Of a DNA stretch of 64,000 bases, positions 1-64,000 are shown piece by piece; positions within the stretch are counted from its first letter, which is position 1, and every line of letters starts with the position of its first letter. The notes below the pieces were generated by a model. The model saw nothing but the letters and a program-made list of their open reading frames with translations. It was not told where the DNA came from and did no database searches. The translations under genes were made by a program, and so were the position numbers. Origin of the DNA: a virus; the IMG/VR virus record IMGVR_UViG_3300046779_002065, positions 32,001 through 96,000 of that record; one strand, written 5' to 3'.

Positions 1-45
1 GAACGAGCGCAACGCGTGAAAAGCGCGCGCAAACCAAAGGTGTAA
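1..45 (+). CDS. 3' end of an upstream gene (partial; ...ERAQRVKSARKPKV*)
   Basis: Frame 1 is open from the window edge to TAA at 43-45, 15 nt before the helicase ATG. Confidence 0.4.
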   Translation, partial: ERAQRVKSARKPKV

Positions 46-60
46 AAGAAAACTGAGCGC

Positions 61-1182
61 ATGGAAACTGGATTAAAACCCGACGTTCGGGAAAGAGTAC
101 AACAAGAAGCATTGGATGCAGTTGCTGCTCGAAGACGAGCGGGACTTAACATCTCCATGGGTGTCGGTAAAACTCTTATCGGACTTAAACACATGAAACA
201 GCACTTGGACCACAATCCAGGTGCTCAGTTTTTAGTGGTAGCTCCAAAGGTTTCTATCTACAACTCCTGGAAAGACGACGCAGTCAAATTCGGTTTATCC
301 GAACTACTGGACTGTATTACATTTACCACGTATCGTTCCCTGGAAAAACAACACCAGAATTATGATGTCGTGTATCTTGACGAATGTCACAGCTTATTGT
401 ATTCCCACCAGCTGTGGTTACAAACTTTTCCCGGCAGGACGTTAGGTCTTACCGGTACTGCTCCCCGTCACTCCAATAGTGAAAAAGGCGAGATGGTGGA
501 TATGTATTGTCCAATCATGTACAATTACATTACCAACAACGCTGTAGATGAGGGAGTACTGAATGATTACAAAATCATCATTCATACCATGGAGCTTTCT
601 AAAAAGAAGAACGTCAACATTTCTACCAAGACTGGTAAAAGCTGGATGACTTCAGAGCGTGAACAGTATGACTACTGGGATCGTAAGATTGCCAATGGAG
701 GTTCATTCCAGGAGATGCAACACGCAAGGATTATGCGTATGCGCGTCCTCATGGATTTCAAGACCAAAGAAACCTACGCTAAAAATCTGATTGATCATAT
801 CAACAACAAGTGTATCATTTTTGCTAACACCCAGGAACAGGCAGACAGACTCTGTCTCTATTCTTACCACAGCAACAATCCACTCAGTGAAAACAACCTG
901 GAAGCGTTTAAGTCCGGGATGATCAAACAGCTTTCCTGTGTACAGCAACTCAATGAAGGTGTCAATATTCCCAATCTCAAGAGCGGGGTTATTATGCACT
1001 CTTACAGCAATGAACGCAAAGCAAACCAGCGTATCGGTCGACTGCTTCGTTTAAACCCCGATGACACCGCTACCATTCACATTTTAATGTACAGTGGTAC
1101 CGTCGATGAACATTGGGTTATGCAAGCATTGGGGGAACTGGATCCAGCAAAGATTCTTTTTAGTGACCCTATCGAATTCTAA
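61..1182 (+). CDS. Superfamily 2 (DExH-box, ResIII/UvsW-like) DNA helicase
   Basis: Motif I MGVGKT, motif II DECH, motif III GLTGT, motif V LNEGVNIP, motif VI QRIGRLLR. Confidence 0.9.
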   Translation: METGLKPDVRERVQQEALDAVAARRRAGLNISMGVGKTLIGLKHMKQHLDHNPGAQFLVVAPKVSIYNSWKDDAVKFGLSELLDCITFTTYRSLEKQHQNYDVVYLDECHSLLYSHQLWLQTFPGRTLGLTGTAPRHSNSEKGEMVDMYCPIMYNYITNNAVDEGVLNDYKIIIHTMELSKKKNVNISTKTGKSWMTSEREQYDYWDRKIANGGSFQEMQHARIMRMRVLMDFKTKETYAKNLIDHINNKCIIFANTQEQADRLCLYSYHSNNPLSENNLEAFKSGMIKQLSCVQQLNEGVNIPNLKSGVIMHSYSNERKANQRIGRLLRLNPDDTATIHILMYSGTVDEHWVMQALGELDPAKILFSDPIEF

Positions 1183-1183
1183 T

Positions 1184-1573
1184 ATGTATTCAATCATCAA
1201 ACGAAAGATGGTGAACGGCAAGCTTGAATTTGCAACCGCTGCAGATCAGGTTCGTTATCAGCGTTTCCTTGCTACTTTAAAAGACGGGGACATTGTCGAA
1301 GAATTCACCGAAGTCTGTGGTAACAATGCCACAGTAGCACAAATTGCACGGATACACGCTATGCTGCGTGAACTCAGTGCATACACCGGTCATGGATTTG
1401 AAGAACTCAAGTCAATGGTCAAAGAACGTACCGGTCTGGTCGTTCACAAAATCGAAGACGAAAAAGAAATCTACGAGTTGAAATCGTTTGCTTACTGCTC
1501 AAGACAAGAACTCTCCCAAGCTATCGATGCGTGCATCCACCTGGGAGAGTTATTTAATTGTCAATTAGCCTGA
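1184..1573 (+). CDS. NinB/YbcN-like recombination-associated protein (start probably 1184, not 1094)
   Basis: ATG lies just after the helicase stop. The pattern QIARIHAMLRELSAYTGHGFEELK...KSFAYCSRQELSQAID resembles NinB-like phage proteins. Confidence 0.5.
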   Translation: MYSIIKRKMVNGKLEFATAADQVRYQRFLATLKDGDIVEEFTEVCGNNATVAQIARIHAMLRELSAYTGHGFEELKSMVKERTGLVVHKIEDEKEIYELKSFAYCSRQELSQAIDACIHLGELFNCQLA

Positions 1574-1875
1574 CTTTGAAATTCACTCAGAACTTCAGTT
1601 AAAGGTACAGTTACGGTGAGGTTTTTCTCTCTTGCAATTTTATCCAATGCCTGACACAAAGATAACAGGGTGTCGTAGTGAAAATGCCATGACGCTGCGT
1701 CAACGTTATTTCCATTTATCGCATCCTGTAATGCTTTGATTTCCTCTTCGGATTTGTCTTGTACCATAAAGGCAAGCATCTTCTGCAATCGACCATAAAA
1801 ACCAGCACCAATTTCTACTGGAATGACCGCATCCTTGCGAATCATTTCCACGGTTTGGGGTTGGGTACTTTCCAT
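1561..1875 (-). CDS. Hypothetical protein (104 aa), the only minus-strand gene in the replication cluster
   Basis: Fills the gap between two plus-strand genes; natural protein composition. Confidence 0.65.
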   Translation of the reverse strand: MESTQPQTVEMIRKDAVIPVEIGAGFYGRLQKMLAFMVQDKSEEEIKALQDAINGNNVDAASWHFHYDTLLSLCQALDKIAREKNLTVTVPLTEVLSEFQSQAN

Positions 1876-1914
1876 AAGTGAAAATTGGACGCTCGAATTT
1901 AATGCAAAAATCTA

Positions 1915-2658
1915 ATGACAAACACATTATCTACAGAAATTCTACAAAAAACCGATGAAATAATTCTAAAACTCCAGGAGCGATTGAAACCTACGGGTTG
2001 GTATCACCGTTTGGTAACCTTGCTCAATGGTCCTGAATTTAAACAAATCATCGAAACGCTTGTCGCCAGTTCTTACGACGGCAAACGTTTTACTCCAGTG
2101 ATTAAAGATCTTTTTCGCGCTTTCGAACTTACTCCGTACAACAAGCTGCGGATTGTTTTTGTTGGGCAAGATCCCTATCCACAGATTGGAGTTGCTAACG
2201 GTGTTGCTTTCTGCAATGCCAACAAACCTGACAACAAGATGGAAGCGTCGCTTCGCTACATTTCCGAAGCAGTACACCGAACGGTGTATGAATCTGAGGA
2301 ACAGACGGTTCTCTCCAATGACCTCTCCCGCTGGTGCAACCAGGGTATTTTAATGTTGAATACTGCGTTGACAACTGAGGTAGGTCAAATCGGCGTACAC
2401 CAACCACTGTGGAAGCCGTTCACACAATATGTAATCGATACGATTGCACATTCCAATTCGGGTCTTATATGGGTGTTTATGGGTAAATCAGCACAGCAAT
2501 TTGCTGACCTGGTTCCAGATAACGCTCATCATAAGCTGTTCGTTTCACATCCTGCAAGTGCTGCTTATACCAAGCAAAAGCAATGGGACTGCAAGGATAT
2601 GTTCAACCAGATAAACACTATTCTTCATGCTATGAATGGGGATAAAATAGTGTGGTAA
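1915..2658 (+). CDS. ung: Uracil-DNA glycosylase, family 1
   Basis: VGQDPYP catalytic loop, GVAF, LSRWCNQGILMLNTALT, WVFMG, SHPAS. Confidence 0.92.
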   Translation: MTNTLSTEILQKTDEIILKLQERLKPTGWYHRLVTLLNGPEFKQIIETLVASSYDGKRFTPVIKDLFRAFELTPYNKLRIVFVGQDPYPQIGVANGVAFCNANKPDNKMEASLRYISEAVHRTVYESEEQTVLSNDLSRWCNQGILMLNTALTTEVGQIGVHQPLWKPFTQYVIDTIAHSNSGLIWVFMGKSAQQFADLVPDNAHHKLFVSHPASAAYTKQKQWDCKDMFNQINTILHAMNGDKIVW

Positions 2659-2670
2659 ATTCTACAAAAA

Positions 2671-2702
2671 CTTGCAAAATTCTGTAGAACTTATTAAATT
2701 TA
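2671..2702 (+). promoter_or_regulatory. Bacteroidota-type promoter for the dnaB operon
   Basis: CTTG (2671-2674), 20-nt spacer, TAAATTTA (2695-2702): one mismatch in each box versus TTTG-N19-21-TAnnTTTG, in the intergenic gap. Confidence 0.5.
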
Positions 2703-2718
2703 CCGTCCCAAAAAAATT

Positions 2719-3705
2719 ATGAGTGACGGTAAATCAGTTGGATCAACAACTCCCTGGAAACATATTTCTCAGGTGTATCAGGAGGGTTTGGACTACATGG
2801 TTGACCGTAAAAAGGGAACTATTAAGTCTATTGAAACTCCATGGGAACGCTTCAATGACGCAGGTATGGGTGGTATCGAGTGGAACACGATTACAGTGAT
2901 TGCAGCTCGCCCTGCCGCAGGTAAAACATTGCTGACTTCACAGATCACCCGGGAAGCACACTATCGCAATCCTACACAAGACTTTGCCGTCCTGGACTTT
3001 CAGTTCGAGATGCTTGGTCGAACTATGGCAATGCGTGAGTTCAGTGCACATCTGGGTAAGACCATGAAGCAGATTGCCAGTGCAGATAAGATGTATGGTC
3101 CCGTGTTAAACGAGGACATTGAAGCAGCTTACAAGTACTGCAAGGCAAATGAGAACCGCCAGATCTATGTTGTTGACAAACCCGTGACTGTCGAAGATTT
3201 TAAACGAACCGTACGACAGTTCTGTAAACACATTGGCAAACCTGTACTGGTCACTGTTGACCACTCAGTACTCTTCCGAAAAAATGCTTCGGAGAAAGAC
3301 AAATTCGAGATGCTTTACAATTTAGGCGAAGCACTCACCGAACTAAAGAAAGAGCTTGCAGTGACCTTCATTGTACTTTCTCAGTTGAATCGTGATGTCC
3401 AGGACAAAGACCGCTTGAAAGAGGGTACAGCTGGAAACTACTTAAAAGACACAGACATTTTTGGTGCAGACGCATTGTTACAACATGCCGACCTGGTCGT
3501 AGGACTTAATCGTCCCTACAACCTGCACTTACCTGTTTATGGTCCGGAGCAGTACATCATGACTCCTAACACGTTGGTGATGCATTTTCTCAAAGTTCGT
3601 AACGGTGACCCTCGTATTAGCTTTTTTGAAGCGCAGTTTGACAAAATGAGGATCGTTGAAACCGAACCTCCTCCTACTAAAAAATCAACGTTTTCTTCTA
3701 AGTAA
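2719..3705 (+). CDS. dnaB: DnaB-like replicative helicase (C-terminal RecA-like domain only)
   Basis: Walker A AARPAAGKT, FQFEM, VTVDH, LSQLNR, ADLVV, KVRNG. Confidence 0.9.
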   Translation: MSDGKSVGSTTPWKHISQVYQEGLDYMVDRKKGTIKSIETPWERFNDAGMGGIEWNTITVIAARPAAGKTLLTSQITREAHYRNPTQDFAVLDFQFEMLGRTMAMREFSAHLGKTMKQIASADKMYGPVLNEDIEAAYKYCKANENRQIYVVDKPVTVEDFKRTVRQFCKHIGKPVLVTVDHSVLFRKNASEKDKFEMLYNLGEALTELKKELAVTFIVLSQLNRDVQDKDRLKEGTAGNYLKDTDIFGADALLQHADLVVGLNRPYNLHLPVYGPEQYIMTPNTLVMHFLKVRNGDPRISFFEAQFDKMRIVETEPPPTKKSTFSSK

Positions 3706-3713
3706 GCTATTAA

Positions 3714-4328
3714 ATGACACCATCAAAAGTAAATGTAACTCCTGAGTTACGTCAAAACCTGTTGGCGGAAAGTGAGAAGCTTTTCACTGACACCTATACC
3801 AAACTTGGTATAGTAAAACCCTACCATGTTCAAAAGGTTTGTTATAAACCCAAGGACAAAATCGAACGCATTATCCGGATGTTTCCAAGTGAACTTACCC
3901 GTGGTGATGTTTACATCGAGCTGGTAGATTTCGAATATAACCCGCTGTTTACCCCACGCCGGTTATACAAACTGACACACCGTGGCGACTTTGCCACCGC
4001 TTATGAAAGTGTCGAAGGTGCCTCTGGACAGAGTTACATCGTTCCTTTCAGTGCATTGAGTCTTATCATAGACTTAGGTGCAATTGTTCCATCTACTCCT
4101 GCTCCTTGGGATACCCCCCGCTTCACTTCTTCAGCAGAACCTTCTCCGAGTGAGACGTTGCTTGATAGTGAAGAAGAGGAAATTGGTGAAGTAGATGCAC
4201 ACTACAACACAATGACAATTCGCGATCATTACTGCATTACGCATAATGTACCGTTATCACAAAAACAGTGGTTAAACAAACTAATTAAAGAAGGTATCCA
4301 ATGGCAACAGAAATTAAATCAAAAGTAA
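3714..4328 (+). CDS. Hypothetical protein
   Basis: 204-aa ORF tightly packed in the operon. Confidence 0.7.
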   Translation: MTPSKVNVTPELRQNLLAESEKLFTDTYTKLGIVKPYHVQKVCYKPKDKIERIIRMFPSELTRGDVYIELVDFEYNPLFTPRRLYKLTHRGDFATAYESVEGASGQSYIVPFSALSLIIDLGAIVPSTPAPWDTPRFTSSAEPSPSETLLDSEEEEIGEVDAHYNTMTIRDHYCITHNVPLSQKQWLNKLIKEGIQWQQKLNQK

Positions 4329-5122
4329 GTCCTGAAGCTGCAGTAGCAGCACCAGAAGTAGAAATTCCAGCAAAGAAATTTGTACTACCAACAGCTCCAG
4401 TAAAAGCGGTGAGACAATCACCAAAGAACCTGATCATCTTCTCTAAACCGAAGGTGGGTAAGACCAGCTTGCTGGCAGCATTACCAAACTGTTTGATTCT
4501 TGACTTAGAGTCAGGTTCAGACTATTTGGATGCACTGAAGATCAAAGCATCTTCTATTGATGACATTCGTGAAATCGGTCGTGAAATCAAAGCAGCTGGT
4601 TGTCCATACACATTTATCGCACTGGATACCATTACCGCACTGGAAGACATGTGTGTTCCATACGCTGAGCAGTTGTATGCTGCAACGCCAATGGGTAAAA
4701 CCTGGTTCACAGAAGGTAAACTCAAGTATGGTAGTCTTTTAAATATGCCTAACGGTGCCGGTTATCCCTGGTTACGTCAGGCGTTTACCAAAGTAGTTGA
4801 CTTTGTAAAGACGCTTGCTCCTCATGTGATCTTGGTTGGTCATATCAAGGATACCCTCCTGGAGAAGAACGGTGCGGAATTTACCGCCATGGATCTTGAC
4901 CTGACTGGTAAACTAAAGCGTATCAGTTCTTCCAACTCCGATGCTATCGGTTATTTATATCGTAAGGGTGACCAAAACATCCTTTCCTTCAAAACTACTG
5001 ACGAAGTCGCTTGTGGTGCTCGCCCAGAACACTTGCGTAACAAAGAGATTGTGATCTCTGAAATGACCGAAGAAGGTCTTAAAACTCACTGGGAAGAAAT
5101 TTATGTAGAACTATCAAAATAA
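4301..5122 (+). CDS. AAA_24/Sak4-like P-loop ATPase
   Basis: FSKPKVGKT Walker A, LILDLESG, IALDTIT, ILVGH, DAIGYL; position between DnaB and SSB as in crAss-like phages. Confidence 0.8.
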   Translation: MATEIKSKVSPEAAVAAPEVEIPAKKFVLPTAPVKAVRQSPKNLIIFSKPKVGKTSLLAALPNCLILDLESGSDYLDALKIKASSIDDIREIGREIKAAGCPYTFIALDTITALEDMCVPYAEQLYAATPMGKTWFTEGKLKYGSLLNMPNGAGYPWLRQAFTKVVDFVKTLAPHVILVGHIKDTLLEKNGAEFTAMDLDLTGKLKRISSSNSDAIGYLYRKGDQNILSFKTTDEVACGARPEHLRNKEIVISEMTEEGLKTHWEEIYVELSK

Positions 5123-5142
5123 TAAGCAAACAATAAAATATC

Positions 5143-5865
5143 ATGTTTAACTCAAAAGACGTAAAAACCACTGGCGGTATCGCTAAAGTTATCAATCCTG
5201 GAACAGCTCAGGTTCACTTACTTGACATCATTCTTGAACAACCAAGTTTTGGAAATGGTGCGTATCAAATTCAACTGCAAATGGAAACCTCTCCGATTAT
5301 GGATGAGACATTTGTAGGTTTACCTATTGACAAAATGGACCCTTCAAAGGGTAATTATAAAGGTCAGGCTGCACGTGTGAAGTCTCAACCTTATTTGTTT
5401 ACTGATTATGAGTACAACGGAAACGTGACTCCTAAAGAGCAACAGGTGTTCCGCTACTTGATCAAACTTGCTGACAACATCGGCAAACGTGAGTTGCTTG
5501 ACAAAGTGCAGGCAAGCACAATTGAAGAGTATGTTGCTAAAGCAAGAGTGGTACTTTGTGATCCGAACAATTGGTTCTATGCAACCATCGGCGGTGAGGA
5601 GTATGACAACACCGGCAGCGACGGAAAAGTGTACACCAGCTATCGCCTGGTGATTCCTAAAACCAAAGGTAAGGAGACTGCTTTCACGTTGAACCCCGAA
5701 GATCCAAACTTCGTAAAGTTCAACCCTGAACTGCACATCAAGAAAAAGAAGGTAGCTGAAGCCGTAGCAGGTTTTGGTAATACAGAAACCGATCCATTCA
5801 TGGCGGCAGCACCTGCTACTAGTGGTGGAGTAGCTAATCCTTTTGCTTCAGACTTAGATTTATAA
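5143..5865 (+). CDS. Putative single-stranded DNA-binding protein
   Basis: Beta-rich body, flexible Ala/Pro tail ending in acidic NPFASDLDL; follows a Sak4-like ATPase and is followed by a terminator. Confidence 0.55.
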   Translation: MFNSKDVKTTGGIAKVINPGTAQVHLLDIILEQPSFGNGAYQIQLQMETSPIMDETFVGLPIDKMDPSKGNYKGQAARVKSQPYLFTDYEYNGNVTPKEQQVFRYLIKLADNIGKRELLDKVQASTIEEYVAKARVVLCDPNNWFYATIGGEEYDNTGSDGKVYTSYRLVIPKTKGKETAFTLNPEDPNFVKFNPELHIKKKKVAEAVAGFGNTETDPFMAAAPATSGGVANPFASDLDL

Positions 5866-5871
5866 TTATTG

Positions 5872-5901
5872 AAACGGGGGAGGTAACACTCCCCTGTTTT
5901 T
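5872..5901 (+). terminator. Rho-independent terminator
   Basis: aaacgggggag-gtaaca-ctcccctgttttt hairpin with T-tract. Confidence 0.8.
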
Positions 5902-5907
5902 ATTACT

Positions 5908-6921
5908 ATGTTTTGCAGTAAAGATTTATCCGAATCAGTTAAAGACGTCCCAAGCGCGTGGATCTTTGAGACCTATCTTGGACTCGGTGAAACACTCACC
6001 GGTCAGAGTGTAAAGATCAAGAGCGCGTTTAATCCCAAAGACAGTAACCCATCCATGCACATTTTCTTTTCACTGAAGCTCAACCAATATTGGTTCCAGG
6101 ATTTCTCCAGTGGATACAAGGGTAGTGCCATGGACATGGTGATGAAACTATGGAACATGGACTTTGGTCCTGCCGCACAACGGGTGTTAAGTGATTACGC
6201 CAAGTTTAAACTTAAAGGTGGTAACGCTCATCGGGACATTAAACCCGTTGCACCCTGGCAGATCAATCACGTGCGCACGCGTGGTTGGAACGTTGATGAC
6301 GCCAGTTATTGGGGTCAGTTTCAAATCAGTAGCAAGATGCTGGAACACTACCGGGTAGTTCCCATTCAAAGCTACAACATGACTAAGAATGAAGATGGTA
6401 ACATCTCCTCATTTACTGTATCAAACAAATGTATCTACGGGTATTACTCCCAGGATGGTACGCTTTGCAAAGTGTATCAACCCCTCAACCCAGATCGCAA
6501 GTTCATGAAAGTCGCTGACTACCTGCAAGGTTCAGATCAGATGACATACAAGAAACCCTACCTGGTTATCTGCGCTTCGCTCAAAGATGCAATGTGTCTG
6601 CGCTCCATGAAAATGGAACTGGACGTGGTAGCTCCTGACAGTGAAAACGTATTGATTTCCAAAGAGGTCATTGAGATCTGGAAAGAAAGCTACGAGGTGA
6701 TTGTCACCTTGTTTGACAACGATGCTGCAGGCATTAAGAACATGAAAGCGTACAAGCAGAAGTATGACATTCCCTTTGCCTGGTTGCAAATGGAAAAGGA
6801 CCTTGCAGATGCTGTAAAAGCACATGGTCTACTGACTGTACGCAACAGGGTTGCACCTATCATTATGCGACAAATTGAAAACGTACGCGCTGCCCTGGCA
6901 GAATCGTCCACTATTCTCTGA
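5908..6921 (+). CDS. DnaG-like primase (Toprim), crAss-type
   Basis: N-terminal zinc-ribbon-like SAFNPKDSNPS...FQDFSSG; Toprim-like ICASLKDAM and LFDNDAAG; KDLADAV. Confidence 0.8.
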   Translation: MFCSKDLSESVKDVPSAWIFETYLGLGETLTGQSVKIKSAFNPKDSNPSMHIFFSLKLNQYWFQDFSSGYKGSAMDMVMKLWNMDFGPAAQRVLSDYAKFKLKGGNAHRDIKPVAPWQINHVRTRGWNVDDASYWGQFQISSKMLEHYRVVPIQSYNMTKNEDGNISSFTVSNKCIYGYYSQDGTLCKVYQPLNPDRKFMKVADYLQGSDQMTYKKPYLVICASLKDAMCLRSMKMELDVVAPDSENVLISKEVIEIWKESYEVIVTLFDNDAAGIKNMKAYKQKYDIPFAWLQMEKDLADAVKAHGLLTVRNRVAPIIMRQIENVRAALAESSTIL

Positions 6922-6926
6922 CAACT

Positions 6927-7382
6927 ATGAAACTACTGTTTATACCCGGAAGTGTTCCTTCTTCAAAGAACAGCCGGATGATGACCAAAAACAACGGATT
7001 TATTGCAAGTAAAGCGACTCAAAAGTATCGCAAGACAACTCCTTGGTATTTCAAAATGCACAAGCAGGATTTCTTGAAGATGCTGGAGGGTAAAGAAAAA
7101 CCCTACGTGGTTGGTATGCACTTCGTACGTGGTACCAGGCATGCATGGGACTTCAACAATCCTTGTCAGACCATCCAGGATGAGATGGTCAAGAATGGGT
7201 ACCTCACCGACGACAACGTCTTTGAGATGATTCCCGTTCCACTCAACATCAACGGTCGATTCTGGACCTTAAACAAAGAACAAGCAGGTGTCTACATCAC
7301 TGTCCTGGACAGTATGTGCGACAACCATTTCACTTTAGAAGAATTAAAACACAATGGCACTATTGAAAAAGACCCCGGTTGA
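6927..7382 (+). CDS. RusA-like Holliday junction resolvase
   Basis: IPGSVPSSKNS N-terminus; WDFNN...IQDEMVKNGYLTDDN acidic motifs. Confidence 0.65.
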   Translation: MKLLFIPGSVPSSKNSRMMTKNNGFIASKATQKYRKTTPWYFKMHKQDFLKMLEGKEKPYVVGMHFVRGTRHAWDFNNPCQTIQDEMVKNGYLTDDNVFEMIPVPLNINGRFWTLNKEQAGVYITVLDSMCDNHFTLEELKHNGTIEKDPG

Positions 7383-8406
7383 AATTCCGGATGCGAAATT
7401 TATGCGTGAGAAAGAAGAAGAATTTTTTAGTTCAAAGTTCTTTTTATCCTACTCCGGACTTAATAAGTTGTTATACAGTCCCACGTTATTTTACAGTCAC
7501 TATATCCTCAAGCAACGAGATATCGATGACAACAAAGGATTGGAAGGCAGACTTATCCATTGTCAATTACTTACCCCGGAACGTTTCAGTGAGCAGTTTG
7601 TGCTTGCCCAGGACGGTATCATTTCTGGTAAAGGTAAGATGGTCCTGGATCTACTGTATGCTCAACAGAGCTTCACCATTGAAGGTGCAGAAGAACCAAC
7701 CAAACCCAATTTAGAAGACCTCAGAGCGGAGATTATCTCGTTCATGAACGATGCAGAATACTACCAGAAAATCATTGATGAGGACAAGCGTTTTAACAAA
7801 ATGCTGAGTCCTGAAGCAATGCAATACTGGGATCACTTGTGGAATGCACGTGGTAAAAGTCTGGTCAGTCCTGAAATGATGATGAGTGTTGCAACCATGG
7901 TTCACATGATCCGTTCAAACGGGTACATCATGGAACTAATGGGTGAGAATTATCAGCAGTCCTTTGAAGGTGTTGATAAATACAACGAGATTCATCTGAT
8001 GAGTCCTGATGGTCGTAAAAGCTTCGGATTACAAGGTGTTCTTGACAACCTGGTAATTGACCATGGTAAGAAAGTAGTACGTATCAATGACCTTAAAACG
8101 ACGTCTAAGGACATCACCAAGTTCAAAGAAAGCATTGAATACTACAACTACCTCGTACAAGCAGCTATGTACAAAAAACTGGTAATGGGTTTACCACAAG
8201 TACAAAGCAATGGGTATGCTATTGAATTTCGTTTTATCGTTGTAGATCCATACATGCAGGTGAAGTCTTTTAAAGTAAAAGATGAAACCATGGACCAGGG
8301 TATGCAACTTCTTGAGGAAAAGCTTGACGAGTGTCAGTGGCACTTCGACAACAGAAGGTTTGACCTTCCGTACGAGTACGCCTTGGAAAATGATTACGAA
8401 ATTTAA
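7354..8406 (+). CDS. PD-(D/E)XK exonuclease (RecE/DUF3799-like)
   Basis: LSYSGL, GRLIH, GVLDNL...INDLKTT, YLVQAAMY. Confidence 0.8.
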   Translation: MALLKKTPVEIPDAKFMREKEEEFFSSKFFLSYSGLNKLLYSPTLFYSHYILKQRDIDDNKGLEGRLIHCQLLTPERFSEQFVLAQDGIISGKGKMVLDLLYAQQSFTIEGAEEPTKPNLEDLRAEIISFMNDAEYYQKIIDEDKRFNKMLSPEAMQYWDHLWNARGKSLVSPEMMMSVATMVHMIRSNGYIMELMGENYQQSFEGVDKYNEIHLMSPDGRKSFGLQGVLDNLVIDHGKKVVRINDLKTTSKDITKFKESIEYYNYLVQAAMYKKLVMGLPQVQSNGYAIEFRFIVVDPYMQVKSFKVKDETMDQGMQLLEEKLDECQWHFDNRRFDLPYEYALENDYEI

Positions 8407-8416
8407 TAACTCCTTT

Positions 8417-9049
8417 ATGATTCTAAACCGCTTATATACCCGTTACTTTCAAAAGTCAAAGTCCTTTTTGTATCCCATGCTGGGGTTCAAGAGGTCGATG
8501 CCTTTCCCTCCACGTCAGTCTTATCTTGCCTGGAAAAACTTCTACGTTCCAGGAGATTGTAAACTGATGGTAAGTTTTGACTTATATCTTGAAACTCCCG
8601 AATGGAAGAAATTCCTGGAAGATGAAATCTACACCCACGAGATGTTCAGTGAGCACATTGCTTCTACGGAACATTTCATTATGTCGGACGGTACCCCTGC
8701 TAAGCGCATGGTGGACGTCATCGTTTTTGACATGCAGTTTCACCGGGAGGATTTTGAGAAAATCATCAAGGGTCAGTACTCGTTAACATCTTCGCAACTC
8801 AAGAATATGGTCCGTTCCTATTATGGATACCATACCCCGGAGTGGGCGCACATGGAATCGTTCCTGTATCCGGAAAAGTATTACAGTCAATACGCTAAAA
8901 TCCTCGATGTTGAGGAGGAATTACTCAAGCAAGGTGTAGAACTTTGCGAGAGTCCAGCTATTGATAAAGAGACTTTTACAGGAGAAAGAGACGATAACTT
9001 AGAGAATTTACCCGGAAATTTTGTAGATTTGAACAATCAATTAGAATAA
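8417..9049 (+). CDS. Hypothetical protein (start probably 8417)
   Basis: In-frame ATG 10 nt after the exonuclease stop; begins MILNRLYTRYFQKSKSFLYPMLG. Confidence 0.7.
   Translation: MILNRLYTRYFQKSKSFLYPMLGFKRSMPFPPRQSYLAWKNFYVPGDCKLMVSFDLYLETPEWKKFLEDEIYTHEMFSEHIASTEHFIMSDGTPAKRMVDVIVFDMQFHREDFEKIIKGQYSLTSSQLKNMVRSYYGYHTPEWAHMESFLYPEKYYSQYAKILDVEEELLKQGVELCESPAIDKETFTGERDDNLENLPGNFVDLNNQLE
9024..9031 (+). promoter_or_regulatory. Bacteroidota -7 box upstream of the 9055 gene
   Basis: TAGATTTG matches TAnnTTTG, 23 nt before the ATG; the gene has its own terminator. Confidence 0.4.
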
Positions 9050-9054
9050 CCAAC

Positions 9055-9429
9055 ATGTCTTCTGAAAAATCAATGATGCTGATCACATCAAGCTGGAATG
9101 AAAAACCCAGTTTCCGTATGATCCCTGTGGAAACTTCTTGTCCTTACAACGAAGTTATCTATGACACTGAATTGAAAGCTCTTGCTATCGTTTCCAAAGA
9201 AAAGAAGGATACGTTCCAGTTCCTTCCAAAACTTGACCAGAACGGTGACTTGGTACCATTGCGTAAACCAGGTGCTAACGGTCGTCGTTTTGCTGAAGAG
9301 CGTAAGTTAGTAGAAACCTATTACGAATATTTCGTAACAGATGCTGCTGAAGTAGAAGCTTTCATTCAACGTTTTGCATTAAACGCTGAAAAGTTTGACT
9401 ATAAAGCGTTGTTAGTAGTTGTAGAATAA
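9055..9429 (+). CDS. Hypothetical protein
   Basis: 124-aa ORF between a putative promoter and a terminator. Confidence 0.75.
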   Translation: MSSEKSMMLITSSWNEKPSFRMIPVETSCPYNEVIYDTELKALAIVSKEKKDTFQFLPKLDQNGDLVPLRKPGANGRRFAEERKLVETYYEYFVTDAAEVEAFIQRFALNAEKFDYKALLVVVE

Positions 9430-9450
9430 CAACTATCCACACCAACCGAG

Positions 9451-9479
9451 AAAGGGGAATCATAAGTTCCCCTTTTTTT
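9451..9479 (+). terminator. Rho-independent terminator
   Basis: aaaggggaat-cataa-gttcccctttttttc hairpin with T-tract. Confidence 0.8.
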
Positions 9480-9492
9480 CACTCTACCCGCC

Positions 9493-11475
9493 ATGACAAC
9501 ACTACACAAACGACAATGGGTCATCGATTACGAGACCATCGTCAACTGTACTATTGTGTGTATTGAAGACTACGGTAGCAACGAACGTGGTGAATTTATT
9601 ATCAATCGTCACGTTAACCACATGCCGGAGCTTATCCAGTTCCTGGAGGAATGCGTTGCAAGCAACTCCTGGCATTTCGGTTTTAATAACATTCATTTTG
9701 ACGGACAGATTACACAGTTCATTTATCAGAACCGCCATTTGTTTCGCACCATGACGAATACAGATGACATCACTAACAAGATCTATGATTTTGCTCAAGA
9801 TGTCATTCAGAAATCTCGCAACAACGAACGTCCGGTCTACCCGGAATGGAAGCAGAACATCCGACAGCTTGATATTTTTAAGTTGAACCACTGGGACAAC
9901 AAAGCAAAGTCAGCGTCGCTTAAATGGATCCAGTATACGATGGACTGGAAGAATGTTGAGGAGATGCCGCACCCACATTATCAACCTGTCCTGGATGATG
10001 ATACCCTCTTTAAGCTGGTCGATTACTGTCGTAACGACGTAGCCAGCACCAAAGCAATCATCAACTACAAGGACAAGAAGGGTAAGTTCCCGATGAAGGA
10101 AGGGATCATGCTGCGTAAGGAGTTATCCGAGAAGTATGACCTCAATCTTTACAGTGCCAGCGAGCCGAAGATTTCCAAGGAAGTATTCTTGCATCTCTTA
10201 AGTGAGCAAACTCGTATTGACAAGCGCACACTTCGTGATTCCAGGACACACCGGACACATGTTCGTATTGCAGACGTTATACTGCCGTACGTCAAGTTCG
10301 AAACACCTGAGTTCCAAAAAATCCATGACTGGTTCAAAGAGCAAGTCGTAGAGATTGACGAGGAAGTGTCAGCAGATGAACGTGAAATTGCAGGTCCCAA
10401 GTTTGTCATGCACCATGCAGGTGTTAAGACGGTCTTTGGTCTGGGTGGTATTCACGGTTGCACGACCAGTGGTATCTACCGCAAGGGTAATGGTCGCATC
10501 ATTAAAAGTGCCGACGTTACCAGTTTCTATCCCAATCTTGCTATTCGTAACAAATGGTCTCCTGCTCATCTGAACAAGGAGATGTTCTGCAATCTGTACG
10601 AGTGGATGTTTGAGGAGCGCAAGAAATACGCAAAAGGAACCGCGCTGAATTATCTGTATAAAATTATCCTCAATGCTACCTATGGTCTAAGCAAGGAACG
10701 TAATTCGTTTCTCTATGACCCTGAACTTACGTTCAAAATTACCGTCAACGGTCAGCTTTTACTTGCCATGCTCTATGAGCAAGTGATGATTCAGATTCCA
10801 GATGCTATTCCGCTTATGCAGAATACAGACGGTCTGGAGTTTTCCATTCCTATGGAGTTTGAAGAAAAGTTCAACAATATCTGTAAGGACTGGGAAACCA
10901 TGACTAACCTGGAACTTGAGTTTGAAGAATACAAAAAGCTTATTATCGGTGACGTAAACAACTACATTGGTGAATTCATCAGTGGTAAAACCAAGTGCAA
11001 AGGTCGCTTCGAGTATGAAGATCTTGCTTTGCACAAAAACAAATCCTTTGCGGTTATCCCCAAGGCGATCTACGAATATTTTATCAACGGTGTTGATCCG
11101 GAAGAGTATCTGGAAAGCAACAACCACATCTTCGATTATTGCGGAGGTGTAAAGGTCAAAGGTGCATGGGAACTCCGTGCGCGTTACGTTATCAAAGGAG
11201 AATATAAGGATGAACCGCTGCAGAAAATGATGCGGTATTATATCTCTACCAAAGGTATGAAACTCTACAAAGTTCACCCTGACGGTCGTGCCATGCAGAT
11301 TGAATCTGGTAAATGGTTAACGACCGGGTTTAACAACGCGCAAGGACATGAGACCCGTTCTTTTGAATCCTTTGACATTGACAAAAGCTACTACCTGGAG
11401 AAAATCAAACAGGAGATAGCAAAGATCGAATCTTCTGATACGACAATTCAACCACTTCAATTCCAACTATTTTAA
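9493..11475 (+). CDS. Family B DNA polymerase with 3'-5' exonuclease
   Basis: ExoI IDYET, ExoII GFNNIHFD, ExoIII YCRNDV; polymerase motifs ADVTSFYP, KIILNATYG, QNTDG. Confidence 0.93.
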   Translation: MTTLHKRQWVIDYETIVNCTIVCIEDYGSNERGEFIINRHVNHMPELIQFLEECVASNSWHFGFNNIHFDGQITQFIYQNRHLFRTMTNTDDITNKIYDFAQDVIQKSRNNERPVYPEWKQNIRQLDIFKLNHWDNKAKSASLKWIQYTMDWKNVEEMPHPHYQPVLDDDTLFKLVDYCRNDVASTKAIINYKDKKGKFPMKEGIMLRKELSEKYDLNLYSASEPKISKEVFLHLLSEQTRIDKRTLRDSRTHRTHVRIADVILPYVKFETPEFQKIHDWFKEQVVEIDEEVSADEREIAGPKFVMHHAGVKTVFGLGGIHGCTTSGIYRKGNGRIIKSADVTSFYPNLAIRNKWSPAHLNKEMFCNLYEWMFEERKKYAKGTALNYLYKIILNATYGLSKERNSFLYDPELTFKITVNGQLLLAMLYEQVMIQIPDAIPLMQNTDGLEFSIPMEFEEKFNNICKDWETMTNLELEFEEYKKLIIGDVNNYIGEFISGKTKCKGRFEYEDLALHKNKSFAVIPKAIYEYFINGVDPEEYLESNNHIFDYCGGVKVKGAWELRARYVIKGEYKDEPLQKMMRYYISTKGMKLYKVHPDGRAMQIESGKWLTTGFNNAQGHETRSFESFDIDKSYYLEKIKQEIAKIESSDTTIQPLQFQLF

Positions 11476-11484
11476 TCGAAAATT

Positions 11485-12348
11485 ATGCAAAGAACATTGC
11501 AAGGTATAGAAGCCTACAACACTATGTTATCCGCTACCGTTCCTGAACGGACTAAAACATACACTCCTGTTGCACATCACCAGGTATTGGGTTTAGTGCG
11601 TCAGGAGCTTTACAAAGCTGGATTTACCATCCAAAGCGAAGAGTGTCGCAGTACCGTTAACGGTGCTGTGATAGCACTCAATTTCGGAATCACTTATAAA
11701 CTGGATCCAGACTTAATCTTGTCTGCAACCTTCATCAACTCCTATGACAAGTCAGCACGTTTCCAATTCTCATTGGGTGCACTGGTAAAACATGGGATGA
11801 CCAATCTGATCATCAGCAAAACAGACGAAGAGTCTTTGGTGCGCAAGCATACCGGTGATGCAGTAACCATTATTCATGACCACATTAAAGCCAGCATCAA
11901 GCAAGCTGGTGAGTACTGGGATGAACTCGTGCGTGTCAAAGACATCCTGAAAGATCACCGTCTTTCTACGCACGCCATGGAGCGCACGTTTGGTAAGCTC
12001 ATCATGAACGATGTCCTGGATTCTGTACAGATGACTCAATTGAGGAAAAGTTTAAAGAACCCAGCTGTAAGCTGGCATGTTGACTACGAGAATGCGTGGA
12101 ACTGGTACAATCATATCGCCAGCGCACTCAAGAACTCTCATCCTAACACCTGGTTGATAGATCACATTAAAGTCTATGAAATCTTTAATGAGTTGTTATA
12201 CCTGGGTAAAGTTGCAGGACCTCCTGCAATTTCGCTCACACCTAACCCGTCTGAAATGCCAGAAGACACAGAAGAAGAATTAGTCCCTGTTGATGAAGAA
12301 CCAGAATGGGACACATTAAGAGAACAAAACGATGACTACGACCTCTAG
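11485..12348 (+). CDS. DUF932/DUF945-like phage protein
   Basis: TYTPVAHHQV, INSYDKS, RKHTG, NAWNWYNHIASALK patterns. Confidence 0.55.
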   Translation: MQRTLQGIEAYNTMLSATVPERTKTYTPVAHHQVLGLVRQELYKAGFTIQSEECRSTVNGAVIALNFGITYKLDPDLILSATFINSYDKSARFQFSLGALVKHGMTNLIISKTDEESLVRKHTGDAVTIIHDHIKASIKQAGEYWDELVRVKDILKDHRLSTHAMERTFGKLIMNDVLDSVQMTQLRKSLKNPAVSWHVDYENAWNWYNHIASALKNSHPNTWLIDHIKVYEIFNELLYLGKVAGPPAISLTPNPSEMPEDTEEELVPVDEEPEWDTLREQNDDYDL

Positions 12349-12976
12349 AAAACCAACCATTATAGCATTCTCTGGAAAGATGGGTGCTGGTAAAGACACT
12401 GCCGCAGAACTATTTCTGCTGGCGGTTGTAAACAAACACTTAAGGGAAGTATCCAGCGAAGAGCTGGATGTTTCTCTTCGTGGTAAAGTATCAAGCGCAA
12501 AATGGAGCATTAAAAAATACGCCTACAAGCTGAAACAAATTGCTTCTATTTTGTGTGGTGCAGACATGCACGACCTGGAAGACCAGGAGTTTAAGAAACG
12601 CAAGATGGGTAAGGAATGGGACTTCATGACGTACCGGGAGTTTCTTCAACGACTGGGTACCGAAGCAATCCGTACAGGTATTCACCCGGACGCCTGGGTA
12701 AATGCGTTGTTTGCTGACTTTCATTCAACGATGTCTCACTGGTTGATCACAGACTGCCGTTTTGATAATGAAGCGAATGCTGTGATGCGTCATGGAGGAA
12801 TTGTTGTTCGTATCGAGAATCCTCGTCTTCTTGTCCAGGAGGATCCACATCCAAGTGAAACCGCATTGGACGACTTTCCTTTTCACTATACTATCGTCAA
12901 TGACGGTACCATGGAAGAGTTCTATGAGAAAGTCCAAGAGATGATAGCATTCTATCAGCTAGACAACGTGTTATGA
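12332..12976 (+). CDS. Deoxynucleoside monophosphate kinase
   Basis: FSGKMGAGKDT, REFLQRLGTE, ITDCRFDNE, HPSETALD (T4 gp1-like). Confidence 0.9.
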   Translation: MTTTSRKPTIIAFSGKMGAGKDTAAELFLLAVVNKHLREVSSEELDVSLRGKVSSAKWSIKKYAYKLKQIASILCGADMHDLEDQEFKKRKMGKEWDFMTYREFLQRLGTEAIRTGIHPDAWVNALFADFHSTMSHWLITDCRFDNEANAVMRHGGIVVRIENPRLLVQEDPHPSETALDDFPFHYTIVNDGTMEEFYEKVQEMIAFYQLDNVL

Positions 12977-13221
12977 GTACTGGAAACTCACATGATTATG
13001 CTCCAGCGTTTTCTAAACCTACTTTTCAAGATCAATATGGATACAGAGAACAGGGTTGCGATGGTATGTATCAGCTAACGTATTTTGCTACCCATGCCAT
13101 GCAGGGACTTGCAGCAAACCCAGAATGTCAGAATATGTCCAACGAGGAGATTGCCGCTACAGCAGTCGACATGGCAAAAGAACTAAGTAAAGCACTAGAC
13201 AGCCATTACAAAAAATTATGA
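12973..13221 (+). CDS. Small phage protein
   Basis: YFATHAMQGLAAN...AVDMAKEL motif seen in many small phage proteins; ATGA overlap with neighbours. Confidence 0.65.
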   Translation: MSTGNSHDYAPAFSKPTFQDQYGYREQGCDGMYQLTYFATHAMQGLAANPECQNMSNEEIAATAVDMAKELSKALDSHYKKL

Positions 13222-13484
13222 GTAAAGAAGAACACGAAAGTTATTTAAAGAATAAAGCACTGGCAGCACATGAATATGCTGTACAGTTAGCTAGACTGCA
13301 GGATGCGTTTTTAGACCAGGTCAGAAACGACATTGACGATGCAGATTTGACTGCGCTGGACGAGCTGTTTTACAACATGCTCAAGATTCCAGGTGCTATA
13401 CCAATCCTTATTGGGTATTTACCAGAAGGAGCACAAGAACCATTTCTAGAACTGATTGCTTCAGAACCCGAAGTAGAGTTATAA
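13218..13484 (+). CDS. Hypothetical protein
   Basis: 88-aa ORF, translationally coupled, ends at a terminator. Confidence 0.65.
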   Translation: MSKEEHESYLKNKALAAHEYAVQLARLQDAFLDQVRNDIDDADLTALDELFYNMLKIPGAIPILIGYLPEGAQEPFLELIASEPEVEL

Positions 13485-13520
13485 AAGAAAACCCCGGGAT
13501 TACTCTCGGGGTTTCATTTT
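13485..13520. terminator. Bidirectional intrinsic terminator where the replication and late modules converge
   Basis: aaaccccggga-ttac-tctcggggttt with an A-tract on the left and T-rich sequence on the right. Confidence 0.85.
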
Positions 13521-13538
13521 AAGTAAGGAAGTATGTGC

Positions 13539-14108
13539 TTAGATGATACGGAAAGCTTTTAATAGTTTAAACAGGGTGTATCCAATCCAGATAGCGATTA
13601 GCAAGTAGAACTTCCAGTTTGCAACAGCTAAGTCATGCTGCACTTCCCGGATTTTCAGGTCTCTTTCTTTAACCACTTGCTTAAGTGAATCAGAATATTG
13701 TTTCCATGTGGTAATTTCTTTATCCAATATAATTTCAAGACGTTTGTCGCGCACCACTGCTTCGGTTTTGATGTACACCCTTTCGCCTTTGACTTGCGGA
13801 CAATCCACAGAAAGGATCCCCTGGCGGATCTTGACTTTCGTCCCATTGGGAAGGATAGTATCAAAATATAGAATGGCAGCAAGACTGCGGCTATAGACAG
13901 TGTCATAGATAAAGGAAGGAGAATCCACGAGGAATTCTTCCACCAAAGTGTCGTAGACAATGACAGTATCGTTGATGCAGTATCCACGTTTTACAACACT
14001 ATCAGCTACCTCCTGGAAGTAGCGTGGGTTCTTGAGAACTCTTTGGACCGGGGAACATGCTGACAAGATTAACAGGACCAGCACACATAATCGAGCGAGT
14101 GTTTTCAT
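13539..14108 (-). CDS. Putative unimolecular spanin
   Basis: N-terminal lipobox LLILSA|C, coiled-coil region, C-terminal TM segment FYLLIAIWIGYTLF; last gene of the lysis cassette. Confidence 0.6.
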   Translation of the reverse strand: MKTLARLCVLVLLILSACSPVQRVLKNPRYFQEVADSVVKRGYCINDTVIVYDTLVEEFLVDSPSFIYDTVYSRSLAAILYFDTILPNGTKVKIRQGILSVDCPQVKGERVYIKTEAVVRDKRLEIILDKEITTWKQYSDSLKQVVKERDLKIREVQHDLAVANWKFYLLIAIWIGYTLFKLLKAFRII

Positions 14109-14110
14109 AA

Positions 14111-14470
14111 TTATTTAATCTCGCTTTGGATTACCTGGACAGGTGCTGTTATTTTCATAGACAGACCTGCTTCCCAACGTTTAACTTCTACACCATTCTT
14201 AAAGTAGATAATGCACGGAACCTGGTTGACGTTGAATTTCTTCTGTACAGCAGGTGCCTGATCGATCATTACTTTTTGAATATTGCAGTTAGTGAGTTTG
14301 TCAACAGCTGCATAGTGATTCTGAGCGTTCCAGGTAGCGTTAAAATACACTACCACATTCTGAGCGGCACGAACGTTCACGTTCCCGCCTGGTTGCTTTA
14401 CCGGTGCAGATTCGACTCCGATAATGAGTCCTGCTATCAGTGTCAGCGTGGATAATAGTATGGTTTTCAT
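14111..14470 (-). CDS. Exported thioredoxin-fold protein lacking CxxC
   Basis: Signal peptide MKTILLSTLTLIAGLIIG; VVVYFNATWN where thioredoxins have FxAxWCxxC; FNVNQVPCIIYFKNG cis-Pro strand. Confidence 0.7.
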   Translation of the reverse strand: MKTILLSTLTLIAGLIIGVESAPVKQPGGNVNVRAAQNVVVYFNATWNAQNHYAAVDKLTNCNIQKVMIDQAPAVQKKFNVNQVPCIIYFKNGVEVKRWEAGLSMKITAPVQVIQSEIK

Positions 14471-14476
14471 GAGTGT

Positions 14477-14791
14477 TTATTTTCCTTCAAGGCGTTTGAT
14501 GCGCTCATCGGTTAACTTCATGTAGTTGAGGATCTCGCTGCGAGTCATCTCATCCTTCATGTTATATTCCTGACGGGTTGGAGGGTAGGTTTCCTTTGCT
14601 GCAGGATCTCCAGGATCTACCATGTAAATCCCTTTACCAATAGCTGGTAGAGATTTTGCTGCCTCAATCTCATTGACCAAATAATAATGGTATCCAATTG
14701 CAGAAGCAATGATTGCAGCGATTGCTGCCAACACCTTGGGAGTCAACGAGAACTCTGTTTCTTCTCCGAGTTTAATTTTACGAGGTGCCAT
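14477..14791 (-). CDS. Single-pass membrane protein
   Basis: Hydrophobic VLAAIAAIIASAIGY segment; lies in the lysis cassette. Confidence 0.65.
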   Translation of the reverse strand: MAPRKIKLGEETEFSLTPKVLAAIAAIIASAIGYHYYLVNEIEAAKSLPAIGKGIYMVDPGDPAAKETYPPTRQEYNMKDEMTRSEILNYMKLTDERIKRLEGK

Positions 14792-15378
14792 TATTTGATG
14801 TCTTGAGATTGAATTAGGGTGTACGTAAAGGAGTTACCATGCAGAGCAGCTGCTTTCTTAACTATTGCCATGAATGCAGCAAAGTCTTTAGCACGTTTGA
14901 ATACCTGACAGCCTTCGCTCCAGTTTTCCACGTACGTAGAGTCTGTACCTGCCATGTGGATGTTTACACCACACAAAGAACATTCAGTGATTTTAATTTT
15001 GTCAAACTCCATGTCACGGTCACCGTCCCGGTAAAGTTTAAGATTACCCTTCTGGGTCAACGCTTCATACTTTCCCTGGTGTAGACCGATGTGGTGAGAA
15101 CCAGGGTACTGTCCAGGAACGATGAATGCAACGCCACCTACGGCTTTACCTTCCAACATCCCTTTCTTACCTGGTTCAGTGGTACAAGACCACTCAAAGT
15201 ATTTCCATACTCCGTTCTCCTTGTAACTGATAGTGATGACATCATCAAAAAGATTGGTCACTTTACTACCAGTAGAACTGTTTCGAACCCCGATGATGTT
15301 GACATTGAAGTCACCATTGTCGAAATACTTATAACCTTTTGCTTTTACAGCAGCTTCTATTTTTTCACGAGTAAACAT
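14791..15378 (-). CDS. Putative endolysin with YkuD/L,D-transpeptidase-like His...Cys motif
   Basis: GVNIHMAG...NWSEGCQVF resembles the YkuD H-x(14-17)-SxGC motif; adjacent to a holin-like gene. Confidence 0.65.
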   Translation of the reverse strand: MFTREKIEAAVKAKGYKYFDNGDFNVNIIGVRNSSTGSKVTNLFDDVITISYKENGVWKYFEWSCTTEPGKKGMLEGKAVGGVAFIVPGQYPGSHHIGLHQGKYEALTQKGNLKLYRDGDRDMEFDKIKITECSLCGVNIHMAGTDSTYVENWSEGCQVFKRAKDFAAFMAIVKKAAALHGNSFTYTLIQSQDIK

Positions 15379-15665
15379 TATTGACTAACCTCCTCATCTT
15401 TTTTCTTAATCAATTGCTTGAATGAGAATTTGTCTGCAGTGTCACCGGCAATCGATGCAACCACAATACTGACCACACCCCAGATCATTGCTTCAGCAGG
15501 CTGAAACTCCTTTGGGTGGGTAGTGTTAATAACCAACGTAACACCTAGGGTGATACTTAAAACAAATGCAATCACCGGTTTGATAGAGATCTGACCTCTC
15601 TCATCCTTGAGCATTTCCATGATAACTTTTGAGACTTTCATAAGTAGGATTTTTATCTTTTTCAT
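15378..15665 (-). CDS. Putative holin
   Basis: 95 aa, two hydrophobic segments, charged C-terminus, directly upstream of the endolysin. Confidence 0.6.
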   Translation of the reverse strand: MKKIKILLMKVSKVIMEMLKDERGQISIKPVIAFVLSITLGVTLVINTTHPKEFQPAEAMIWGVVSIVVASIAGDTADKFSFKQLIKKKDEEVSQ

Positions 15666-15686
15666 AGGTGTTGGTTTTTCTATGGG

Positions 15687-16022
15687 TTAAGCGTCCTTTG
15701 GTTCCAGGTCGAAACTGATTTCGTCTTCTTTCTTAAACGGTCCTATTCGCATCCATACAGGGAGCACTGCTTTACCCTGGGTGACGGCATCTGTTATCTG
15801 GTCTACTACTGTACCCATCTTTTGTTCTTTAAGAATCTCGATATCTTTTTCCAACATCTCGATCCGGGTGCGGTCTGCGCTTTGCTGGATCAGTAATGTT
15901 TTCACATCAGATTTGAGTTCAGTGAGGTCGCTATATAATAGCGTTCCTACAATAGCAATCAGCACAGGAGAAGCCCATTCTTTAACAGCTGAAATGATGT
16001 CGTTTTTAGGTGCAGTGGTCAT
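15687..16022 (-). CDS. Membrane-anchored coiled-coil protein (holin/antiholin-like)
   Basis: One TM segment SPVLIAIVGTLLY followed by heptads LTELKSDVKTLL...RIEMLEKDIEILKE. Confidence 0.55.
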   Translation of the reverse strand: MTTAPKNDIISAVKEWASPVLIAIVGTLLYSDLTELKSDVKTLLIQQSADRTRIEMLEKDIEILKEQKMGTVVDQITDAVTQGKAVLPVWMRIGPFKKEDEISFDLEPKDA

Positions 16023-16078
16023 TTAAGAGAGTAGTGATATTAGATGATAAATAAGAAGTTATGTATAGCAGGACGCTA

Positions 16079-16091
16079 TATATATAATATA
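16079..16091 (-). promoter_or_regulatory. Putative late promoter motif TATATTATATATA (copy 1)
   Basis: Exact 13-mer also at 17930-17942 and 25842-25854, each in an intergenic gap upstream of a minus-strand gene. Confidence 0.6.
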
Positions 16092-16125
16092 CAAAGAAAT
16101 CCCGAAGTTCTACAATTTTGTTCTA

Positions 16126-16133
16126 TATCTTTG
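16126..16133 (+). promoter_or_regulatory. Bacteroidota -7 box for the DnaA-like island
   Basis: TATCTTTG matches TAnnTTTG, 36 nt upstream of ATG 16170. Confidence 0.6.
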
Positions 16134-16169
16134 TAGACCCATTACGTTTTACCTTTTCCTTTTACCTTA

Positions 16170-16670
16170 ATGAATACAAATGAAATTACCATCCCGGTGA
16201 CGTCTGTACGTACGCCGCAGCGATTCTCTCAATGGTTTACCACCGTTTATGAGCAGCTCTTTAAAAGCAGTGTCGAAATAAAAGATATTGGAGATATCAC
16301 CAAGTATCGAAACGGCAAGATGGTCGAGCAAATCGACCGACTTATCTGCGAGCAAATTCCAGCAACCAAAGAGATCAAAGAAATCTGGTTAAAAGCTGGT
16401 AAAAAATCAATTTTTGTCAACTCCCGCAAGCGTGAACTCAGTGATGGACGCAAACTTGCGGCGGTACTTCTCAGAGAAAAGAAGTACACCCTGGTGTCTA
16501 TAGGTATGATTATGGGTAAGGATCATTCTACCATCATTCATAGTTTAGAAAGTGCGGAGAATCTCATGGACACAGACGCTTCGTTCCGTCGCATGTACAA
16601 CAATGTAAAGTTTGCCTTGAATTATGAAGAAGTTATTCGACCATCTGATCAAGCTACGGTTAACCCCTAA
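16170..16670 (+). CDS. Protein with a DnaA C-terminal (domain IV, Bac_DnaA_C) HTH domain
   Basis: SRKRELSDGRKLAAVLLRE...TLVSIGMIMGKDHSTIIHS matches the DnaA signature (R...IG..FG.RDHTTV.H); no AAA+ domain. Confidence 0.85.
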   Translation: MNTNEITIPVTSVRTPQRFSQWFTTVYEQLFKSSVEIKDIGDITKYRNGKMVEQIDRLICEQIPATKEIKEIWLKAGKKSIFVNSRKRELSDGRKLAAVLLREKKYTLVSIGMIMGKDHSTIIHSLESAENLMDTDASFRRMYNNVKFALNYEEVIRPSDQATVNP

Positions 16671-17220
16671 TCAACTCTTTGTGCTGGACAGCATCGAGCA
16701 GCAACTGGATTACGGTTCTTTTATCCCTAACCTCAAGATAGAACTGGTGCGCCTTCAGGATAAAGCACTCCTGGACAATGCACTCAATCTGACTCCTGTG
16801 GGAAAGAAACTTCTCCAGGAGTGCAAGGATTTAGAGAGTCCTAAAAAGAAGAAAACTGCAGACCACGGTGACTGGACCTCCCTGATTGAGCAATACCGCC
16901 AGATCTTTCCTGCCGGTCACGGTAGTGGTAAAGCGTTTCGTTCACCTGTCCGGGAACTGCTTCCCCGTTTTGAATGGTTCTTTGCGAACTATGAGTTTAG
17001 CTGGGAAGTAGTCCTGGAAGCAACAAGAAGATACGTAGAGAGTCGTAAGGATGATTTGACGTACATGAGAACCAGTGCATACTTTATCCGCAAACAGGAT
17101 TCTTCCAAAGTAGACATCAGTGACCTGGGACATTGGTGCGAGCTGATACAGCAGGAACTGGATCATCCAGACAGTGTCAAACCAAACATGGATTACACCG
17201 GACTGTACAAGGTCGTCTAA
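16624..17220 (+). CDS. Putative winged-helix DNA-binding or replication-initiator-like protein
   Basis: N-terminal LTPNQLFVL...LTPVGKKLL wHTH-like pattern; C-terminal EVVLEATRRYV...YMRTSAYFI resembles phage replisome-organiser domains. Confidence 0.5.
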   Translation: MKKLFDHLIKLRLTPNQLFVLDSIEQQLDYGSFIPNLKIELVRLQDKALLDNALNLTPVGKKLLQECKDLESPKKKKTADHGDWTSLIEQYRQIFPAGHGSGKAFRSPVRELLPRFEWFFANYEFSWEVVLEATRRYVESRKDDLTYMRTSAYFIRKQDSSKVDISDLGHWCELIQQELDHPDSVKPNMDYTGLYKVV

Positions 17221-17253
17221 GAATGTCTAAAAAAATGTCTAAGTAATGACTAA
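17215..17253. repeat. Four phased (aat)G[T/A]CTAA direct repeats
   Basis: gtctaa at 17215, 17225 and 17237, gactaa at 17248; spacing 10, 12 and 11 bp. Confidence 0.65.
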
Positions 17254-17254
17254 G

Positions 17255-17283
17255 AAACCCCGCCTAGACAAGCGGGGTTTTTT
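17255..17283. terminator. Intrinsic terminator, probably bidirectional
   Basis: aaaccccgc-ctagacaa-gcggggttttt. Confidence 0.85.
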
Positions 17284-17323
17284 CTCTTATGATTCTATAC
17301 CGGGGTTACTAACGATCCCCGGA

Positions 17324-17354
17324 CAAAGATATAGTTCTACAATTACTCTACAAA
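17324..17354 (-). promoter_or_regulatory. Consensus Bacteroidota promoter with no ORF downstream
   Basis: Minus strand: TTTG (17354-17351), N19, TATCTTTG (17331-17324). Confidence 0.55.
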
Positions 17355-17382
17355 AAAAGTCCCTGCATTTCTGCAAGGACTT
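17352..17382 (-). terminator. Intrinsic terminator of the tail operon
   Basis: Minus strand aagtccttgca-GAAA-tgcagggact-tttttt; GNRA loop. Confidence 0.85.
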
Positions 17383-17412
17383 CCCAAAATAACAAGTAAC
17401 AGATAGAGTAGG

Positions 17413-17904
17413 TTAATGAGTAGTTGGTTCAGTTTCGGTAATCGTCAAGAGCTTAAAGAATACAGCGTAATTGTCGGTTGTTTCTAAAGAGGCAATGTCG
17501 TCAAAATTAAAACTAGGATGTTCGATTTCTTTAGTTGTTTCTAATAACTCAGAATACTCTTTGTTAAAATCAGCAAACTTCGGATTAGCTACAAATACAG
17601 GAGATCCATCAGGATTTATTTTTTCAGTCTTAATACGCATCGGAATGCTCCAAGATTGTTCTTCTTTGTTTTCTTCTCCGTACTTTTTTACAAGTTCATC
17701 TCTGAGAGAGTCAATCGTTTTCTTTTCAGATGTAACAGTTTCGCCTAGACGAGTCACCCAGTACTTCGTTTTGATTGGTAACTTCTGGTTGAGTAAACCA
17801 GTAATTGTTACTTCACCTTTTCGTTGACTGCGTAGTCCAAAGATCTCAGCTTCGAGTTCCATGATTTCAGCTAATGACAAGGTAATTTTTTTCAATGCAG
17901 ACAT
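17413..17904 (-). CDS. DUF1617-like phage protein
   Basis: KLPIKTKYWVTRL...LRDELVKKYG...FNKEYSELLE pattern of helical proteins found after tail-fibre genes. Confidence 0.55.
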   Translation of the reverse strand: MSALKKITLSLAEIMELEAEIFGLRSQRKGEVTITGLLNQKLPIKTKYWVTRLGETVTSEKKTIDSLRDELVKKYGEENKEEQSWSIPMRIKTEKINPDGSPVFVANPKFADFNKEYSELLETTKEIEHPSFNFDDIASLETTDNYAVFFKLLTITETEPTTH

Positions 17905-17929
17905 AGGGTTGTTGGTTTCGTATTACAAA

Positions 17930-17942
17930 TATATATAATATA
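17930..17942 (-). promoter_or_regulatory. Putative late promoter motif (copy 2), overlapping a TAnnTTTG box at 17933-17926
   Basis: Exact TATATTATATATA on the minus strand, 25 nt upstream of ATG 17904. Confidence 0.6.
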
Positions 17943-17948
17943 TTTCAA

Positions 17949-18104
17949 TTATCCTTGACCTCTGTATTTTTTTGCGTAGTTTTTACTACCCTTCAATCGA
18001 GAAGTCTTTGTTTTAGAGTGAACACCTGGTCGACTCACTTTGGACTTAACCAAAAATTTTGTCACGCTGCTGCTCGGACTCTTTGTTTTCTTCACTGTCG
18101 CCAT
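17949..18104 (-). CDS. Small highly basic protein, 51 aa (not in the ORF track)
   Basis: MATVKKTKSPSSSVTKFLVKSKVSRPGVHSKTKTSRLKGSKNYAKKYRGQG; ATG overlaps the upstream TAA (TAATG) and the ORF fills the gap. Confidence 0.8.
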   Translation of the reverse strand: MATVKKTKSPSSSVTKFLVKSKVSRPGVHSKTKTSRLKGSKNYAKKYRGQG

Positions 18105-18418
18105 TATACTTCCTCCTCTACTATAGTGAGACCCAACTGAGCAGCTGCCCAGTCAAAAACGTAACTGTCATCGTTTGACCACAAGTCGTATGCCGCACGA
18201 TCCATATCAAGGTTACCTTCAAGGACTACTTCTCCGGGAACAGAAACCATTGTTCCTTCCTGGTCAACAAGGATTGCTTTACGGATGGTATAATACCAGC
18301 TTACATTCGTAGGGTTTAATGGAAATCCAAGTGAACGGACTTCTAAATAAGCACCATCACCTTTGATGGGTACTGTAACGGGAGTAATTTCTACATAGTT
18401 CATAGTTGTGTTATACAT
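18104..18418 (-). CDS. Tail-fibre-associated small protein (possible chaperone)
   Basis: EGNLDMDRAAYDLWSNDDSYVFDWAAAQLGLT; directly downstream of a tail fibre gene. Confidence 0.6.
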   Translation of the reverse strand: MYNTTMNYVEITPVTVPIKGDGAYLEVRSLGFPLNPTNVSWYYTIRKAILVDQEGTMVSVPGEVVLEGNLDMDRAAYDLWSNDDSYVFDWAAAQLGLTIVEEEV

Positions 18419-18453
18419 AAAATAGTTTGTTTTTTGATGAAGTGCATTATGTT

Positions 18454-20520
18454 TTAAGAAACATTAGTAATAATTCCGCCAATCACCTGGATGTTCTGCT
18501 GTCCTGGAGGATTACTTGCAATGAATATGGTTCCTGTCCATCCAGATACGCCTCCAACATAGTATGAGACAGACGCATTAACATATCCAACAACATCCAG
18601 CGTGTATCCTGGAGTAGTTGTTCCAATACCTACCGATCCACCTGCTGTAGCAAAGTATGCATAGCTTGTAGATCTGATATCGCCTTGGACGTCTAACTTG
18701 TACGTAGCACTTGCTCTGTTAATTCCTACATTTCCTGTCGGACCAGAAATCCATATTCGAGAAGCAGAAGACGTTAAGTCATACACTTCCCAAGAGTTTG
18801 CTGTTGCGTAGTTAGTTCCCGTAAAGAAGCTATGGTAAGTGTTTGTATAGATTGTTCCAGCTGAACCAGTCGCTGTTGATGTTATATAATGATAAGTGTC
18901 TGTACCAGAAGAAAAGCTAGTGTTCCCTATAACTTGTAGTTTGTATCCCGCGTTTGATATTGTGCCTACAGAAACATTACCGTCACCGTGAATACGAAGT
19001 CTTTCAGTATCGTTGGTGTATATAGCAAGTCCTATGTTGTCACGCAGAATTATGTATCCAACAGATGCATCAAGACCAATCACCATTCCTTGGGAATCTA
19101 ATGTTTGAGTAGAACGAGCAATCGAAAGTAACGCCTGACTTGCAGTACCCTTTACACCAAACATATAACCACTAGAAGCTCCGTATGTACGAGAAGTTCC
19201 ATTAATCATAAAAGATCCAGAAGAGTCCATGCGCATTTTCTCTACACCCCCTCCGTCTTTAAAATACAAAGTACCACTAGCTGATTGAAGATTATCTCCG
19301 TAGAACGTTGTACCTACGATTAGTCCTGAACCCCAGAAATCTGTAAAACGATTTGCAAAAGTACCTACTGTAGAAGTTCCACTAGTTGGTACTAAGTTAC
19401 CCGATAAACCTATATTCCCGTTTACGTATAGTTTGTATCCGGCGTCTGTAGTAGCACCTATAAGAAAGTTTGTACCTGTATTTACATAGCATGCAGCACT
19501 TGTACCTATGTTAAATATGTTGGTATAACTAGAATTGTAAACAGCAAATAAAGTTGCTCCTGAAAAACCTCTTATATATGAAACGGTTCCCCATTTCATG
19601 TAACCACCATTGTTAACTACAATAGCATTATCTGATGCATTTGGAGTAAGTGTAAGTGTTGAACCAGCTGTTAATTTGGTGATTGATACAGAACCATCTA
19701 AGATAGTCAATCCTCCTACAGTAATTGCATTGGTAGTTGTGTTCCCTCTACTAGTAACAGTTGCTAAGGTATCTGTTAAAGTGGTTAAGTAGACATTCGA
19801 GTCTATGCTCCCATCCGCTTTCAAGAACTGACCAGAAGTCCCTCCACTTTTAACAAAAGAGTTTGCGGTCAATGTGCTTGTGAATCTTCCTGTTCCGTTG
19901 ACATCTAATTTATATCCTGCATCGGTGGTAGTACCTATTAAAAAGTTACCCGTCGAGTGCGTAAATGTAAATGAATATGCATTGTTATTGGTTGTAAACA
20001 CCAATCCGGTTGTAGACGACGCACCTATTGTTGCTATCCTTGCAGATGTAGGACCAGCTGCAAACTTAATTGTGGTATTAAATGTCGTTTCTGCTCCTGG
20101 AGCATTAAAGAATGATTGTCCGACTACATGAAAAGGACTATTAGGAGCAGTTGTATTGATGCCGACTCTGTTGTTAACAGCATCCACATACAATGTTCCT
20201 GCATCGACGTTAAGTCCACCAACTGTTATTGCATTGGCAGTACTGTTTCCCCTGGTTGTTACACTGTTCAGTGTGTCAGCTTCAGCAGTAAGATACCCAG
20301 CAGCAGCGTGGTTCCCCCAGGAATAAGCTGTGTCCCAGTTAGTTTTCTGAGTAGTCGTAATGCTGGCAGCAGGGGATGCAGAAAATACAGGATCTGTTTC
20401 TGTTCCACCTCCTCCAATGACTAATTCAACAGGGTCACCTGTTCCAGAAGGGATACGATAAAGAACCCCGTCTTTATAAAGTATAGCTTGCGCACCGAGT
20501 AACCAGGTAGGTCCTATCAT
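18454..20520 (-). CDS. Tail fibre protein
   Basis: Repeated GNxxIGTTTDAGYKLDVNG and VGIGTTTP units, TLxxVTxRGNxTxNAITVGGL units, Gly/Thr/Ser-rich. Confidence 0.85.
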   Translation of the reverse strand: MIGPTWLLGAQAILYKDGVLYRIPSGTGDPVELVIGGGGTETDPVFSASPAASITTTQKTNWDTAYSWGNHAAAGYLTAEADTLNSVTTRGNSTANAITVGGLNVDAGTLYVDAVNNRVGINTTAPNSPFHVVGQSFFNAPGAETTFNTTIKFAAGPTSARIATIGASSTTGLVFTTNNNAYSFTFTHSTGNFLIGTTTDAGYKLDVNGTGRFTSTLTANSFVKSGGTSGQFLKADGSIDSNVYLTTLTDTLATVTSRGNTTTNAITVGGLTILDGSVSITKLTAGSTLTLTPNASDNAIVVNNGGYMKWGTVSYIRGFSGATLFAVYNSSYTNIFNIGTSAACYVNTGTNFLIGATTDAGYKLYVNGNIGLSGNLVPTSGTSTVGTFANRFTDFWGSGLIVGTTFYGDNLQSASGTLYFKDGGGVEKMRMDSSGSFMINGTSRTYGASSGYMFGVKGTASQALLSIARSTQTLDSQGMVIGLDASVGYIILRDNIGLAIYTNDTERLRIHGDGNVSVGTISNAGYKLQVIGNTSFSSGTDTYHYITSTATGSAGTIYTNTYHSFFTGTNYATANSWEVYDLTSSASRIWISGPTGNVGINRASATYKLDVQGDIRSTSYAYFATAGGSVGIGTTTPGYTLDVVGYVNASVSYYVGGVSGWTGTIFIASNPPGQQNIQVIGGIITNVS

Positions 20521-20523
20521 AGC

Positions 20524-22149
20524 TTATTGAAATCCTGCTAGTTGAGCAGCTGTTGTTTGAACTGTAGAAGCGTTTTTAAGTCGTGCACCAATACTGTCTG
20601 TAGTGGTTATATCCTCTGTTGCAACATTCCAGATGTCTTCAGCATTAATTACTGCACTACCCACGGTGTTGTCTACAGGGATTCCGTAAGCAACTGATAC
20701 TGGGGACGGCATTTTAAGAGTACCAGTAAGAGACCCATTTGCGTAAATAGTACCAAAGCGTACATCGTTTGCGGCAGGAGCGTCTGATACAGCAGCTGGT
20801 GCAATCATTCTGGTTGCAGGTGCTATTGCTCCTGGAGACAATGCTCCGTTTGTGGTTTCGTCTCTGAATTCAAAATAAGTTCCTACAGAGGGGATAAGAT
20901 GCATTCTTACAACTTGATACGGAAAAACTCCATAATCCGAACAGATAAAAGGACCAGAGAATATATTTGTTGCTCCTCCGTTAGATGACGTTACAGCAAA
21001 TGCTGCTCCATTATTTACTGTGTTTTTTATAGTTTGAATTGTTCCTACAATACTCATATATGAAGCTCCAGTAGAAAGTATACACGAATTTAAAGACGAT
21101 AATACATTACCTGTAATATACAATTTAAAAGCAGTACCACCTCCGTTTACTAACGTACCAGCGATAGTTGTACCACCAGCAGTTGTTCCAGATACAATGT
21201 TTCCAGTAATATTAATTGTTGCAGCAGCAAGGAATATAATTACCTGTCTTGTGACAGCAGAGTTATTATCCTCGATGTTTCCAGTTATATTAATTGTACC
21301 AGCACTATTTATTTTCAATGCTTCTGCATTTGTTTGACCTCCAGAGTAAAGCGTTCCAATAATATTTAATGTACCAACTCCATTCATTGCAACAACTCCA
21401 CCGATAGCGGAATTTGGACCTGTTACAAGTCCACTATACAGATTTCCAATTAATGATGCTGATTGACCACTTCCGAGAGAAAACGTTACAAGTTGAACTG
21501 ATGCTCCGTTATAAAAACCATTTGTTGCTGTAGCACTTACTCCATTGTTTAAAGTAAATCCACCACCAGCGACTGATGTTGTAGTTCCTAAGTATTCGTA
21601 AAACTGAATAGTATGTATTCTTTGATTAACTAAGACCGTAGAAATATTTAGCCTGTATTTAATGTAAGGTGTAGAATTTCCGATTAAGGGACTTGTGTAT
21701 GTAATTACAGATACTCCTGTTACTGTATGCAAAACGACCCAACTTGTTCCATTCCATCCTTCAAAAGTCCAACCTGTTTGATTTGTATACCCGCTAAACG
21801 TATACTGATTTACTGCTTTTGCAGAAGGAAATTCATATCCAATCCATTGCGAACCATCGTATCGCCACTCCGAATTGTTATCTCCCCCAAAAGCATAATA
21901 AGGCAAGTATCCTGAAAGAAACGAACTTGCTGTTACAATACCACTTGGAGCAGTGTCAGACGTCATATTTGGCACAAGACCAATAATACTTCGTGCAGCA
22001 TTGGTCAAAGTATCAATATTTACATCTTGGTTTATTGTAACTGTAAAGTTGTTTGACGCTACTACATCGTCAGGACCAGGAAGAACACCTCCATTCCATG
22101 TTGCTGGGTTTGACCAGTTACCACTTGCGACTGCTATTCTTAGTGCCAT
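20524..22149 (-). CDS. Tail spike or receptor-binding protein with discoidin (F5/8 type C)-like domain, paralogue A
   Basis: PNMTSDTAPSGIVTASS...YAF...WIGYEFP...WTFEGWNGTSWVVL...YIKYRLNI, followed by beta-helix-like INITGNI repeats. Confidence 0.7.
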   Translation of the reverse strand: MALRIAVASGNWSNPATWNGGVLPGPDDVVASNNFTVTINQDVNIDTLTNAARSIIGLVPNMTSDTAPSGIVTASSFLSGYLPYYAFGGDNNSEWRYDGSQWIGYEFPSAKAVNQYTFSGYTNQTGWTFEGWNGTSWVVLHTVTGVSVITYTSPLIGNSTPYIKYRLNISTVLVNQRIHTIQFYEYLGTTTSVAGGGFTLNNGVSATATNGFYNGASVQLVTFSLGSGQSASLIGNLYSGLVTGPNSAIGGVVAMNGVGTLNIIGTLYSGGQTNAEALKINSAGTINITGNIEDNNSAVTRQVIIFLAAATINITGNIVSGTTAGGTTIAGTLVNGGGTAFKLYITGNVLSSLNSCILSTGASYMSIVGTIQTIKNTVNNGAAFAVTSSNGGATNIFSGPFICSDYGVFPYQVVRMHLIPSVGTYFEFRDETTNGALSPGAIAPATRMIAPAAVSDAPAANDVRFGTIYANGSLTGTLKMPSPVSVAYGIPVDNTVGSAVINAEDIWNVATEDITTTDSIGARLKNASTVQTTAAQLAGFQ

Positions 22150-22150
22150 A

Positions 22151-23950
22151 TTATAAACTTGCTATTTGACTTCCTGTAGTCTGTACTGTTGAACAATTTT
22201 TTAATCTCTCTCCTATACTTCCAGGAGTAGTAAGGTTTGATTGAAGCATCTCCCATATCTGACTTGCTGTAAGAACAGCTGTCCCAACGGTGTCATCTAC
22301 TTCTATACCTGCTCTTACATTTGAAGCAGCTGGTACTTTCATAGTTCCTGTTTGAGAACCACTTGCATAGACAGTTCCAAATCTTACGTTTGCAGGAATT
22401 GGTGCATCTACTACTGTGTCTGGACTTACTAATCTTGTAGCAGGAGCTGCACCAGCTGGAGGTAAAGCACCATTAGTAGAATTGTCTCTGAACTCAAAGT
22501 AAGAACCTATTGTACGTTGATAGTGCATACGATTGACATAAAACGGTTGTATTCCTGATGAGTGACTTATAAATGGACCCGTAAAAATATTAATAGCACT
22601 TCCATTTGTATTAATAACAGCAGGCGCCCTCAAACCCCCAATAGCTGATCCTATATGCTTAAAGTATGACGCACCACTTATAATCACAGGGTAACTAAGT
22701 GCCATTGCGTTTGAAGTAGTGTCATTAAATATTGTTCCAACAATGTTAATTGTACATATATTTGATGCCGACAGACAGTACCAGTTTACGTTACTTGCAC
22801 TTCCCGCATTTGTTATGGAAAGATCTCCAGTAATATTTATTGTTGCAGCGATAGCCTCGACACCTACCCCACTGTTTGCACTACTTAATTGACAAAGAAC
22901 ATTACCCGTCATATTTAAAGTAGTCCCTGTCTGCATACTAACAGTCTGTTTTATAGTTCCTCGAACTTCAATGTTTCCAACTAAGTTCAAAACACTCCCA
23001 GAAACTCCCATTCTGACGGCATTAGCATTACCAGCACTATTACTAAATCCATTAATGTTGCCATTAATATTAAGAGTTGCCGCAGCATTAACATTTATCA
23101 TGGTAGAGCCGTTAGTGGTAGATGCGTTTATTGTTCCGTTTATTGTAATATTACCTGCGCCTGAGATTAAAAATCCAGTAATACTGTTTGCAGTAATTCC
23201 TCCAATATTAGCATTAATTATAACACTTCCCGTACCTGAATAAGTGAGACAAGTAACAGTTCCTATATTTATTCCATTTCCTGTATTAGTACAAGTAACA
23301 GTTACTCCTGAGTTAAGAATAAATGTTCCTCCTGCTACTGAGTTTGCTCCGTAGTCATTTGCTTCATATAAATATAATTCACTTACTCCCGTATAACTAC
23401 CATTACCATTATTTGCAGTTATATTTAGCCTATATTTAATATAGGCAGTTATATTTGCAATTGAACGTGTAACAGTAGCAGTGCCAGAGTTTCCTGTAAC
23501 TGTATCTAAAACAACCCACTCACTACCTGTCCAACCTTCAAAAGTCCAATCTCTAGGAACTGAAGTTGGACTACCATTACTTGGAGGAACCATTACGTAT
23601 TTGCCAACTGTTTTAGCTATAGGAAATTCATAAGCTAACCAACCAGTAATATTACCATTAAAAGTTAACCAATCATTAGCTCCTCTTGCAAAAGCATTCC
23701 ATGGATCATATCCTACATAATTACTACTAGAACTAGCAATACCACTTGGAGTAGTATTTGAAGTCATTTGCGGAGTCAGAATAAAAGGAGAAACAACAGA
23801 ATTGGTGATAGAGTCTACGTTAACGTTTTGATCTATAGTTACAGTGTAACCATTAGAAGCAACCACATCTCCTGCGGCAGGTAAAACACCTCCGTTCCAA
23901 GTAGATGGATTACTCCAGTTTCCATTAGCTACCGCAACTCTTAACGCCAT
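22151..23950 (-). CDS. Tail spike or receptor-binding protein with discoidin-like domain, paralogue B
   Basis: Same architecture and near-identical N- and C-termini as 20524-22149. Confidence 0.7.
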   Translation of the reverse strand: MALRVAVANGNWSNPSTWNGGVLPAAGDVVASNGYTVTIDQNVNVDSITNSVVSPFILTPQMTSNTTPSGIASSSSNYVGYDPWNAFARGANDWLTFNGNITGWLAYEFPIAKTVGKYVMVPPSNGSPTSVPRDWTFEGWTGSEWVVLDTVTGNSGTATVTRSIANITAYIKYRLNITANNGNGSYTGVSELYLYEANDYGANSVAGGTFILNSGVTVTCTNTGNGINIGTVTCLTYSGTGSVIINANIGGITANSITGFLISGAGNITINGTINASTTNGSTMINVNAAATLNINGNINGFSNSAGNANAVRMGVSGSVLNLVGNIEVRGTIKQTVSMQTGTTLNMTGNVLCQLSSANSGVGVEAIAATINITGDLSITNAGSASNVNWYCLSASNICTINIVGTIFNDTTSNAMALSYPVIISGASYFKHIGSAIGGLRAPAVINTNGSAINIFTGPFISHSSGIQPFYVNRMHYQRTIGSYFEFRDNSTNGALPPAGAAPATRLVSPDTVVDAPIPANVRFGTVYASGSQTGTMKVPAASNVRAGIEVDDTVGTAVLTASQIWEMLQSNLTTPGSIGERLKNCSTVQTTGSQIASL

Positions 23951-23952
23951 GA

Positions 23953-24249
23953 TTAAAGACCTTTATCGTTGATAAACTCTTGAATACCTGTCATGATCTT
24001 TTCAATAGCTGATGCAATCTCAGGATCGGTTTCAGCTTCTTTAAATACATCAAAGTAAGACACCGCTTTAGCGTGTTCAGGTAGTTGTTCTATTCCTCCA
24101 GGAATTTCTCTGTATGGAGTAAGTCGCATAGCAACGGATGCTCCAATTTGTCCTCCCTCCTGGACAAGAGGAGAAATAGCAAGGTTAACTAATAACAGAG
24201 GATATTCCACTCCGTCTACAATTGTTGGTTTAGTTGATGTTATCGCCAT
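23953..24249 (-). CDS. Small tail-associated protein
   Basis: 98-aa ORF coupled between tail genes. Confidence 0.65.
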   Translation of the reverse strand: MAITSTKPTIVDGVEYPLLLVNLAISPLVQEGGQIGASVAMRLTPYREIPGGIEQLPEHAKAVSYFDVFKEAETDPEIASAIEKIMTGIQEFINDKGL

Positions 24250-24253
24250 GGTT

Positions 24254-25801
24254 TTATATATAAATTGCTGTTAATCTATTAGTCCATGCAACATTGGTTG
24301 CAGTGGTTGTTGTTGTGCTTCCGTCTGAAGCAATGACTATTTTCTTTATCTTCCACACGGTGGCACTCTCTGCTGATCCTAGTGGAGCTGTCCCACAGTA
24401 AGAAGTACTTTCAACGTAATCGCTTCGTTTTTCTAGTTGAGTAACTGGTTTTGCACCATAAGTAAGTTTACCTGTAGTAGTATCGTAGTAAACCATTGAC
24501 GTAGTTTCTACGTTTTCTATACCTGTAAATCTGACTTCATTGTTAACTCTGATTGTACCATTTACGTCTAACTTGTACCCAGCGTCTAGAGTCGAGTTGA
24601 TTTGTATATTCCCTGTTGATCCTTGGATTCTTAAGTAGTATGTTTCCGAACCCGAACCCAAGTTATTACTGTTATAGTTTGACTTACTGTCACCTGCTAT
24701 AGCAAACCATCCTGAATTATCAAAGTTAAATTCAGCTCCAACAGTACCTGCTAACAATGCTGCAAACTTACCACTAGTGTCTAAGTTTCCTACTGCTATA
24801 TTCGGAGTTGCGCTTCCTGCACCGGCATTGAATTTAAACTGAGAAATGCTTCCGATATTTCCTGTTATTGCACCTACAGTAATTGGATTGGTAGTTGTGT
24901 TTCCAGCCGTTGTAACTGCTGCAAGTGTAGGTGTTGCAGTTGAAATAGTCCAGCTTCTATCAGCAGTTAAATCATAAGCTGTACCGTTAATGGTTAAAGT
25001 CCTGGACGCAGGTGTGTAACTAGTTGAGTCAACTGTACCGTTCGCTTTAAGAAATTGCGACGCCGTTCCACTGGTTACTAAAAAACTGGTTGCACGAATG
25101 GTTCCATTTACAGAGAACTTGTATCCTGTATCAGTAGAAATACCCAGCGTCATGTTTCCATTAGCAAACATCTTGAGCAACGGTGTATTAAAAATACCTG
25201 CACCCTGTCCATTGTTAATCGTAATTAATGGACGAGTTGCAATAACCCCATTCCCTTTAAAGAAGCTGATGTTCCAAAGACCTGCTGTGGTAGAAAGGTC
25301 CCCTGAGTCATAAAAGTTATATTGATGTCCAGTGTTATAGACACCATTGTATGCGCCGTAGTGATCTACCCGGTTAAATCCTTCTACTCCACGAAACAAG
25401 TGAGAGTTTGTCCAGTCTGTTGTCGCATGATGGATTCGAAACCATCGGTCTGAACCAGCTTCAATGAAATTGTTATCTGTTCCTCCTAGAGGGTTTACAG
25501 TAAAACTGGTACGAACAGCTATACCTGCTTCAAAGGTTTTTGATGCTGTAATCGATTGAACAGTACTAAGTGTTACATACCCTGCATCAGCGTGGTCTCC
25601 CCAGCTGTATGCTTCATTCCAGTTTGCAATTTGTGTTTGGGTAATGTCTGTTCCGCCAATCTCTTCCTCTGTACCATACCAGTCCAGTTTACGCAATTTT
25701 CCATTGCGCAGATAAAGCTTGTAATACCCTTCCTGCGGATTGTGGTCCGGTTTGTTATACAACAGGGGTAACTGAATTGGAACAATGAATTTGCCAGACA
25801 T
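24254..25801 (-). CDS. Tail fibre protein
   Basis: Shares NWxxAYSWGxHAxAGY, SQFLKAxG(S/T)xDS and DAGYKLDVNG modules with 18454-20520. Confidence 0.8.
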   Translation of the reverse strand: MSGKFIVPIQLPLLYNKPDHNPQEGYYKLYLRNGKLRKLDWYGTEEEIGGTDITQTQIANWNEAYSWGDHADAGYVTLSTVQSITASKTFEAGIAVRTSFTVNPLGGTDNNFIEAGSDRWFRIHHATTDWTNSHLFRGVEGFNRVDHYGAYNGVYNTGHQYNFYDSGDLSTTAGLWNISFFKGNGVIATRPLITINNGQGAGIFNTPLLKMFANGNMTLGISTDTGYKFSVNGTIRATSFLVTSGTASQFLKANGTVDSTSYTPASRTLTINGTAYDLTADRSWTISTATPTLAAVTTAGNTTTNPITVGAITGNIGSISQFKFNAGAGSATPNIAVGNLDTSGKFAALLAGTVGAEFNFDNSGWFAIAGDSKSNYNSNNLGSGSETYYLRIQGSTGNIQINSTLDAGYKLDVNGTIRVNNEVRFTGIENVETTSMVYYDTTTGKLTYGAKPVTQLEKRSDYVESTSYCGTAPLGSAESATVWKIKKIVIASDGSTTTTTATNVAWTNRLTAIYI

Positions 25802-25841
25802 GATAGAGTAGGAATATAGAGGTGTCGGTAGAAGACACCCC

Positions 25842-25854
25842 TATATATAATATA
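25842..25854 (-). promoter_or_regulatory. Putative late promoter motif (copy 3), followed by a leader hairpin at 25819-25840
   Basis: Exact TATATTATATATA, then ggggtgtc-ttctacc-gacacctc, before ATG 25801. Confidence 0.6.
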
Positions 25855-25875
25855 AGTTAAAGATTTCAGAAATCC

Positions 25876-28800
25876 TTATTTGTTCTTAAACTGTTCTTTC
25901 AGTTTGTACTCAGGTTCAAAGATTCCAATGATGTTATCGTAACCAATCAGGTCATGGAAATTCTTCAATGCTTTTGGATCACCCGCTTCGTACATTCCAT
26001 ATCGCTTTTGGTAGAACGCCGCTTCTTCAAAGCTGTCCCCGAAAATCTCGTAACCCATTAACGACAAGCTGTTCTCTACAAGCTTCCACATGGTCTTTCC
26101 TTCCCGGAAGACAGACGTAAAGTTGGAGAACGAGTCAATGTAGGTATTTACGTTTCCGACAAATGGAACCGGAATCATCGAACGAGATTCAGAAATTACC
26201 TTGGCAAACGTACGCATGATCTGCATCTCCATCCAGTTCAATTCTACTTCATCGTCATCATCGCTGTAGGCAAGTCCACGCAGGTAACCATAAAGCATCA
26301 TCATCACAAGACCTGTGAGTAACTCACGTCCCGCTTGCAATGATCCTGTACGGTAGTACTCGTTTACTTCAGACTTGTTGTTACCAGGAATCATTGCTTT
26401 GATACCTTCTTTAAATCCATATTGACGGAACATGTCGTACATGATACGATACCAACCGGCAGCAAACTTCATTCCCTCAAAATCTTCCTGGTGTTTACCA
26501 AAACGACGGAGTGCCATGTGTACGAAGTACTTCTTGAAGTACTCCATCATAACCCCGAACTGAGTAGAACTGATGTGCGTACTGGTCCAGTCAGCGTAGT
26601 TACCTTGTGCTTTAAGGATCTGGGAGTAGACTTTATTGCGCAGCATTTTTACCTGCTGACTTGTTACATCCACGTCTTTGCGGGTAACGATCTTTCCGGT
26701 GTTGTCTTCAGTAAAGATGTCAAAACCGTTCACCAAGACAGGTTCACCGTTTTCCATCTTGTACATCACGTTACCTTCTGTGTCGTACTGCTTTTCCCCA
26801 CTGGCGTCCAGGTCAAAGACTTTGTACTTGTGATGATCCATGATTGCTACCATGGTTGTCAACGCAATTTCTGTCTCCCCTTTATCCTGGAGCATGTATG
26901 CAAGGTTTGCAAAGTCCATACTTTGGGTAAGGAAACGGTCAAGCTGTGACTTGGTATTTAAGTTTACCAACTCCGACAGCTCTTTCTGGTTCGGGTTCAT
27001 GAAACGTACCAGCTTGGTTTCAAACGATACGTCGCTGACCTTACCGTAATCGGAAATCATACTACCCAAAATATTGTACACTTTCTTTTTGGCGTACAAT
27101 AAATTGCTAGGCGTGTAGTCACCTTTCTGTGCATTGAGGAATGTCTGCACGTTACCAGAAAGCATGTTACCGGTTTGAGCAGCAAAGTCAAATCCAAGTC
27201 GACCAAAACTCACCGCTTTCATGAACAAGCGTAATCCTTTCATGGTGTTGATGTCTTTGTCTCCACCTTTCATACGCTTTCCGTAGATAAACTTGTCGCG
27301 CTCGAACGTCACGAGTTCAATTGCTTTATTGAGCTGGTTCATCTTGGTGGTATCCGTTACATGATCACGCATCCCTTCCATCGCATCAATGATAGCACTG
27401 AAAGCAATGTCTGCTTTACCCATCTCATGGTTGATTTCACGTTCCACCATCCACATACCGACTGCGGTAATTCCGTTGGTTGTTGTCAACATGGCATCAA
27501 GAGGGAAGTTGTGTTTGAAACGTACACGCATACGATCAGCACTACCGTATTCATTGGATGCAATATCTGTCTGCGATTTGTTTTTACCCAGTACAACCTC
27601 CTGTGCCGTTTCTTCGTACTCACGTTTGATACCTTCGATTAATCCAAACTCTTTAATGTTGTCTACTTTGTTCATCTCTACTCCTGGAAAGAGAAACGCC
27701 AGTTTTCTACCAACAGTACCATCCTGTTTGGCAATGTAGTTGTCCATGACCAACCAGTTATAGAAATCATAATCTGTTTGGTTCTGCGTCAACTTGACAA
27801 ACTCAGGGTTGATAAACTCATTGGTTCCGCTTATCTCCCAACGGTTGTTTACCAACTGCAATCCTTTGGGAACAGGGTATCCTTCCGGTGTCAATTGATA
27901 CCTGGGATTCTTTGCCGCCTCTGTCGGACGGGACATACGGAACTTGCGGTGCAACACTTCTTCAAAGTAACTGTCGTCCAGGTCCTCTACAGGAACCTGT
28001 TCAAAGTGAATCTTCTTGGGTGCAGGATCCAATACTTTACCATTACGGAACGTATCAGGTTCATAGAGGTTTGTATGGTTCTTGTTGTACCATGCAGTGA
28101 ACTGCTCCTCCAGGGTGTAATAGTTTGTCTGCGCATTGATGTATCGCTCTTCCAACGCTTTCTCACTGCTGGTACCCGAGTAATCATAGATAGACTCAAT
28201 CTCACGCAATTCGTTTGCAACCTTTTCCAGTTCAGTCACCCGTTTGTTTAACTCTTCAGTGTAACTCTCGGTTTGTTTCTGTGTCTGTAGTTTGCTCAGG
28301 CGTTCATATTGAACACCTAACTTTTTACGTACTTCCAATGGTAAACCATCTTCACCTTCTTCCAGTGCTGCTTTTTTACGGATTGCTTCAATCTTTTCTT
28401 CCAGGGCGTCGTATGCTTCAATGTCTTGCGGATCCATGTTCCCTGAATAGAACGTACCATTCATCTTGTACTTACGACGGATCTTGGAACGCTCTGCTCT
28501 CAAAGCAGTCATCTCCGGATCCTGTCCACCCAGGATGGCGTCAATACGCTCGTAGATACGGTTTACGTCTTTGTAGAATTTATCACTTGGACGACGGGTT
28601 TTGTTTAACTTTTCCCAACGCTTAAACTCTTCAGAGTCAATACCGTATGCTGCAATCTTTTCAGCACGGATCTTATTGTACAATCCCCAGTTCTCATCAA
28701 AGGTCTTCAGCTCGCGGTAACGCTCCATCTTTTTCTGGTAATCCGGATCAGACTTCAGTGCTTCCTGGTAAATCTTGTTACGTTGCAATTCCAGTTCGTG

Positions 28801-31800
28801 AATCTGGTCAAGCTGTGTCTCATTGAGCAATTCCTCCGAACCGACTTTTGTCGAACGGATCCTGCTGATTGCTTCATCAATAATATCCAGCTCTGCCTGC
28901 ACCGATGCCGGTAAAGACATGGACAAATCATAATACTCGTCGATAAACTCTCGCTCCGTAAATCTCTGTAACCATTCGTTGAACTTCTTGACGTCGCTAT
29001 TGATCTCCTGATCCAGTGCTGCAAACTGATCGTTCAATTCCTGGTTGGTAGGGTCTGCGGTACGCTGTCTGCGAAGATCGTTTAACAACTTACGCTTGTC
29101 AGCGATCAATCTGCGCTGTCCTTCGTATGCATCGAAATACGATTGCATCACCGGATTCTTAAACGAATAGTGGTCTCTGGTGTAGGTGGTACCATCCTCA
29201 TTGTAATAGGTGACCGTACGCTTTTCGCGGAGCACAGCATTGGCAGCAGATTCTCCACCCTTCCTGGAGACGAAGTTCTTGACATGGGTGTCAAATTCCA
29301 TCTCATAGAAATTGTTCATTGCCGTGTTCTGCGCATCATTGGTCAAGCTACGCAGTTTGTTAAACGCTGCATACACGATTAATTCCGGGTTACTGGAGTT
29401 GGAAATCAAGTCACCCAAACCAAAACCAATCGGAGTCACCGAGGTATTGCTTCCAAGGTAAAACCTACTGTCTTTGTTGTTCATCAAGCTATAGACATAG
29501 TCTTCGATGTCCTGTTCAGTGAGGGATTTCTTTCCCTGGTCAGCTAATAGCTTCTGCAGCTCTTGTTGCTTTTCTGCCAGCTTCTCTTTACGGAGCTGTT
29601 CAATCTGTTGAGGTGTGTACGTAAAACGCTTGCGTGCCTGCCATACAGCCGGTTTCCACTCAGGATTTTCCAGTTCAGTGATCTCCCGTTCAAGACCTTT
29701 GATTCTACCTTCTATATATTGTCCACGACTCTCGTAGATCTGTTTAACAAATTCTTCCGGAACAGATTCTTTAATGTACTCGATCATGATCCGCTCCCCT
29801 TGCTGGCGATACTTGCTGATCGCATTGCTGAGTGCCGCTCTGGATGTCGCTAGTACCTGCATCACCGGTTCGGTACTGGAAAGCTTGTTACGCTCACCTA
29901 CCTCTGCAATGATCCCCAGGATCTCCTCCAGGTTTTCTGCCTCTGTTTTGATTTCACTCAAACGTTTCAAACGCTCCTCTGTAGTCAACGGTAACGCATC
30001 CAAACGAGCAGCTTCCTCCTCGATCTGTTGAGCAGAAAGATTCAACGCTGCAATAGCTGCAGAGAGTTTCATTCCCTTAGCAAGAGAGAGTTTATCCTCG
30101 TCATTTGCTTTGAGCATCTCTTCCTTGATCTGGTAGAGTTGCTTGCTGCGGTTCTGGTAGTACTCTTTTACTTTTGGATCACTGTAGTATGCCTCGCTCT
30201 TTTTGAGTTCTTCACGCAGCTGGGACAACTGTTTGTCAATACCTTCTACCATGAGGTCAATAAACTCATCCAGTGTAGTATCCTGGAATAATTCAAACAA
30301 GTTGACAACCTCATGGGTAGCCTCTTCTCGTTCATCAAAAGTTTCTCCCTCAATATAGACAGAAGCAATGGCAGCTTCACGGATACGTTTAAACTCTCTT
30401 CGTAACACGCGTTTCTCGCTGATGATGTTTCCTTCTTCATCGCGCTCATACTCAGTACGATACGCATAGTCAAATTCACTGTAGCGGTGTACACGTGCGC
30501 TGGCAAATTCAAAATCCTTGTTGCTTGCACGCATGTTCTTATTCTTGTTTGCGTAAATCAAACTTAGAATGATGCGTTCGTTTACTTCAATTCCTGCCTG
30601 TTTCATCATACGCTCATACACAGAAAGCTGTGCATCGTAGTCCATGAACTTGCTGCGCATTTTAAGCATACCAAACTCAGGGGTTACTCCAGGAAGGAAT
30701 GTCTCTTTCTTGTACTCCTTGGCAAGTTTGTTATGAGGAAGTTCTCCTGCATTGACACGAGCAGTCTTTAAGTCATAAATGGTCACACGACCTTTTTTGT
30801 CAATTGCCATAAAGTCAATACGACCTACAATGGCACCACGGATCGGATCCTTACTGATCATCGTCATCTCCGGAATCAGGATATGTCCTTGCGCATAAAC
30901 GTCACCAAGGAAACCGATAACCTCTTTGGTCATCTTGTACACATCCTCCTGCGTCATCCCCTTGAAGTCAAACGCAGTTTTTGGATTATCCATGGTTTCC
31001 TTGTAACGTTCATTAAAGTCTTCTCGTTCAAACAAAACGATAGGAGCTTGTCCGGTTTCAAGAGAACGAACCTGAAGTTCCTCCAGCATGTTGTGAACGA
31101 ACGTTCCAAAGTTTGCATAGTTCTCTGCACCGGTAGCATCGGTTTGACCAATTACTCTGGACACCCTGCGGGTTTTGTTCGGAGTATTAATCAGAATCTG
31201 TTTATAGTCAAGCAGTTGCTGACGGAATTTTTGCAGGGTAGCTCGCTGTGATGCATTGGGTTTTGATGTACGCTCTGCCAGTTTAAGATACTCAAGCTGT
31301 TTGTCAACACGCTCCAATTGTCTTTCCAGGATCTTTTGTTTCCAGGCAGAGTCGTCTTTCTTTTCTTCCTCTCCAGGAACAGGTAACTCTTTATCGAGGT
31401 CCGCATTTTCGGGTTCCTCCATATTGTACAGTACGTTGTCAATACTGTATGCTTCAATCAATACATTGCGGGTATTGAGGATTGCAGCAAGTTCAGCAAA
31501 AGTGGTATCCAGCGGCATCTCGCTAAAGTCTACTGCCACGTCGACATTGTATCCTTTTTCCCTGAATACTTTATTGAGTAATTCTTTTAACCAGTTGAAC
31601 ATTTTGCTGAGGATAGAACGCAGCTCGTCAAATTCCCTGGCAGCATTGTTCTCAATTTCCTTTGCATACTCTTTTTGCAATACACGGGTGATCAACTCAG
31701 AACGTCGGTCTCCCATGGTAAATCCTTTCTCATTGGTGTAGGTACGCTCAATCTCTGCCCAAAGAGCAGGAGCAACCACCTGTGCTTGTTTGAAAAGACG

Positions 31801-32607
31801 AGTAGCAAGTGCCGGACGATCTACTTTCAAAAGTTCAACCACAAAGTGCATGACTTCCTCCATCCCGATGTCTGGAGTCACACGTCCTTCTACCAAATAC
31901 ACCGTGTTACCTTTAGCAAACGCGTTGATAGAGCGCAGGTTTTTACCCGGGTGATCACTTTGTTTTAGCTCACTGGGATGAATCCATTGTACATCAACAC
32001 CTTTTACATTGTCCAATAAACGGTCAACCACTTCATTTACCTGGCGTTTCTTCTCCTGGTATTCGCTGTCCTGGGTACTAAATCCTTTGACGTCTTTCAT
32101 GGAGTCATAGCGCACTTCGTTGAACTGAATCATGTAGCGCATTCGACCCATGTCGTCGTTGTAAGCGTGCAGGGATGCTTCGCCGGTAACAGCAACGTTG
32201 TTAATGTTGGCAACCAAACGCTGCGCCTTACGCATGTCATCGGTGTTGGACCCGTAGAACCTGATTTTAAAATCTCTCTCCAGGCGAGCTTTCTCTTCTT
32301 CGTACGTTACGGCGTCTGCACTCAGGTTGTAATTAATCCCTGACATGTCTTTCATTCCGGCAACATAGCCGACAACGGGTTCACCGTTCTCGTCCAGGTT
32401 AACCAGACTCTCCCCGTTTTCCCAGTCGCCGTGACGGTTTTTAAACTCCGGAGTGTACGCAATTGCCCACATCCGCAGTGCTTGTTCTTTGTCCCCAGCA
32501 AGTGCTGGAAGTTCCATGATGTCTTTGAACAGGATAGAGTCCTTGCTGTTTGGTGCAAGAACTCTTGAAATTTCTCCTGATTTGTTACGTATAATACTGC
32601 AAGCCAT
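25876..32607 (-). CDS. Giant virion/ejected protein (2243 aa) with a degenerate zincin-like domain and a PD-(D/E)XK nuclease domain
   Basis: MEEVMH zincin-like segment; GTFVHNMLE...GRIDFMAIDKKGRVTIYDLKT...YDAQLSVY nuclease motifs; adjacent to the RNAP as in crAss-like phages. Confidence 0.75.
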   Translation of the reverse strand: MACSIIRNKSGEISRVLAPNSKDSILFKDIMELPALAGDKEQALRMWAIAYTPEFKNRHGDWENGESLVNLDENGEPVVGYVAGMKDMSGINYNLSADAVTYEEEKARLERDFKIRFYGSNTDDMRKAQRLVANINNVAVTGEASLHAYNDDMGRMRYMIQFNEVRYDSMKDVKGFSTQDSEYQEKKRQVNEVVDRLLDNVKGVDVQWIHPSELKQSDHPGKNLRSINAFAKGNTVYLVEGRVTPDIGMEEVMHFVVELLKVDRPALATRLFKQAQVVAPALWAEIERTYTNEKGFTMGDRRSELITRVLQKEYAKEIENNAAREFDELRSILSKMFNWLKELLNKVFREKGYNVDVAVDFSEMPLDTTFAELAAILNTRNVLIEAYSIDNVLYNMEEPENADLDKELPVPGEEEKKDDSAWKQKILERQLERVDKQLEYLKLAERTSKPNASQRATLQKFRQQLLDYKQILINTPNKTRRVSRVIGQTDATGAENYANFGTFVHNMLEELQVRSLETGQAPIVLFEREDFNERYKETMDNPKTAFDFKGMTQEDVYKMTKEVIGFLGDVYAQGHILIPEMTMISKDPIRGAIVGRIDFMAIDKKGRVTIYDLKTARVNAGELPHNKLAKEYKKETFLPGVTPEFGMLKMRSKFMDYDAQLSVYERMMKQAGIEVNERIILSLIYANKNKNMRASNKDFEFASARVHRYSEFDYAYRTEYERDEEGNIISEKRVLRREFKRIREAAIASVYIEGETFDEREEATHEVVNLFELFQDTTLDEFIDLMVEGIDKQLSQLREELKKSEAYYSDPKVKEYYQNRSKQLYQIKEEMLKANDEDKLSLAKGMKLSAAIAALNLSAQQIEEEAARLDALPLTTEERLKRLSEIKTEAENLEEILGIIAEVGERNKLSSTEPVMQVLATSRAALSNAISKYRQQGERIMIEYIKESVPEEFVKQIYESRGQYIEGRIKGLEREITELENPEWKPAVWQARKRFTYTPQQIEQLRKEKLAEKQQELQKLLADQGKKSLTEQDIEDYVYSLMNNKDSRFYLGSNTSVTPIGFGLGDLISNSSNPELIVYAAFNKLRSLTNDAQNTAMNNFYEMEFDTHVKNFVSRKGGESAANAVLREKRTVTYYNEDGTTYTRDHYSFKNPVMQSYFDAYEGQRRLIADKRKLLNDLRRQRTADPTNQELNDQFAALDQEINSDVKKFNEWLQRFTEREFIDEYYDLSMSLPASVQAELDIIDEAISRIRSTKVGSEELLNETQLDQIHELELQRNKIYQEALKSDPDYQKKMERYRELKTFDENWGLYNKIRAEKIAAYGIDSEEFKRWEKLNKTRRPSDKFYKDVNRIYERIDAILGGQDPEMTALRAERSKIRRKYKMNGTFYSGNMDPQDIEAYDALEEKIEAIRKKAALEEGEDGLPLEVRKKLGVQYERLSKLQTQKQTESYTEELNKRVTELEKVANELREIESIYDYSGTSSEKALEERYINAQTNYYTLEEQFTAWYNKNHTNLYEPDTFRNGKVLDPAPKKIHFEQVPVEDLDDSYFEEVLHRKFRMSRPTEAAKNPRYQLTPEGYPVPKGLQLVNNRWEISGTNEFINPEFVKLTQNQTDYDFYNWLVMDNYIAKQDGTVGRKLAFLFPGVEMNKVDNIKEFGLIEGIKREYEETAQEVVLGKNKSQTDIASNEYGSADRMRVRFKHNFPLDAMLTTTNGITAVGMWMVEREINHEMGKADIAFSAIIDAMEGMRDHVTDTTKMNQLNKAIELVTFERDKFIYGKRMKGGDKDINTMKGLRLFMKAVSFGRLGFDFAAQTGNMLSGNVQTFLNAQKGDYTPSNLLYAKKKVYNILGSMISDYGKVSDVSFETKLVRFMNPNQKELSELVNLNTKSQLDRFLTQSMDFANLAYMLQDKGETEIALTTMVAIMDHHKYKVFDLDASGEKQYDTEGNVMYKMENGEPVLVNGFDIFTEDNTGKIVTRKDVDVTSQQVKMLRNKVYSQILKAQGNYADWTSTHISSTQFGVMMEYFKKYFVHMALRRFGKHQEDFEGMKFAAGWYRIMYDMFRQYGFKEGIKAMIPGNNKSEVNEYYRTGSLQAGRELLTGLVMMMLYGYLRGLAYSDDDDEVELNWMEMQIMRTFAKVISESRSMIPVPFVGNVNTYIDSFSNFTSVFREGKTMWKLVENSLSLMGYEIFGDSFEEAAFYQKRYGMYEAGDPKALKNFHDLIGYDNIIGIFEPEYKLKEQFKNK

Positions 32608-32615
32608 TTTTAGTG

Positions 32616-35600
32616 TTAGTTACATTTTGTTGATTCATCAGTCTTAGACTGAAGTACTTTATCTACCGAGTCAGTTTTGAAGAGCTGACTAAACTCATTA
32701 AATATTCCACGGTTCTTTGCTGCCTCATCTGCTGCATCGTTCATCTTGTGACCGCTGTGACCTTTAACCCACTCAAGTTTGACACTTCCGCCGTTTGCCT
32801 CGATCATCTCGATGCGCTCGATAGCTTTCTGTACGAGGTATTGGATGTATGGTTCTTTTGCTTTCCAAGGTTTTGGTTCACGCTGAAGAGATCCTTCACT
32901 GCGCTCCCAGAGAGCACCGTAGTTTACAGCACCTTTGTAGTCCTGGCGGATAACAATATGTTCGCTGCTGTTCTTAAATGAATCCAGGGTCATCACCAGA
33001 CCAAGCATCTCCATGGTAGGATTGGAGAACTTAGTTCCAGGAAAGAGAGCTTGAAACGACTTCATAGCTTTGCTTTCCTCTGTTCCGCTCATCTTGTACA
33101 TCTGACCGTTGAACTCAACAGCTGCTCCATATCCAAGTTTACCGGTCCCTTTAATGTCGCTTCCGTCTACAAAGATTTCCAGTGGAGTTGCTGGAGTAGA
33201 AAGTATTACAGGAGTAGACTGTTGAGGTTGAGTTGCAAGTTGATCCATTATTTTAGCATACTCTTCTTTTGGATTAACACCGCCTCTTGACAAAATGTGT
33301 TTCATTCCTTCTACTGATTGAAACCCATTTTCTTTAAGTTTATTGATAAACGGCAAATATTGTCTGTTTGTTAAATCTTCAGCAACAAATACAGCATACT
33401 GTAATCTGCCTTCAATTAAATCATTTACTCTATCATTGAAAGACTCAATTTGACTTTTTCTTAATACTTGTGAATTACTTATAAAAGTAAAAGAGGTTTT
33501 GTCTGCATACTCTTTTAATGTTGTAGAAGAATTAAATTGAGTGTTTAGTACAGCTTTACCTAAGAATGACAGATCTATTCCTGGATAGAGTTCACCCAAC
33601 GCTGCGCGATTCACCCGGTCTTCATACTGACCATAGTTTTCACCGACTTGTTTTGGACCCAACACAGCATGCTGACGTTCATGTTCCATAACAAAGGTTT
33701 CCCACTCTTCATACGATTTAAAAATATCTTCAGGGAATGCCGTTGCATAAGAATTATCACGTTGCTTCAGCGGGTTTGTCCAAGCTTTGTCGTAGTATTT
33801 CTCTCTTAACAAATTACGGTTAAGCACAATGGTGTTATCACCTCTTCTGAATTTAGCACCACCAGGTTCGTTGCTTCCTTCACGCTCAAGAGATTTTGAA
33901 TCAATCACCGTGATACCTTTATAAGTACCACCTGTTTCATCAATGCTGTTTATCTCAGGTTTAGCAGTACCTCTAGCATATTCATTCAGTTTGATTGCCT
34001 CATCTACTTCAAACGCAAGTGGATTGATATTAGAGTCACCCTGACGGCTTACTAACTTATACACTGCTTTGTTTCCGACAAATGGATTGGATGTGTTTAC
34101 ATCTGCTATATCCGCCTGGTCAGGATTTGCTTTGTTGTAGATCTGATCAAGTAACTTAGAACCTAATCCTTTGTCATCAACTTCACTGAGGATTAATAAA
34201 TCTCCATAGGTGTTGGTAACAAACAATGGGAAGCTGTATTTCTTTTCTCCAGTTTCCTTATTTGCTTTACGAGGGAAAATCTTGTAATGCATTGCAATAG
34301 CATCCTGAACCTGTTGTTCTTTAGCATCAGCAGGTTTCATGGAGATCATTACTTCATTGTTTTCATCAAGCAAGAACAGGTCATTGTTAGACGGATTTGT
34401 TTTACCTTCTTTGACACTTCTGTCCTGGTTTGTCTTATATTCACGTTTACGCTCTGTAAACGGATCATTGAGGTTCTTTGCTTCAGCAATAATCTTTTCA
34501 CCCATTCCAGGACGAATGCTTTTGATTGCTGCATGCATAGCTGCTTCACCATACTCCGTAAACTTGCCACGGTCATTGCTGTAGTTTAATACTTTCACAG
34601 CATTCTCATCTGGTACAGGATTGTAAATACTTACTGCTTTTTGAACAACGTCATCAATCAGTGTATCTACATCACCCTTTTCATCTAGAATACTTGCAAA
34701 CAAACTATTAAACTTGCTTTTGTATTCCGCTTGGTTCTGTGCTTTGGTTTTGCCAAACTCATCCAGTTCATTAAACGCTTTCTCAATCTTCTTGAGTTCA
34801 CCGCTGATTTCTCTAAAGTTATCAGGGTTTAGGAATGGACGCAAGCTGTAAGGTGCTGCTCCCATACCGTCTTTGATGATTGTATAATAAAACATCTGGT
34901 ACGCTGCCTCACGAACTGTCGGATCTGCATTGGTAAGAAGTTGGTCCAGTCCGTTCATGATCATGGTCTGACGATCTTTTGACAGCTTCACTTTACTGAT
35001 GCTGCGCATGATCTTTAACCCTTTGTCAGTCTTATGCGGAACAATAGATTTGATAAATGCGTTTTCAGGAAACTGAGACTTTAAACGGTTCATGATGTTA
35101 AACATGTCGTTGTTGTACCAGTAGTCTGCTTTAAGCATTTGCTGGAAACTCTTGTAACGTGCATACACTACAGGAGACTTCTCTTTGAACGAAGGATCCG
35201 CCAACGCTTTGTTGATGGTATTCTTCAGTGCATTGAGTGCTAAATAGTTCTTGATATGACCAGCTATCTTATCTGGAGTCGCTTCAAAGATGGCAGCATT
35301 TAACTGTCTGCTCAGTTCTTTGATGATAGGACTTCTCTCCAAGAACATCTTACCCAGTACTTCATCCATCAGTTCAACACTAGCTCCTAGTTTGTTATAC
35401 ACCGGACTTTCGCTAAAGATGTTGTTAAACCCTTTAAATGAACTTGCGTTTCTGTCTCTGCTGTAAGTTTCCATTAAACGATCTACGGCATTGAAGTCAG
35501 GTGCTAGAGATTTCTGTGCGTCGGTTAATGGAGTTAACTCAAAGCGGATTGCTTCAGCCTGTTCGTACTGCTTGATATATGCTGCAAGAATTACGACGTC

Positions 35601-38600
35601 TTTCATCTCTTGAGTAAGGATGCTTCCGTCATTAGCAACAATCTTTAATCCCAAAGAATCTACGGTAGGATTGTCACTGTTTGCTACGTTTGCATCGACA
35701 TTGTTTACATCGAATTCAAACGTATAGTCACTTAAATCAAATGATTCAGCAAATTCAATCAGACCGAAGTTAGTTGCCTTTTCCGTCTTTCCCTTCATCT
35801 CCAACAGACGTTTAGTCAACGCGTTGTTCATGTAGGTACCCAATGCCATACCATGCTTTCTACTACGACGAACAGAACCTTCTGTCTCCGCCATGTATTT
35901 ATCAATGGTGCTTTTTACACTAGGCATCAAATTAATGTAGATGCTCAGGTATGGATCAATACCCAATGATAACATCGTAGCTGTTACTCCCATGTTGTAC
36001 TGGTTAAGAGACAACACGGCAGGATAAGGTTTCTTAGCAGCATCGGCACTCATACCCAGAGAGTTTCCAATCAATGCGTGTGCACGCTCTGCGCTTGGAT
36101 CGGATTTCTCCGGAGTAAAATTCTCATAAACCTTACCGTTGATATTCCACAATGGTTCAGTTAATTCCAATCCATGTTTAACGGCAACACTCAATGCTTT
36201 ATTAAACGCGGCAAAGATTTCAATACCACGCTTTGCACTTTTGTTGGAGTCACGAACATTTGCTACAGACGTAATCGTTGCAAAGTTGCTTTGTCCAATC
36301 GTATCTTTTTCATCACGACCCAGTGTCTCTACAGCATTCTTATAGATATCTGCGTTGGAAGATTCTTTACTGTACAGATTATCAAAGACGTGTTTGTGTC
36401 CAAGAATCTGATTCATCGTTTTGGTAATCTCGTTCTGGATATTGGGAATTACCGGAGAACCATTTACTTTCTCGTAGCTAGCCAGGTCATCGGCAGTCAC
36501 CGGCATTCCAGAGTTCTGAAGCACGTTTACTACGGCAGCTACCTTCTCCAGGAGACGAAGCTGACGCTGTAGTTCAACACTTTGTTCATCCTGCTGGGTT
36601 TCCATGACCTGTGCAAGATCTTCCAGGGACGTAAATGTCCTACCCAGTGGTGCAATCTTCTTATCGGAAAGCAAATCACGGTAGCGGTTCTCCATAGATT
36701 TCTCTATGTCAGCCATGGATTGGTTGAAGAACTCCTGCACTTTAGGACCAAACATTGCAGAACTTTCTTTCAAGTTCTCAATCTGGTATTCCTTATCCTC
36801 GCGCATACGACGCAGCTCTTTGCTCACCAGTGGACCAAAGAACGGATCGTCCATCATGTAATGGAGATACTCAACGAATTTTGCAGTCTTGGTATCTAAC
36901 CCATAGCGGTTCTCATATTCAGAATAATCACCATAGATGTTTAGCTCACCCAATACGTTCTCGTACGTACCCATTACACGGGCGTACAATGCATCGATAT
37001 CTTTATCAGAACCAGAGAGGTAATGCACCTGTTCTGGAACAACAATCGTATTGATATAGGTCGCATCAATGTATCCTGCTACTTTCACGCGCACCATCGA
37101 ACGTTTATCCTCTGTAGGAATACGTGTTGCAAAGAACTCCTCCATGGATTTCTCAATGACTCTGAGTTTGCTTGGGTTGGTAGTAGTAGGACGAGGAATC
37201 AATACTTCCACGTAATAGTCTTCGTTACCATTTTCGTCAACTGTTTTTCTAAAAGATGGGTAACGGGTTTTGTAATTTTTGTATTTACCAGGGTTCTTAC
37301 GAATCAGGTAGTCTGGAACCGGCTGATCGTTTTCATCCACAATGATTTTATAACCAAAAGAAGAACCGTGGTAGAATTTGAAACCAGGTGCTTTTGGTTG
37401 GAACATGGTAGAGTTTGCCATGGAGAACACATAGTACTTCAACGCCTCGGTGATCCCGTTCAAGTTGGTACTGTGTACAGGCTGACCATCCACTACATCC
37501 CACATCTTGAGCATGTTTTGTGGTGCACCCTGTTTCTGCAACGACTCTTGGATTAGTTTAAAGAAGCTGGCAACATCGATTTCTCCGTCTTGCTTTACAA
37601 TACGCTCAAACTTCATCCGTGCGTTAAACGACATGTCGCTCAACAGCTTACGATACTTGATCACCAGGTCTTTTAAGTCTTGAGGAACATTTGGATCCTT
37701 TAAGTCTAAGTCTGTATCGATCAACAACTTAGGTTGAATAGAGTCCGTCACATCATGGTGATGCGCTTCCGTAGCTACCTGGTTATAAGCATAACTCATT
37801 GGAATGGTTGCCACGTTGTTTCCTAGATCCCAGTACCCGCTAGCATTTTCAAGTTCTTCTACGCTGGTTACGTACGGAATAACGGTACCACGCTTGGAAG
37901 CACTGTTGTCAGATACTTGTCCAAGACGGTGGAATTCCATATTGTTCAAAATGCTGTGCAGCATTTCTCTTCCGTTTATAGGAACAAACTCCTCGTGAAT
38001 CTTAGTGATTGTATCACGGTAAAGCTGCTCTATTGACTCATTGTTCTCGTTTACTTCTTTTCCCATGTCTAGCTGACCTTCATAGAGATCGGCTAGTTTG
38101 TATAACTCTGCTACGCGTAAACGCGCTGCTTTGGTATTTGAATCCTTGTAATAGCTTACAGTAAAACGGTTAATGTAATGCTCACTCATCTTGAGGTAAT
38201 GAATCGGATGAGCAGTTACCGTCTTCTGTGGATTTAACTGGATACCACGACCATTTAAATATTCAATGTCTTCCCAGGATACTTGTTTGTAGCGAAGGGA
38301 ACGAATGATGCTGTCGGCACGTGCGTCTTTTTTACCTTCTGCATTCAAGAAGTTCAAACGGTGATTGAGTCGTTGGTATACGTGACCATCCAGGATAGAA
38401 AACTTCTCTGCATTCTCTACATCGGATTGATTATGAGACTGCGCTTTGGTGATGTCATTTTTATCAAAGAACACCGGCATCTCTTTTTCTACATCCTTTG
38501 CACCTGCAATAGTGATAACAGCGTGTCGGTAGGTAATGTTACCTGCCTGGATCAGCATGCTTGCTGCCTCAGCGTTTTTACCAGCTGCCGCCTGAGATTT

Positions 38601-41600
38601 CAAACGCTTGTAGTAATCTACCGCATTTGCAAGACCCAGTGCTTTGTCACCGTCAAATAACTGATTAACCAACAATCGGTTAACCCAGTCATTGAAAAAG
38701 TAATCTTTTAAGAACTTATCAGTAGTAGTAATTGAGTTCGCTTTAGATACACCGTTCTCCTTGTAGTTTGTATCAAAGAATTCACTGCTGTATCCTTCTT
38801 TTGTCTTGTTGACGATTTTAGCTTTCTCCATGCTCTCCATGAAGAAATCAAACTCATCCTGAGCATACATATCTAACTGCTCAAATAAGCTTGACATGGC
38901 AGGCAATGCTAATGCTTCTTCAAAAGATTTACCTTCTTTAGCAGCAGCAATCAGCGTCTCACGCATCTGCGTTCTGGCAGCTACGTTTTCATCACTGATC
39001 GATGTGTCTGTTGGATCAATATCGTTTAAGAAGAAGCTGTCCAATTGATGGAACTGGTATGCTCTGAGTTTAGCACTTTCAGTATCCACCGTGTTGTCAG
39101 ACAAAAGAATACCGTTATAATCTTTGTAACGGAGTTTGTTTTCATGACGTGACGCCCACTGATTACCAATACGACTGTACTCTTGTTTAATCAGATCACT
39201 AAGACGTTTGCTGATTAAGCTGACTTTCTTGGAATTAACTTCCGTCTTTACAGCTGCATTATTGGTGGTGTACTGCTCATAGCGACCGGTTGTGTGAAAC
39301 AACGTTCCGGTAGCGTCATTCTGAGACGTAATACGTTTAAAGGTTTTTAATTCTTTACCTCCGCGTTTGTACGATTTACGATCTGTAAACAACGCAAGGT
39401 TGGAAAGATGAATACCAATCTTGTCAAGATCTGCGGCATCTGTGTTGATCGATCCGGTGTCGTCGATATTTTGAGAAAGACCACCGAGGTATCCAACTTT
39501 TAAATAATCCAGGAAGAGTTCTCCCAATCCATCCTCTGACAGATATGGGTTGTTATCAAACCAGCTTAGGAACTCAGGACCATATACCTCTAGGACAAAC
39601 TGACGAAGTCCCTTTGATTGTACGTCCTGCACAACCTGCATGTTTGGAGAGTACAGGGTAAAGCGGTATATCTTGTTGCCTGTAGTGTTCATGACCACCG
39701 GCTGACCAATCGTTGAGTCATAGCGGGTGAGGTACGTCATGGAAGGTAAGAAACTGGCAACGACGCTTTTACGGGTTTTGTTATCTTTGTTTTCAAACAA
39801 TGGAACAGACCCTGTGTAGCTAAACATGTACCACATAGCTTTCAGCATGCTGGTAGTCATGTATCCTTTTTCTTTAAAGATGTCGCTGTTTGCAAGCAAC
39901 ACTGCTCTGGCGTTGCTACCGTCAGGTAAACGATACCCGCTTTCGGTAATCAATGCCGCCAAAGAGAAATGGAAGAAGTGACGTGGAATACCAAGTCCTG
40001 CTTCTGCAGTGATTACATACAAGTCATCGGCAAACTTGTTCACCTTGGCGTCCGAGAACTCACCATTCTCCAGGTAAAACTCAGAGATGTTTTTACCATC
40101 GTCGCTTAACTCTCTGCTTAGAAGCGTTAAGTCATTCTGGATTTTCTGTTTGTCTTCTGCAGAAAGTGCTGTATAATTATTGTTGTATCCGTCAATGATA
40201 CGGTTGAGTGCCTGGAAGTTATCCTGGGACTGCACCATATCCACGGTGTTTAATTCACTCTTTATAGTGATACCACTAATTTCAAAACTTCTGCTGGTTT
40301 TAACATCCACACGGGTAATCTCACCACTTGCTACATAGAACACGCTGTGAAACTGGTTGAACATTGCTTCAGAACGGGTCGGTTTACCATCTACAATTCC
40401 GCAGGTGGTATCCAACATCTTCATCATCGCTTTAAGACTCTCTGCCAACTGATACACGGATTCATATTCCACCGGGTAACGATAGTTCATGCGACTACTC
40501 AAGCGACTCATATTAGACAAGTCTTCTTCCAATGTCTTAATCACTTGTCTGATCTGTGGAAGCAAGTCTTTCTTTCCAACATTTACCGTGATCTTTTTAA
40601 CAGTGTCAAACAACCTGTCGGCATCTACCGGGCGACGCATGGTAACGCCAAACATGTCTTCCTGTTCATAAACCAGGAACTGGAAAATCTTACGGAACTC
40701 ACGGTCTCCTTCCGAAGTACCTGTTTCCAGTAATCCAAGATCCGGATCCTTTGCACCTGATTCTTCTACATCATTGTTAGCTTTAGCAAACGCCTCTGCT
40801 GTATTCTCACCAGTAACCTGGTCTGAAGCAGCAGCCTGTTCTATCGTATCAATAACGTTCAGATTGTTGTACACCTCCAGGACCAACGCCTTCATCTGGC
40901 GGTAACTTTCTTCCGCACTTTTTGTGTAGGTTTCACCCGTCTCGTTTCCAATGTACTTGTTATCATAGTTTGGATCACCTGTAAGGTTTGCTACCGGGAA
41001 TTTCTCCCCAAGTTTCATAGAACCCAACACGTATCTAAAGTCACGGAGTTTGTTTTCATACGTCTCCCTGATCACACGTTCAGCACTTGGATTCTGACTG
41101 ATAAAGTTCTCAATGTTATAGTATGACACCATGGTCTTTGCAATCTGATCGTACAAATCAGACGTAGTAATTCCAGCAGATTTACTACGGAGCATCTCAT
41201 AGACCATCATATTGCGCAACTCCATCATCTCATCAGCGTTCATACTGTTAGGGAAACGAACAATTTTATCGTTTAGTAATCCCATGGTAGGAACTGTCTT
41301 GATCAATGCATACGCACCTTCGACACCAGTGTATTCTTTTACGGTTGCATTCTTGTAATATCCGTTATGAATACGGTCGAATGTTTTTTCGAGTTCATCC
41401 TTGTGCTTGGTAAAGAAGTCAAGCAACGACTGGATAAGGTTAAATAATTTCTGGTACCAGGTTTCTGCTTTGGTTTTCTTGGTCGCATACTTCTGGAATT
41501 TGTCTGCCATGCGTTCCTCCGCCATCAATTCAATGACTTCGGTGTTGCTCATGTGTGCAAGACCACGACGTTGCTTACGGAACTCCGCAATCTGAGATTC

Positions 41601-44600
41601 AGAGATGATTCCCATCTTCTCGTATTCACGACGTAATAAGTCAGCGCGCTCTTGTGGACTCAACAAATAACGGAACACAGCATGGAACGCTTCATGGTAA
41701 GCAGTTCCTGGGTTGGAAAGATTCTTACTGAGGTAAATCACTTTGTCCTTGATATACCCCAACACGTTTCCTTCAGCATCCAGGTGACGGACAATCTTCT
41801 CCAAATCGTCAATTGCAATCCCTGCAGGCAGACGATCACGGATGTAATCTACCTGGCGTTGAAATTCATCCTGCTCAAAGGCAGAACGCTCCAGAGCAGT
41901 ACCCAAAGAGAAGGTTCCATCAAACTCATCAATGTCATCCAATGGGGTGCTGCCTGCAGCAGGAGTATTGTTTGGTGCTACACTTGGTTTCTTTTTATCT
42001 TCAAATGAAACATTTTCCTCACCAAAGGACGGCAATACTTCATTTTTAGGCATTGTTGCTGCATCTTCCAATGCATGCGGGAAGTTGTAATGCAGGTTAA
42101 GACGTGTCTTGTAGTGTGCTTTTACAGTGTAATAAGTATCGAGGTTACTGGATTTTGTCGTACGGTCATTAAGTGCCACAGACGGTTGCAATCCTTGTTT
42201 GGATACAAAGAGTTGTTGCATGAACTCTTTCTTGTCACCCATCATACGTTCTGCCATCTCGCGGACGGTAGCATCTTCGTTATTGAGTAAGGCGTCTATT
42301 TTCTTTTCAAAGTTCTTTAACAGTTTCTTTTCCAATGAACTGTACGCCTTTTCAATTTGCTGTTCCAGCATTTGTACAGATTCTTTATCGCTGCCATACT
42401 TGAGTAATCCGTCCAATTGATCAAACATCTTCTCCATTCCTTCAGGGGTAGATGTATCAGCAGGAAGACCTTCTTTTTTAAAGAACTCTTCTACCGCGCT
42501 GGTGATGTCTTTAAGGACGCTGTCACCAACCAAGAAGCTTAACTTAGACGCATGCTCGTTGAAGAACTCTGCATCCGGGTGACTGTCCAATGCCGTAAAC
42601 TGAACACCCAAAAACGTTTTACCGTCCTTGGTCATGTTGACAAAGAAATCAGGTTGGATCTTACGGATAACGTCAAATCCTAATATGTTGTTATTAAAGT
42701 TTCTGTAGTACGGAGTGGTTGCTGTAGTCTTATCAAATCTGCTATAAAACCCAAATAGAGACAACAACGCTTTTGCTTTGGTAGTTGCATTTGACGGTGT
42801 CTTGTCCCTCATTAATGGAACGACTGCATAGCTTCCTGTCCTGGAAGGAACAATCATGGCGTGTTTGTATCCAGTGAGCTTGCTCAAGTTAGCAATCACT
42901 TTACCAGCTTTGGGAAGTTCAAACTTCTCTACGTATTCTTTCCATTTGTATTTAACACCTTCTACCAGGATAAATTCACCTGGTCCAAGTAATTCTACCG
43001 GCATGTAGGGTGCACCCTTTGTAGAAGACACTGCCTGGAAAAGAAGTGGTAAACGACGTTCCATCACATTACCCGGATCGTTCTCATTAATTACCGATAC
43101 GGTAATACCACTCTCATGAGCAGCCAGGAACTGGTCCAGACGCTTGTCTTTTAAACGGTCTTCAAAGTTTACTTTATCAGAAAAATCTACAGCATATACT
43201 GTATTGGTCAGTTCATAATATTTGTTGAAAAGCTCTGCAGGTATTTGGGTTTCTCCTTTGTCAAGCAATACTTGCACTTCTGCTTTGAACTCTTTAAATC
43301 GACGTGCACCATCGCGAAGCATTTGAAGATCTTCCAGTGATGTTGGACGTATGGTGGTCTCTGTTGTACCTACGCCTCCACGCACCTGGGTGAGCGTAGC
43401 AAATAAACTCAAGTCTTCCTCATTCTCCAGGTCAAGTAAACGAGTCGTGTTATCCGGATAAACAACCACGTAGTTATTAAAATCCATCAACGTTACAGTC
43501 TTACCGGTAGGAGAGACCATACGAATGGCAAACCCATCGGTCATACGACCACGCGTAAGAATGACCTTACCACTTTGTAATGCCATGATTTGTGCAGGCG
43601 TCTCCCGGGTCTCGATGGTACGGTTTGCTAAACTTGGGTATTGATCCGTAGCATTCTGGATCATTTGCATACGGGATGCGTTACGCTGTGCACCCGTGCT
43701 ATCAGCAATGATAGTAACCAGATTGGATGGAGAAACATTTGCACCGGAGAGTTCTTCCGTAAATGCGTCGACATCTTCCCCGATCATAACAAGTCCCGTG
43801 CGCAGTTCACCTGCGTCTACAAGAACAGTAGCACCGTCGTTTGCAATAAAACGCGTATTTGGTACATTAAGTTTTTTAGGTTTTGGATTGTTGTCAAGTA
43901 CATAAAGCTCTCCTGTAGACTGGAGGTTCTCATCAGCATAGAAATATTCTTCCCCTTCACGGATCAGATCCACCACGGTACCATCACTCAAGTACACCTC
44001 GTAGTGATTGGTTCCAAATCCTGGTAACGTACGCAAATCCACATAGCTTGCCATGTTGTTGCTATTACGAACCAGTGCAATGGCATCTTCTAACTTGCGT
44101 ACAAAATCGCGTCTTACTCTTTTGTCCTCAATAGAGTTGTTTACTTTGTCCAGTGCGTTTCGTAAAATCTTTTCGCTGTTCAGTTCATTGGTTTCATTTA
44201 AACCAGCGTCCAGTACAGCACGCTCCCTGACAATCGTATCGATAGCATTCTTAACCGCACTGTGACGTTTGATCACAGGGGATTCCAATGCTTCAGACAA
44301 TTGTGCAGCAAGTTCTTTAGTACGTTTATTTTGGGTGGTCTCTTCGCTGCTTGTAATACCTAGGTGTTCCTGGAGAAGGTTTAACGCCTGGGTAAAACGA
44401 TTTGCATCCAGACTGGTGTCATTTACCAGTGGATACACGGTCGCATCAATAAAACTATCCAGCTTGTTCAGTTCAAAGACTGTAGACTTCTTGGATAATT
44501 GTTTGTACAACTCGCTGTAAGCAATGATAATATTGCTCTTAGCTTCGTCGGTGAGATTAGTCAGCTTAACAATATCGCGAACTGAATTTTCGAGATTGCG

Positions 44601-44675
44601 ATATTTTTCGGGATTAGTACGAAGTGCTTGTTGCAGCGCGGTGCGCAGCACTTTAGAATCTATAGTGCAGGACAT
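32616..44675 (-). CDS. Virion RNA polymerase (crAss-like, single-chain two-barrel) with two zincin-like domains and a C-terminal RNase H
   Basis: TRIPTEDKRSM...GSDKDIDALY catalytic DxDxD at 36993-37007; YLKMSE; HEAFH at 41682-41696; HERQH at 33669-33683; RNase HI motifs at about 32700-33185. Confidence 0.85.
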   Translation of the reverse strand: MSCTIDSKVLRTALQQALRTNPEKYRNLENSVRDIVKLTNLTDEAKSNIIIAYSELYKQLSKKSTVFELNKLDSFIDATVYPLVNDTSLDANRFTQALNLLQEHLGITSSEETTQNKRTKELAAQLSEALESPVIKRHSAVKNAIDTIVRERAVLDAGLNETNELNSEKILRNALDKVNNSIEDKRVRRDFVRKLEDAIALVRNSNNMASYVDLRTLPGFGTNHYEVYLSDGTVVDLIREGEEYFYADENLQSTGELYVLDNNPKPKKLNVPNTRFIANDGATVLVDAGELRTGLVMIGEDVDAFTEELSGANVSPSNLVTIIADSTGAQRNASRMQMIQNATDQYPSLANRTIETRETPAQIMALQSGKVILTRGRMTDGFAIRMVSPTGKTVTLMDFNNYVVVYPDNTTRLLDLENEEDLSLFATLTQVRGGVGTTETTIRPTSLEDLQMLRDGARRFKEFKAEVQVLLDKGETQIPAELFNKYYELTNTVYAVDFSDKVNFEDRLKDKRLDQFLAAHESGITVSVINENDPGNVMERRLPLLFQAVSSTKGAPYMPVELLGPGEFILVEGVKYKWKEYVEKFELPKAGKVIANLSKLTGYKHAMIVPSRTGSYAVVPLMRDKTPSNATTKAKALLSLFGFYSRFDKTTATTPYYRNFNNNILGFDVIRKIQPDFFVNMTKDGKTFLGVQFTALDSHPDAEFFNEHASKLSFLVGDSVLKDITSAVEEFFKKEGLPADTSTPEGMEKMFDQLDGLLKYGSDKESVQMLEQQIEKAYSSLEKKLLKNFEKKIDALLNNEDATVREMAERMMGDKKEFMQQLFVSKQGLQPSVALNDRTTKSSNLDTYYTVKAHYKTRLNLHYNFPHALEDAATMPKNEVLPSFGEENVSFEDKKKPSVAPNNTPAAGSTPLDDIDEFDGTFSLGTALERSAFEQDEFQRQVDYIRDRLPAGIAIDDLEKIVRHLDAEGNVLGYIKDKVIYLSKNLSNPGTAYHEAFHAVFRYLLSPQERADLLRREYEKMGIISESQIAEFRKQRRGLAHMSNTEVIELMAEERMADKFQKYATKKTKAETWYQKLFNLIQSLLDFFTKHKDELEKTFDRIHNGYYKNATVKEYTGVEGAYALIKTVPTMGLLNDKIVRFPNSMNADEMMELRNMMVYEMLRSKSAGITTSDLYDQIAKTMVSYYNIENFISQNPSAERVIRETYENKLRDFRYVLGSMKLGEKFPVANLTGDPNYDNKYIGNETGETYTKSAEESYRQMKALVLEVYNNLNVIDTIEQAAASDQVTGENTAEAFAKANNDVEESGAKDPDLGLLETGTSEGDREFRKIFQFLVYEQEDMFGVTMRRPVDADRLFDTVKKITVNVGKKDLLPQIRQVIKTLEEDLSNMSRLSSRMNYRYPVEYESVYQLAESLKAMMKMLDTTCGIVDGKPTRSEAMFNQFHSVFYVASGEITRVDVKTSRSFEISGITIKSELNTVDMVQSQDNFQALNRIIDGYNNNYTALSAEDKQKIQNDLTLLSRELSDDGKNISEFYLENGEFSDAKVNKFADDLYVITAEAGLGIPRHFFHFSLAALITESGYRLPDGSNARAVLLANSDIFKEKGYMTTSMLKAMWYMFSYTGSVPLFENKDNKTRKSVVASFLPSMTYLTRYDSTIGQPVVMNTTGNKIYRFTLYSPNMQVVQDVQSKGLRQFVLEVYGPEFLSWFDNNPYLSEDGLGELFLDYLKVGYLGGLSQNIDDTGSINTDAADLDKIGIHLSNLALFTDRKSYKRGGKELKTFKRITSQNDATGTLFHTTGRYEQYTTNNAAVKTEVNSKKVSLISKRLSDLIKQEYSRIGNQWASRHENKLRYKDYNGILLSDNTVDTESAKLRAYQFHQLDSFFLNDIDPTDTSISDENVAARTQMRETLIAAAKEGKSFEEALALPAMSSLFEQLDMYAQDEFDFFMESMEKAKIVNKTKEGYSSEFFDTNYKENGVSKANSITTTDKFLKDYFFNDWVNRLLVNQLFDGDKALGLANAVDYYKRLKSQAAAGKNAEAASMLIQAGNITYRHAVITIAGAKDVEKEMPVFFDKNDITKAQSHNQSDVENAEKFSILDGHVYQRLNHRLNFLNAEGKKDARADSIIRSLRYKQVSWEDIEYLNGRGIQLNPQKTVTAHPIHYLKMSEHYINRFTVSYYKDSNTKAARLRVAELYKLADLYEGQLDMGKEVNENNESIEQLYRDTITKIHEEFVPINGREMLHSILNNMEFHRLGQVSDNSASKRGTVIPYVTSVEELENASGYWDLGNNVATIPMSYAYNQVATEAHHHDVTDSIQPKLLIDTDLDLKDPNVPQDLKDLVIKYRKLLSDMSFNARMKFERIVKQDGEIDVASFFKLIQESLQKQGAPQNMLKMWDVVDGQPVHSTNLNGITEALKYYVFSMANSTMFQPKAPGFKFYHGSSFGYKIIVDENDQPVPDYLIRKNPGKYKNYKTRYPSFRKTVDENGNEDYYVEVLIPRPTTTNPSKLRVIEKSMEEFFATRIPTEDKRSMVRVKVAGYIDATYINTIVVPEQVHYLSGSDKDIDALYARVMGTYENVLGELNIYGDYSEYENRYGLDTKTAKFVEYLHYMMDDPFFGPLVSKELRRMREDKEYQIENLKESSAMFGPKVQEFFNQSMADIEKSMENRYRDLLSDKKIAPLGRTFTSLEDLAQVMETQQDEQSVELQRQLRLLEKVAAVVNVLQNSGMPVTADDLASYEKVNGSPVIPNIQNEITKTMNQILGHKHVFDNLYSKESSNADIYKNAVETLGRDEKDTIGQSNFATITSVANVRDSNKSAKRGIEIFAAFNKALSVAVKHGLELTEPLWNINGKVYENFTPEKSDPSAERAHALIGNSLGMSADAAKKPYPAVLSLNQYNMGVTATMLSLGIDPYLSIYINLMPSVKSTIDKYMAETEGSVRRSRKHGMALGTYMNNALTKRLLEMKGKTEKATNFGLIEFAESFDLSDYTFEFDVNNVDANVANSDNPTVDSLGLKIVANDGSILTQEMKDVVILAAYIKQYEQAEAIRFELTPLTDAQKSLAPDFNAVDRLMETYSRDRNASSFKGFNNIFSESPVYNKLGASVELMDEVLGKMFLERSPIIKELSRQLNAAIFEATPDKIAGHIKNYLALNALKNTINKALADPSFKEKSPVVYARYKSFQQMLKADYWYNNDMFNIMNRLKSQFPENAFIKSIVPHKTDKGLKIMRSISKVKLSKDRQTMIMNGLDQLLTNADPTVREAAYQMFYYTIIKDGMGAAPYSLRPFLNPDNFREISGELKKIEKAFNELDEFGKTKAQNQAEYKSKFNSLFASILDEKGDVDTLIDDVVQKAVSIYNPVPDENAVKVLNYSNDRGKFTEYGEAAMHAAIKSIRPGMGEKIIAEAKNLNDPFTERKREYKTNQDRSVKEGKTNPSNNDLFLLDENNEVMISMKPADAKEQQVQDAIAMHYKIFPRKANKETGEKKYSFPLFVTNTYGDLLILSEVDDKGLGSKLLDQIYNKANPDQADIADVNTSNPFVGNKAVYKLVSRQGDSNINPLAFEVDEAIKLNEYARGTAKPEINSIDETGGTYKGITVIDSKSLEREGSNEPGGAKFRRGDNTIVLNRNLLREKYYDKAWTNPLKQRDNSYATAFPEDIFKSYEEWETFVMEHERQHAVLGPKQVGENYGQYEDRVNRAALGELYPGIDLSFLGKAVLNTQFNSSTTLKEYADKTSFTFISNSQVLRKSQIESFNDRVNDLIEGRLQYAVFVAEDLTNRQYLPFINKLKENGFQSVEGMKHILSRGGVNPKEEYAKIMDQLATQPQQSTPVILSTPATPLEIFVDGSDIKGTGKLGYGAAVEFNGQMYKMSGTEESKAMKSFQALFPGTKFSNPTMEMLGLVMTLDSFKNSSEHIVIRQDYKGAVNYGALWERSEGSLQREPKPWKAKEPYIQYLVQKAIERIEMIEANGGSVKLEWVKGHSGHKMNDAADEAAKNRGIFNEFSQLFKTDSVDKVLQSKTDESTKCN

Positions 44676-44694
44676 TATTCAAGGGGATGGATTA

Positions 44695-47600
44695 CTACAG
44701 TTTGCAGAAAACAGCTTCACCCAATGAATCAAACGGATTAGTATCCTCAGTATTTGACGCATTAGTAGAGATGGTTCCTACTTCAAATTTACGACTTTTT
44801 GTAGACTTTTTTGTAGATTTTTTTGTAGTCTCTACAGATCTTTCTACATAATTCACTAAAGGAGTGAACTCATCTATGGCGGTCACTAAATCTGTTACGA
44901 GTGAATCCAACGTGCTGGTGTACTGTTCAACAGGGGTAACAGGCGTTACGTTCTTGTTTTCCGTTTGTACACGAGTCTCCGCTTTGGCGTCTTCAAATTG
45001 AAGTTCTAGTTGTTCGACGCTCTCCTGGAGAGAAGTCGGTTCACTTTTAGCTTTGCTATTACGCGGAGCTTTTTTTCCGTCGGCAACACCCGCATCATCA
45101 CTAGATTGCTTACTAGCAGCTTTTTGCTTTCGCTTTGCTTTTCTGGATTTTTTGTCTTTAACAGTGGGGTCATTAGGTTTGTTATCAGGTGGGTACTTAC
45201 TATTTAATTTGTTGAGGTCATAGTTTATATCGTCTTCAAGTTTATCCAACAATGGACCTTGAACACTGGATTCATTTTTCAAAGTTAATGCATTGAGAAA
45301 AGAATTACGCAATGCTTCCACTTCTTCAGGAGTCAAATCCTCACGGAATAAAAACTTTAAATACGCATCAGCCGGAAATGTATCACTGATTTGTTTAACA
45401 GCATTAGCTTCTTTGGAATTGTTTTCCGCGTCAAGAAGTTCTTTTGCTAACGCCTCTTGTTCTTCTGCAGCAATTGCGTCATGCATTTCCTGTAATGAAG
45501 TGCTGACAGCATTGATGTATTGCTTGAATATACCATTACGTCCGACACGCTGTCCAGCTTTGGTCTGGTATGCAAGACCAGTGATCTCCCCGGTAGATTC
45601 GCTGCGTACAATGGTAAAATCTTTTCCGTCAATCTTGACAGTACTGCGATCATCGCTGGTAAACTCTACCGTAAACACCTTGTCATCAACAGCAACAACC
45701 TCTCCATCATCAGTGCTTGCTTCAGGAGCTAGACTCAAACCAGGATATTCTTCCAGTAAACTGTCTTCCGGACCTAATGTAAGTTCTAAACCGCTGTCCA
45801 GTTTGACAAAATATAACTCAAACTCATCCTGGGTCTTTTGAATAATACCAGCTTCACCGTTATACATGACACGTTTACCTTCCTGCCACTTCAACTTTTG
45901 CTTCTCGTCCCGGATAGCATTCTCTTTTTCATCCTCTAATTGTTGCACTTCATTGTTTACAGCAGGTGCATCATTTACTGAATTAATGGAAGGACTATCT
46001 CCAGGAGCAGCCTCTGTAGGATCTCCGGGTTCAGGTATCAATGTAAACCACTGCTTACCATCTTGTTTTACTTTTGTATAGCTTACTTCACCGTTGTCTC
46101 CAGCTGCTATTTCTTCAATGACGTCACCGGTTTCCGGGTTAAACACTATAAACACATACCCATCAGGATCTTCATCTAGTTCTGCAGTATTGCCGTCTTC
46201 AGTTTTAAACTGTCGACCGACAAGGTTTTTCAGTTTGCGAGCTTCTTTGAGAATAGTCTCATCAACAACAGATCCTTTGGTGTTTGATGTAAACAGTTCA
46301 GTTTCAAACTTGACAGCAAAATTGAAACAATCATTTTCGGTGATGTCCAATTCTCCTTCATGTGTTACCACTGGTTCTGGAACCCTGCTGTCTACAACAC
46401 GTTGGAACGAATAGCGGTTCCCGGCAATCTGTTTAAAAATATAATGCTTGTTAACAAATGATACAACTTGTACATCCATTCCCCGGTCCAGCATCATCTG
46501 CAGGTTCTCCGGTTCCAGTGCTTTGGGAGACGTGGTTATATTTCCTGTTTCATCTTTGTTTACGTTTTCAGAATCAGTAGTGTCTGCTGATTTCTTTGCT
46601 TTGTCGTTTTCAGGATTCTCAGTTTTCTTTTTCTTATCCTCCAGTGCTTTGGAAATCTTTCCTTTAAGTTCTGCCAGGTATGCAAACGCCTGGTTTGTAA
46701 TCATAGGAGAGTCCGCAAATCGTTCTGCTTCTTTGATTAACTTTTCATTCTCATTGAGCAATCTTCCAAACACAGGATCCATCAACGCAAGGTGTCGGAT
46801 CATCTGCACCATGTTGTTTGCGTGAGCACCAATACGAGCAGCCATTGCTGCATCCATTGTCTTGTTAAAAGCAATAGGATCATTGAGCATGTTCAGTGCG
46901 TCAACCATCTTACGGTTTTCTTCACCCAACTCCATGTAGTCAACAATATCCTGCATCGCTGCATCAATGTCTTCCTGCTTAACGTTGGTGTTGATACGAC
47001 CTTCCGCATTCTTGGAAACTAGGAAACGCTTGAATGCATCAGATGCTTTGGTTCTTTCTACGGAACTCTTCTGGCGAAGTGCTTCATTGTTATATGTGTA
47101 AGTGCTCGTCTCATCTTTTGATTGAGTCACTGTATACCCAATAGCTTCTGTCCAGTCATTAAGTGCTTTACGTTGCTCTTTCTTATGTTTAATCAGACGC
47201 TCTGTCTCTTCAGACTTCACTTCCTGTTGCTCAAGACTTCTGATTTCGTTATCCAAAATCATGCTCTCGTTCTTCAGCTCTGTAAGATTGGTCAGCTTAT
47301 CAAACCCCGATGACACTGACTGTCCAATACTGTCGTACTGACTGATTTTGCTTTGAATACCGGCACGACGTTTTACTGCGTCCTGCGCTTTATTTTCATG
47401 GAATGATACGGTCTCAATAGCGTCAAGCAATGAGGCACGTGCAATCTCAGATACAAGTTTCTTCTCCGGATCTTTGATGTATTTACCCAAGTCCAGGAAG
47501 TTTGCATACTTCTTCATATAGTGATCATAGGTCTCGCTGTAGCGTTCTATGTCAGAGGCAATCCTGGAGGTAAATTCTGCAGGAGAGTTGTACCCTGCGT

Positions 47601-49599
47601 CTTTTGCTGTAAATCCAAATGCTTCTTTAAATGCTTGGTTATCAAATCCTTCCCCGTACGCGCGCACGGTGTCTAATAACAATGGAAGATTTCCCAATCG
47701 TTTTGCAGAATGCACCGCTTGAATCAAATCGCTCTCACGACTGTTCAAGTAGTTAAACAAATCGTTCTCTGCAGCAGCACGCTGCATTTGATCTCCGTAC
47801 GCATTATGTTCTTTTGTTTTACGGATATGCTCCTGTAACACCTTAGCATGATTGTTCATGTAGTTGTTAAAAGCTGCCACCGTCTTTGCCGTTTCTTCTT
47901 TTTGAGTACGGTATCCTTCACGGTCCTGGAGATACTCCATACCTTTAGAAGCTCGCATAATCAACGGACCGGTAACGACACCCGTCATTGCTCCCATCAT
48001 AAAGGTTTTAAGACCTTGCTTGTTCATTTGAGAGTCTACTGCTTCCTGGAATCCTTCACCCCAGGTACTTGGATCATTGTTGTAAAGATCCTGGTAATGT
48101 TTCTTCAGACCGTGTACAGTTCCCTCCTGGATATTCTCCTGAAGACCTTCCCATACACTGAACTGTTTAAACCCTGCCACCAATCCTTTACCGAACTGTG
48201 CAGCAGCTACCCGGTAACCATTGTCAAATGTTGCTGCAATCTCCGGAAGGACACCTAATCGACCCATGGTTCCTTTTGTAAAGGTTTGAGCAGTATCAAC
48301 GCCTCCGATCTTACCAGCAACGGTAATGTTATCCAATGCCTCATTTTTGAATGCACGAACAATTGCGTTATCGGGAACCATATTGCGCATGATGTTACCA
48401 AATTCAATTTTGTTCATCAATAACAATGTTCCCATATTCAGACCATACGAATCCGTAGCAGCAGTTTTTGCCAGCTCCCGCATCCGTCTGTCTTCTTCAG
48501 CATCCGGTTCTGCACCGTTTGCTTTGGAATATTCCTCGTAAAGATGGTTATACACTTCATTGTATGTACCACCCGCTTCAATAGCAGCCTCACCGGAAGC
48601 AGCCTGGAATTCACCATAAGCACGGCGAATACCACCAACACCAATAGAAGCGAGTTCACCCTTGGTCAACAGTCCGGTTTTGCCTGCCGTACGCATTATG
48701 TTACCTGTTTCTATCAATTCTCCTACTACAGGAATCTTGGTAGAAAACTTGTACAGGTTTTCTGATATTTTACTTCCAAACTGAACATCCCGGAGTTTAC
48801 CCATTTCTGAAATAATCTCCGCTTGCTGTGCCATGGTTTTAGCACGTAATATATTTTGAGCACCCAATTCAGCTGTTCTTGCTTTACCAAGTCCGCCCAA
48901 TGCTTCTCCTGCTGCAAAACCCACCTTTCGGACACCGTTTATGAATCTACCCCATCTACCTGCTTCAAATGCACTAGCAGCAGCAAGTGATGCACCACCA
49001 GCACCACCAGTAGCTCCCGTAAAAGCAGCTGCTAAAAAGTGCGTAGCAACGGTTTCTGTAGCAAGTTCCGCAAATGTACCTATGGTGTAACCCGCGTTTT
49101 GCATCATCTCACCAGCAGCTTTCATACTGAAGATGTCATCACGCTCATCGGCAGTCATGTAGATTGGATTCTCATTCTGGTTTTGCTGCTGTTCAAATTC
49201 TCCCATACGCATACCATACTCATCATCCATCATACCGTCTACACTACCGCTGAATATAGAACCAATCAATCGTGGCAACACCATTGCACTGGACGTGAAT
49301 CCGTCTTTAATACCATCCCAGGATCCTTTTGTACCATTGTACAACGCTTCCCAACCACTCTGTGCTTGAGCTGCAGCAGTTTCATTATCCGCAAATGGAT
49401 CAATCCACGGAGAGTAAATTGGACTGTTCTTGTACCTTTCTACCTTCTGTGGGTCAAAATATTCGTTTTGAAACGGATCTGACTTTACCGGGTTTGCTTG
49501 TTGGTACTGATTAAAGAATTGAGCAAATGAAGGTGCTGGTCCTGGAGAAGGAGTTGCTTGTTGATTGCCATTAAGGAGGTTTGCGAATTCGTCAGCCAT
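44695..49599 (-). CDS. Giant virion/ejected protein (1634 aa)
   Basis: Gly/Ala-rich hydrophobic N-terminal segments, EAAIEAG and EGLQENIQ motifs typical of podophage ejection proteins; directly upstream of the RNAP. Confidence 0.7.
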   Translation of the reverse strand: MADEFANLLNGNQQATPSPGPAPSFAQFFNQYQQANPVKSDPFQNEYFDPQKVERYKNSPIYSPWIDPFADNETAAAQAQSGWEALYNGTKGSWDGIKDGFTSSAMVLPRLIGSIFSGSVDGMMDDEYGMRMGEFEQQQNQNENPIYMTADERDDIFSMKAAGEMMQNAGYTIGTFAELATETVATHFLAAAFTGATGGAGGASLAAASAFEAGRWGRFINGVRKVGFAAGEALGGLGKARTAELGAQNILRAKTMAQQAEIISEMGKLRDVQFGSKISENLYKFSTKIPVVGELIETGNIMRTAGKTGLLTKGELASIGVGGIRRAYGEFQAASGEAAIEAGGTYNEVYNHLYEEYSKANGAEPDAEEDRRMRELAKTAATDSYGLNMGTLLLMNKIEFGNIMRNMVPDNAIVRAFKNEALDNITVAGKIGGVDTAQTFTKGTMGRLGVLPEIAATFDNGYRVAAAQFGKGLVAGFKQFSVWEGLQENIQEGTVHGLKKHYQDLYNNDPSTWGEGFQEAVDSQMNKQGLKTFMMGAMTGVVTGPLIMRASKGMEYLQDREGYRTQKEETAKTVAAFNNYMNNHAKVLQEHIRKTKEHNAYGDQMQRAAAENDLFNYLNSRESDLIQAVHSAKRLGNLPLLLDTVRAYGEGFDNQAFKEAFGFTAKDAGYNSPAEFTSRIASDIERYSETYDHYMKKYANFLDLGKYIKDPEKKLVSEIARASLLDAIETVSFHENKAQDAVKRRAGIQSKISQYDSIGQSVSSGFDKLTNLTELKNESMILDNEIRSLEQQEVKSEETERLIKHKKEQRKALNDWTEAIGYTVTQSKDETSTYTYNNEALRQKSSVERTKASDAFKRFLVSKNAEGRINTNVKQEDIDAAMQDIVDYMELGEENRKMVDALNMLNDPIAFNKTMDAAMAARIGAHANNMVQMIRHLALMDPVFGRLLNENEKLIKEAERFADSPMITNQAFAYLAELKGKISKALEDKKKKTENPENDKAKKSADTTDSENVNKDETGNITTSPKALEPENLQMMLDRGMDVQVVSFVNKHYIFKQIAGNRYSFQRVVDSRVPEPVVTHEGELDITENDCFNFAVKFETELFTSNTKGSVVDETILKEARKLKNLVGRQFKTEDGNTAELDEDPDGYVFIVFNPETGDVIEEIAAGDNGEVSYTKVKQDGKQWFTLIPEPGDPTEAAPGDSPSINSVNDAPAVNNEVQQLEDEKENAIRDEKQKLKWQEGKRVMYNGEAGIIQKTQDEFELYFVKLDSGLELTLGPEDSLLEEYPGLSLAPEASTDDGEVVAVDDKVFTVEFTSDDRSTVKIDGKDFTIVRSESTGEITGLAYQTKAGQRVGRNGIFKQYINAVSTSLQEMHDAIAAEEQEALAKELLDAENNSKEANAVKQISDTFPADAYLKFLFREDLTPEEVEALRNSFLNALTLKNESSVQGPLLDKLEDDINYDLNKLNSKYPPDNKPNDPTVKDKKSRKAKRKQKAASKQSSDDAGVADGKKAPRNSKAKSEPTSLQESVEQLELQFEDAKAETRVQTENKNVTPVTPVEQYTSTLDSLVTDLVTAIDEFTPLVNYVERSVETTKKSTKKSTKSRKFEVGTISTNASNTEDTNPFDSLGEAVFCKL

Positions 49600-52316
49600 T
49601 AGTTAAATATCTTGTTAATTGGAACCCAGTCACTTTTAGCTTGTGATCGTATGTTGTTATTTGCATTTGTCTTAGAAACATGCTTTGCATTTGCACGTTG
49701 TTCAACGTAAGCTTCAGCAGCGTTCTCTAACTGAACGGCTGTCTGTGGAGTAATTTCTGTAACACCTGTTGGTTCTTCTGCCGTTACGTTACCTTCCTTG
49801 TCATAGAATGTAATGTAGACTTGCCCGTCACTTAATGAGAAAGCACCGTCTACACCCTTGATACGCATATAGTCAGGGAATCGTACCGAAGAAGCACCCC
49901 GGTTTAGATTGAGTAATTCACTGGCAAAAGGATTTTCTTCTGCACTGTTTTGTGCAGTATTGATAATAGAAGAACTACCATCAGGTCTGGAGATAACACT
50001 TCCATCCTGACCAACCACAAGTTTGTTGTTAAATCCAAGTTGCGCTGCTTTAGATGCTGGCACCATGAATGTAATAGAACTCGAGATTCCCGCTTTTTCT
50101 ATCACTTCTTTTGGTAAACCAAACGTACCTAATGCAAGATTTCCTTTTTCACCACTGCGTTTTAATGGAATAGTTACACGGATCATCGGTTTACCCTTAT
50201 AACGATCTCCCGGAGTAATACTGACGTTTGCATCTACAGAGTTGATCAGGTTTTGATCACCCATATGTCCCATCACATTCTTTACCGCCTGAGCAGTTGT
50301 TTGGTCAAATTCATTGAACTTTCCAGTAGCATCAAAATATCCGATGTTATCTGCTTGCTGTACGGTACGAGTAACATGGGACATACCGCTCTTTTCAGGA
50401 TTAACATTATAGGTTAATGTTGGTAATTTGTCACCCGCTGCATTTGTGTATTTTTCTCTATTGGGAACAATAGTGCTTAATACCGGATCGCTTACATGGT
50501 TACCTACACGTACCCATCTACCGTTAGCTTCCTGTTTGAAGTGTTCCGGATGTGAGCGTGCATGCGCCGCTAAAGTCTTTTGTTCTTCGATGTATAATTT
50601 ATTTGCTTCCGCCATCATACGCATACCCTTGCTTAAGTTGCTGGTAGCGTTTTTATAAAGAGGATGATCTTCGTTTTGTTTTACTTCACTGTTGATGATT
50701 TGCTGAACCTGGTCAAAGCTTCTGAACTTTTGTCCAACGGTTTTGTCAGTGAACTCGTTAAGCACATTTATAGTTTCTTTTGATAATGGTTTTCCACGGT
50801 AAAAATTTAATTCTGCCTCGCGAATTGCATTCTGCAAAACACCTAAAGATCCTCCGGGAATTTTACCGCTGACTTTGCTACCTTCTGTAGGAAGATTCAA
50901 CGCTACAGCCAAAACATCACGAGATGTCATTGCTTTAGCACTTTCACCTACTTTAGTCGTGATGTCCGTTTCATATACTTCCATTGGAGTAGCGTTCTCG
51001 GTGGCGTATTCATTAACCCCTTGAGTAAGCATTCCCTGCGCATCAATCATTTTCTCCTGGATCTTTTCACTCATACGGTATCGGTGTTCCAATGCAGCCT
51101 TACGCAAGTCATGTTCAAACTGTCTAGCCTGACGCGCGTTTTGTTGAGACTGCTGATACATTTCCAGTTTTACCTGGTCAGGACGTATTTCGGTCTCGCT
51201 GTGTACATCTGCATAAGAGTCTGCCCATTTCCTGGAGTCAGAGTTACGCATCAGATTTGCCTGGTAACCGTATGGATTACGTACATAGTTTTGTACAACT
51301 TCTTGTACAGCTTCAGAGTACGCTTCCGGACGTTTCTTTGCATCATCGAGTTTACTTTGCAATGCTTTACGACGCTCTGCAATCATTGCCAGTTGATCAG
51401 CTACTTCCGGGGGTACAGTGTTTCCGTACTTGTTGATAGCCGAGTTTTTAAGTTTGTCAATCTGAGCAATGTTATAGGATAAACTTTTGGTATAGTTCTC
51501 GTGACTCTTGTAGATCTCCGGTAAGGATTGTCTCCCAAGTTGTTCCAACGCCTGGTCTCTGGTAAATCCAGGAGTAGTTTGCAATTGCTGGTCAACCATC
51601 TTGTCCACCATAACAGAAGCAGCTCGGTTGTAGTATTCACCGTATTGACCGCTTCCCAGTAAACCGGACGCCCATTCAGTAAAGTCTTTCTTAGCACCTT
51701 CACCGTTTTTCTGCTTGACAATGTACATTCCACTACCTTGTTCTCTGGTAATGACAAGTCCCTGTTCTTTTGCTTGCGCGTTGAGATAACTCATCGGATC
51801 CTCAATTGCCAGGTAATTTCGTACACCGTGATTAGGAATGTCATCAAACTTTGCTTTTTTCAATTCCTGCGCACCTCGCATTACATACTCCTCCATGAGA
51901 GGATTATACAGCTTACGAACTTTTTCATCCGTGCTGTTTTTGTAACCGTTGATTTGCTGCGCTTGTTGCTGATACTGACGGGTGTAGTTCATATCTGCTA
52001 TAAAAGATTTGTTTTCCACAAGTGGATCAAAACTTGACATAGCATTGCTGACGTTGCTGGAAACACTTAAATCAACATGTGCATATTGCTTAAGCTGTTC
52101 GTTATTTTTTTGAAACCACATCTGACGCATTTTCTCTGTCTCTGGATTAGTGACAGGAGAATTCAGCAAAGAGCTGTACATCGTACGTAGTTTGTTGAAA
52201 CCGACGTTGTATCGTTGAGTGAGCGCACCGAGTGCTGTTGACATCAGCTGGTAATTCGGTGCAGCGTAATCTATCTCAGGAAACAAGTCCGTGGAGTTCT
52301 GTAAGTAGGTTGCCAT
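49599..52316 (-). CDS. Putative virion cargo/structural protein (905 aa)
   Basis: Long helical ORF coupled to the ejection-protein operon. Confidence 0.65.
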   Translation of the reverse strand: MATYLQNSTDLFPEIDYAAPNYQLMSTALGALTQRYNVGFNKLRTMYSSLLNSPVTNPETEKMRQMWFQKNNEQLKQYAHVDLSVSSNVSNAMSSFDPLVENKSFIADMNYTRQYQQQAQQINGYKNSTDEKVRKLYNPLMEEYVMRGAQELKKAKFDDIPNHGVRNYLAIEDPMSYLNAQAKEQGLVITREQGSGMYIVKQKNGEGAKKDFTEWASGLLGSGQYGEYYNRAASVMVDKMVDQQLQTTPGFTRDQALEQLGRQSLPEIYKSHENYTKSLSYNIAQIDKLKNSAINKYGNTVPPEVADQLAMIAERRKALQSKLDDAKKRPEAYSEAVQEVVQNYVRNPYGYQANLMRNSDSRKWADSYADVHSETEIRPDQVKLEMYQQSQQNARQARQFEHDLRKAALEHRYRMSEKIQEKMIDAQGMLTQGVNEYATENATPMEVYETDITTKVGESAKAMTSRDVLAVALNLPTEGSKVSGKIPGGSLGVLQNAIREAELNFYRGKPLSKETINVLNEFTDKTVGQKFRSFDQVQQIINSEVKQNEDHPLYKNATSNLSKGMRMMAEANKLYIEEQKTLAAHARSHPEHFKQEANGRWVRVGNHVSDPVLSTIVPNREKYTNAAGDKLPTLTYNVNPEKSGMSHVTRTVQQADNIGYFDATGKFNEFDQTTAQAVKNVMGHMGDQNLINSVDANVSITPGDRYKGKPMIRVTIPLKRSGEKGNLALGTFGLPKEVIEKAGISSSITFMVPASKAAQLGFNNKLVVGQDGSVISRPDGSSSIINTAQNSAEENPFASELLNLNRGASSVRFPDYMRIKGVDGAFSLSDGQVYITFYDKEGNVTAEEPTGVTEITPQTAVQLENAAEAYVEQRANAKHVSKTNANNNIRSQAKSDWVPINKIFN

Positions 52317-52356
52317 GGGTACACTTATAATTTACAAAAAAAACTTTAAAAATTTA

Positions 52357-52378
52357 TAAACTTCTAAAGTTTAAACTT
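52357..52378. repeat. 22-bp palindrome-containing element, copy A
   Basis: taaacttctaaagtttaaactt; 20/22 identical to 55586-55607. Confidence 0.6.
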
Positions 52379-55300
52379 ATTCATACGGAGTATAACCTCC
52401 TGTCATACCCGCAAGTGCTGCTTGTGGGTTTTGCTGTAAGTACGCACGACGACTAATATTGGACGATTGATGATTACGGTTCATTTCATCTTTAGCAAAT
52501 GCAGCAGCTTGTTTGGTTGCTTCATCCGGACTCATACCGCTGCTCATTAACTGCGATTTATATTTTTCAATAATATCTTTGAGCTGACCAGTACTTGCTG
52601 TTGGTTGCGTTTGAAACGTACCTTCAGTAAAATCTTCTCCGTCAATAAAAGCATTTGCTCCGGTAACAGAGTTGATATCATACATCGGATAGATTGCACG
52701 CATCATGTTTCTGTTTTGTAATCCCTGGAATGCATTGTTAAATGAGTTAGTAATCATTGTACGCTGCTTGTTAGAACTGTTGACAAGGTTCTGTCCGTAG
52801 TTCATTGTCTCATCGTAGAACTGTTTACGCATTGCAGTATTCTTACCGTTCACATCATTTCTCATGTGAGCACGGTCTGCTGCAACAGCGTTGGTAGTAT
52901 TGACGTTACGATTCTGAATATTAGCAATCTCATTAAGACCCGCTTGTCCAAGCTGACCAGCAACCGCTGCAATGTTTGCACGGGCAGTAGTAGGATCCGC
53001 AGACGCATTGATGTTACTCATGGCAAGAGACGCATCACTTTGCAACGACGCATTCTTTGCACTATACTCTTCAAGCTGTGGATCGTAGGTAGCACCATTC
53101 ATTTGAAACATTGCTGGTTCACCATAGAATCGATCCATGTTCATAGCATTTGCTATACCTAGTTTATGCTGAATCCAAAAGTCATTGTCTTGAGGTTTTT
53201 GTTCAGGGGTAGTAGTATTGGTCTTACCAGCACAAGCGGTTTGACAAGCTGATAGACTGGTAAAATCAGACGCTGAAACAGCTTGATCTGCGGGAATCTG
53301 TACCGGTTGACAATCAGGACAACGATAAACAGTTTGTGGTCCAGGAGGTTTCTTGCCAATATTGATGGTAGGACGAGACCAAGTGTAGCGACCAAACAAA
53401 CCGTCTTTTGCGTTTGGATCTTTACTATCAGCTATAAATCCAAACTTGTTTACATAACCTGTAGCTTCTTCTGGACTATATCCCGCTTTAGTTGCCTGAT
53501 TGTAAATATCATCATTGTACCAATTTTGGAATACACCAGAATCTTTTTTAGGATTGAAATTAGGATTTGCTGCAACGAATCGTGCATGACGTTTCTTAAA
53601 ATCACCAGAATTCTTATCATTCCAGTAATTTTGTGTACCATAAGTTCCACTGTCACCACGAGCACCCTGACGACCCTCGGTCATATCAGATCCAAAATTT
53701 GAAGCAAGTGATTCAGGTAAGGTAACATCAATACCATTCTTTTTCCAATCTTCTACATCTTTTGCACTGTATGTTTGGTAGTCATTTTCAATCTTGTGAC
53801 TACTAACTACTTCGTTCTTTTCATCGTAGATAGTAACCGTGTTACCTTTGGTAACTTCTTTCCTTTTTTTACCGTCTTTGGTTTTATAGCTGTTCACATA
53901 TTCTTTTTCACCAGTACCTCCACCATCGGCAAATACGGGAACCATCTTCCGTTGTACAGCGTCGTACTTGTATTTAGGTTGTTCGTACGCTCCACCATCC
54001 TGGAAGAGTTCACCACCCATTGCTTTATCTTGAAGTTGTTCTAATCTCCATTTTAAATACTCTTCATCACTCTCGTAAATTCTTTCTTTACTTTGTTGAG
54101 CTTTCAGTCTTGGAGGTGTTCCGCTAGTTTGCTGTCTTACGTTACCGGTAGCTTTCTGAATGTTTGGTTGTTTTCTTTCAGTTTTGTTTTCAGAGTAACC
54201 AGCTGGAGTCTCACTGTTTATCGATATTTGCAGAGGATTGCCACTAGCATCATATACCGTTCTAGTTGCTCCCATTGATGCATTCGCTTCGGTTGTTGTA
54301 CCAGCTTGTGTAAATGGTACAACACTACCGTCTTTATTTACTAGACCTAATTGGTTCTTTTTGTAATAAGACGTAATGAGCTTTTTGTTTAAGTATTGAG
54401 TTTTACCAGCCGAGTCAGTAACTTTAATTACCGGTTCTCCTGCTGCTCCTTCCAACATTGCATCGACTACTTTATACTTTTGACTACCTGCTACAAATTC
54501 GGTACCTGGTGCAAACTGTAATCGATTGTTATTTTCTACTCCTAGAAGTGCAGCTTTGTGATTAAGGTCTTTTGCCGGAGTACTTCCGAAAAACATCGGT
54601 TGTATCTTTTTATAACTGACTTCATTTAAAAAATTGTTGTTTGCAAATGGAATTGGAGGACCACCTGGAATAGACGGTAAATACTCTTTTTCAGTTCCAA
54701 CAACACTTTTGTATGGTGAACTGCTTCCAAAATGTTTCTTAAAATCATTTAACGGAATCTTACTTACACCATTAATAGGTTTTTCTAAATGAACGTAGTT
54801 GTCATCTATCCAATTGTCATCAATGGATTTAATCTTTGCTTTTTGAGATCCTACGTAGAACTGAAATCCAGGAACAAGTAATGGAGATCCGCCACCTGTT
54901 TGCATTTTTGTCATCCCACCGTACGCCATTTCAAGTTCATCCATCATTGCAGGATCGGTTTGTCCCATCATTTCCGGATTCATCTGTGGAGGCATTGCTG
55001 CCTGAGACATTTGTGCACCACCATCTGGTAGCATTTGCTCAGACACAGCAGGCGGTTGCTTACCTTTCATTCCTTCCTGGTATGCCGCAAGTTCAGAAAG
55101 CTTTTGCATGTTGTTGTTCAACATACGCTCTGCGGTACGACGAGTAAACGGATCCGTTTGTGGATCGTTCACTTTCTTCATAAAATCGTTTAACTGGTAT
55201 TGCTTTGCAATTTGAGCAGGAGTGTACCCTCCGGCTTTACCACCCATACCGAAATGTTTAAGAACCTCCGGGTCCTTAATTTTCATTTTCTTGGTATCAG

Positions 55301-55583
55301 AGAAGATAAAACTACCTCCAGGTACATTCAATGGAACACCCCCTTGTGTATGTCTTTTCCCGGTAATAGTCATGTGCTCGATGTTTCCATCGTTGTTGAT
55401 ATCACCTAATATAGTTTCACCACCCTCAGCTTCAATGTTTGCCATGTGGCGAGGTACAGCACCCATAGTATTTCTAGCTGCATTTGGGTCTTCTGAATTT
55501 GACGGAGACCATGGACGGTGGGTAGTTAACGAGTAATCGCGTTGATCACCGGTACGAGGGGTTTTCTTGATACGGACTTTCAT
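52377..55583 (-). CDS. crAss-like cargo/structural protein (1068 aa), modular
   Basis: ANIEAEGGETI...GKRHTQGGVPLNVPGGSFIFSD N-terminal module; several xxxGG linkers; CPDC...CQTAC cluster. Confidence 0.7.
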   Translation of the reverse strand: MKVRIKKTPRTGDQRDYSLTTHRPWSPSNSEDPNAARNTMGAVPRHMANIEAEGGETILGDINNDGNIEHMTITGKRHTQGGVPLNVPGGSFIFSDTKKMKIKDPEVLKHFGMGGKAGGYTPAQIAKQYQLNDFMKKVNDPQTDPFTRRTAERMLNNNMQKLSELAAYQEGMKGKQPPAVSEQMLPDGGAQMSQAAMPPQMNPEMMGQTDPAMMDELEMAYGGMTKMQTGGGSPLLVPGFQFYVGSQKAKIKSIDDNWIDDNYVHLEKPINGVSKIPLNDFKKHFGSSSPYKSVVGTEKEYLPSIPGGPPIPFANNNFLNEVSYKKIQPMFFGSTPAKDLNHKAALLGVENNNRLQFAPGTEFVAGSQKYKVVDAMLEGAAGEPVIKVTDSAGKTQYLNKKLITSYYKKNQLGLVNKDGSVVPFTQAGTTTEANASMGATRTVYDASGNPLQISINSETPAGYSENKTERKQPNIQKATGNVRQQTSGTPPRLKAQQSKERIYESDEEYLKWRLEQLQDKAMGGELFQDGGAYEQPKYKYDAVQRKMVPVFADGGGTGEKEYVNSYKTKDGKKRKEVTKGNTVTIYDEKNEVVSSHKIENDYQTYSAKDVEDWKKNGIDVTLPESLASNFGSDMTEGRQGARGDSGTYGTQNYWNDKNSGDFKKRHARFVAANPNFNPKKDSGVFQNWYNDDIYNQATKAGYSPEEATGYVNKFGFIADSKDPNAKDGLFGRYTWSRPTINIGKKPPGPQTVYRCPDCQPVQIPADQAVSASDFTSLSACQTACAGKTNTTTPEQKPQDNDFWIQHKLGIANAMNMDRFYGEPAMFQMNGATYDPQLEEYSAKNASLQSDASLAMSNINASADPTTARANIAAVAGQLGQAGLNEIANIQNRNVNTTNAVAADRAHMRNDVNGKNTAMRKQFYDETMNYGQNLVNSSNKQRTMITNSFNNAFQGLQNRNMMRAIYPMYDINSVTGANAFIDGEDFTEGTFQTQPTASTGQLKDIIEKYKSQLMSSGMSPDEATKQAAAFAKDEMNRNHQSSNISRRAYLQQNPQAALAGMTGGYTPYE

Positions 55584-55585
55584 AA

Positions 55586-55607
55586 TAAACTTTAAAAGTT
55601 TAAACTT
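55586..55607. repeat. 22-bp palindrome-containing element, copy B
   Basis: taaactttaaaagtttaaactt, 2 nt upstream of ATG 55583. Confidence 0.6.
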
Positions 55608-55658
55608 GTTTTGCAGGGGTACTAATAGAATTTACGGATAAATTGTTAGGATTCCTAA

Positions 55659-57626
55659 TTACATGAACTCAACTTCGCCACCTGCAGCAAGGATCTGTTG
55701 AATTTCTTCTTCGGTTAAATCATATTCACCACCTTCTTCAAATTGACTCTGCATTTGCATACCAGTGTATTGAACAGGAGTGTAGAGGTTTGGAGCTTGT
55801 GTTTGTCCAGGACCGGTGTTAAGCGTATCGTAACCCATCGGCATCCAGTTGGTATCATCAGGTTGGTAAGCAAAGTCTGACATACCCGCTTTGACAGCAT
55901 TTTCACGTACAGACTTCATTCCTTGCTTGAAACCAAGTGCATTGTTAAACATACTGATACCGGCATTTGCACCTAAAGTGCGGTTTAATCCACCTTCCAG
56001 GTCAACAGCTAATCTGCTTTTTCCAACGTAGACAGGGTTTCCGTTTTGAGTATAGTCGGTAGGTTGAGGAGGTTGAGGGGTTGTTCCAGGAACTTGCATT
56101 CCACCACCAGCTTTAATCATTCCCCCATACGCTGCAGTACGATTTAAGTCAACAGCATTTGTATTCATTGGAGGAACAATCGGAGGTTGTGCAGGAGGAT
56201 TGACAGTGTTAGCAGCTTTACGTTGCGCTTCTTGTTGTACACTCTCCTGGTTTAAAGCAGCAGCATTTTTTGGATCACTCCAATTCATTGTATTACCTGT
56301 CGCATTTGGATTAGTGTTTACTTCAGGTGTTGCATCAGGTTTGCGCGCTTTAAATCCTCTCCAGACATTATCTAAACCGGTTGCTATACCGCTGACACCA
56401 GCAAGCGCACCAAGACCCATTTTCAGATAACCACTCAAACCGTTATCACTCATCATTCCAATAGCAGGATTGTAGAGCGGCATAGTTGCCAGGTCACTGA
56501 TGTTTTTATACATCTTGTTACCAATCATCTGGTGCTTTGCTACTTCCTGCATCTTGTACTGACCAGGACCAAGTGTAGATGGACCGGTAGGTTTTGGAGC
56601 AGCTGGTGCAGGAGTACCTTTCTCAAAGTTGGATTTCGCCAGGTTTTCCGCTGTAGGTTGCCAAGCGTATGGTTGACTTGCTTTTGAACCTTTACCTGTC
56701 ATATCAATAGAAGAACCAGAAGTAGGAGCTGCACCTGTGAAATTTGTTTTACCTACTTCATTGTCAGCAACACGCATAGTACCCGGTGCAGCATTTGGAT
56801 CAAACGGTGTAGCAGATACCGGAGATCCACCTGTAAAATTTGTTTTTCCAGCTAAATTGTCAGCAACATGTATAGGAGCAGGAGCTGCGTTTGGATCAAA
56901 TGTTGCCCCTGTTACTGGGAAGTTACCAGTAAGGTTAGGTTGACCCAGTGTAGGATCTGGAACTTTAATTGTTGGTTGTGGAGCAGGACCTTGCATCTTT
57001 TTGATGACCTGTGGATTGTTATACCAGTTGTTTTGAGTCATCGTAGGACCAGCAAACTGAAACTCAGGTAGCATTGGTCCACCATTTTCCAATTTTGGAA
57101 ATCCTGCTGCTTTCCATTTATCATAACCACCTGGTCCGTATTTTGTGAAAAGCTTTTGTGTATCTGAAGTGCTTAGATTTAATATCCCTTCTCTTTTAGT
57201 TTGGTTGTCATCTGCAACTTTTTTACCTAATGTTTTTTCGGTTACATAATCTAATGCTGCTGGCAAAGCTTTACCTGCAAAACCAGGAGCAGCCATACCA
57301 ATAATTCCCTGATTCATCTGAGTTTTATTGCCTGTTGCAGCACCGTGAACAATATCGTAACCATCAATGATATCATTGATTCCAGGTACCATTGAGGGAA
57401 CAATAGGTAACAAAGTCCGAGGTTCCGATGCAGGTCCACCATTTTGCATGATGTTTGTCTGGATAAAACGCGGTTGATTGTAGAACGCATTTAAGTCTAC
57501 AGCACCACCGTGCTTCATCTGCATCGCTTCAGGATGTGCTGTGAAAAAAGCTTCCTCTGTAGGATACTTTTTATAAAATTCGCTTTCGGATGTTACACCC
57601 GCTATTTTTAAGAATTGTGCTTTCAT
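55659..57626 (-). CDS. Low-complexity modular virion protein (655 aa)
   Basis: Pro/Gly/Asn-rich; internal ~32-aa repeats; MKHGG, MQNGG, LENGG and FEEGG linkers. Confidence 0.7.
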   Translation of the reverse strand: MKAQFLKIAGVTSESEFYKKYPTEEAFFTAHPEAMQMKHGGAVDLNAFYNQPRFIQTNIMQNGGPASEPRTLLPIVPSMVPGINDIIDGYDIVHGAATGNKTQMNQGIIGMAAPGFAGKALPAALDYVTEKTLGKKVADDNQTKREGILNLSTSDTQKLFTKYGPGGYDKWKAAGFPKLENGGPMLPEFQFAGPTMTQNNWYNNPQVIKKMQGPAPQPTIKVPDPTLGQPNLTGNFPVTGATFDPNAAPAPIHVADNLAGKTNFTGGSPVSATPFDPNAAPGTMRVADNEVGKTNFTGAAPTSGSSIDMTGKGSKASQPYAWQPTAENLAKSNFEKGTPAPAAPKPTGPSTLGPGQYKMQEVAKHQMIGNKMYKNISDLATMPLYNPAIGMMSDNGLSGYLKMGLGALAGVSGIATGLDNVWRGFKARKPDATPEVNTNPNATGNTMNWSDPKNAAALNQESVQQEAQRKAANTVNPPAQPPIVPPMNTNAVDLNRTAAYGGMIKAGGGMQVPGTTPQPPQPTDYTQNGNPVYVGKSRLAVDLEGGLNRTLGANAGISMFNNALGFKQGMKSVRENAVKAGMSDFAYQPDDTNWMPMGYDTLNTGPGQTQAPNLYTPVQYTGMQMQSQFEEGGEYDLTEEEIQQILAAGGEVEFM

Positions 57627-57627
57627 G

Positions 57628-60600
57628 TCAATTATATTTGTTTAACCACCCTTGAGACTGTCCACCAAACTTTGCATAATCCTGATTGGGTGAATCATTC
57701 TTTGCAAACAGATACATCATCTCGTTAATTTCGCTGTCAGATAAACCAGCTTTTTTAAGTTGCTCATATTGCTTCATCTCCTCTGGAGTAAAACCTTTCT
57801 TATACTGTTCAATATCGTATCCAGGTGCTTGTAGTTTGTATCCCTGCTCAATAGAGGAATCTCTTAACGCACGAAGTCTTGCTTTTGCTTCCGAAGGATC
57901 CAGGAGGTAATCTGCTTCATTAAAATCTGTTTCAATATTCTCACCAACCGTCATGTCCTTTTTTAAACTAGAAGGTTGTCCCAGAAATTCCTGACTGTCC
58001 CTGGACATAGCATTCTTACCAAGTTGCTCGGTAAAGTATGGTCCCACTCCTGGATTAGGATTATCACCAAATGGTGCTTGGTCTCCTACATGAGAAAACT
58101 CATGCGAGTGAACACCTCGTTCTACAGGAGTAGAAGGAACGAACATGGTGTGGAAATTAGGATCGTAACCTGCTTTGATTCCTTTTGCTGACAGATCTGC
58201 GGTAACTAGATTAATGTTACCGAGGTTCTCCCTGCGCTGATTCAGAATGTCATCAATCTTGATTTTCTCACCATCAGTCAATTCATCGTAAGTAGTATTA
58301 GGTCCATAAAATTCTACAGCAAGTAAATCAGCATAGTCTGCACTTCTTGCATACTTCAATTCTTTATCTGCAGCTGCACGTACGTCATACTCCGATTGCA
58401 AACGTTTTTGACGCTGAACTCCTTTGTCATATAACCACTGATTCACTGAACCAGCATTCTCAGGCATTGGAGGTAAATCAGCAGGACGAGCTGGTCCACC
58501 GTCTTGGAAGTTGTTTAACCACCCTGTACTACCACCCATCTTTTTACCTGGAACATAATCACGGATAGAGAACGGACTTGTATGCATATAGACTTTATCC
58601 CACATTTCAGGAGGGACACCTGCACGCTGCAAGTATTCCTGACGTGTCTTTTCATCCCAGTTAAGTAATGTGTTCTGTTCCGACCCCGATTTCATGGTAG
58701 GACTAAACATGTCCATAGTAACCGGTAAATACCCAGCTAAAGTAAACTCCTCTGGATTTTGAATTACAGGTGTGTACTCACGCGAGTGCGGGATCACTAA
58801 TCCCTTCTTATTAAATCTTGCATCACGCGATGCTACCAAAGCTTCTGCAAGAACGGGTGAAAACTGATCTTTTCCTAAATTGTCCAAATCAATGTTGTGC
58901 TCTTTAGCGTATGCAACAATCTCTGGATTATTACGCATCTCTACCAACATTTGCTGACCAAGTCTCCATGTTTCTCCAGTCGGACTTGGAATCACTTTTT
59001 CTGCTTTCTTCTGAACTTCCTCTGAACGTTTTTTGAATTCAAAAGCAGCTGGTGAAAAGTTTGGAGCAGCAGCTGATGTTTGCTTGTTTTTAGGAGTGGT
59101 GTAGTATTCATCTCCACAATTCCCAGAAGCGCAGTGCAAGTCTTTTAATTGTTCCGCAACTTTTTCATCTTGACCCCACTGTGTGTTATGCTTGGGAGCA
59201 ATAAAGTACAAGTAACGAGGATTTGTTTCAGGATTATAAGCTTCACTGTCACCTAACCATGGTCTTGACTTTTCAGACGGTGCTGACGTCCAGATACGAT
59301 TAGGAGAATATCCTTCATAAATACCAGGTCCTTCAACAACCGGTAAACCACCAAAGGTTTTTCCAAGATTCTCTTTGTATTTTTCATCCAGTGGTTTGTA
59401 TTGCTTTGTATCCTTGATTTCCTCGGAACGTTCAGCAGTTACAGGACCTGCTTGTACACCACGTTGTTTTGGATCAGCATCATGGGTGTCTTCGTAATAT
59501 TCATTGTACTTTGGAATCCTGGAGAGAAGGTTTTTAAATTCGCTGAGTGTAGGGTTCAGCTTTTCCATGTTCTGCCAGTCCTGGAATCCATCTTCGTATT
59601 TGTTTTCCGTTTTTGCTTGAACACGTCCTTTCTCATCAATTCGGAACTGAAATCCTCCTTGTGTATTTTTAAACGTTTCCGGATCAATTGTACTGGTGAC
59701 AGGTTTTTCCTGATTACCTACAAATTTGTCTACAGCTATTTGAGTGTCTTTACCCCAGATACCATCTTCGTCCAGGTACGCATTGTAATTATCGTTTATC
59801 CATTTTTGGTACTTCTGTACTTCAGGATCACCTTTCAGTTTACTATTAAACGCATAACGCTCCGCATCTAAATTTACCTGTTCATACTTTGCGGGATCTG
59901 TTTCAGATTTCTGCCATTTGTAGCGATCCCAGAATGATTTGTCATATTTTTTTTCTCCACCGTCTTGATAATTATCCATCCACCCAGTAACGCCACCAAA
60001 CGCTTTTTCTTCTTTACGAATCTTGCGTTCCTGCTCAAGCATTTCTTTGGTAGGTTTCTTACCGCTACCCTTGTTTGCACGAATGTTATCCCAAAGTCCA
60101 CGTTGAGAATATGAACCATCAGCACGACGAATCATTTCACCACCTTGTTTAAATACCTGCGCATCATGTAGAAAGTCAGTTGGATTGAATGAAACGTTCT
60201 CATCCTGAAAGTTTGACATCATGTATTTTGCCAATTCTTCGCGGTTTTTCTTGTCTTTAACCCTGCTGAGAATGTCAGCAACTCCTTCCAGCATTTCTTT
60301 GTCGTCACTGGTTTCCCCACCTTTCTCCCATGTCTTTCTTGCAAATGCACGGAAATACGGATTGTTCTCAAGATTTTTCTTATGACGAGCATAAAACGCT
60401 TTCTTACGTTCCGGGTCCTTTGGATGTTGACCAAGTTTAGAATCACCAAAATATTTTACGGTACCATCCGGTCCAGTAACCTTATGGGTTTTTCCTTTAC
60501 GATCATTACTCCGGGTTACAATGTAACCACCGTTTTTCATGACCGGTTTCTCATAGACCATATCTCCAGGAAAGGTATACTCACCTCCCGGCATCATCAT

Positions 60601-60744
60601 GATACTATGACCTGTATTATCTGTACCAAGTACAGGATAAGGTACTCCTTTCATGGTGATGTCACCAGAGGGTATAATCGTATCTCTCCCTGGGTAATCC
60701 CATTGACCACGGGACGTTACTGGTACATTCTTCAGTTTTTTCAT
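57628..60744 (-). CDS. Modular virion protein (1038 aa) with PG-binding-like and zincin-like modules
   Basis: EVQKYQKWIN...LDEDGIWGKDTQIAVDKF (PG_binding_1-like); HEFSH...PSEAKARL (zincin-like); repeated GG linkers. Confidence 0.7.
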   Translation of the reverse strand: MKKLKNVPVTSRGQWDYPGRDTIIPSGDITMKGVPYPVLGTDNTGHSIMMMPGGEYTFPGDMVYEKPVMKNGGYIVTRSNDRKGKTHKVTGPDGTVKYFGDSKLGQHPKDPERKKAFYARHKKNLENNPYFRAFARKTWEKGGETSDDKEMLEGVADILSRVKDKKNREELAKYMMSNFQDENVSFNPTDFLHDAQVFKQGGEMIRRADGSYSQRGLWDNIRANKGSGKKPTKEMLEQERKIRKEEKAFGGVTGWMDNYQDGGEKKYDKSFWDRYKWQKSETDPAKYEQVNLDAERYAFNSKLKGDPEVQKYQKWINDNYNAYLDEDGIWGKDTQIAVDKFVGNQEKPVTSTIDPETFKNTQGGFQFRIDEKGRVQAKTENKYEDGFQDWQNMEKLNPTLSEFKNLLSRIPKYNEYYEDTHDADPKQRGVQAGPVTAERSEEIKDTKQYKPLDEKYKENLGKTFGGLPVVEGPGIYEGYSPNRIWTSAPSEKSRPWLGDSEAYNPETNPRYLYFIAPKHNTQWGQDEKVAEQLKDLHCASGNCGDEYYTTPKNKQTSAAAPNFSPAAFEFKKRSEEVQKKAEKVIPSPTGETWRLGQQMLVEMRNNPEIVAYAKEHNIDLDNLGKDQFSPVLAEALVASRDARFNKKGLVIPHSREYTPVIQNPEEFTLAGYLPVTMDMFSPTMKSGSEQNTLLNWDEKTRQEYLQRAGVPPEMWDKVYMHTSPFSIRDYVPGKKMGGSTGWLNNFQDGGPARPADLPPMPENAGSVNQWLYDKGVQRQKRLQSEYDVRAAADKELKYARSADYADLLAVEFYGPNTTYDELTDGEKIKIDDILNQRRENLGNINLVTADLSAKGIKAGYDPNFHTMFVPSTPVERGVHSHEFSHVGDQAPFGDNPNPGVGPYFTEQLGKNAMSRDSQEFLGQPSSLKKDMTVGENIETDFNEADYLLDPSEAKARLRALRDSSIEQGYKLQAPGYDIEQYKKGFTPEEMKQYEQLKKAGLSDSEINEMMYLFAKNDSPNQDYAKFGGQSQGWLNKYN

Positions 60745-63700
60745 CGAGGACTATGCAGCTTCTTAGTGGTAAACATCTTGAGGAGCATTTTTACATTACC
60801 ACTTATTTTGCGGATCAAAATAAATCGATCAGCGTAGTGACGAAACTTCTTACGCTCAAGAGGTGCTTTATTATAATTTACGTAATCTGAGTTGATTTTC
60901 CGAACATAACCGTTACAATCAGTCAACCACATAGGCGTTCGGGTTGTTGTAAACTCCCCTCTGTCTTTGGTGATGTCCCAGAATTGATTAAAGCGATAGG
61001 TGTTTTCTTCTTTACTAAACAAGATATCAATGTTGTTTGCATTGATTCGTGGATAGGTAAGCATACCAATCGGATCGCTTTTTGGTTTAAGAACCAGGTT
61101 CAACGCACCTGAGATCTGTTCGTTGTTATAGACGACAGCCTGGTCAAAGTTGTGATCCAGTACTTCATGCGCACTCATCCCGTCATTAGAGAAGATGTAG
61201 TTTTCCAGCACGTACTCTCCGTTGCGGATTGTCGTAATAGTGTTTGCCGTAGATGTTGGGAACTCTACCTCAAAAGGATAATCAACCCCATAGAAATTGC
61301 AGTAGCTGTCCCAGCGTTTGTTATGCTTGTACACACTTGGACCTTTTACCGTCATGAAGTGCTCATGAGGTTGAATCATCAGATCCGGATGCCAGTCATG
61401 GAAGCTGATCCACATTTTGTTTTTCGGATCGTAGGAGATCGTCCAGGAGCAGCGGGTAAAGTATTGAGGATCATCCAGGGTCACGTGCCTGCGCTTGTAC
61501 ACTACTTTCTCAGTATCCGGTAACGTAACTTCTTGCACGGGTGCTGTCAATACGCGGCGGCAAATAGGAGTAGTACAATTGCTTGCCAAACCAAGTGTGT
61601 AGTCAAGTGGGCAGATGTAATTGTTTGCAGTAAACGTAGTTTTATCTCTAGTGGTAAAAATTACGTTTAACATACTATAACTGGTAGCAGCGATAATTTC
61701 AGATGCGGTATTGTCATAAATTTCAGCACCTATCATACCTACACTACCTGATTGATTCCAACCAATTAGTTCAAGCAAATGATTTCCCGCTTCAATTTCT
61801 ATTGGGTAAATATGTAATCTTTGAAATTGAATACGTCCGTCAGATGGGTTAATATTATGATTTTCACACATTTGTGCAGCGTCGGCTTCCAAAATAATAT
61901 TACCGTCTATTTTTAAAGTAAATTTATTATCACCAGTCAATGCTACATAATACGTTTTAGTTTGATTGATACAAACGTTAAAACTAAATCCTCTTTCTCC
62001 AGGGGTGGTTATACCTGATGCATCCCATACAGAAAGCCTGTTTACAGGGTTTAATGTATAAGTAGTATTGTACCAAAAAGTATTAGAGTATGGTATTACG
62101 CTGTAACCGTTTGTATTTAATATTCCAGGAGTGTGTCCTGCACCCGTTCCATTCGAATTCCATCCTGTATCATATACAGCAGTACCGAGATATCCCCAAT
62201 CAGGTCTTTGATAAGGTGTAACGGAATAGCTTGTTGGAACTTCAGTCGCAGTAACTGTCTCGATCTTTTCGCAAAACTTAACACCGCTTGGTGTGGTTTT
62301 CAGGGTGTATCCGGCAGCACATCCAATAGTGGTCTCTCCGGGAACTTTAACAGTCACCGGGTACTCCGTATAGAACCCGTAATCCGGATCATACTTTACT
62401 TCCGGATTTAGCGGAATGTAATCTACCTTACTGAAATACACCAACTCGTACTGCGGATCATACACTGTCTGAGCACCAATACCTGCAACCGGATTATCAA
62501 TACCTCTAAAGTTCGGATAACGCTGAAGCAATTTGCTTGGCAGGTATTTCTGGAACCAGTAATTCATTCCGTTGCGGGAAATCTCGTCAAGTCCACTGCC
62601 TGTGTAATTGAGGATTTTACCAGTTTCTTCTGAAACATAAAACGTTCCGTGAGGCGTATTGACCGCAGAACGTCCGCTTAGACAAGAACCATATTGCATG
62701 GTGTCATCAGCATTCACCAATGACTGCAATGCCTGGTTAAACAATCCACCATCACCGATGGTAATTTTTGTGCCGGCGTCCGTCTGTAATTGATCCACCC
62801 CTACAAATTGGGTAGGTTCTGCATCTTCATACAAAATGATAGCACCGGTCTTATTTATAGCTTTTATTGCAGAAACCCTGCTGTTAAAATCTTTGTAGTT
62901 GTTTGCCAGGTAAACTCTCCAGTTGTCCTTTACTCCCTCTGCCTGACGTTGCAGTGAATACAACACGCGTTTTTCACGGTTGGCAAAACAAGTTTGAGAA
63001 ACGTACGGATCATACAACGATGGCAGCACGTATCCCCAACTGCCATATTGCTGGATAGATTTGCTGAAGCTCAGCGAATAATCATACTTGTAGTAGTTAC
63101 CAGTAGCAACAATGTCACTTCTGAAGAGTTCATCCGTTGACGTAAATGTATAGCGATCATAGTGTCGCTCACTCATTCTTTCACCCCAGTCACGATGTGC
63201 CAGGTTGACTTCGCTTTCTACAAAGAACTCACGGACCCCTGAATTGAACAAATAGAAGTACGCATTTTTAACACTGAACGTAAATCCGTTTCCAGACTTG
63301 CGGTTCAGGGATCGATAGTCACTTGGGTAGTTTAAGATATCACCGTTGTTTCCACCCAATAATCCTTCGTATTTGTTTGAATCTACCCAGTAACGAGGAA
63401 ACGGAATGTTTACATTGGTACGGTAGTCAAAGGTGGTTCCATCCGGGTACCCGCATGCATTGGTATTGAAGAAGAACATTGAGTTCTTTTCGGTGTATCG
63501 ATTGATGTAAATGTCCCCTCCAAAGATTACCGGTGAAGAGAACTTTTTACGTTTTAACGGTTCAGTGCTGTAAACACACTGTGTCACAGGTACTTGCGAA
63601 ATGTTTGCAATCTGACCGTACTGGTTTTGAAAATCAACTTTTAAAGACGTGTAGTAAGAGCTTACCGTTGTGGTAAAATCTTCTCCTACATTTTCATTGA

Positions 63701-64000
63701 CATCGGTAATAAGACGACGCGAATTATCCGTCACTGAAGGATCAGCAACGTCGTTAGAAACTTCTACACCGACAAAGCGATTCCGAAACATATTATTGAT
63801 TCGGTGCGTTCCGCCAAACTGCATGAGCGTAGGATCTACATAATTGCTTCTATTAACGCGTCTGCGCTTGTTTCCCGCAATGTTTTCTACAGATTGGTTA
63901 TATTCTCCCACCTGATCTACTTGAAGCGCGTAATCGCGGTATTTTGACAAAAGCGTAATTGCCTGCAAAATGTTTTCGTTGATCATGTCAAATGCGCTAA
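60741..64000 (-). CDS. Tail stabilisation (P22 gp10-like nozzle/muzzle) protein, 5'-truncated by the window edge
   Basis: Frame open to the edge; beta-propeller-like FGGDIYINRY, QYGSCLS...NTPHGTFYV, WTISYDPKNKMWISFHDWHPD, FDQAVVYNNEQISG motifs of crAss-like stabilisation proteins. Confidence 0.75.
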   Translation of the reverse strand, partial: SAFDMINENILQAITLLSKYRDYALQVDQVGEYNQSVENIAGNKRRRVNRSNYVDPTLMQFGGTHRINNMFRNRFVGVEVSNDVADPSVTDNSRRLITDVNENVGEDFTTTVSSYYTSLKVDFQNQYGQIANISQVPVTQCVYSTEPLKRKKFSSPVIFGGDIYINRYTEKNSMFFFNTNACGYPDGTTFDYRTNVNIPFPRYWVDSNKYEGLLGGNNGDILNYPSDYRSLNRKSGNGFTFSVKNAYFYLFNSGVREFFVESEVNLAHRDWGERMSERHYDRYTFTSTDELFRSDIVATGNYYKYDYSLSFSKSIQQYGSWGYVLPSLYDPYVSQTCFANREKRVLYSLQRQAEGVKDNWRVYLANNYKDFNSRVSAIKAINKTGAIILYEDAEPTQFVGVDQLQTDAGTKITIGDGGLFNQALQSLVNADDTMQYGSCLSGRSAVNTPHGTFYVSEETGKILNYTGSGLDEISRNGMNYWFQKYLPSKLLQRYPNFRGIDNPVAGIGAQTVYDPQYELVYFSKVDYIPLNPEVKYDPDYGFYTEYPVTVKVPGETTIGCAAGYTLKTTPSGVKFCEKIETVTATEVPTSYSVTPYQRPDWGYLGTAVYDTGWNSNGTGAGHTPGILNTNGYSVIPYSNTFWYNTTYTLNPVNRLSVWDASGITTPGERGFSFNVCINQTKTYYVALTGDNKFTLKIDGNIILEADAAQMCENHNINPSDGRIQFQRLHIYPIEIEAGNHLLELIGWNQSGSVGMIGAEIYDNTASEIIAATSYSMLNVIFTTRDKTTFTANNYICPLDYTLGLASNCTTPICRRVLTAPVQEVTLPDTEKVVYKRRHVTLDDPQYFTRCSWTISYDPKNKMWISFHDWHPDLMIQPHEHFMTVKGPSVYKHNKRWDSYCNFYGVDYPFEVEFPTSTANTITTIRNGEYVLENYIFSNDGMSAHEVLDHNFDQAVVYNNEQISGALNLVLKPKSDPIGMLTYPRINANNIDILFSKEENTYRFNQFWDITKDRGEFTTTRTPMWLTDCNGYVRKINSDYVNYNKAPLERKKFRHYADRFILIRKISGNVKMLLKMFTTKKLHSPR

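Follow-up and report, generated by a model that had tools for sequence, protein, structure and literature searches.

Proteins A, B and C (1634, 4019 and 2243 aa), three consecutive giant proteins of a crAss-like phage, carry a cysteine (Cys) at each of the four termini that face a neighbor in the set, whereas both outer ends lack Cys. The window, i.e., the whole 64,000-nt stretch of DNA analyzed, lies in a complete 128-kb phage. In our view, the best explanation, with a probability of roughly two in three, is that A, B and C dock end to end as cargo and would be joined by inter-protein disulfides into a chain, 1634-4019-2243. The pairing of facing terminal Cys, joining the proteins in that order, is strongly supported by four lines of evidence: conservation, covariation with breaks between the polypeptides, a co-fold and a precedent in phage A4. 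This much of the original prediction stood; the S–S link is inferred by analogy with A4.

Only 6 of the 7896 residues of the three proteins are Cys, and facing termini account for 4 of these. Protein A has Cys1091 (ENDCFN) and Cys1632, three residues from its C-terminus, with none near the N-terminus. Protein B has Cys3, Cys1425 (LDTTCG) and Cys4018, while Cys3 is the sole Cys of protein C, whose C-terminal region has none. The Cys positions and terminal sequences first claimed are all present exactly, the by-eye estimate of about two further Cys corresponds to Cys1425 and Cys1091, and the outer ends (MADEF.. and ..EQFKNK) are Cys-free, as had been stated. From base composition, 44, 112 and 61 Cys would be expected in A, B and C, versus 2, 3 and 1 observed; non-structural genes in the same window have ~1–2% Cys. 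Under random placement of the 6 Cys, the probability of at least 4 falling in the 24 facing positions is 1.3e-9, or 6.4e-9 if any of the six terminal windows is allowed. The coordinates first given, 32599 and 44706, correspond to the outermost bases of the codons for C Cys3 and A Cys1632, respectively.

Table 1. Coordinates, within the window, of the three giant proteins and of features encoded in them.
Feature	Position	Strand	Remarks
Protein A, 1634 aa	44695..49599	-	starts MADEF, ends ..AVFCKL; proposed first link
Protein B, 4019 aa	32616..44675	-	starts MSCTID, ends ..STKCN; proposed middle link
Protein C, 2243 aa	25876..32607	-	starts MACSII, ends ..EQFKNK; proposed last link
Cys1632 codon of A (TGC)	44704..44706	-	proposed donor, link 1
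Cys3 codon of B (TGC)	44667..44669	-	proposed acceptor, link 1
Cys4018 codon of B (TGT)	32622..32624	-	proposed donor, link 2
Cys3 codon of C (TGC)	32599..32601	-	proposed acceptor, link 2
Zincin motif HEAFH, B residues 994-998	41682..41696	-	invariant in alignment A1
DKDID, B residues 2557-2561	36993..37007	-	DxDxD catalytic motif, crAss-type virion RNA polymerase
RNase H domain, B residues 3832-3988	32712..33182	-	Pfam PF00075, PHROG 531
B C-terminal tail, residues 4001-4019, with Cys4018	32619..32675	-	predicted docking helix (co-fold interface)
C N-terminal head, residues 1-90	32338..32607	-	predicted acceptor module for B tail
PD-(D/E)XK nuclease region, C residues 494-619	30751..31128	-	Pfam PF12705

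Protein B contains a zincin motif, an RNA polymerase (RNAP) catalytic motif and, at its C-terminal end, an RNase H domain (E 1.9e-10; 41.5 bits versus a cut-off of 25.8). Its RNAP label is supported by the context of the catalytic motif, SGSDKDIDALY, which is comparable to TGSDFDIDKMY in phi14:2, and by the only Foldseek match of its low-confidence model at E ≤ 0.001, 6vr4_A; the G and three D of the motif region are invariant in alignment A4. Residues 973–1110 of B match crAss001 gp47 residues 2137–2293 (E 2.5e-9), and A residues 528–649 match residues 497–627 of the same protein. Protein C is a homologue of crAss001 gp49. In its model, residues 13–88 of the head resemble residues 2–94 of the phi14:2 RNAP 6vr4_B (Z 6.7, rmsd 2.7, 72 aligned, 24% identity), and BLASTP matches C residues 1–79 to phi14:2 gp077 residues 1–69 (E 4.9e-4). 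The nuclease match in C has E 4.9e-5 and 23.8 bits (cut-off 22), with D598, D612 and K614 invariant in alignment A2. The three are described as ejection proteins from their homology to proteins of the virion cargo in crAss001 and phi14:2.

The homologous modules of these two cultured phages, phi14:2 gp65-gp66-gp67 (GenBank gp076-gp078; gp66 is PDB 6VR4) and crAss001 gp47, gp50 and gp49, have the same motifs and an identical terminal-Cys pattern, and mass spectrometry has detected their proteins in virions (GenBank notes; PMC10172136). They differ from the module described here in that the RNAP piece is 2180–2412 aa rather than 4019 aa, the A/B break lies ~1100 residues earlier here relative to the zincin domain, and an RNase H domain closes the RNAP piece here. 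The terminal Cys were found in neither of two papers on these phages. The phi14:2 preprint (10.1101/2020.03.07.982082) has no occurrence of "cysteine" or "disulfide". In term searches of PMC10172136, "cysteine" does not occur, and "disulfide" is used just for the tail and the portal vertex/gp57; the passages describe a disulfide-stabilized tail barrel, hubs and gp57 dimer in crAss001, which shows that such bonds do form in a crassvirus particle.

The terminal-Cys rule is kept across the phage order. The enrichment, computed across orthologues as had been suggested, is order-wide: among 255 distinct giant ORFs, drawn from 142 sources, 249 have a Cys ≤9 residues from an end, and in this pooled set the terminal windows are 6.7% Cys versus 0.021% for internal sequence (316-fold). 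The cultured phages crAss001, DAC15, phi14:2 and crAss002 obey the rule, as do the p-crAssphage type LMMB and Leptolyngbya phage Lbo-JY46. Every member of the A family has a Cys at −1 to −4 (10/10), which in nine of them is the only one. Both terminal Cys are present throughout the B family (9/9); C3 and C4018 never vary among the nine full-length relatives, whose identity falls as low as 25%, and no column beyond C4018 is invariant in the B-family alignment A1. In the C family, a Cys occupies position 3–7 in 46 of 48 matches (a count that includes P0018, whose start is miscalled and whose Cys is at 12); the two exceptions, at 1616–1635 aa, are ~600 aa below family length and are read as N-terminally truncated. 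C3 is invariant in the 35 relatives of alignment A2, and alignment A3 has M1, C3 and L238 as its only invariant positions. Both Cys of the B/C junction are present in all 44 loci that hold it, among 46 fetched from IMG/VR, and every intact gp50/gp49/gp47-like set in 68 crAss001-like loci obeys the rule. Cys is encoded by both codons (TGT 319, TGC 35), and crAss001 gp47, encoded on the opposite strand to gp50-gp49, still has its C-terminal Cys; together, these observations exclude an artefact of nucleotide sequence or gene adjacency.

Cys pairs come and go as genes split or fuse, and they move when a break moves. In A-B fusions (4490–4740 aa), both junction Cys are gone and only the C-terminal Cys remains; in the ten fusions tested, B-family homology was found in all and A-family homology in eight, the other two giving no A-family match at E 1e-3. 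The B-C fusions of LMMB and crAss002 retain the N-terminal Cys and lack the C-terminal one. In a fission clade, a protein of 193–195 aa lies between B' (which ends ..DENNC) and C. This protein has exactly two Cys, at position 3–5 and at −2, and its tail is homologous to that of unsplit B, in which the site equivalent to the break is Cys-free. The paired Cys number 4 in three-protein, 2 in fused and 6 in four-protein sets. Relative to the zincin motif, the A/B break falls ~185 aa later in crAss001 gp47 and ~990 aa earlier in this phage; in each case, the Cys pair is found at the break. At an intron-like pseudo-break, there is no Cys pair.

The third line of evidence is a co-fold of the B/C junction, made with B residues 3800–4019 and C residues 1–420. 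The score was 0.63, versus 0.00 for the best of three controls; 58 of 80 solved complexes attain this mark, as do 2 of 110 mismatched pairs. Runs shared at least 26% of contacts, with a partner pLDDT of at least 76. These values are the model's confidence rather than a measurement. The interface places B residues 4001–4019 on C residues 1–7, 44–54 and 88–90, so the C-terminal helix carrying Cys4018 is predicted to dock on C residues 1–7, with both Cys in one interface. The contact list sets Cys3 against B residues 4014–4015, without an explicit Cys3-Cys4018 entry.

The closest precedent, which we treat as an analogy, is the disulfide between gp27 Cys1715 and gp26 Cys5 seen by cryo-EM in cyanopodophage A4 (PNAS 2025, PMC12002296). 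There, the C-terminal helix of gp27 is inserted into gp26, and the bonded pair makes up the outer ring of a pre-ejectosome that is folded, pentameric and DNA-binding. In the Anabaena phage A-4L record, the sole Cys is at −3 of a 1717-aa protein and at position 5 of a 1114-aa protein. Like the phage studied here, A4 has consecutive, very large internal/ejection proteins with Cys at facing ends, and the predicted B/C complex shares its geometry, with a C-terminal helix set against an N-terminal head. However, A4, at 42 kb, is a podophage from another family whose single link joins a pair without an RNAP, whereas this phage has two (one to three in relatives) with the RNAP as the middle piece, and crassvirus pairs, in contrast to A4, follow gene fusions and fissions. 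No similarity of A4 gp26/gp27 to A, B or C was detected in sequence or fold, hence the status of analogy. In term searches of PMC12002296, "cysteine" and "crAss" were absent, and no general rule or pair conservation was found there.

We propose that A, B and C would act like pieces of one long polyprotein, as an RNAP cargo module packed in the capsid and delivered into the host. At each break, the upstream protein would dock through its short C-terminal tail, which has a Cys 1–9 residues from the end, onto the downstream protein's N-terminal head, which has a Cys at position 3–8. An inter-protein disulfide would form upon oxidation of the particle; a point against it is the reducing host cytoplasm at the site of assembly, which would delay the bond until after assembly or lysis. 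The product would be a covalent, nearly linear concatemer of all 7896 residues, purged of other Cys so that wrong disulfides cannot form, and kept extrudable. It may serve to fix the stoichiometry, to package the proteins together and to tether them for an ordered exit through the tail, and cytoplasmic reduction may then free the parts. In the phi14:2 preprint, the zincin domain is proposed to process fused forms by proteolysis; if such polyproteins are indeed cut once made, their parts would be unlinked, and the linkage would look dispensable.

A rather unlikely alternative is that the disulfide acts just as a staple holding a compact, folded complex of cargo together in the capsid, as in the A4 pre-ejectosome, serving assembly, stoichiometry or DNA spooling, with no single-thread exit, ordered ejection or redox-timed release. 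The A4 pair would fit this, as would the predicted interface of a folded helix on a domain and the view of the crAss001 authors that gp47, gp49 and gp50, none of them resolved in their atlas, are folded helical proteins in the capsid cargo zone (PMC10172136). However, a staple needs no restriction of Cys to the last 1–9 residues, a placement that leaves the linked product almost unbranched; constrictions in the crAss001 tail demand partial unfolding of cargo, according to the same paper; and a staple broken before exit would need an extracellular reductant.

We consider it improbable that the thiols instead bind another virion part (portal, capsid or cargo), their own second copy or, jointly, a metal ion. 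A 1068-aa virion protein carries a CxxC..CxxxC cluster, crAss001 gp45 has Cys390 and Cys398, and perhaps ~6 copies of each RNAP-module protein are present per crAss001 particle (PMC10172136), all of which would suit such partners. Against them, the Cys are paired across breaks in the three-protein, fused and four-protein sets alike, with pair members gained or lost together, and no second conserved His, Asp, Glu or Cys ligand lies near either Cys in alignments A1 and A3. Some Ntn hydrolases have a short propeptide followed by Cys, akin to the N-terminal M-x(1-6)-C here. This likeness, together with the zincin processing proposed for phi14:2, could suggest Cys that act as nucleophiles in Ntn-type self-processing, split-intein-like trans-splicing or native-chemical-ligation-like joining rather than as disulfide partners. 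We give this very little weight: Cys 1–9 residues from the ends leave no room for intein halves, Pfam found no Hint/intein domain, the residues before the N-terminal Cys vary (MA, MS, MKQ, MTN, MSKR, MTPNH), the heads differ among clades, and the C-terminal Cys and pairwise gain and loss are left unexplained. Chance, biased composition or a gene-junction signal in the nucleotide sequence, helped by the known Cys-poverty of ejected phage proteins (PMC11445570), which leaves few Cys to place, is refuted by the window P of ~1e-9, the 316-fold enrichment, the pattern in non-adjacent, opposite-strand genes, the use of both codons and persistence to 22–30% identity.

N4-like phages (Schitoviridae; PMC11445570) share a giant virion RNAP with partner ejection proteins and near-total suppression of Cys. 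There, suppression is complete and terminal Cys are absent, in contrast to one Cys per facing end here; that N4-like phages deliver a giant RNAP without any Cys speaks against a covalent chain. An earlier suggestion in the same paper attributes Cys suppression to passage through the oxidizing periplasm.

The original prediction placed cysteines at the facing termini of three giant proteins of 1634, 4019 and 2243 aa (here A, B and C, with B being the RNA polymerase [RNAP] protein), and a script count bears out each of its statements. A has Cys at positions 1632 and 1091 and ends in AVFCKL; B begins with MSCTID, ends in STKCN, and has Cys at positions 3, 1425 and 4018; C begins with MACSII, and Cys3 is its sole Cys. 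The offsets are therefore −3/3 at the A/B break and −2/3 at the B/C break, with negative numbers counted back from the C-terminus. Cys is absent from both outer termini of the set (MADEF and EQFKNK), as had been claimed. Overall, the three proteins have 6 Cys per 7896 residues; base composition predicts 44, 112 and 61. The Cys content of the window's non-structural genes is 1–2%; in the three giant proteins, internal Cys is suppressed to 0.04–0.12%, with the four terminal Cys kept and conserved. The probability that at least four of six randomly placed Cys fall within 24 facing positions is 1.3e-9. Table coordinates refer to the window, to compared loci (L-numbers), or, for one feature, to G000.

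Coordinates of the genes, inserts and domains discussed in the text
Feature	Location	Size	Remark
Genes of A, B, C	minus strand of the window	1634, 4019, 2243 codons	adjacent; gaps of 19 and 8 bases
RNase H domain of B	window 32712-33182
Zincin-like region of C	window 31450-32085	residues 175-385
Virion protein with Cys cluster	window 52377-55583	1068 aa	Cys at 755, 758, 780, 784
Cys-rich proteins	G000 103153-107718 (outside the window)	218, 487, 184 aa
Linker ORF of the fission clade	L014:12888-13475; also L128, L131, L142, L150	193-195 aa	two Cys only, at 3-5 and -2
Insert in gp50-like RNAP gene	L036:6195-7115; also L057, L062, L063, L066, L073, L093, L095	~920 nt
Split giant gene	L013:3668-17931	3090 + 1629 aa
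crAss002 gp33	L105:9270-9368
Lone-Cys protein of Lbo-JY46	L033:29334-31358	674 aa

The phage of the window is crAss-like, and no phages are more abundant in the human gut than the crassviruses. The source record is a complete virus of 128,275 bp with direct terminal repeats, of which the window comprises bases 32001–96000. PHROGs recognise the portal, the major head protein and the large terminase, and the gene order is terminase, portal, capsid, Cys-rich tail proteins, a 1802-aa protein, and the cargo block. The portal matched 146 GenBank phage records, mostly crAss-like, with 21–33% identity, the best match being the cultured Leptolyngbya phage Lbo-JY46. No GenBank phage was matched directly by the window's giant genes in megablast and tblastn searches, and entry to named phages came only through the portal and gp49 of the crassvirus crAss001. 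A tblastn search with crAss001 gp49 returned 106 phage records; those among the matches listed are mostly crassviruses, plus some Cellulophaga phages and Lbo-JY46.

PHROGs and Pfam label little in A, B and C beyond RNase H and PD-(D/E)XK. A D.D[GA]D regular expression found no match in a search for the RNAP motif; the motif present is DxDxD, at residue 2557 of B (SGSDKDIDALY), in a context corresponding to the catalytic DFDxD motif, a type found in two-barrel RNAPs, of the RNAPs of phi14:2 (gp66), crAss001, DAC15, the p-crAssphage-type phage LMMB, and crAss002. BLASTP of B against a four-sequence database, which gives weak support, returned E-values of 2.8e-6 for phi14:2 gp077 and 4e-14 for the LMMB RNAP. 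For a 700-residue model of the RNAP region of B (pLDDT 51.7), the sole Foldseek match at E ≤ 0.001 was the phi14:2 virion RNAP (6vr4_A, E 5.6e-5). B also has a zincin motif, HEAFH, at residue 994 that is invariant in the B-family alignment, and its residues 973–1110 match residues 2137–2293 of crAss001 gp47 (E 2.5e-9). Residues 3832–3988 of B correspond to a Pfam RNase H domain, which closes the protein; precomputed Pfam annotations list RNase H only for P0001–P0004, i.e., the window's own protein and its three closest relatives. A matches part of crAss001 gp47. C carries an invariant PD-(D/E)XK motif, seen both by Pfam and in the C-family alignment, and the C-family profile matches crAss001 gp49 (E 2.6e-17). 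Profiles of the B family, the C family, and the DxDxD region of B had no meaningful match among PDB sequences. The phi14:2 homologues of A, B and C are virion proteins according to MS/MS notes in GenBank, and the crAss001 homologues are described as cargo proteins and were detected by mass spectrometry (PMC10172136). We infer that A, B and C of the window's phage are packaged in the virion.

The terminal Cys are conserved and paired in orthologues, the enrichment that the original prediction had proposed to look for. In the B family, all nine full-length relatives (63–25% identity) have Cys at positions 3–4 and at −2 to −6, with 0–2 other Cys, and both C3 and C4018 of B are invariant among them; P0010 and P0013 were not taken as B orthologues, each matching just 5% of the query, in the RNase H region. 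In the C family, Cys is found at positions 3–7 in 46 of 48 matches (for P0018 it is at position 12, its start having been set too early), and the terminal Cys is the sole Cys in 37 of the 48. The two C-family exceptions, of 1616 and 1635 aa, are ~600 aa short and located on 5–6 kb contigs; we read them as N-terminally truncated. All ten A-family members have Cys at −1 to −4. Among the 46 IMG/VR loci from the C-family alignment search, 44 have a B/C junction, and both Cys are present in 44/44; L139 and L146 were dropped as they have no giant ORF, and a row for L126, in which the wrong ORFs had been paired, was dropped before counting.

The same arrangement extends to named phages. Across 68 crAss001-like loci, Cys is present at both termini of all intact gp50-like proteins and at the N-terminus of all gp49-like proteins, and all gp47-like proteins have a C-terminal Cys as their only one. 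In crAss001 itself, the Cys are at −3 (Cys2339) in gp47, 5 and −9 (Cys2404) in gp50, and 5 in gp49; DAC15, with the same three-protein arrangement, has Cys at −3 in gp078, 5 and −1 in gp076, and 4 in gp077. In phi14:2, the sole Cys of one protein is its last residue, the next protein has Cys at 3 and −2, and the next has a sole Cys at 3. In Lbo-JY46, a protein whose sole Cys is its last residue is followed by one whose sole Cys is at position 4. Another Lbo-JY46 protein has a sole Cys at position 5 (MKKKCSKK), with a preceding protein that lacks Cys and no evident partner. Pooling complete ORFs of 1300 aa or more, with intron-split halves included, 249 of 255 distinct ORFs from 142 sources have a Cys no more than nine residues from an end, and 171 have no internal Cys. 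Pooled N-terminal Cys are at positions 3–8 and C-terminal Cys at offsets −1 to −9; Cys accounts for 308 of 4590 terminal-window residues versus 117 of 550,906 internal residues. Many of the sequences are close relatives, so there are fewer independent events than these counts suggest. Of the six exceptions, five are other proteins encoded downstream of C; we read the sixth, a 1620-aa gp47-like ORF of locus L068, as truncated.

Covariation between partners, a further check that had been proposed, is also observed: Cys pairs vanish, arise or shift together with the polypeptide breaks. In one large clade, A and B are fused into a giant of 4490–4740 aa whose N-terminus lacks Cys and whose only Cys is at −2 to −4; the C protein that follows has its only Cys at position 4. 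Profiles detect A-family homology at residues 230–1130 in 8/10 of the giants tested, with B-family homology next in 10/10, and the fusions lack the two Cys of the A/B junction. In LMMB and crAss002, it is B and C that are fused, as one protein of 4070–4245 aa in which Cys3 is kept and the C-terminal Cys is absent; the protein upstream of the fusion keeps its Cys at −2. The annotated start of crAss002 gp33 is probably 32 codons early, as MSCTPS at residues 33–38 fits the conserved M-x-C start of its relatives. Conversely, in a fission clade, a ~590 nt gap between a shortened B protein (ending in DENNC) and C, which looked non-coding, encodes a small linker protein. The linker's last 56–74 residues share homology with the tail of unsplit B (54% identity to residues 4279–4333 of B from locus L005); at the site matching the linker break, unsplit B lacks Cys. 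By sequence comparison, the fission clade has a new pair of Cys at a new break. Lastly, gp47 of crAss001 ends 185 residues past the zincin motif, but B starts 990 residues ahead of it, and the flanks are homologous; the break has shifted by ~1100 residues between crAss001 and the window's phage, and a Cys pair is found at the break in both.

Two cases resemble breaks with no Cys. In eight crAss001-like loci, gp50 is represented by two ORFs; we rejected these as Cys-less breaks. The gap is occupied by a constant insert carrying a 181-aa ORF with HNH_3 and NUMOD1 endonuclease domains, and so we read the split gp50 as an intron-interrupted gene, the insert looking like a putative group I intron with a homing endonuclease. 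Locus L013 has two ORFs where the near-identical L025 has a single 4742-aa gene, and this pair probably reflects a frameshift or broken copy. The Cys signal is at the level of protein rather than nucleic acid, since the crAss001 gp47 gene is on the strand opposite to gp50-gp49, and both Cys codons are used.

Co-folding of termini, which the original prediction had also suggested, was run at the B/C junction and gave a positive result. Residues 3800–4019 of B with residues 1–420 of C scored 0.63, versus 0.00 for the best of three controls; the score is a confidence of the model, not a measurement, and covers the B/C junction. The mark applied is reached by 58/80 solved complexes and 2/110 mismatched pairs, and the runs had a contact agreement of at least 26% and a partner pLDDT of at least 76. 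The confident interface in the model places the last helix of B (4001–4019, including Cys4018) on residues 1–7 (including Cys3), 44–54 and 88–90 of C. Thus, the C-terminal helix of B is predicted to dock on C. In the model of the C head (pLDDT 72), residues 13–88 resemble residues 2–94 of 6vr4_B, the N-terminal domain of the phi14:2 RNAP (Z 6.7, rmsd 2.7 Å, 72 aligned, 24% identity), a likeness that BLASTP supports. Given this resemblance, the acceptor head may be a module common to different pieces of the chain. Foldseek with the C head gave nothing below E 0.25, and VIA-align gave only middling Z values. Further along C, residues 175–385 are modelled with a fold that weakly resembles zincins (Z 6.9 to both PPEP-2 and the N-terminal domain of anthrax lethal factor). 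The match is too weak for us to claim a zincin identity; a conserved EGRVT..IEExxH stands where HExxH would be expected, and the region may be an inactive zincin.

The closest known parallel is in cyanopodophage A4, where gp27 and gp26 are joined by a Cys1715–Cys5 disulfide and the gp27 C-terminal helix is inserted into gp26 in the pre-ejectosome, as described in PMC12002296; that paper also cites a CRISPR method for the phage. In the record of Anabaena phage A-4L, these two Cys are the sole ones of proteins of 1717 and 1114 aa. The window's phage shares with A4 a single Cys near each of two facing termini, at −3/5 in A-4L versus −3/3 and −2/3 in the window, and an upstream C-terminal helix placed on the downstream protein, seen in A4 and predicted here for B/C. 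The two systems differ in that A4 has a single link, whereas the window's set would belong to an order-wide form with more than one link, built around the virion RNAP. Profiles of A, B and C had no match on A-4L gp25–gp29 at E ≤ 10, and no A4 chain was listed in the PDB-sequence profile searches or in two fold searches. N4-like phages are known to suppress Cys in their ejected proteins, and there the suppression is total (PMC11445570); unlike those proteins, the window's proteins retain four terminal Cys. Split inteins, i.e., protein trans-splicing, can be dismissed: with Cys 1–9 residues from the ends there is no room for intein halves of tens of residues, and Pfam finds no Hint domain in A, B or C.

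The comparison and the co-fold give good support to a pairing of consecutive proteins by their terminal Cys. The predicted joining of A, B and C at their facing termini stands to that extent, with the disulfide nature of the link resting on analogy with A4; we give roughly a two in three chance that consecutive proteins pair in this way, most likely by a disulfide. Ordered threading with reductive release is plausible. Wherever the gene for an ancestral polyprotein is cut, a Cys pair, together with a tail that docks on a head, would rejoin the pieces in the oxidised particle; a chain of ~5,000–8,000 residues would then pass through the phage tail in a set order, every piece pulling the one behind it, and the reducing cytoplasm of the host would cut the concatemer into active enzymes. 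That the crassvirus RNAP module as a whole is delivered as one such redox-cleavable concatemer, restitched at its breaks, threaded in order, and perhaps reflecting a general device, is a speculative proposal that we consider rather unlikely to be right in full. As the device is also seen in A4, short-tailed phages that inject giant proteins may generally rely on coupling through terminal disulfides.

How several hundred kilodaltons of protein, including an RNAP, pass through the narrow crassvirus tail ahead of the DNA is a question raised in the crAss001 virion study, for which reduced and non-reduced mass-spectrometry runs of virions have already been made (PMC10172136). That study gives masses of 262.5, 276.9 and 154.5 kDa for the three crAss001 proteins, about 694 kDa together. 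Our literature searches found no paper stating a terminal-Cys rule for crassviruses. The rule tracks every gene fusion and fission. If it holds, it would account for the purging of Cys from cargo proteins, explain how the module can be fused or split by lineage without loss of function, and mean that stoichiometry and delivery order are fixed by Cys links. It would also provide a simple annotation mark for the true protein ends of giant crAss genes, such as the mis-set start of crAss002 gp33 and the intron-split genes.

Two other groups of Cys were observed. The 1068-aa virion protein encoded in the window has as its sole four Cys a CxxC..CxxxC cluster that is kept in a relative, L001, and looks like a metal site. 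Outside the window, three proteins with 3.8–5.5% Cys, and a neighbouring 445-aa protein with 1.8%, adjoin the Cys-free capsid and cargo proteins; they recall the tail barrel of crAss001, whose tail is described as stabilised by disulfides (PMC10172136).

Follow-up and report, generated by a model that had tools for sequence, protein, structure and literature searches.

Polymerase proteins related to the one described here are known as virion cargo. Those of phage crAss001 were found in the particle by mass spectrometry (PMC10172136), and the polymerase of phi14:2 is packaged as well (10.1101/2020.03.07.982082); the first-pass annotation had rightly said this of crAss-like virion RNA polymerases (RNAPs). 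The crAss-type enzymes compared were phi14:2 gp66, crAss001 gp47, gp49 and gp50, and crAssphage gp44. The N4-type virion RNAP (Schitoviridae gp50) is likewise a giant, injected, early polymerase; its fold, a T7-like single subunit, is unrelated to the crAss type. It has an RNA:DNA hybrid problem on single-stranded templates and depends on SSB-assisted template recycling, according to PMC4496689. Polyvalent proteins, as outlined by Iyer et al. 2017 (PMC5512222), unite unrelated enzymatic domains, zincin-like modules among them, in one polypeptide predicted to be injected. An RNase H fused to a nucleic-acid-handling module is found in Goslar Rhc (RNase H-clamp) of nucleus-forming jumbo phages. 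Rhc is reported to support replication and transcription, the latter probably via R-loop resolution; it differs from our case in that its fusion partner is a sliding-clamp-derived domain and it acts as a subunit of a DNA polymerase, and it is reported there neither as an RNA polymerase fusion nor as virion cargo. Retroviral reverse transcriptase is likewise a polymerase joined covalently to a type-1 RNase H. The retroviral polymerase makes DNA and its RNase H removes the template, whereas here product RNA would be removed.

The window analysed is a stretch of 64,000 nucleotides (positions 32,001 to 96,000 of IMG/VR virus record IMGVR_UViG_3300046779_002065). Its giant ORF, P0002, has the following features, listed from the N-terminus of the protein in window coordinates:

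32616..44675, minus strand: giant ORF P0002, 4019 aa, predicted crAss-type virion RNA polymerase polyprotein with accessory modules
41682..41696, minus strand: first HExxH motif, HEAFH, aa 994-998, in the N-terminal third (motif only)
36447..37535, minus strand: conserved RNAP catalytic core, aa 2381-2743 (homology to Crassvirales RNAP)
36993-37007, minus strand: DxDxD motif DKDID, aa 2557-2561, inside the conserved core
33561..33944, minus strand: HExxH module "zincin-like 2", aa 3578-3705 (motif, AlphaFold2 model)
33669-33683, minus strand: HERQH motif of that module, aa 3665-3669
33213..33560, minus strand: low-GC mobile module, aa 3706-3821, with a Pro/Thr/Ser/Gln-rich linker at its end
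32691..33212, minus strand: RNase HI cassette, aa 3822-3995 (Pfam, PHROG, alignment, AlphaFold2 model)
32712-33182, minus strand: PF00075 match, aa 3832-3988 (Pfam)
33165-33167, minus strand: predicted catalytic D3837 (E. coli D10), by alignment to E. coli RNase HI
33009-33011, minus strand: predicted catalytic E3889 (E. coli E48), same alignment
32940-32942, minus strand: predicted catalytic D3912 (E. coli D70), same alignment
32757-32759, minus strand: predicted catalytic H3973 (E. coli H124), same alignment
32727-32729, minus strand: predicted catalytic D3983 (E. coli D134), same alignment
32619..32690, minus strand: conserved C-terminal tail, aa 3996-4019, with Cys4018, common to P0217 and P0218
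32616-32618, minus strand: stop codon of the giant ORF

A reading-frame check found the ORF open throughout for 4019 codons' worth of protein, and re-reading its last 250 codons gave the end quoted in the first-pass annotation with an uninterrupted frame. Pfam and PHROG scans of the whole 4019-aa protein recognised no family except RNase H. Its polymerase identity was obtained by tblastn: with aa 1226-3225 as query, annotated RNAP catalytic subunits in 29 Crassvirales records are matched (E 3e-14 to 3e-5), and these matches span about aa 2218-2760 of the ORF, DKDID included. A phmmer search of the whole protein against PDB returned RNase HI chains and chance bromodomain rows only, with neither phi14:2 gp66 nor any other polymerase structure among them. 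Since there is no PDB polymerase match, a two-barrel fold of the polymerase part is predicted from homology to annotated Crassvirales genes, not from structure. With this qualification, the ORF carrying the RNase H is a crAss-type RNAP by sequence. An N4-type identity was ruled out: P0002 is not among the 8 matches to an N4-type profile built from relatives of P0052, and PHROG 2206, the N4 gp50 family, was not reported for it in the PHROG scan. Like the crAss-type enzymes, it has a DxDxD core and is a giant protein among large late genes beside tail genes. Unlike them, it reads DKDID instead of DFDxD, the Phe being replaced by Lys in P0002-P0005, and its C-terminus holds three further modules, one of them RNase HI. 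With a single RNAP-core protein as query, IMG/VR viral contigs yielded no confirmed relative. By analogy with crAss001 and phi14:2, this polymerase protein of a freshwater crAss-like phage is most likely carried in the particle; that it is packaged and injected is expected by homology only.

The RNase H assignment was made by profile, alignment and structure. RNase_H (PF00075) matches the C-terminal part of the ORF with E 4.2e-12 and 46.9 bits, above the curated gathering cut-off of 25.8, and the whole protein with E 1.9e-10; PHROG 531 ("Rnase H") matches with E 5.9e-18, and E. coli RNase HI is the top PDB match of the domain (phmmer, E 2.7e-8). The five catalytic residues listed above had been assigned before, and the alignment to E. 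coli RNase HI bears them out. An AlphaFold2 model of aa 3822-4019, built from an input alignment of 39 sequences, reached a mean pLDDT of 93.2 and a pTM of 0.88. It is predicted to have the mixed five-stranded sheet and flanking helices of the RNase H fold, and it matches RNase HI structures both in Foldseek (E 9.5e-10 against E. coli RNase HI) and in VIA-align. VIA-align gave Z 15.1 with archaeal RNase HI 2ehg (rmsd 2.4 A, 132 residues), Z 14.2 with E. coli RNase HI (rmsd 3.0 A, 130 residues), Z 14.0 with human RNase H1 and Z 13.5-13.9 with HIV RT RNase H domains. Like the E. coli enzyme (the rnhA product), the domain has the DEDD carboxylates and the His at aligned positions and the same fold. 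It differs in being only 23-26% identical, in sitting within a 4019-aa protein rather than standing alone, in an extra helix after the third strand (model residues 48-56) and in a conserved signature of its own subfamily. A conserved Trp/Lys-rich K-x-W-x-x-K is aligned with the basic protrusion (handle) region of E. coli RNase HI.

Residue conservation was assessed in 66 homologous domains from 79 giants, among which the median identity is about 48%. The equivalents of D10, E48 and D70 are present in 66/66, H124 in 65/66 and D134 in 64/66, and this retention of the active site across homologues indicates selection for catalysis. The GC content of the cassette (46.2%) is near that of the body (42.5%). 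In P0003-5, the RNase H is 72-83% identical to ours, compared with 59-63% for the body, and the median identity across 80 proteins is 48% for RNase H versus 20% for the RNAP core. The RNase H is thus better conserved than its carrier protein. Based on these results, aa 3822-3995 is a complete type-1 RNase H (RNase HI) that is predicted to be catalytically competent. The central earlier claim, an intact RNase HI fused in frame to a crAss-type RNAP, is thereby upheld (Pfam, tblastn, model Z 15.1). The description of the ORF end as RNase HI stands for aa 3822-3995 and had to be corrected for the last 24 aa (3996-4019), which form a conserved tail instead; that tail is also present in the RNase-H-less relatives P0217 and P0218, and its model confidence is low (AlphaFold2 pLDDT about 55).

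Upstream of the RNase H lies the low-GC module, with a GC content of 30.7% and a GC3 of 17%, against 42.5% GC in the body (sd 2.3, minimum 37.1). The nearest relatives, P0003-5, lack it; 11 other giants without RNase H carry segments 62-71% identical to it, and two further giants match it at 44-45% identity. For aa 3706-3821, neither a Pfam match nor a usable ESM Atlas match was obtained. In the 34 residues preceding the RNase H, P, T, S and Q are enriched 1.5-1.9 fold and aromatics are depleted, a composition as expected of a flexible tether.

The adjacent HExxH module (aa 3578-3705) was modelled with a pLDDT of 81.9 and shows weak metallohydrolase-like matches in VIA-align (YbeY-type, Z 7.3 and 7.0; PprI, 6.0; minigluzincins, about 5). 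Foldseek returned no match at E<=0.001, and ESM Atlas leads for aa 3556-3705 were all below 0.9, to Peptidase_M85- and M78-type clusters; no Pfam family was found in aa 3493-3830 or aa 693-1392 at useful E-values. A protease label was therefore not adopted for this module, given the absence of a Foldseek match and a top Z of 7.3. The N-terminal HExxH motif recalls the zincin protease that is separate in phi14:2 (gp65) and fused in some other phages; crAssphage gp45 is annotated as "RNAP associated protein fused to zincin protease". The HEAFH region may correspond to this protease.

In this lineage, by sequence, the RNase H cassette occupies a slot flanked by the conserved body and the Cys-bearing C-terminal tail, and RNase HI would be one of several interchangeable accessory cassettes there. 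The window ORF combines an RNAP core, RNase HI and two HExxH modules, and so has the multiple activities of a polyvalent protein. Pfam detected no PolyVal-named or LPD domain in the whole window protein; PolyVal/LPD domains are present in P0046 and P0051, relatives sharing the RNase H cassette.

The first-pass annotation had implied that the fusion is singular, which proved wrong. RNase H of this subfamily was found on 97 of the 196 giant proteins gathered, including 80 with a crAss-type core and 8 metagenomic N4-type virion RNAPs; the remaining 9 match neither type, and two of these (P0070, P0044) have weak core matches with a DFDxD motif. Two N4-type giants were tested directly against PHROG 2206 (P0052, E 0; P0032, E 1.6e-162), and P0052 also matches the solved N4-type vRNAP (E 3e-37). 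The N4-type RNase H copies are 57-62% identical to that of the window in the six, out of eight, that were compared; they lie in the N-terminal or middle part of their proteins, and none of the 8 has the terminal Cys. Among the 80 crAss-type giants, the RNase H precedes the core in 9 and follows it in 71. Judged by sequence, the same cassette is thus shown to be present on two unrelated virion polymerases.

Its distribution is patchy. Only 7 of the 91 nearest polymerase relatives carry the RNase H (84/91 lack it), and none of five GenBank gut Crassvirales genomes searched encodes any RNase HI. A search of 1.84 billion representative proteins gave 42 matches at E<=1e-30, with 27 of them at least 2000 aa long. 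Some short matches, P0100 and P0099 for example, have the same sequence as domains of giant proteins in the tree, which makes them fragments. A tblastn search of 50,697 GenBank phage records with the C-terminal 249 aa found no close copy of the cassette in a giant gene and no named phage carrying it at E<=1e-5; each of the 11 matches is a stand-alone RNase HI gene of an SSU5-like phage (25-27% identity). In an RNase H tree (FastTree, SH-like supports, midpoint root; P0086 and matches <120 residues left out), N4-type copies fall at at least three places among crAss-type copies. Pairwise identities of RNase H and RNAP core are uncorrelated over the 80 proteins (Spearman about 0), in a comparison whose core alignment is near saturation (median 20%) and which includes the near-duplicate P0086, a cluster-mate of P0005; this lends weak support to module exchange. 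Relatives with the same RNase H also carry ART-PolyVal, LPD23, Kinase-PolyVal, NADAR and DUF7831 domains (Pfam), of which ART-PolyVal, Kinase-PolyVal and LPD23 are families that go back to the work of Iyer et al. 2017, and NADAR, ART-PolyVal, Kinase-PolyVal and lysozyme cassettes ride on both polymerase types. RNase H on an injected polymerase is, accordingly, an optional, swappable add-on common to many uncultured phages.

As to function, we tentatively prefer the possibility, held at somewhat below even chances, that the RNase H, injected along with the polymerase, clears RNA:DNA hybrids from the incoming phage DNA, where such polymerases leave them. On the model of crAss001 and phi14:2, the polymerase protein would travel in the capsid and enter the cell before the DNA, with the RNase H held on its Pro/Thr/Ser-rich flexible linker or freed by the neighbouring metalloprotease-like module. 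Hybrids would arise where the virion polymerase, working on a single-stranded or unwound template, fails to peel its transcript off the incoming DNA; the RNase H would degrade their RNA strand, which would free the template for more early transcription and for replication. The cassette would be an optional aid, outside the polymerase mechanism. Hybrid removal is favoured by the active site kept by the homologues, by the stronger conservation of the domain than of its carrier, by the specialisation of the cassette to injected polymerases and by the tether-like residues before the domain. A phage RNase H supporting transcription, probably by resolving R-loops, has a reported precedent in Goslar Rhc. 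Against hybrid removal, it has to be said that we infer packaging, injection and activity alike. Since the cassette is found on 7/91 relatives and in 0/5 gut Crassvirales, hybrid removal can be no general need of such polymerases. The polymerase may even be a mere delivery vehicle, because cassettes unrelated to hybrids ride on the same polymerase types, and the co-occurrence of RNase H and polymerase may say nothing about their coupling. The 9 RNase-H-bearing giants without a demonstrated polymerase identity also count against this reading. Finally, the RNase H would help only on failed, non-displaced RNA, because an attack on nascent transcripts would destroy messages.

A broader form of hybrid removal, which we consider doubtful, is that RNase HI cassettes were recruited repeatedly by two-barrel crAss-type and T7-like N4-type injected polymerases, since their transcripts would inherently stick to unwound or single-stranded template. 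If so, the cassette would be a phage-borne stand-in for the transcript displacement by host SSB known from N4, and hybrid removal would be a general, previously unrecognised early-transcription step of injected polymerases.

It is unlikely, in our estimation, that the polymerase serves as the vehicle of an injected counter-defence effector, whose RNase H would attack hybrid-containing host immune intermediates: guide RNA on phage DNA (RNA-guided Argonautes, CRISPR R-loops) or the template-product hybrids of defence reverse transcriptases. The polyvalent-protein domains beside the same RNase H in relatives would suit such a role, as would the HExxH module upstream of the RNase H and the arms-race pattern of a patchy, mobile cassette (7/91 relatives; 9 before and 71 after the core; N4-type copies interleaved). 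However, the RNase H is unusually well conserved in comparison with many fast-evolving anti-defence proteins. Hybrids inside Cas effectors are, moreover, largely shielded. The idea of retrons as a target is weakened by a report, according to its title, that retron defence requires host RNase H1 instead of being destroyed by it. Multidomain proteins that are injected to counter restriction or CRISPR, and that zincin-like peptidases process, are described in PMC5512222, but the term "RNase H" has 0 occurrences in the main text of that paper.

An early-delivered replication enzyme, cutting transcripts into origin primers (ColE1- or mitochondria-like) or removing RNA primers, also strikes us as improbable. 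The RNase H is the sole PF00075 match in the complete 128,275-bp genome, in which no 5'-3' exonuclease or FEN (PF02739) was detected, and the phage has its own primase, DnaB-like helicase and DNA polymerase (PHROG matches), so that RNA primers are made. Goslar Rhc is an RNase H subunit of a phage replicase, and the N4 review lists DNA replication among the processes implicating N4 transcription machineries. On the other hand, the gene belongs to the late structural block, where it neighbours tail genes, and is outside the replication module (61-12976). Because 84 of the 91 nearest polymerase relatives lack the cassette and all five gut Crassvirales genomes lack RNase HI, replication in this group does not depend on an RNase HI from the phage. 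The host's RNase H or Pol I could do the work instead, and a few injected copies would seem a poor supply for Okazaki processing. R-loop clearing, primer processing and attack on defence hybrids, the roles considered from the outset, all stay candidate roles.

That the RNase H is functionless here, either as a decaying passenger domain or through a chimeric assembly with the polymerase gene, is scarcely credible and already largely refuted, because P0003 (ENA), P0004 (Logan and ENA) and P0005 (JGI), three separate assemblies, keep body and RNase H colinear in a single ORF, and the active site is whole here and in 64-66 of 66 homologues. The sequencing-run comparison was made of assembled contigs. 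In it, the sole contig over the whole stretch, X1, belongs to a run that is possibly the record's own source; X4 and X6 cover short parts only, and in X3, an independent strain, nothing is listed over 33186-33700. The X3 gap coincides with the low-GC module, and because relatives lack or replace this module, the gap reflects strain variation rather than misjoining. The fusion is no assembly artefact.

An RNase H on a crAss-type or N4-type virion polymerase was not described in the full-text literature searched, to which supplementary domain tables, Yutin et al. 2018 (Nat Microbiol) and the printed Drobysheva 2021 did not belong. The term "RNase H" has 0 occurrences in Yutin 2021, the Crassvirales review, the crAss001 atlas, the main text of Iyer 2017 and the N4 structure paper, and texts with both "crAss-like" and "RNase H" use the enzyme as a reagent only. 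The first-pass annotation knew of no described RNAP-RNase H fusion; this holds for the literature searched, but in sequence data the fusion is common. Within that literature, neither the combination nor its convergence on two polymerase types seems to have been described. Its component enzymes are known, as is the concept of polyvalent proteins, and we regard the scientific payoff as moderate.

The RNase H domain is small enough for expression and assay and offers a direct experimental handle, and the slot layout of body, swappable modules and Cys tail would provide a rule for finding injected effectors in uncultured Bacteroidota phages. In crAss-like and N4-like phages, infection is started by the virion RNAPs, ahead of all phage gene expression, and how they handle unusual templates is only partly understood. 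A conserved, active-looking RNase H carried by both kinds of polymerase suggests that RNA:DNA hybrids repeatedly pose a problem, or offer a target, within the first minutes of an infection.

The window lies within a complete virus record of 128,275 bp with direct terminal repeats (C1:32001-96000), found in runs labelled as freshwater metagenomes. On its minus strand, one unbroken ORF (44675 to 32616) codes for a giant protein of 4019 aa, P0002. The last 250 codons read as quoted in the first-pass annotation, and the C-terminal RNase HI domain reported there was confirmed in every particular. The Pfam profile RNase_H (PF00075), which had been proposed as a check together with structure prediction, matches aa 3832-3988 with an E-value of 4.2e-12 (46.9 bits, cut-off 25.8), and a PHROG scan of P0002 gave a match with PHROG 531 'Rnase H' (E 5.9e-18). 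E. coli RNase HI was the top match of a phmmer search in PDB, and this alignment pairs D3837, E3889, D3912, H3973 and D3983 with D10, E48, D70, H124 and D134, bearing out the five catalytic assignments made before. An AlphaFold2 model of aa 3822-4019 (alignment of 39 rows, pLDDT 93.2) adopts an RNase H fold and superimposes on 2ehg with a Z-score of 15.1 (rmsd 2.4 Å, 132 residues), on E. coli RNase HI with 14.2 and on human RNase H1 with 14.0; Foldseek gave an E-value of 9.5e-10 with E. coli RNase HI.

Misassembly had been raised as a possible source of the fusion, which is, however, not an artefact. The closest relatives with RNase H, P0003 (ENA), P0004 (Logan and ENA) and P0005 (JGI), stem from separate assemblies, are colinear with P0002 over aa 1-3705 and 3817-4019, and each hold body and RNase H in a single ORF. 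An 81-kb contig (X1), possibly the source of the record itself, covers 31800-36000 without any difference. For a related strain from another study (X3, 95-99% identity), coverage extends over 31802-33185 and resumes over 33701-36000. The break falls precisely on 33185, where RNase H has its N-terminal edge and a low-GC module begins or ends, and the stretch without X3 coverage is also absent or replaced in relatives.

The closest relatives without RNase H, P0217 (3740 aa) and P0218 (3634 aa), are colinear with P0002 to about aa 3577 and end in a tail of approximately 25 residues with a near-terminal Cys, which is common to P0002 and P0003-P0005. As they share body and tail with P0002, the C-terminal region is, judged by sequence comparison, a slot for variable modules, bounded on one side by the body and on the other by the tail, both of them conserved. 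In P0002, it holds three modules:

33561-33944, minus strand: HExxH module (aa 3578-3705, HERQH at aa 3665), common to P0003-P0005 and, more distantly, to five other proteins
33213-33560, minus strand: 116-aa module (aa 3706-3821), absent from P0003-P0005
aa 3822-3995, minus strand: RNase H, the third module in the slot

The AlphaFold2 model of this HExxH module, the second in P0002 (pLDDT 81.9), has weak but consistent structural neighbours among metal-dependent hydrolases, namely YbeY-type proteins (Z 7.0-7.3), PprI/IrrE (Z 6.0), and minigluzincins and Wss1 (Z 4-5); it may be a peptidase or a nuclease. The 116-aa module is apparently mobile and a recent acquisition; its GC content is 30.7% (GC3 17%) compared to 42.5% (sd 2.3) in the body, and segments 62-71% identical to it occur in 11 other giants without RNase H, with 44-45% identity in two more. 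RNase H has a host-like GC content of 46.2% and is common to the whole small clade, and is therefore older in the P0002 lineage. In the 34 residues N-terminal to it, P, T, S and Q are enriched 1.5-1.9 fold and aromatics are scarce, and a short Ser-Thr-Pro word stands just ahead of its first strand. Such a composition suggests a flexible tether more than a cleavage site under conservation.

The singularity of the fusion that the first-pass annotation implied did not hold. A word-seeded search with aa 3760-4019, limited to lengths of 2210-7034 aa, yielded 79 proteins, the query among them. RNase H was present in 66, and 56 of these also had the crAss-type core. When the domain was searched against 1.84 billion representative proteins, 210 matches had E≤1e-3; the limit of 1e-10 was reached by 90 and that of 1e-30 by 42. 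Of the last 42, 27 are at least 2000 aa long, and several short matches are fragments of giants, since they are identical or near-identical to giant-protein domains. Ordinary stand-alone RNases HI were found only lower in the list. Among 196 pooled proteins of at least 1500 aa, a set biased by the queries used and including one near-duplicate (P0086), RNase H occurs in 97, the crAss-type core in 174 and both in 80. In these 80 giants, RNase H lies on the C-terminal side of the core in 71 and on the N-terminal side in nine; it is located at most 100 aa from the C-terminus in 47. Homologues with the same fusion, which had been suggested as a check, were thus found, though in the converse search from the polymerase core only 7/91 nearest giants had RNase H (precomputed Pfam and our own profile). 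PF00075 had no match in any of five GenBank genomes of gut Crassvirales.

The crAss-type core is absent from 17 of the 97 giants with RNase H. One of these, P0052, matches PHROG 2206 'virion RNA polymerase' (N4 type) over profile positions 50-3402 of 3406 (E 0) and solved N4-type virion RNA polymerase chains with E 3e-37; P0032 matches PHROG 2206 with E 1.6e-162. A profile built from relatives of P0052 collects eight N4-type giants with RNase H, and the remaining nine of the 17 were assigned to neither type. In six N4-type giants, RNase H is 57-62% identical to the domain of P0002. In a FastTree phylogeny of 191 RNase H domains (SH-like supports, midpoint root), a giant-protein group of 110 rows (71 crAss-type, eight N4-type, seven of neither type, 24 short) is separate from a second group of 81 rows, most of them stand-alone, and the N4-type label requires at least three changes even on well-supported branches. 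On this comparative evidence, the recurrence of the module on two unrelated kinds of presumably injected polymerase holds. The metagenomic proteins P0032-P0036, P0052, P0055, P0108 and P0138 (3715-5178 aa) are N4-type virion RNA polymerases with the same cassette. Some RNase-H-bearing polymerases of this type also have a NADAR or tail-lysozyme domain; N4-type polymerases are therefore polyvalent carriers as well.

Besides RNase H, Pfam and PHROGs recognise no family in the 4019 aa of P0002. However, a tblastn search of GenBank phages with aa 1226-3225 matched 29 Crassvirales records (best E 3e-14), in genes annotated as RNAP catalytic subunit and over about aa 2218-2760. Inside this core stretch lies DKDID (aa 2557), a variant of DFDxD, which is given in a published abstract as the catalytic motif of crAss-type polymerases; a profile from the P0002 core places the motif at the equivalent position in relatives. 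In DKDID (36993-37007, minus strand), Lys replaces the usual Phe/Tyr, as also in P0003-P0005; DFDxD or DYDxD is found in almost every other giant. The gene is part of an extended block on the minus strand in which the genes are very large (2243, 4019, 1634, 905, 1068, 655, 1038 and 1802 aa) and which lies immediately upstream of genes for tail and tail-fibre proteins. No PHROG family was matched at E≤0.001 by seven large late proteins (515, 2243, 1634, 905, 1068, 655 and 1038 aa; 24254-32607 and 44695-60744, minus strand). In crAss001, three RNAP-associated giants are reported as virion cargo by mass spectrometry (PMC10172136), and the phi14:2 preprint places gp66 and two neighbours in virions. 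According to the same preprint, gp66 and its neighbours are fused as one polyprotein in some phages, and one bears a zincin-like protease; HEAFH at aa 994 of P0002, N-terminal to the polymerase core, fits this fused form. By analogy, we infer that P0002 is packaged and injected.

P0002 has only three Cys, at residues 3, 1425 and 4018, two of them terminal:

32622-32624, minus strand: Cys4018
44667-44669, minus strand: Cys3

Among the crAss-type polymerase giants of the related proteins P0002-P0300, 167/173 have a Cys in the last ten residues and 108/173 in the first ten, where a Cys frequency of 0.084% would by chance give about 0.8%. The C-terminal Cys is independent of RNase H (76/79 with, 91/94 without) and was found in 0/8 N4-type giants.

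The crAss-type virion RNA polymerase, RNase HI and the polyvalent-protein principle are known. In the full texts searched, virion RNA polymerases that bear an RNase H cassette, the occurrence of this cassette on polymerases of both types, and the arrangement of body, slot and tail all appear to be undescribed, although an earlier mention elsewhere may exist. Some databases (JGI names) automatically label such giants 'ribonuclease HI'.

Across 66 homologues, the equivalents of D10, E48 and D70 are retained in all, H124 in 65 and D134 in 64. RNase H is 72-83% identical between P0002 and P0003-P0005, compared to 59-63% for the carrier body, and median identity over 80 proteins is 48% for RNase H and 20% for the RNAP core. 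The best reading, which we put forward tentatively, is that the cassette clears non-displaced transcripts off the incoming phage genome. It is based on reports that template recycling in N4 is carried out by host SSB, which binds the transcript as it emerges, whereas the virion polymerase has no counterpart of the RNA-separating element of T7 RNAP (PMC4496689), that single-stranded or denatured DNA is also the preferred template of phi14:2 gp66 (preprint), and that a phage RNase H, the RNase H-clamp Rhc of jumbo phage Goslar, supports transcription in a way that points to the resolution of R-loops (abstract). What speaks most against it is that NADAR, ART-PolyVal, Kinase-PolyVal and lysozyme cassettes, which are unlinked to hybrids, are found on these polymerases too; the polymerase may be no more than the vehicle at hand. 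This point favours the alternative of a counter-defence effector, in line with the polyvalent-protein concept of Iyer et al. (abstract), an alternative that we consider rather unlikely. A role in replication is rather unlikely as well: the domain is the sole RNase HI (PF00075) in the complete genome, where a primase is present and no 5'-3' exonuclease domain or FEN is detectable anywhere in the 128,275 bp, but the cassette is missing from most relatives (84/91 nearest giants, 5/5 gut Crassvirales genomes) and its gene stands in the late block instead of the replication module:

61-12976, plus strand: replication module (helicases, primase, Sak4-like protein, exonuclease, DNA polymerase, dNMP kinase)
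9493-11475, plus strand: phage DNA polymerase (PHROG 1252, E 1.8e-130), missed by the Pfam profiles DNA_pol_A and DNA_pol_B in a genome-wide six-frame search

The comparisons establish RNase HI as an optional module, with an active site that is intact and selected by the measure of its conservation, carried almost exclusively by giant polymerases of the virion type, whose two folds are unrelated. It presumably enters the cell together with the polymerase.
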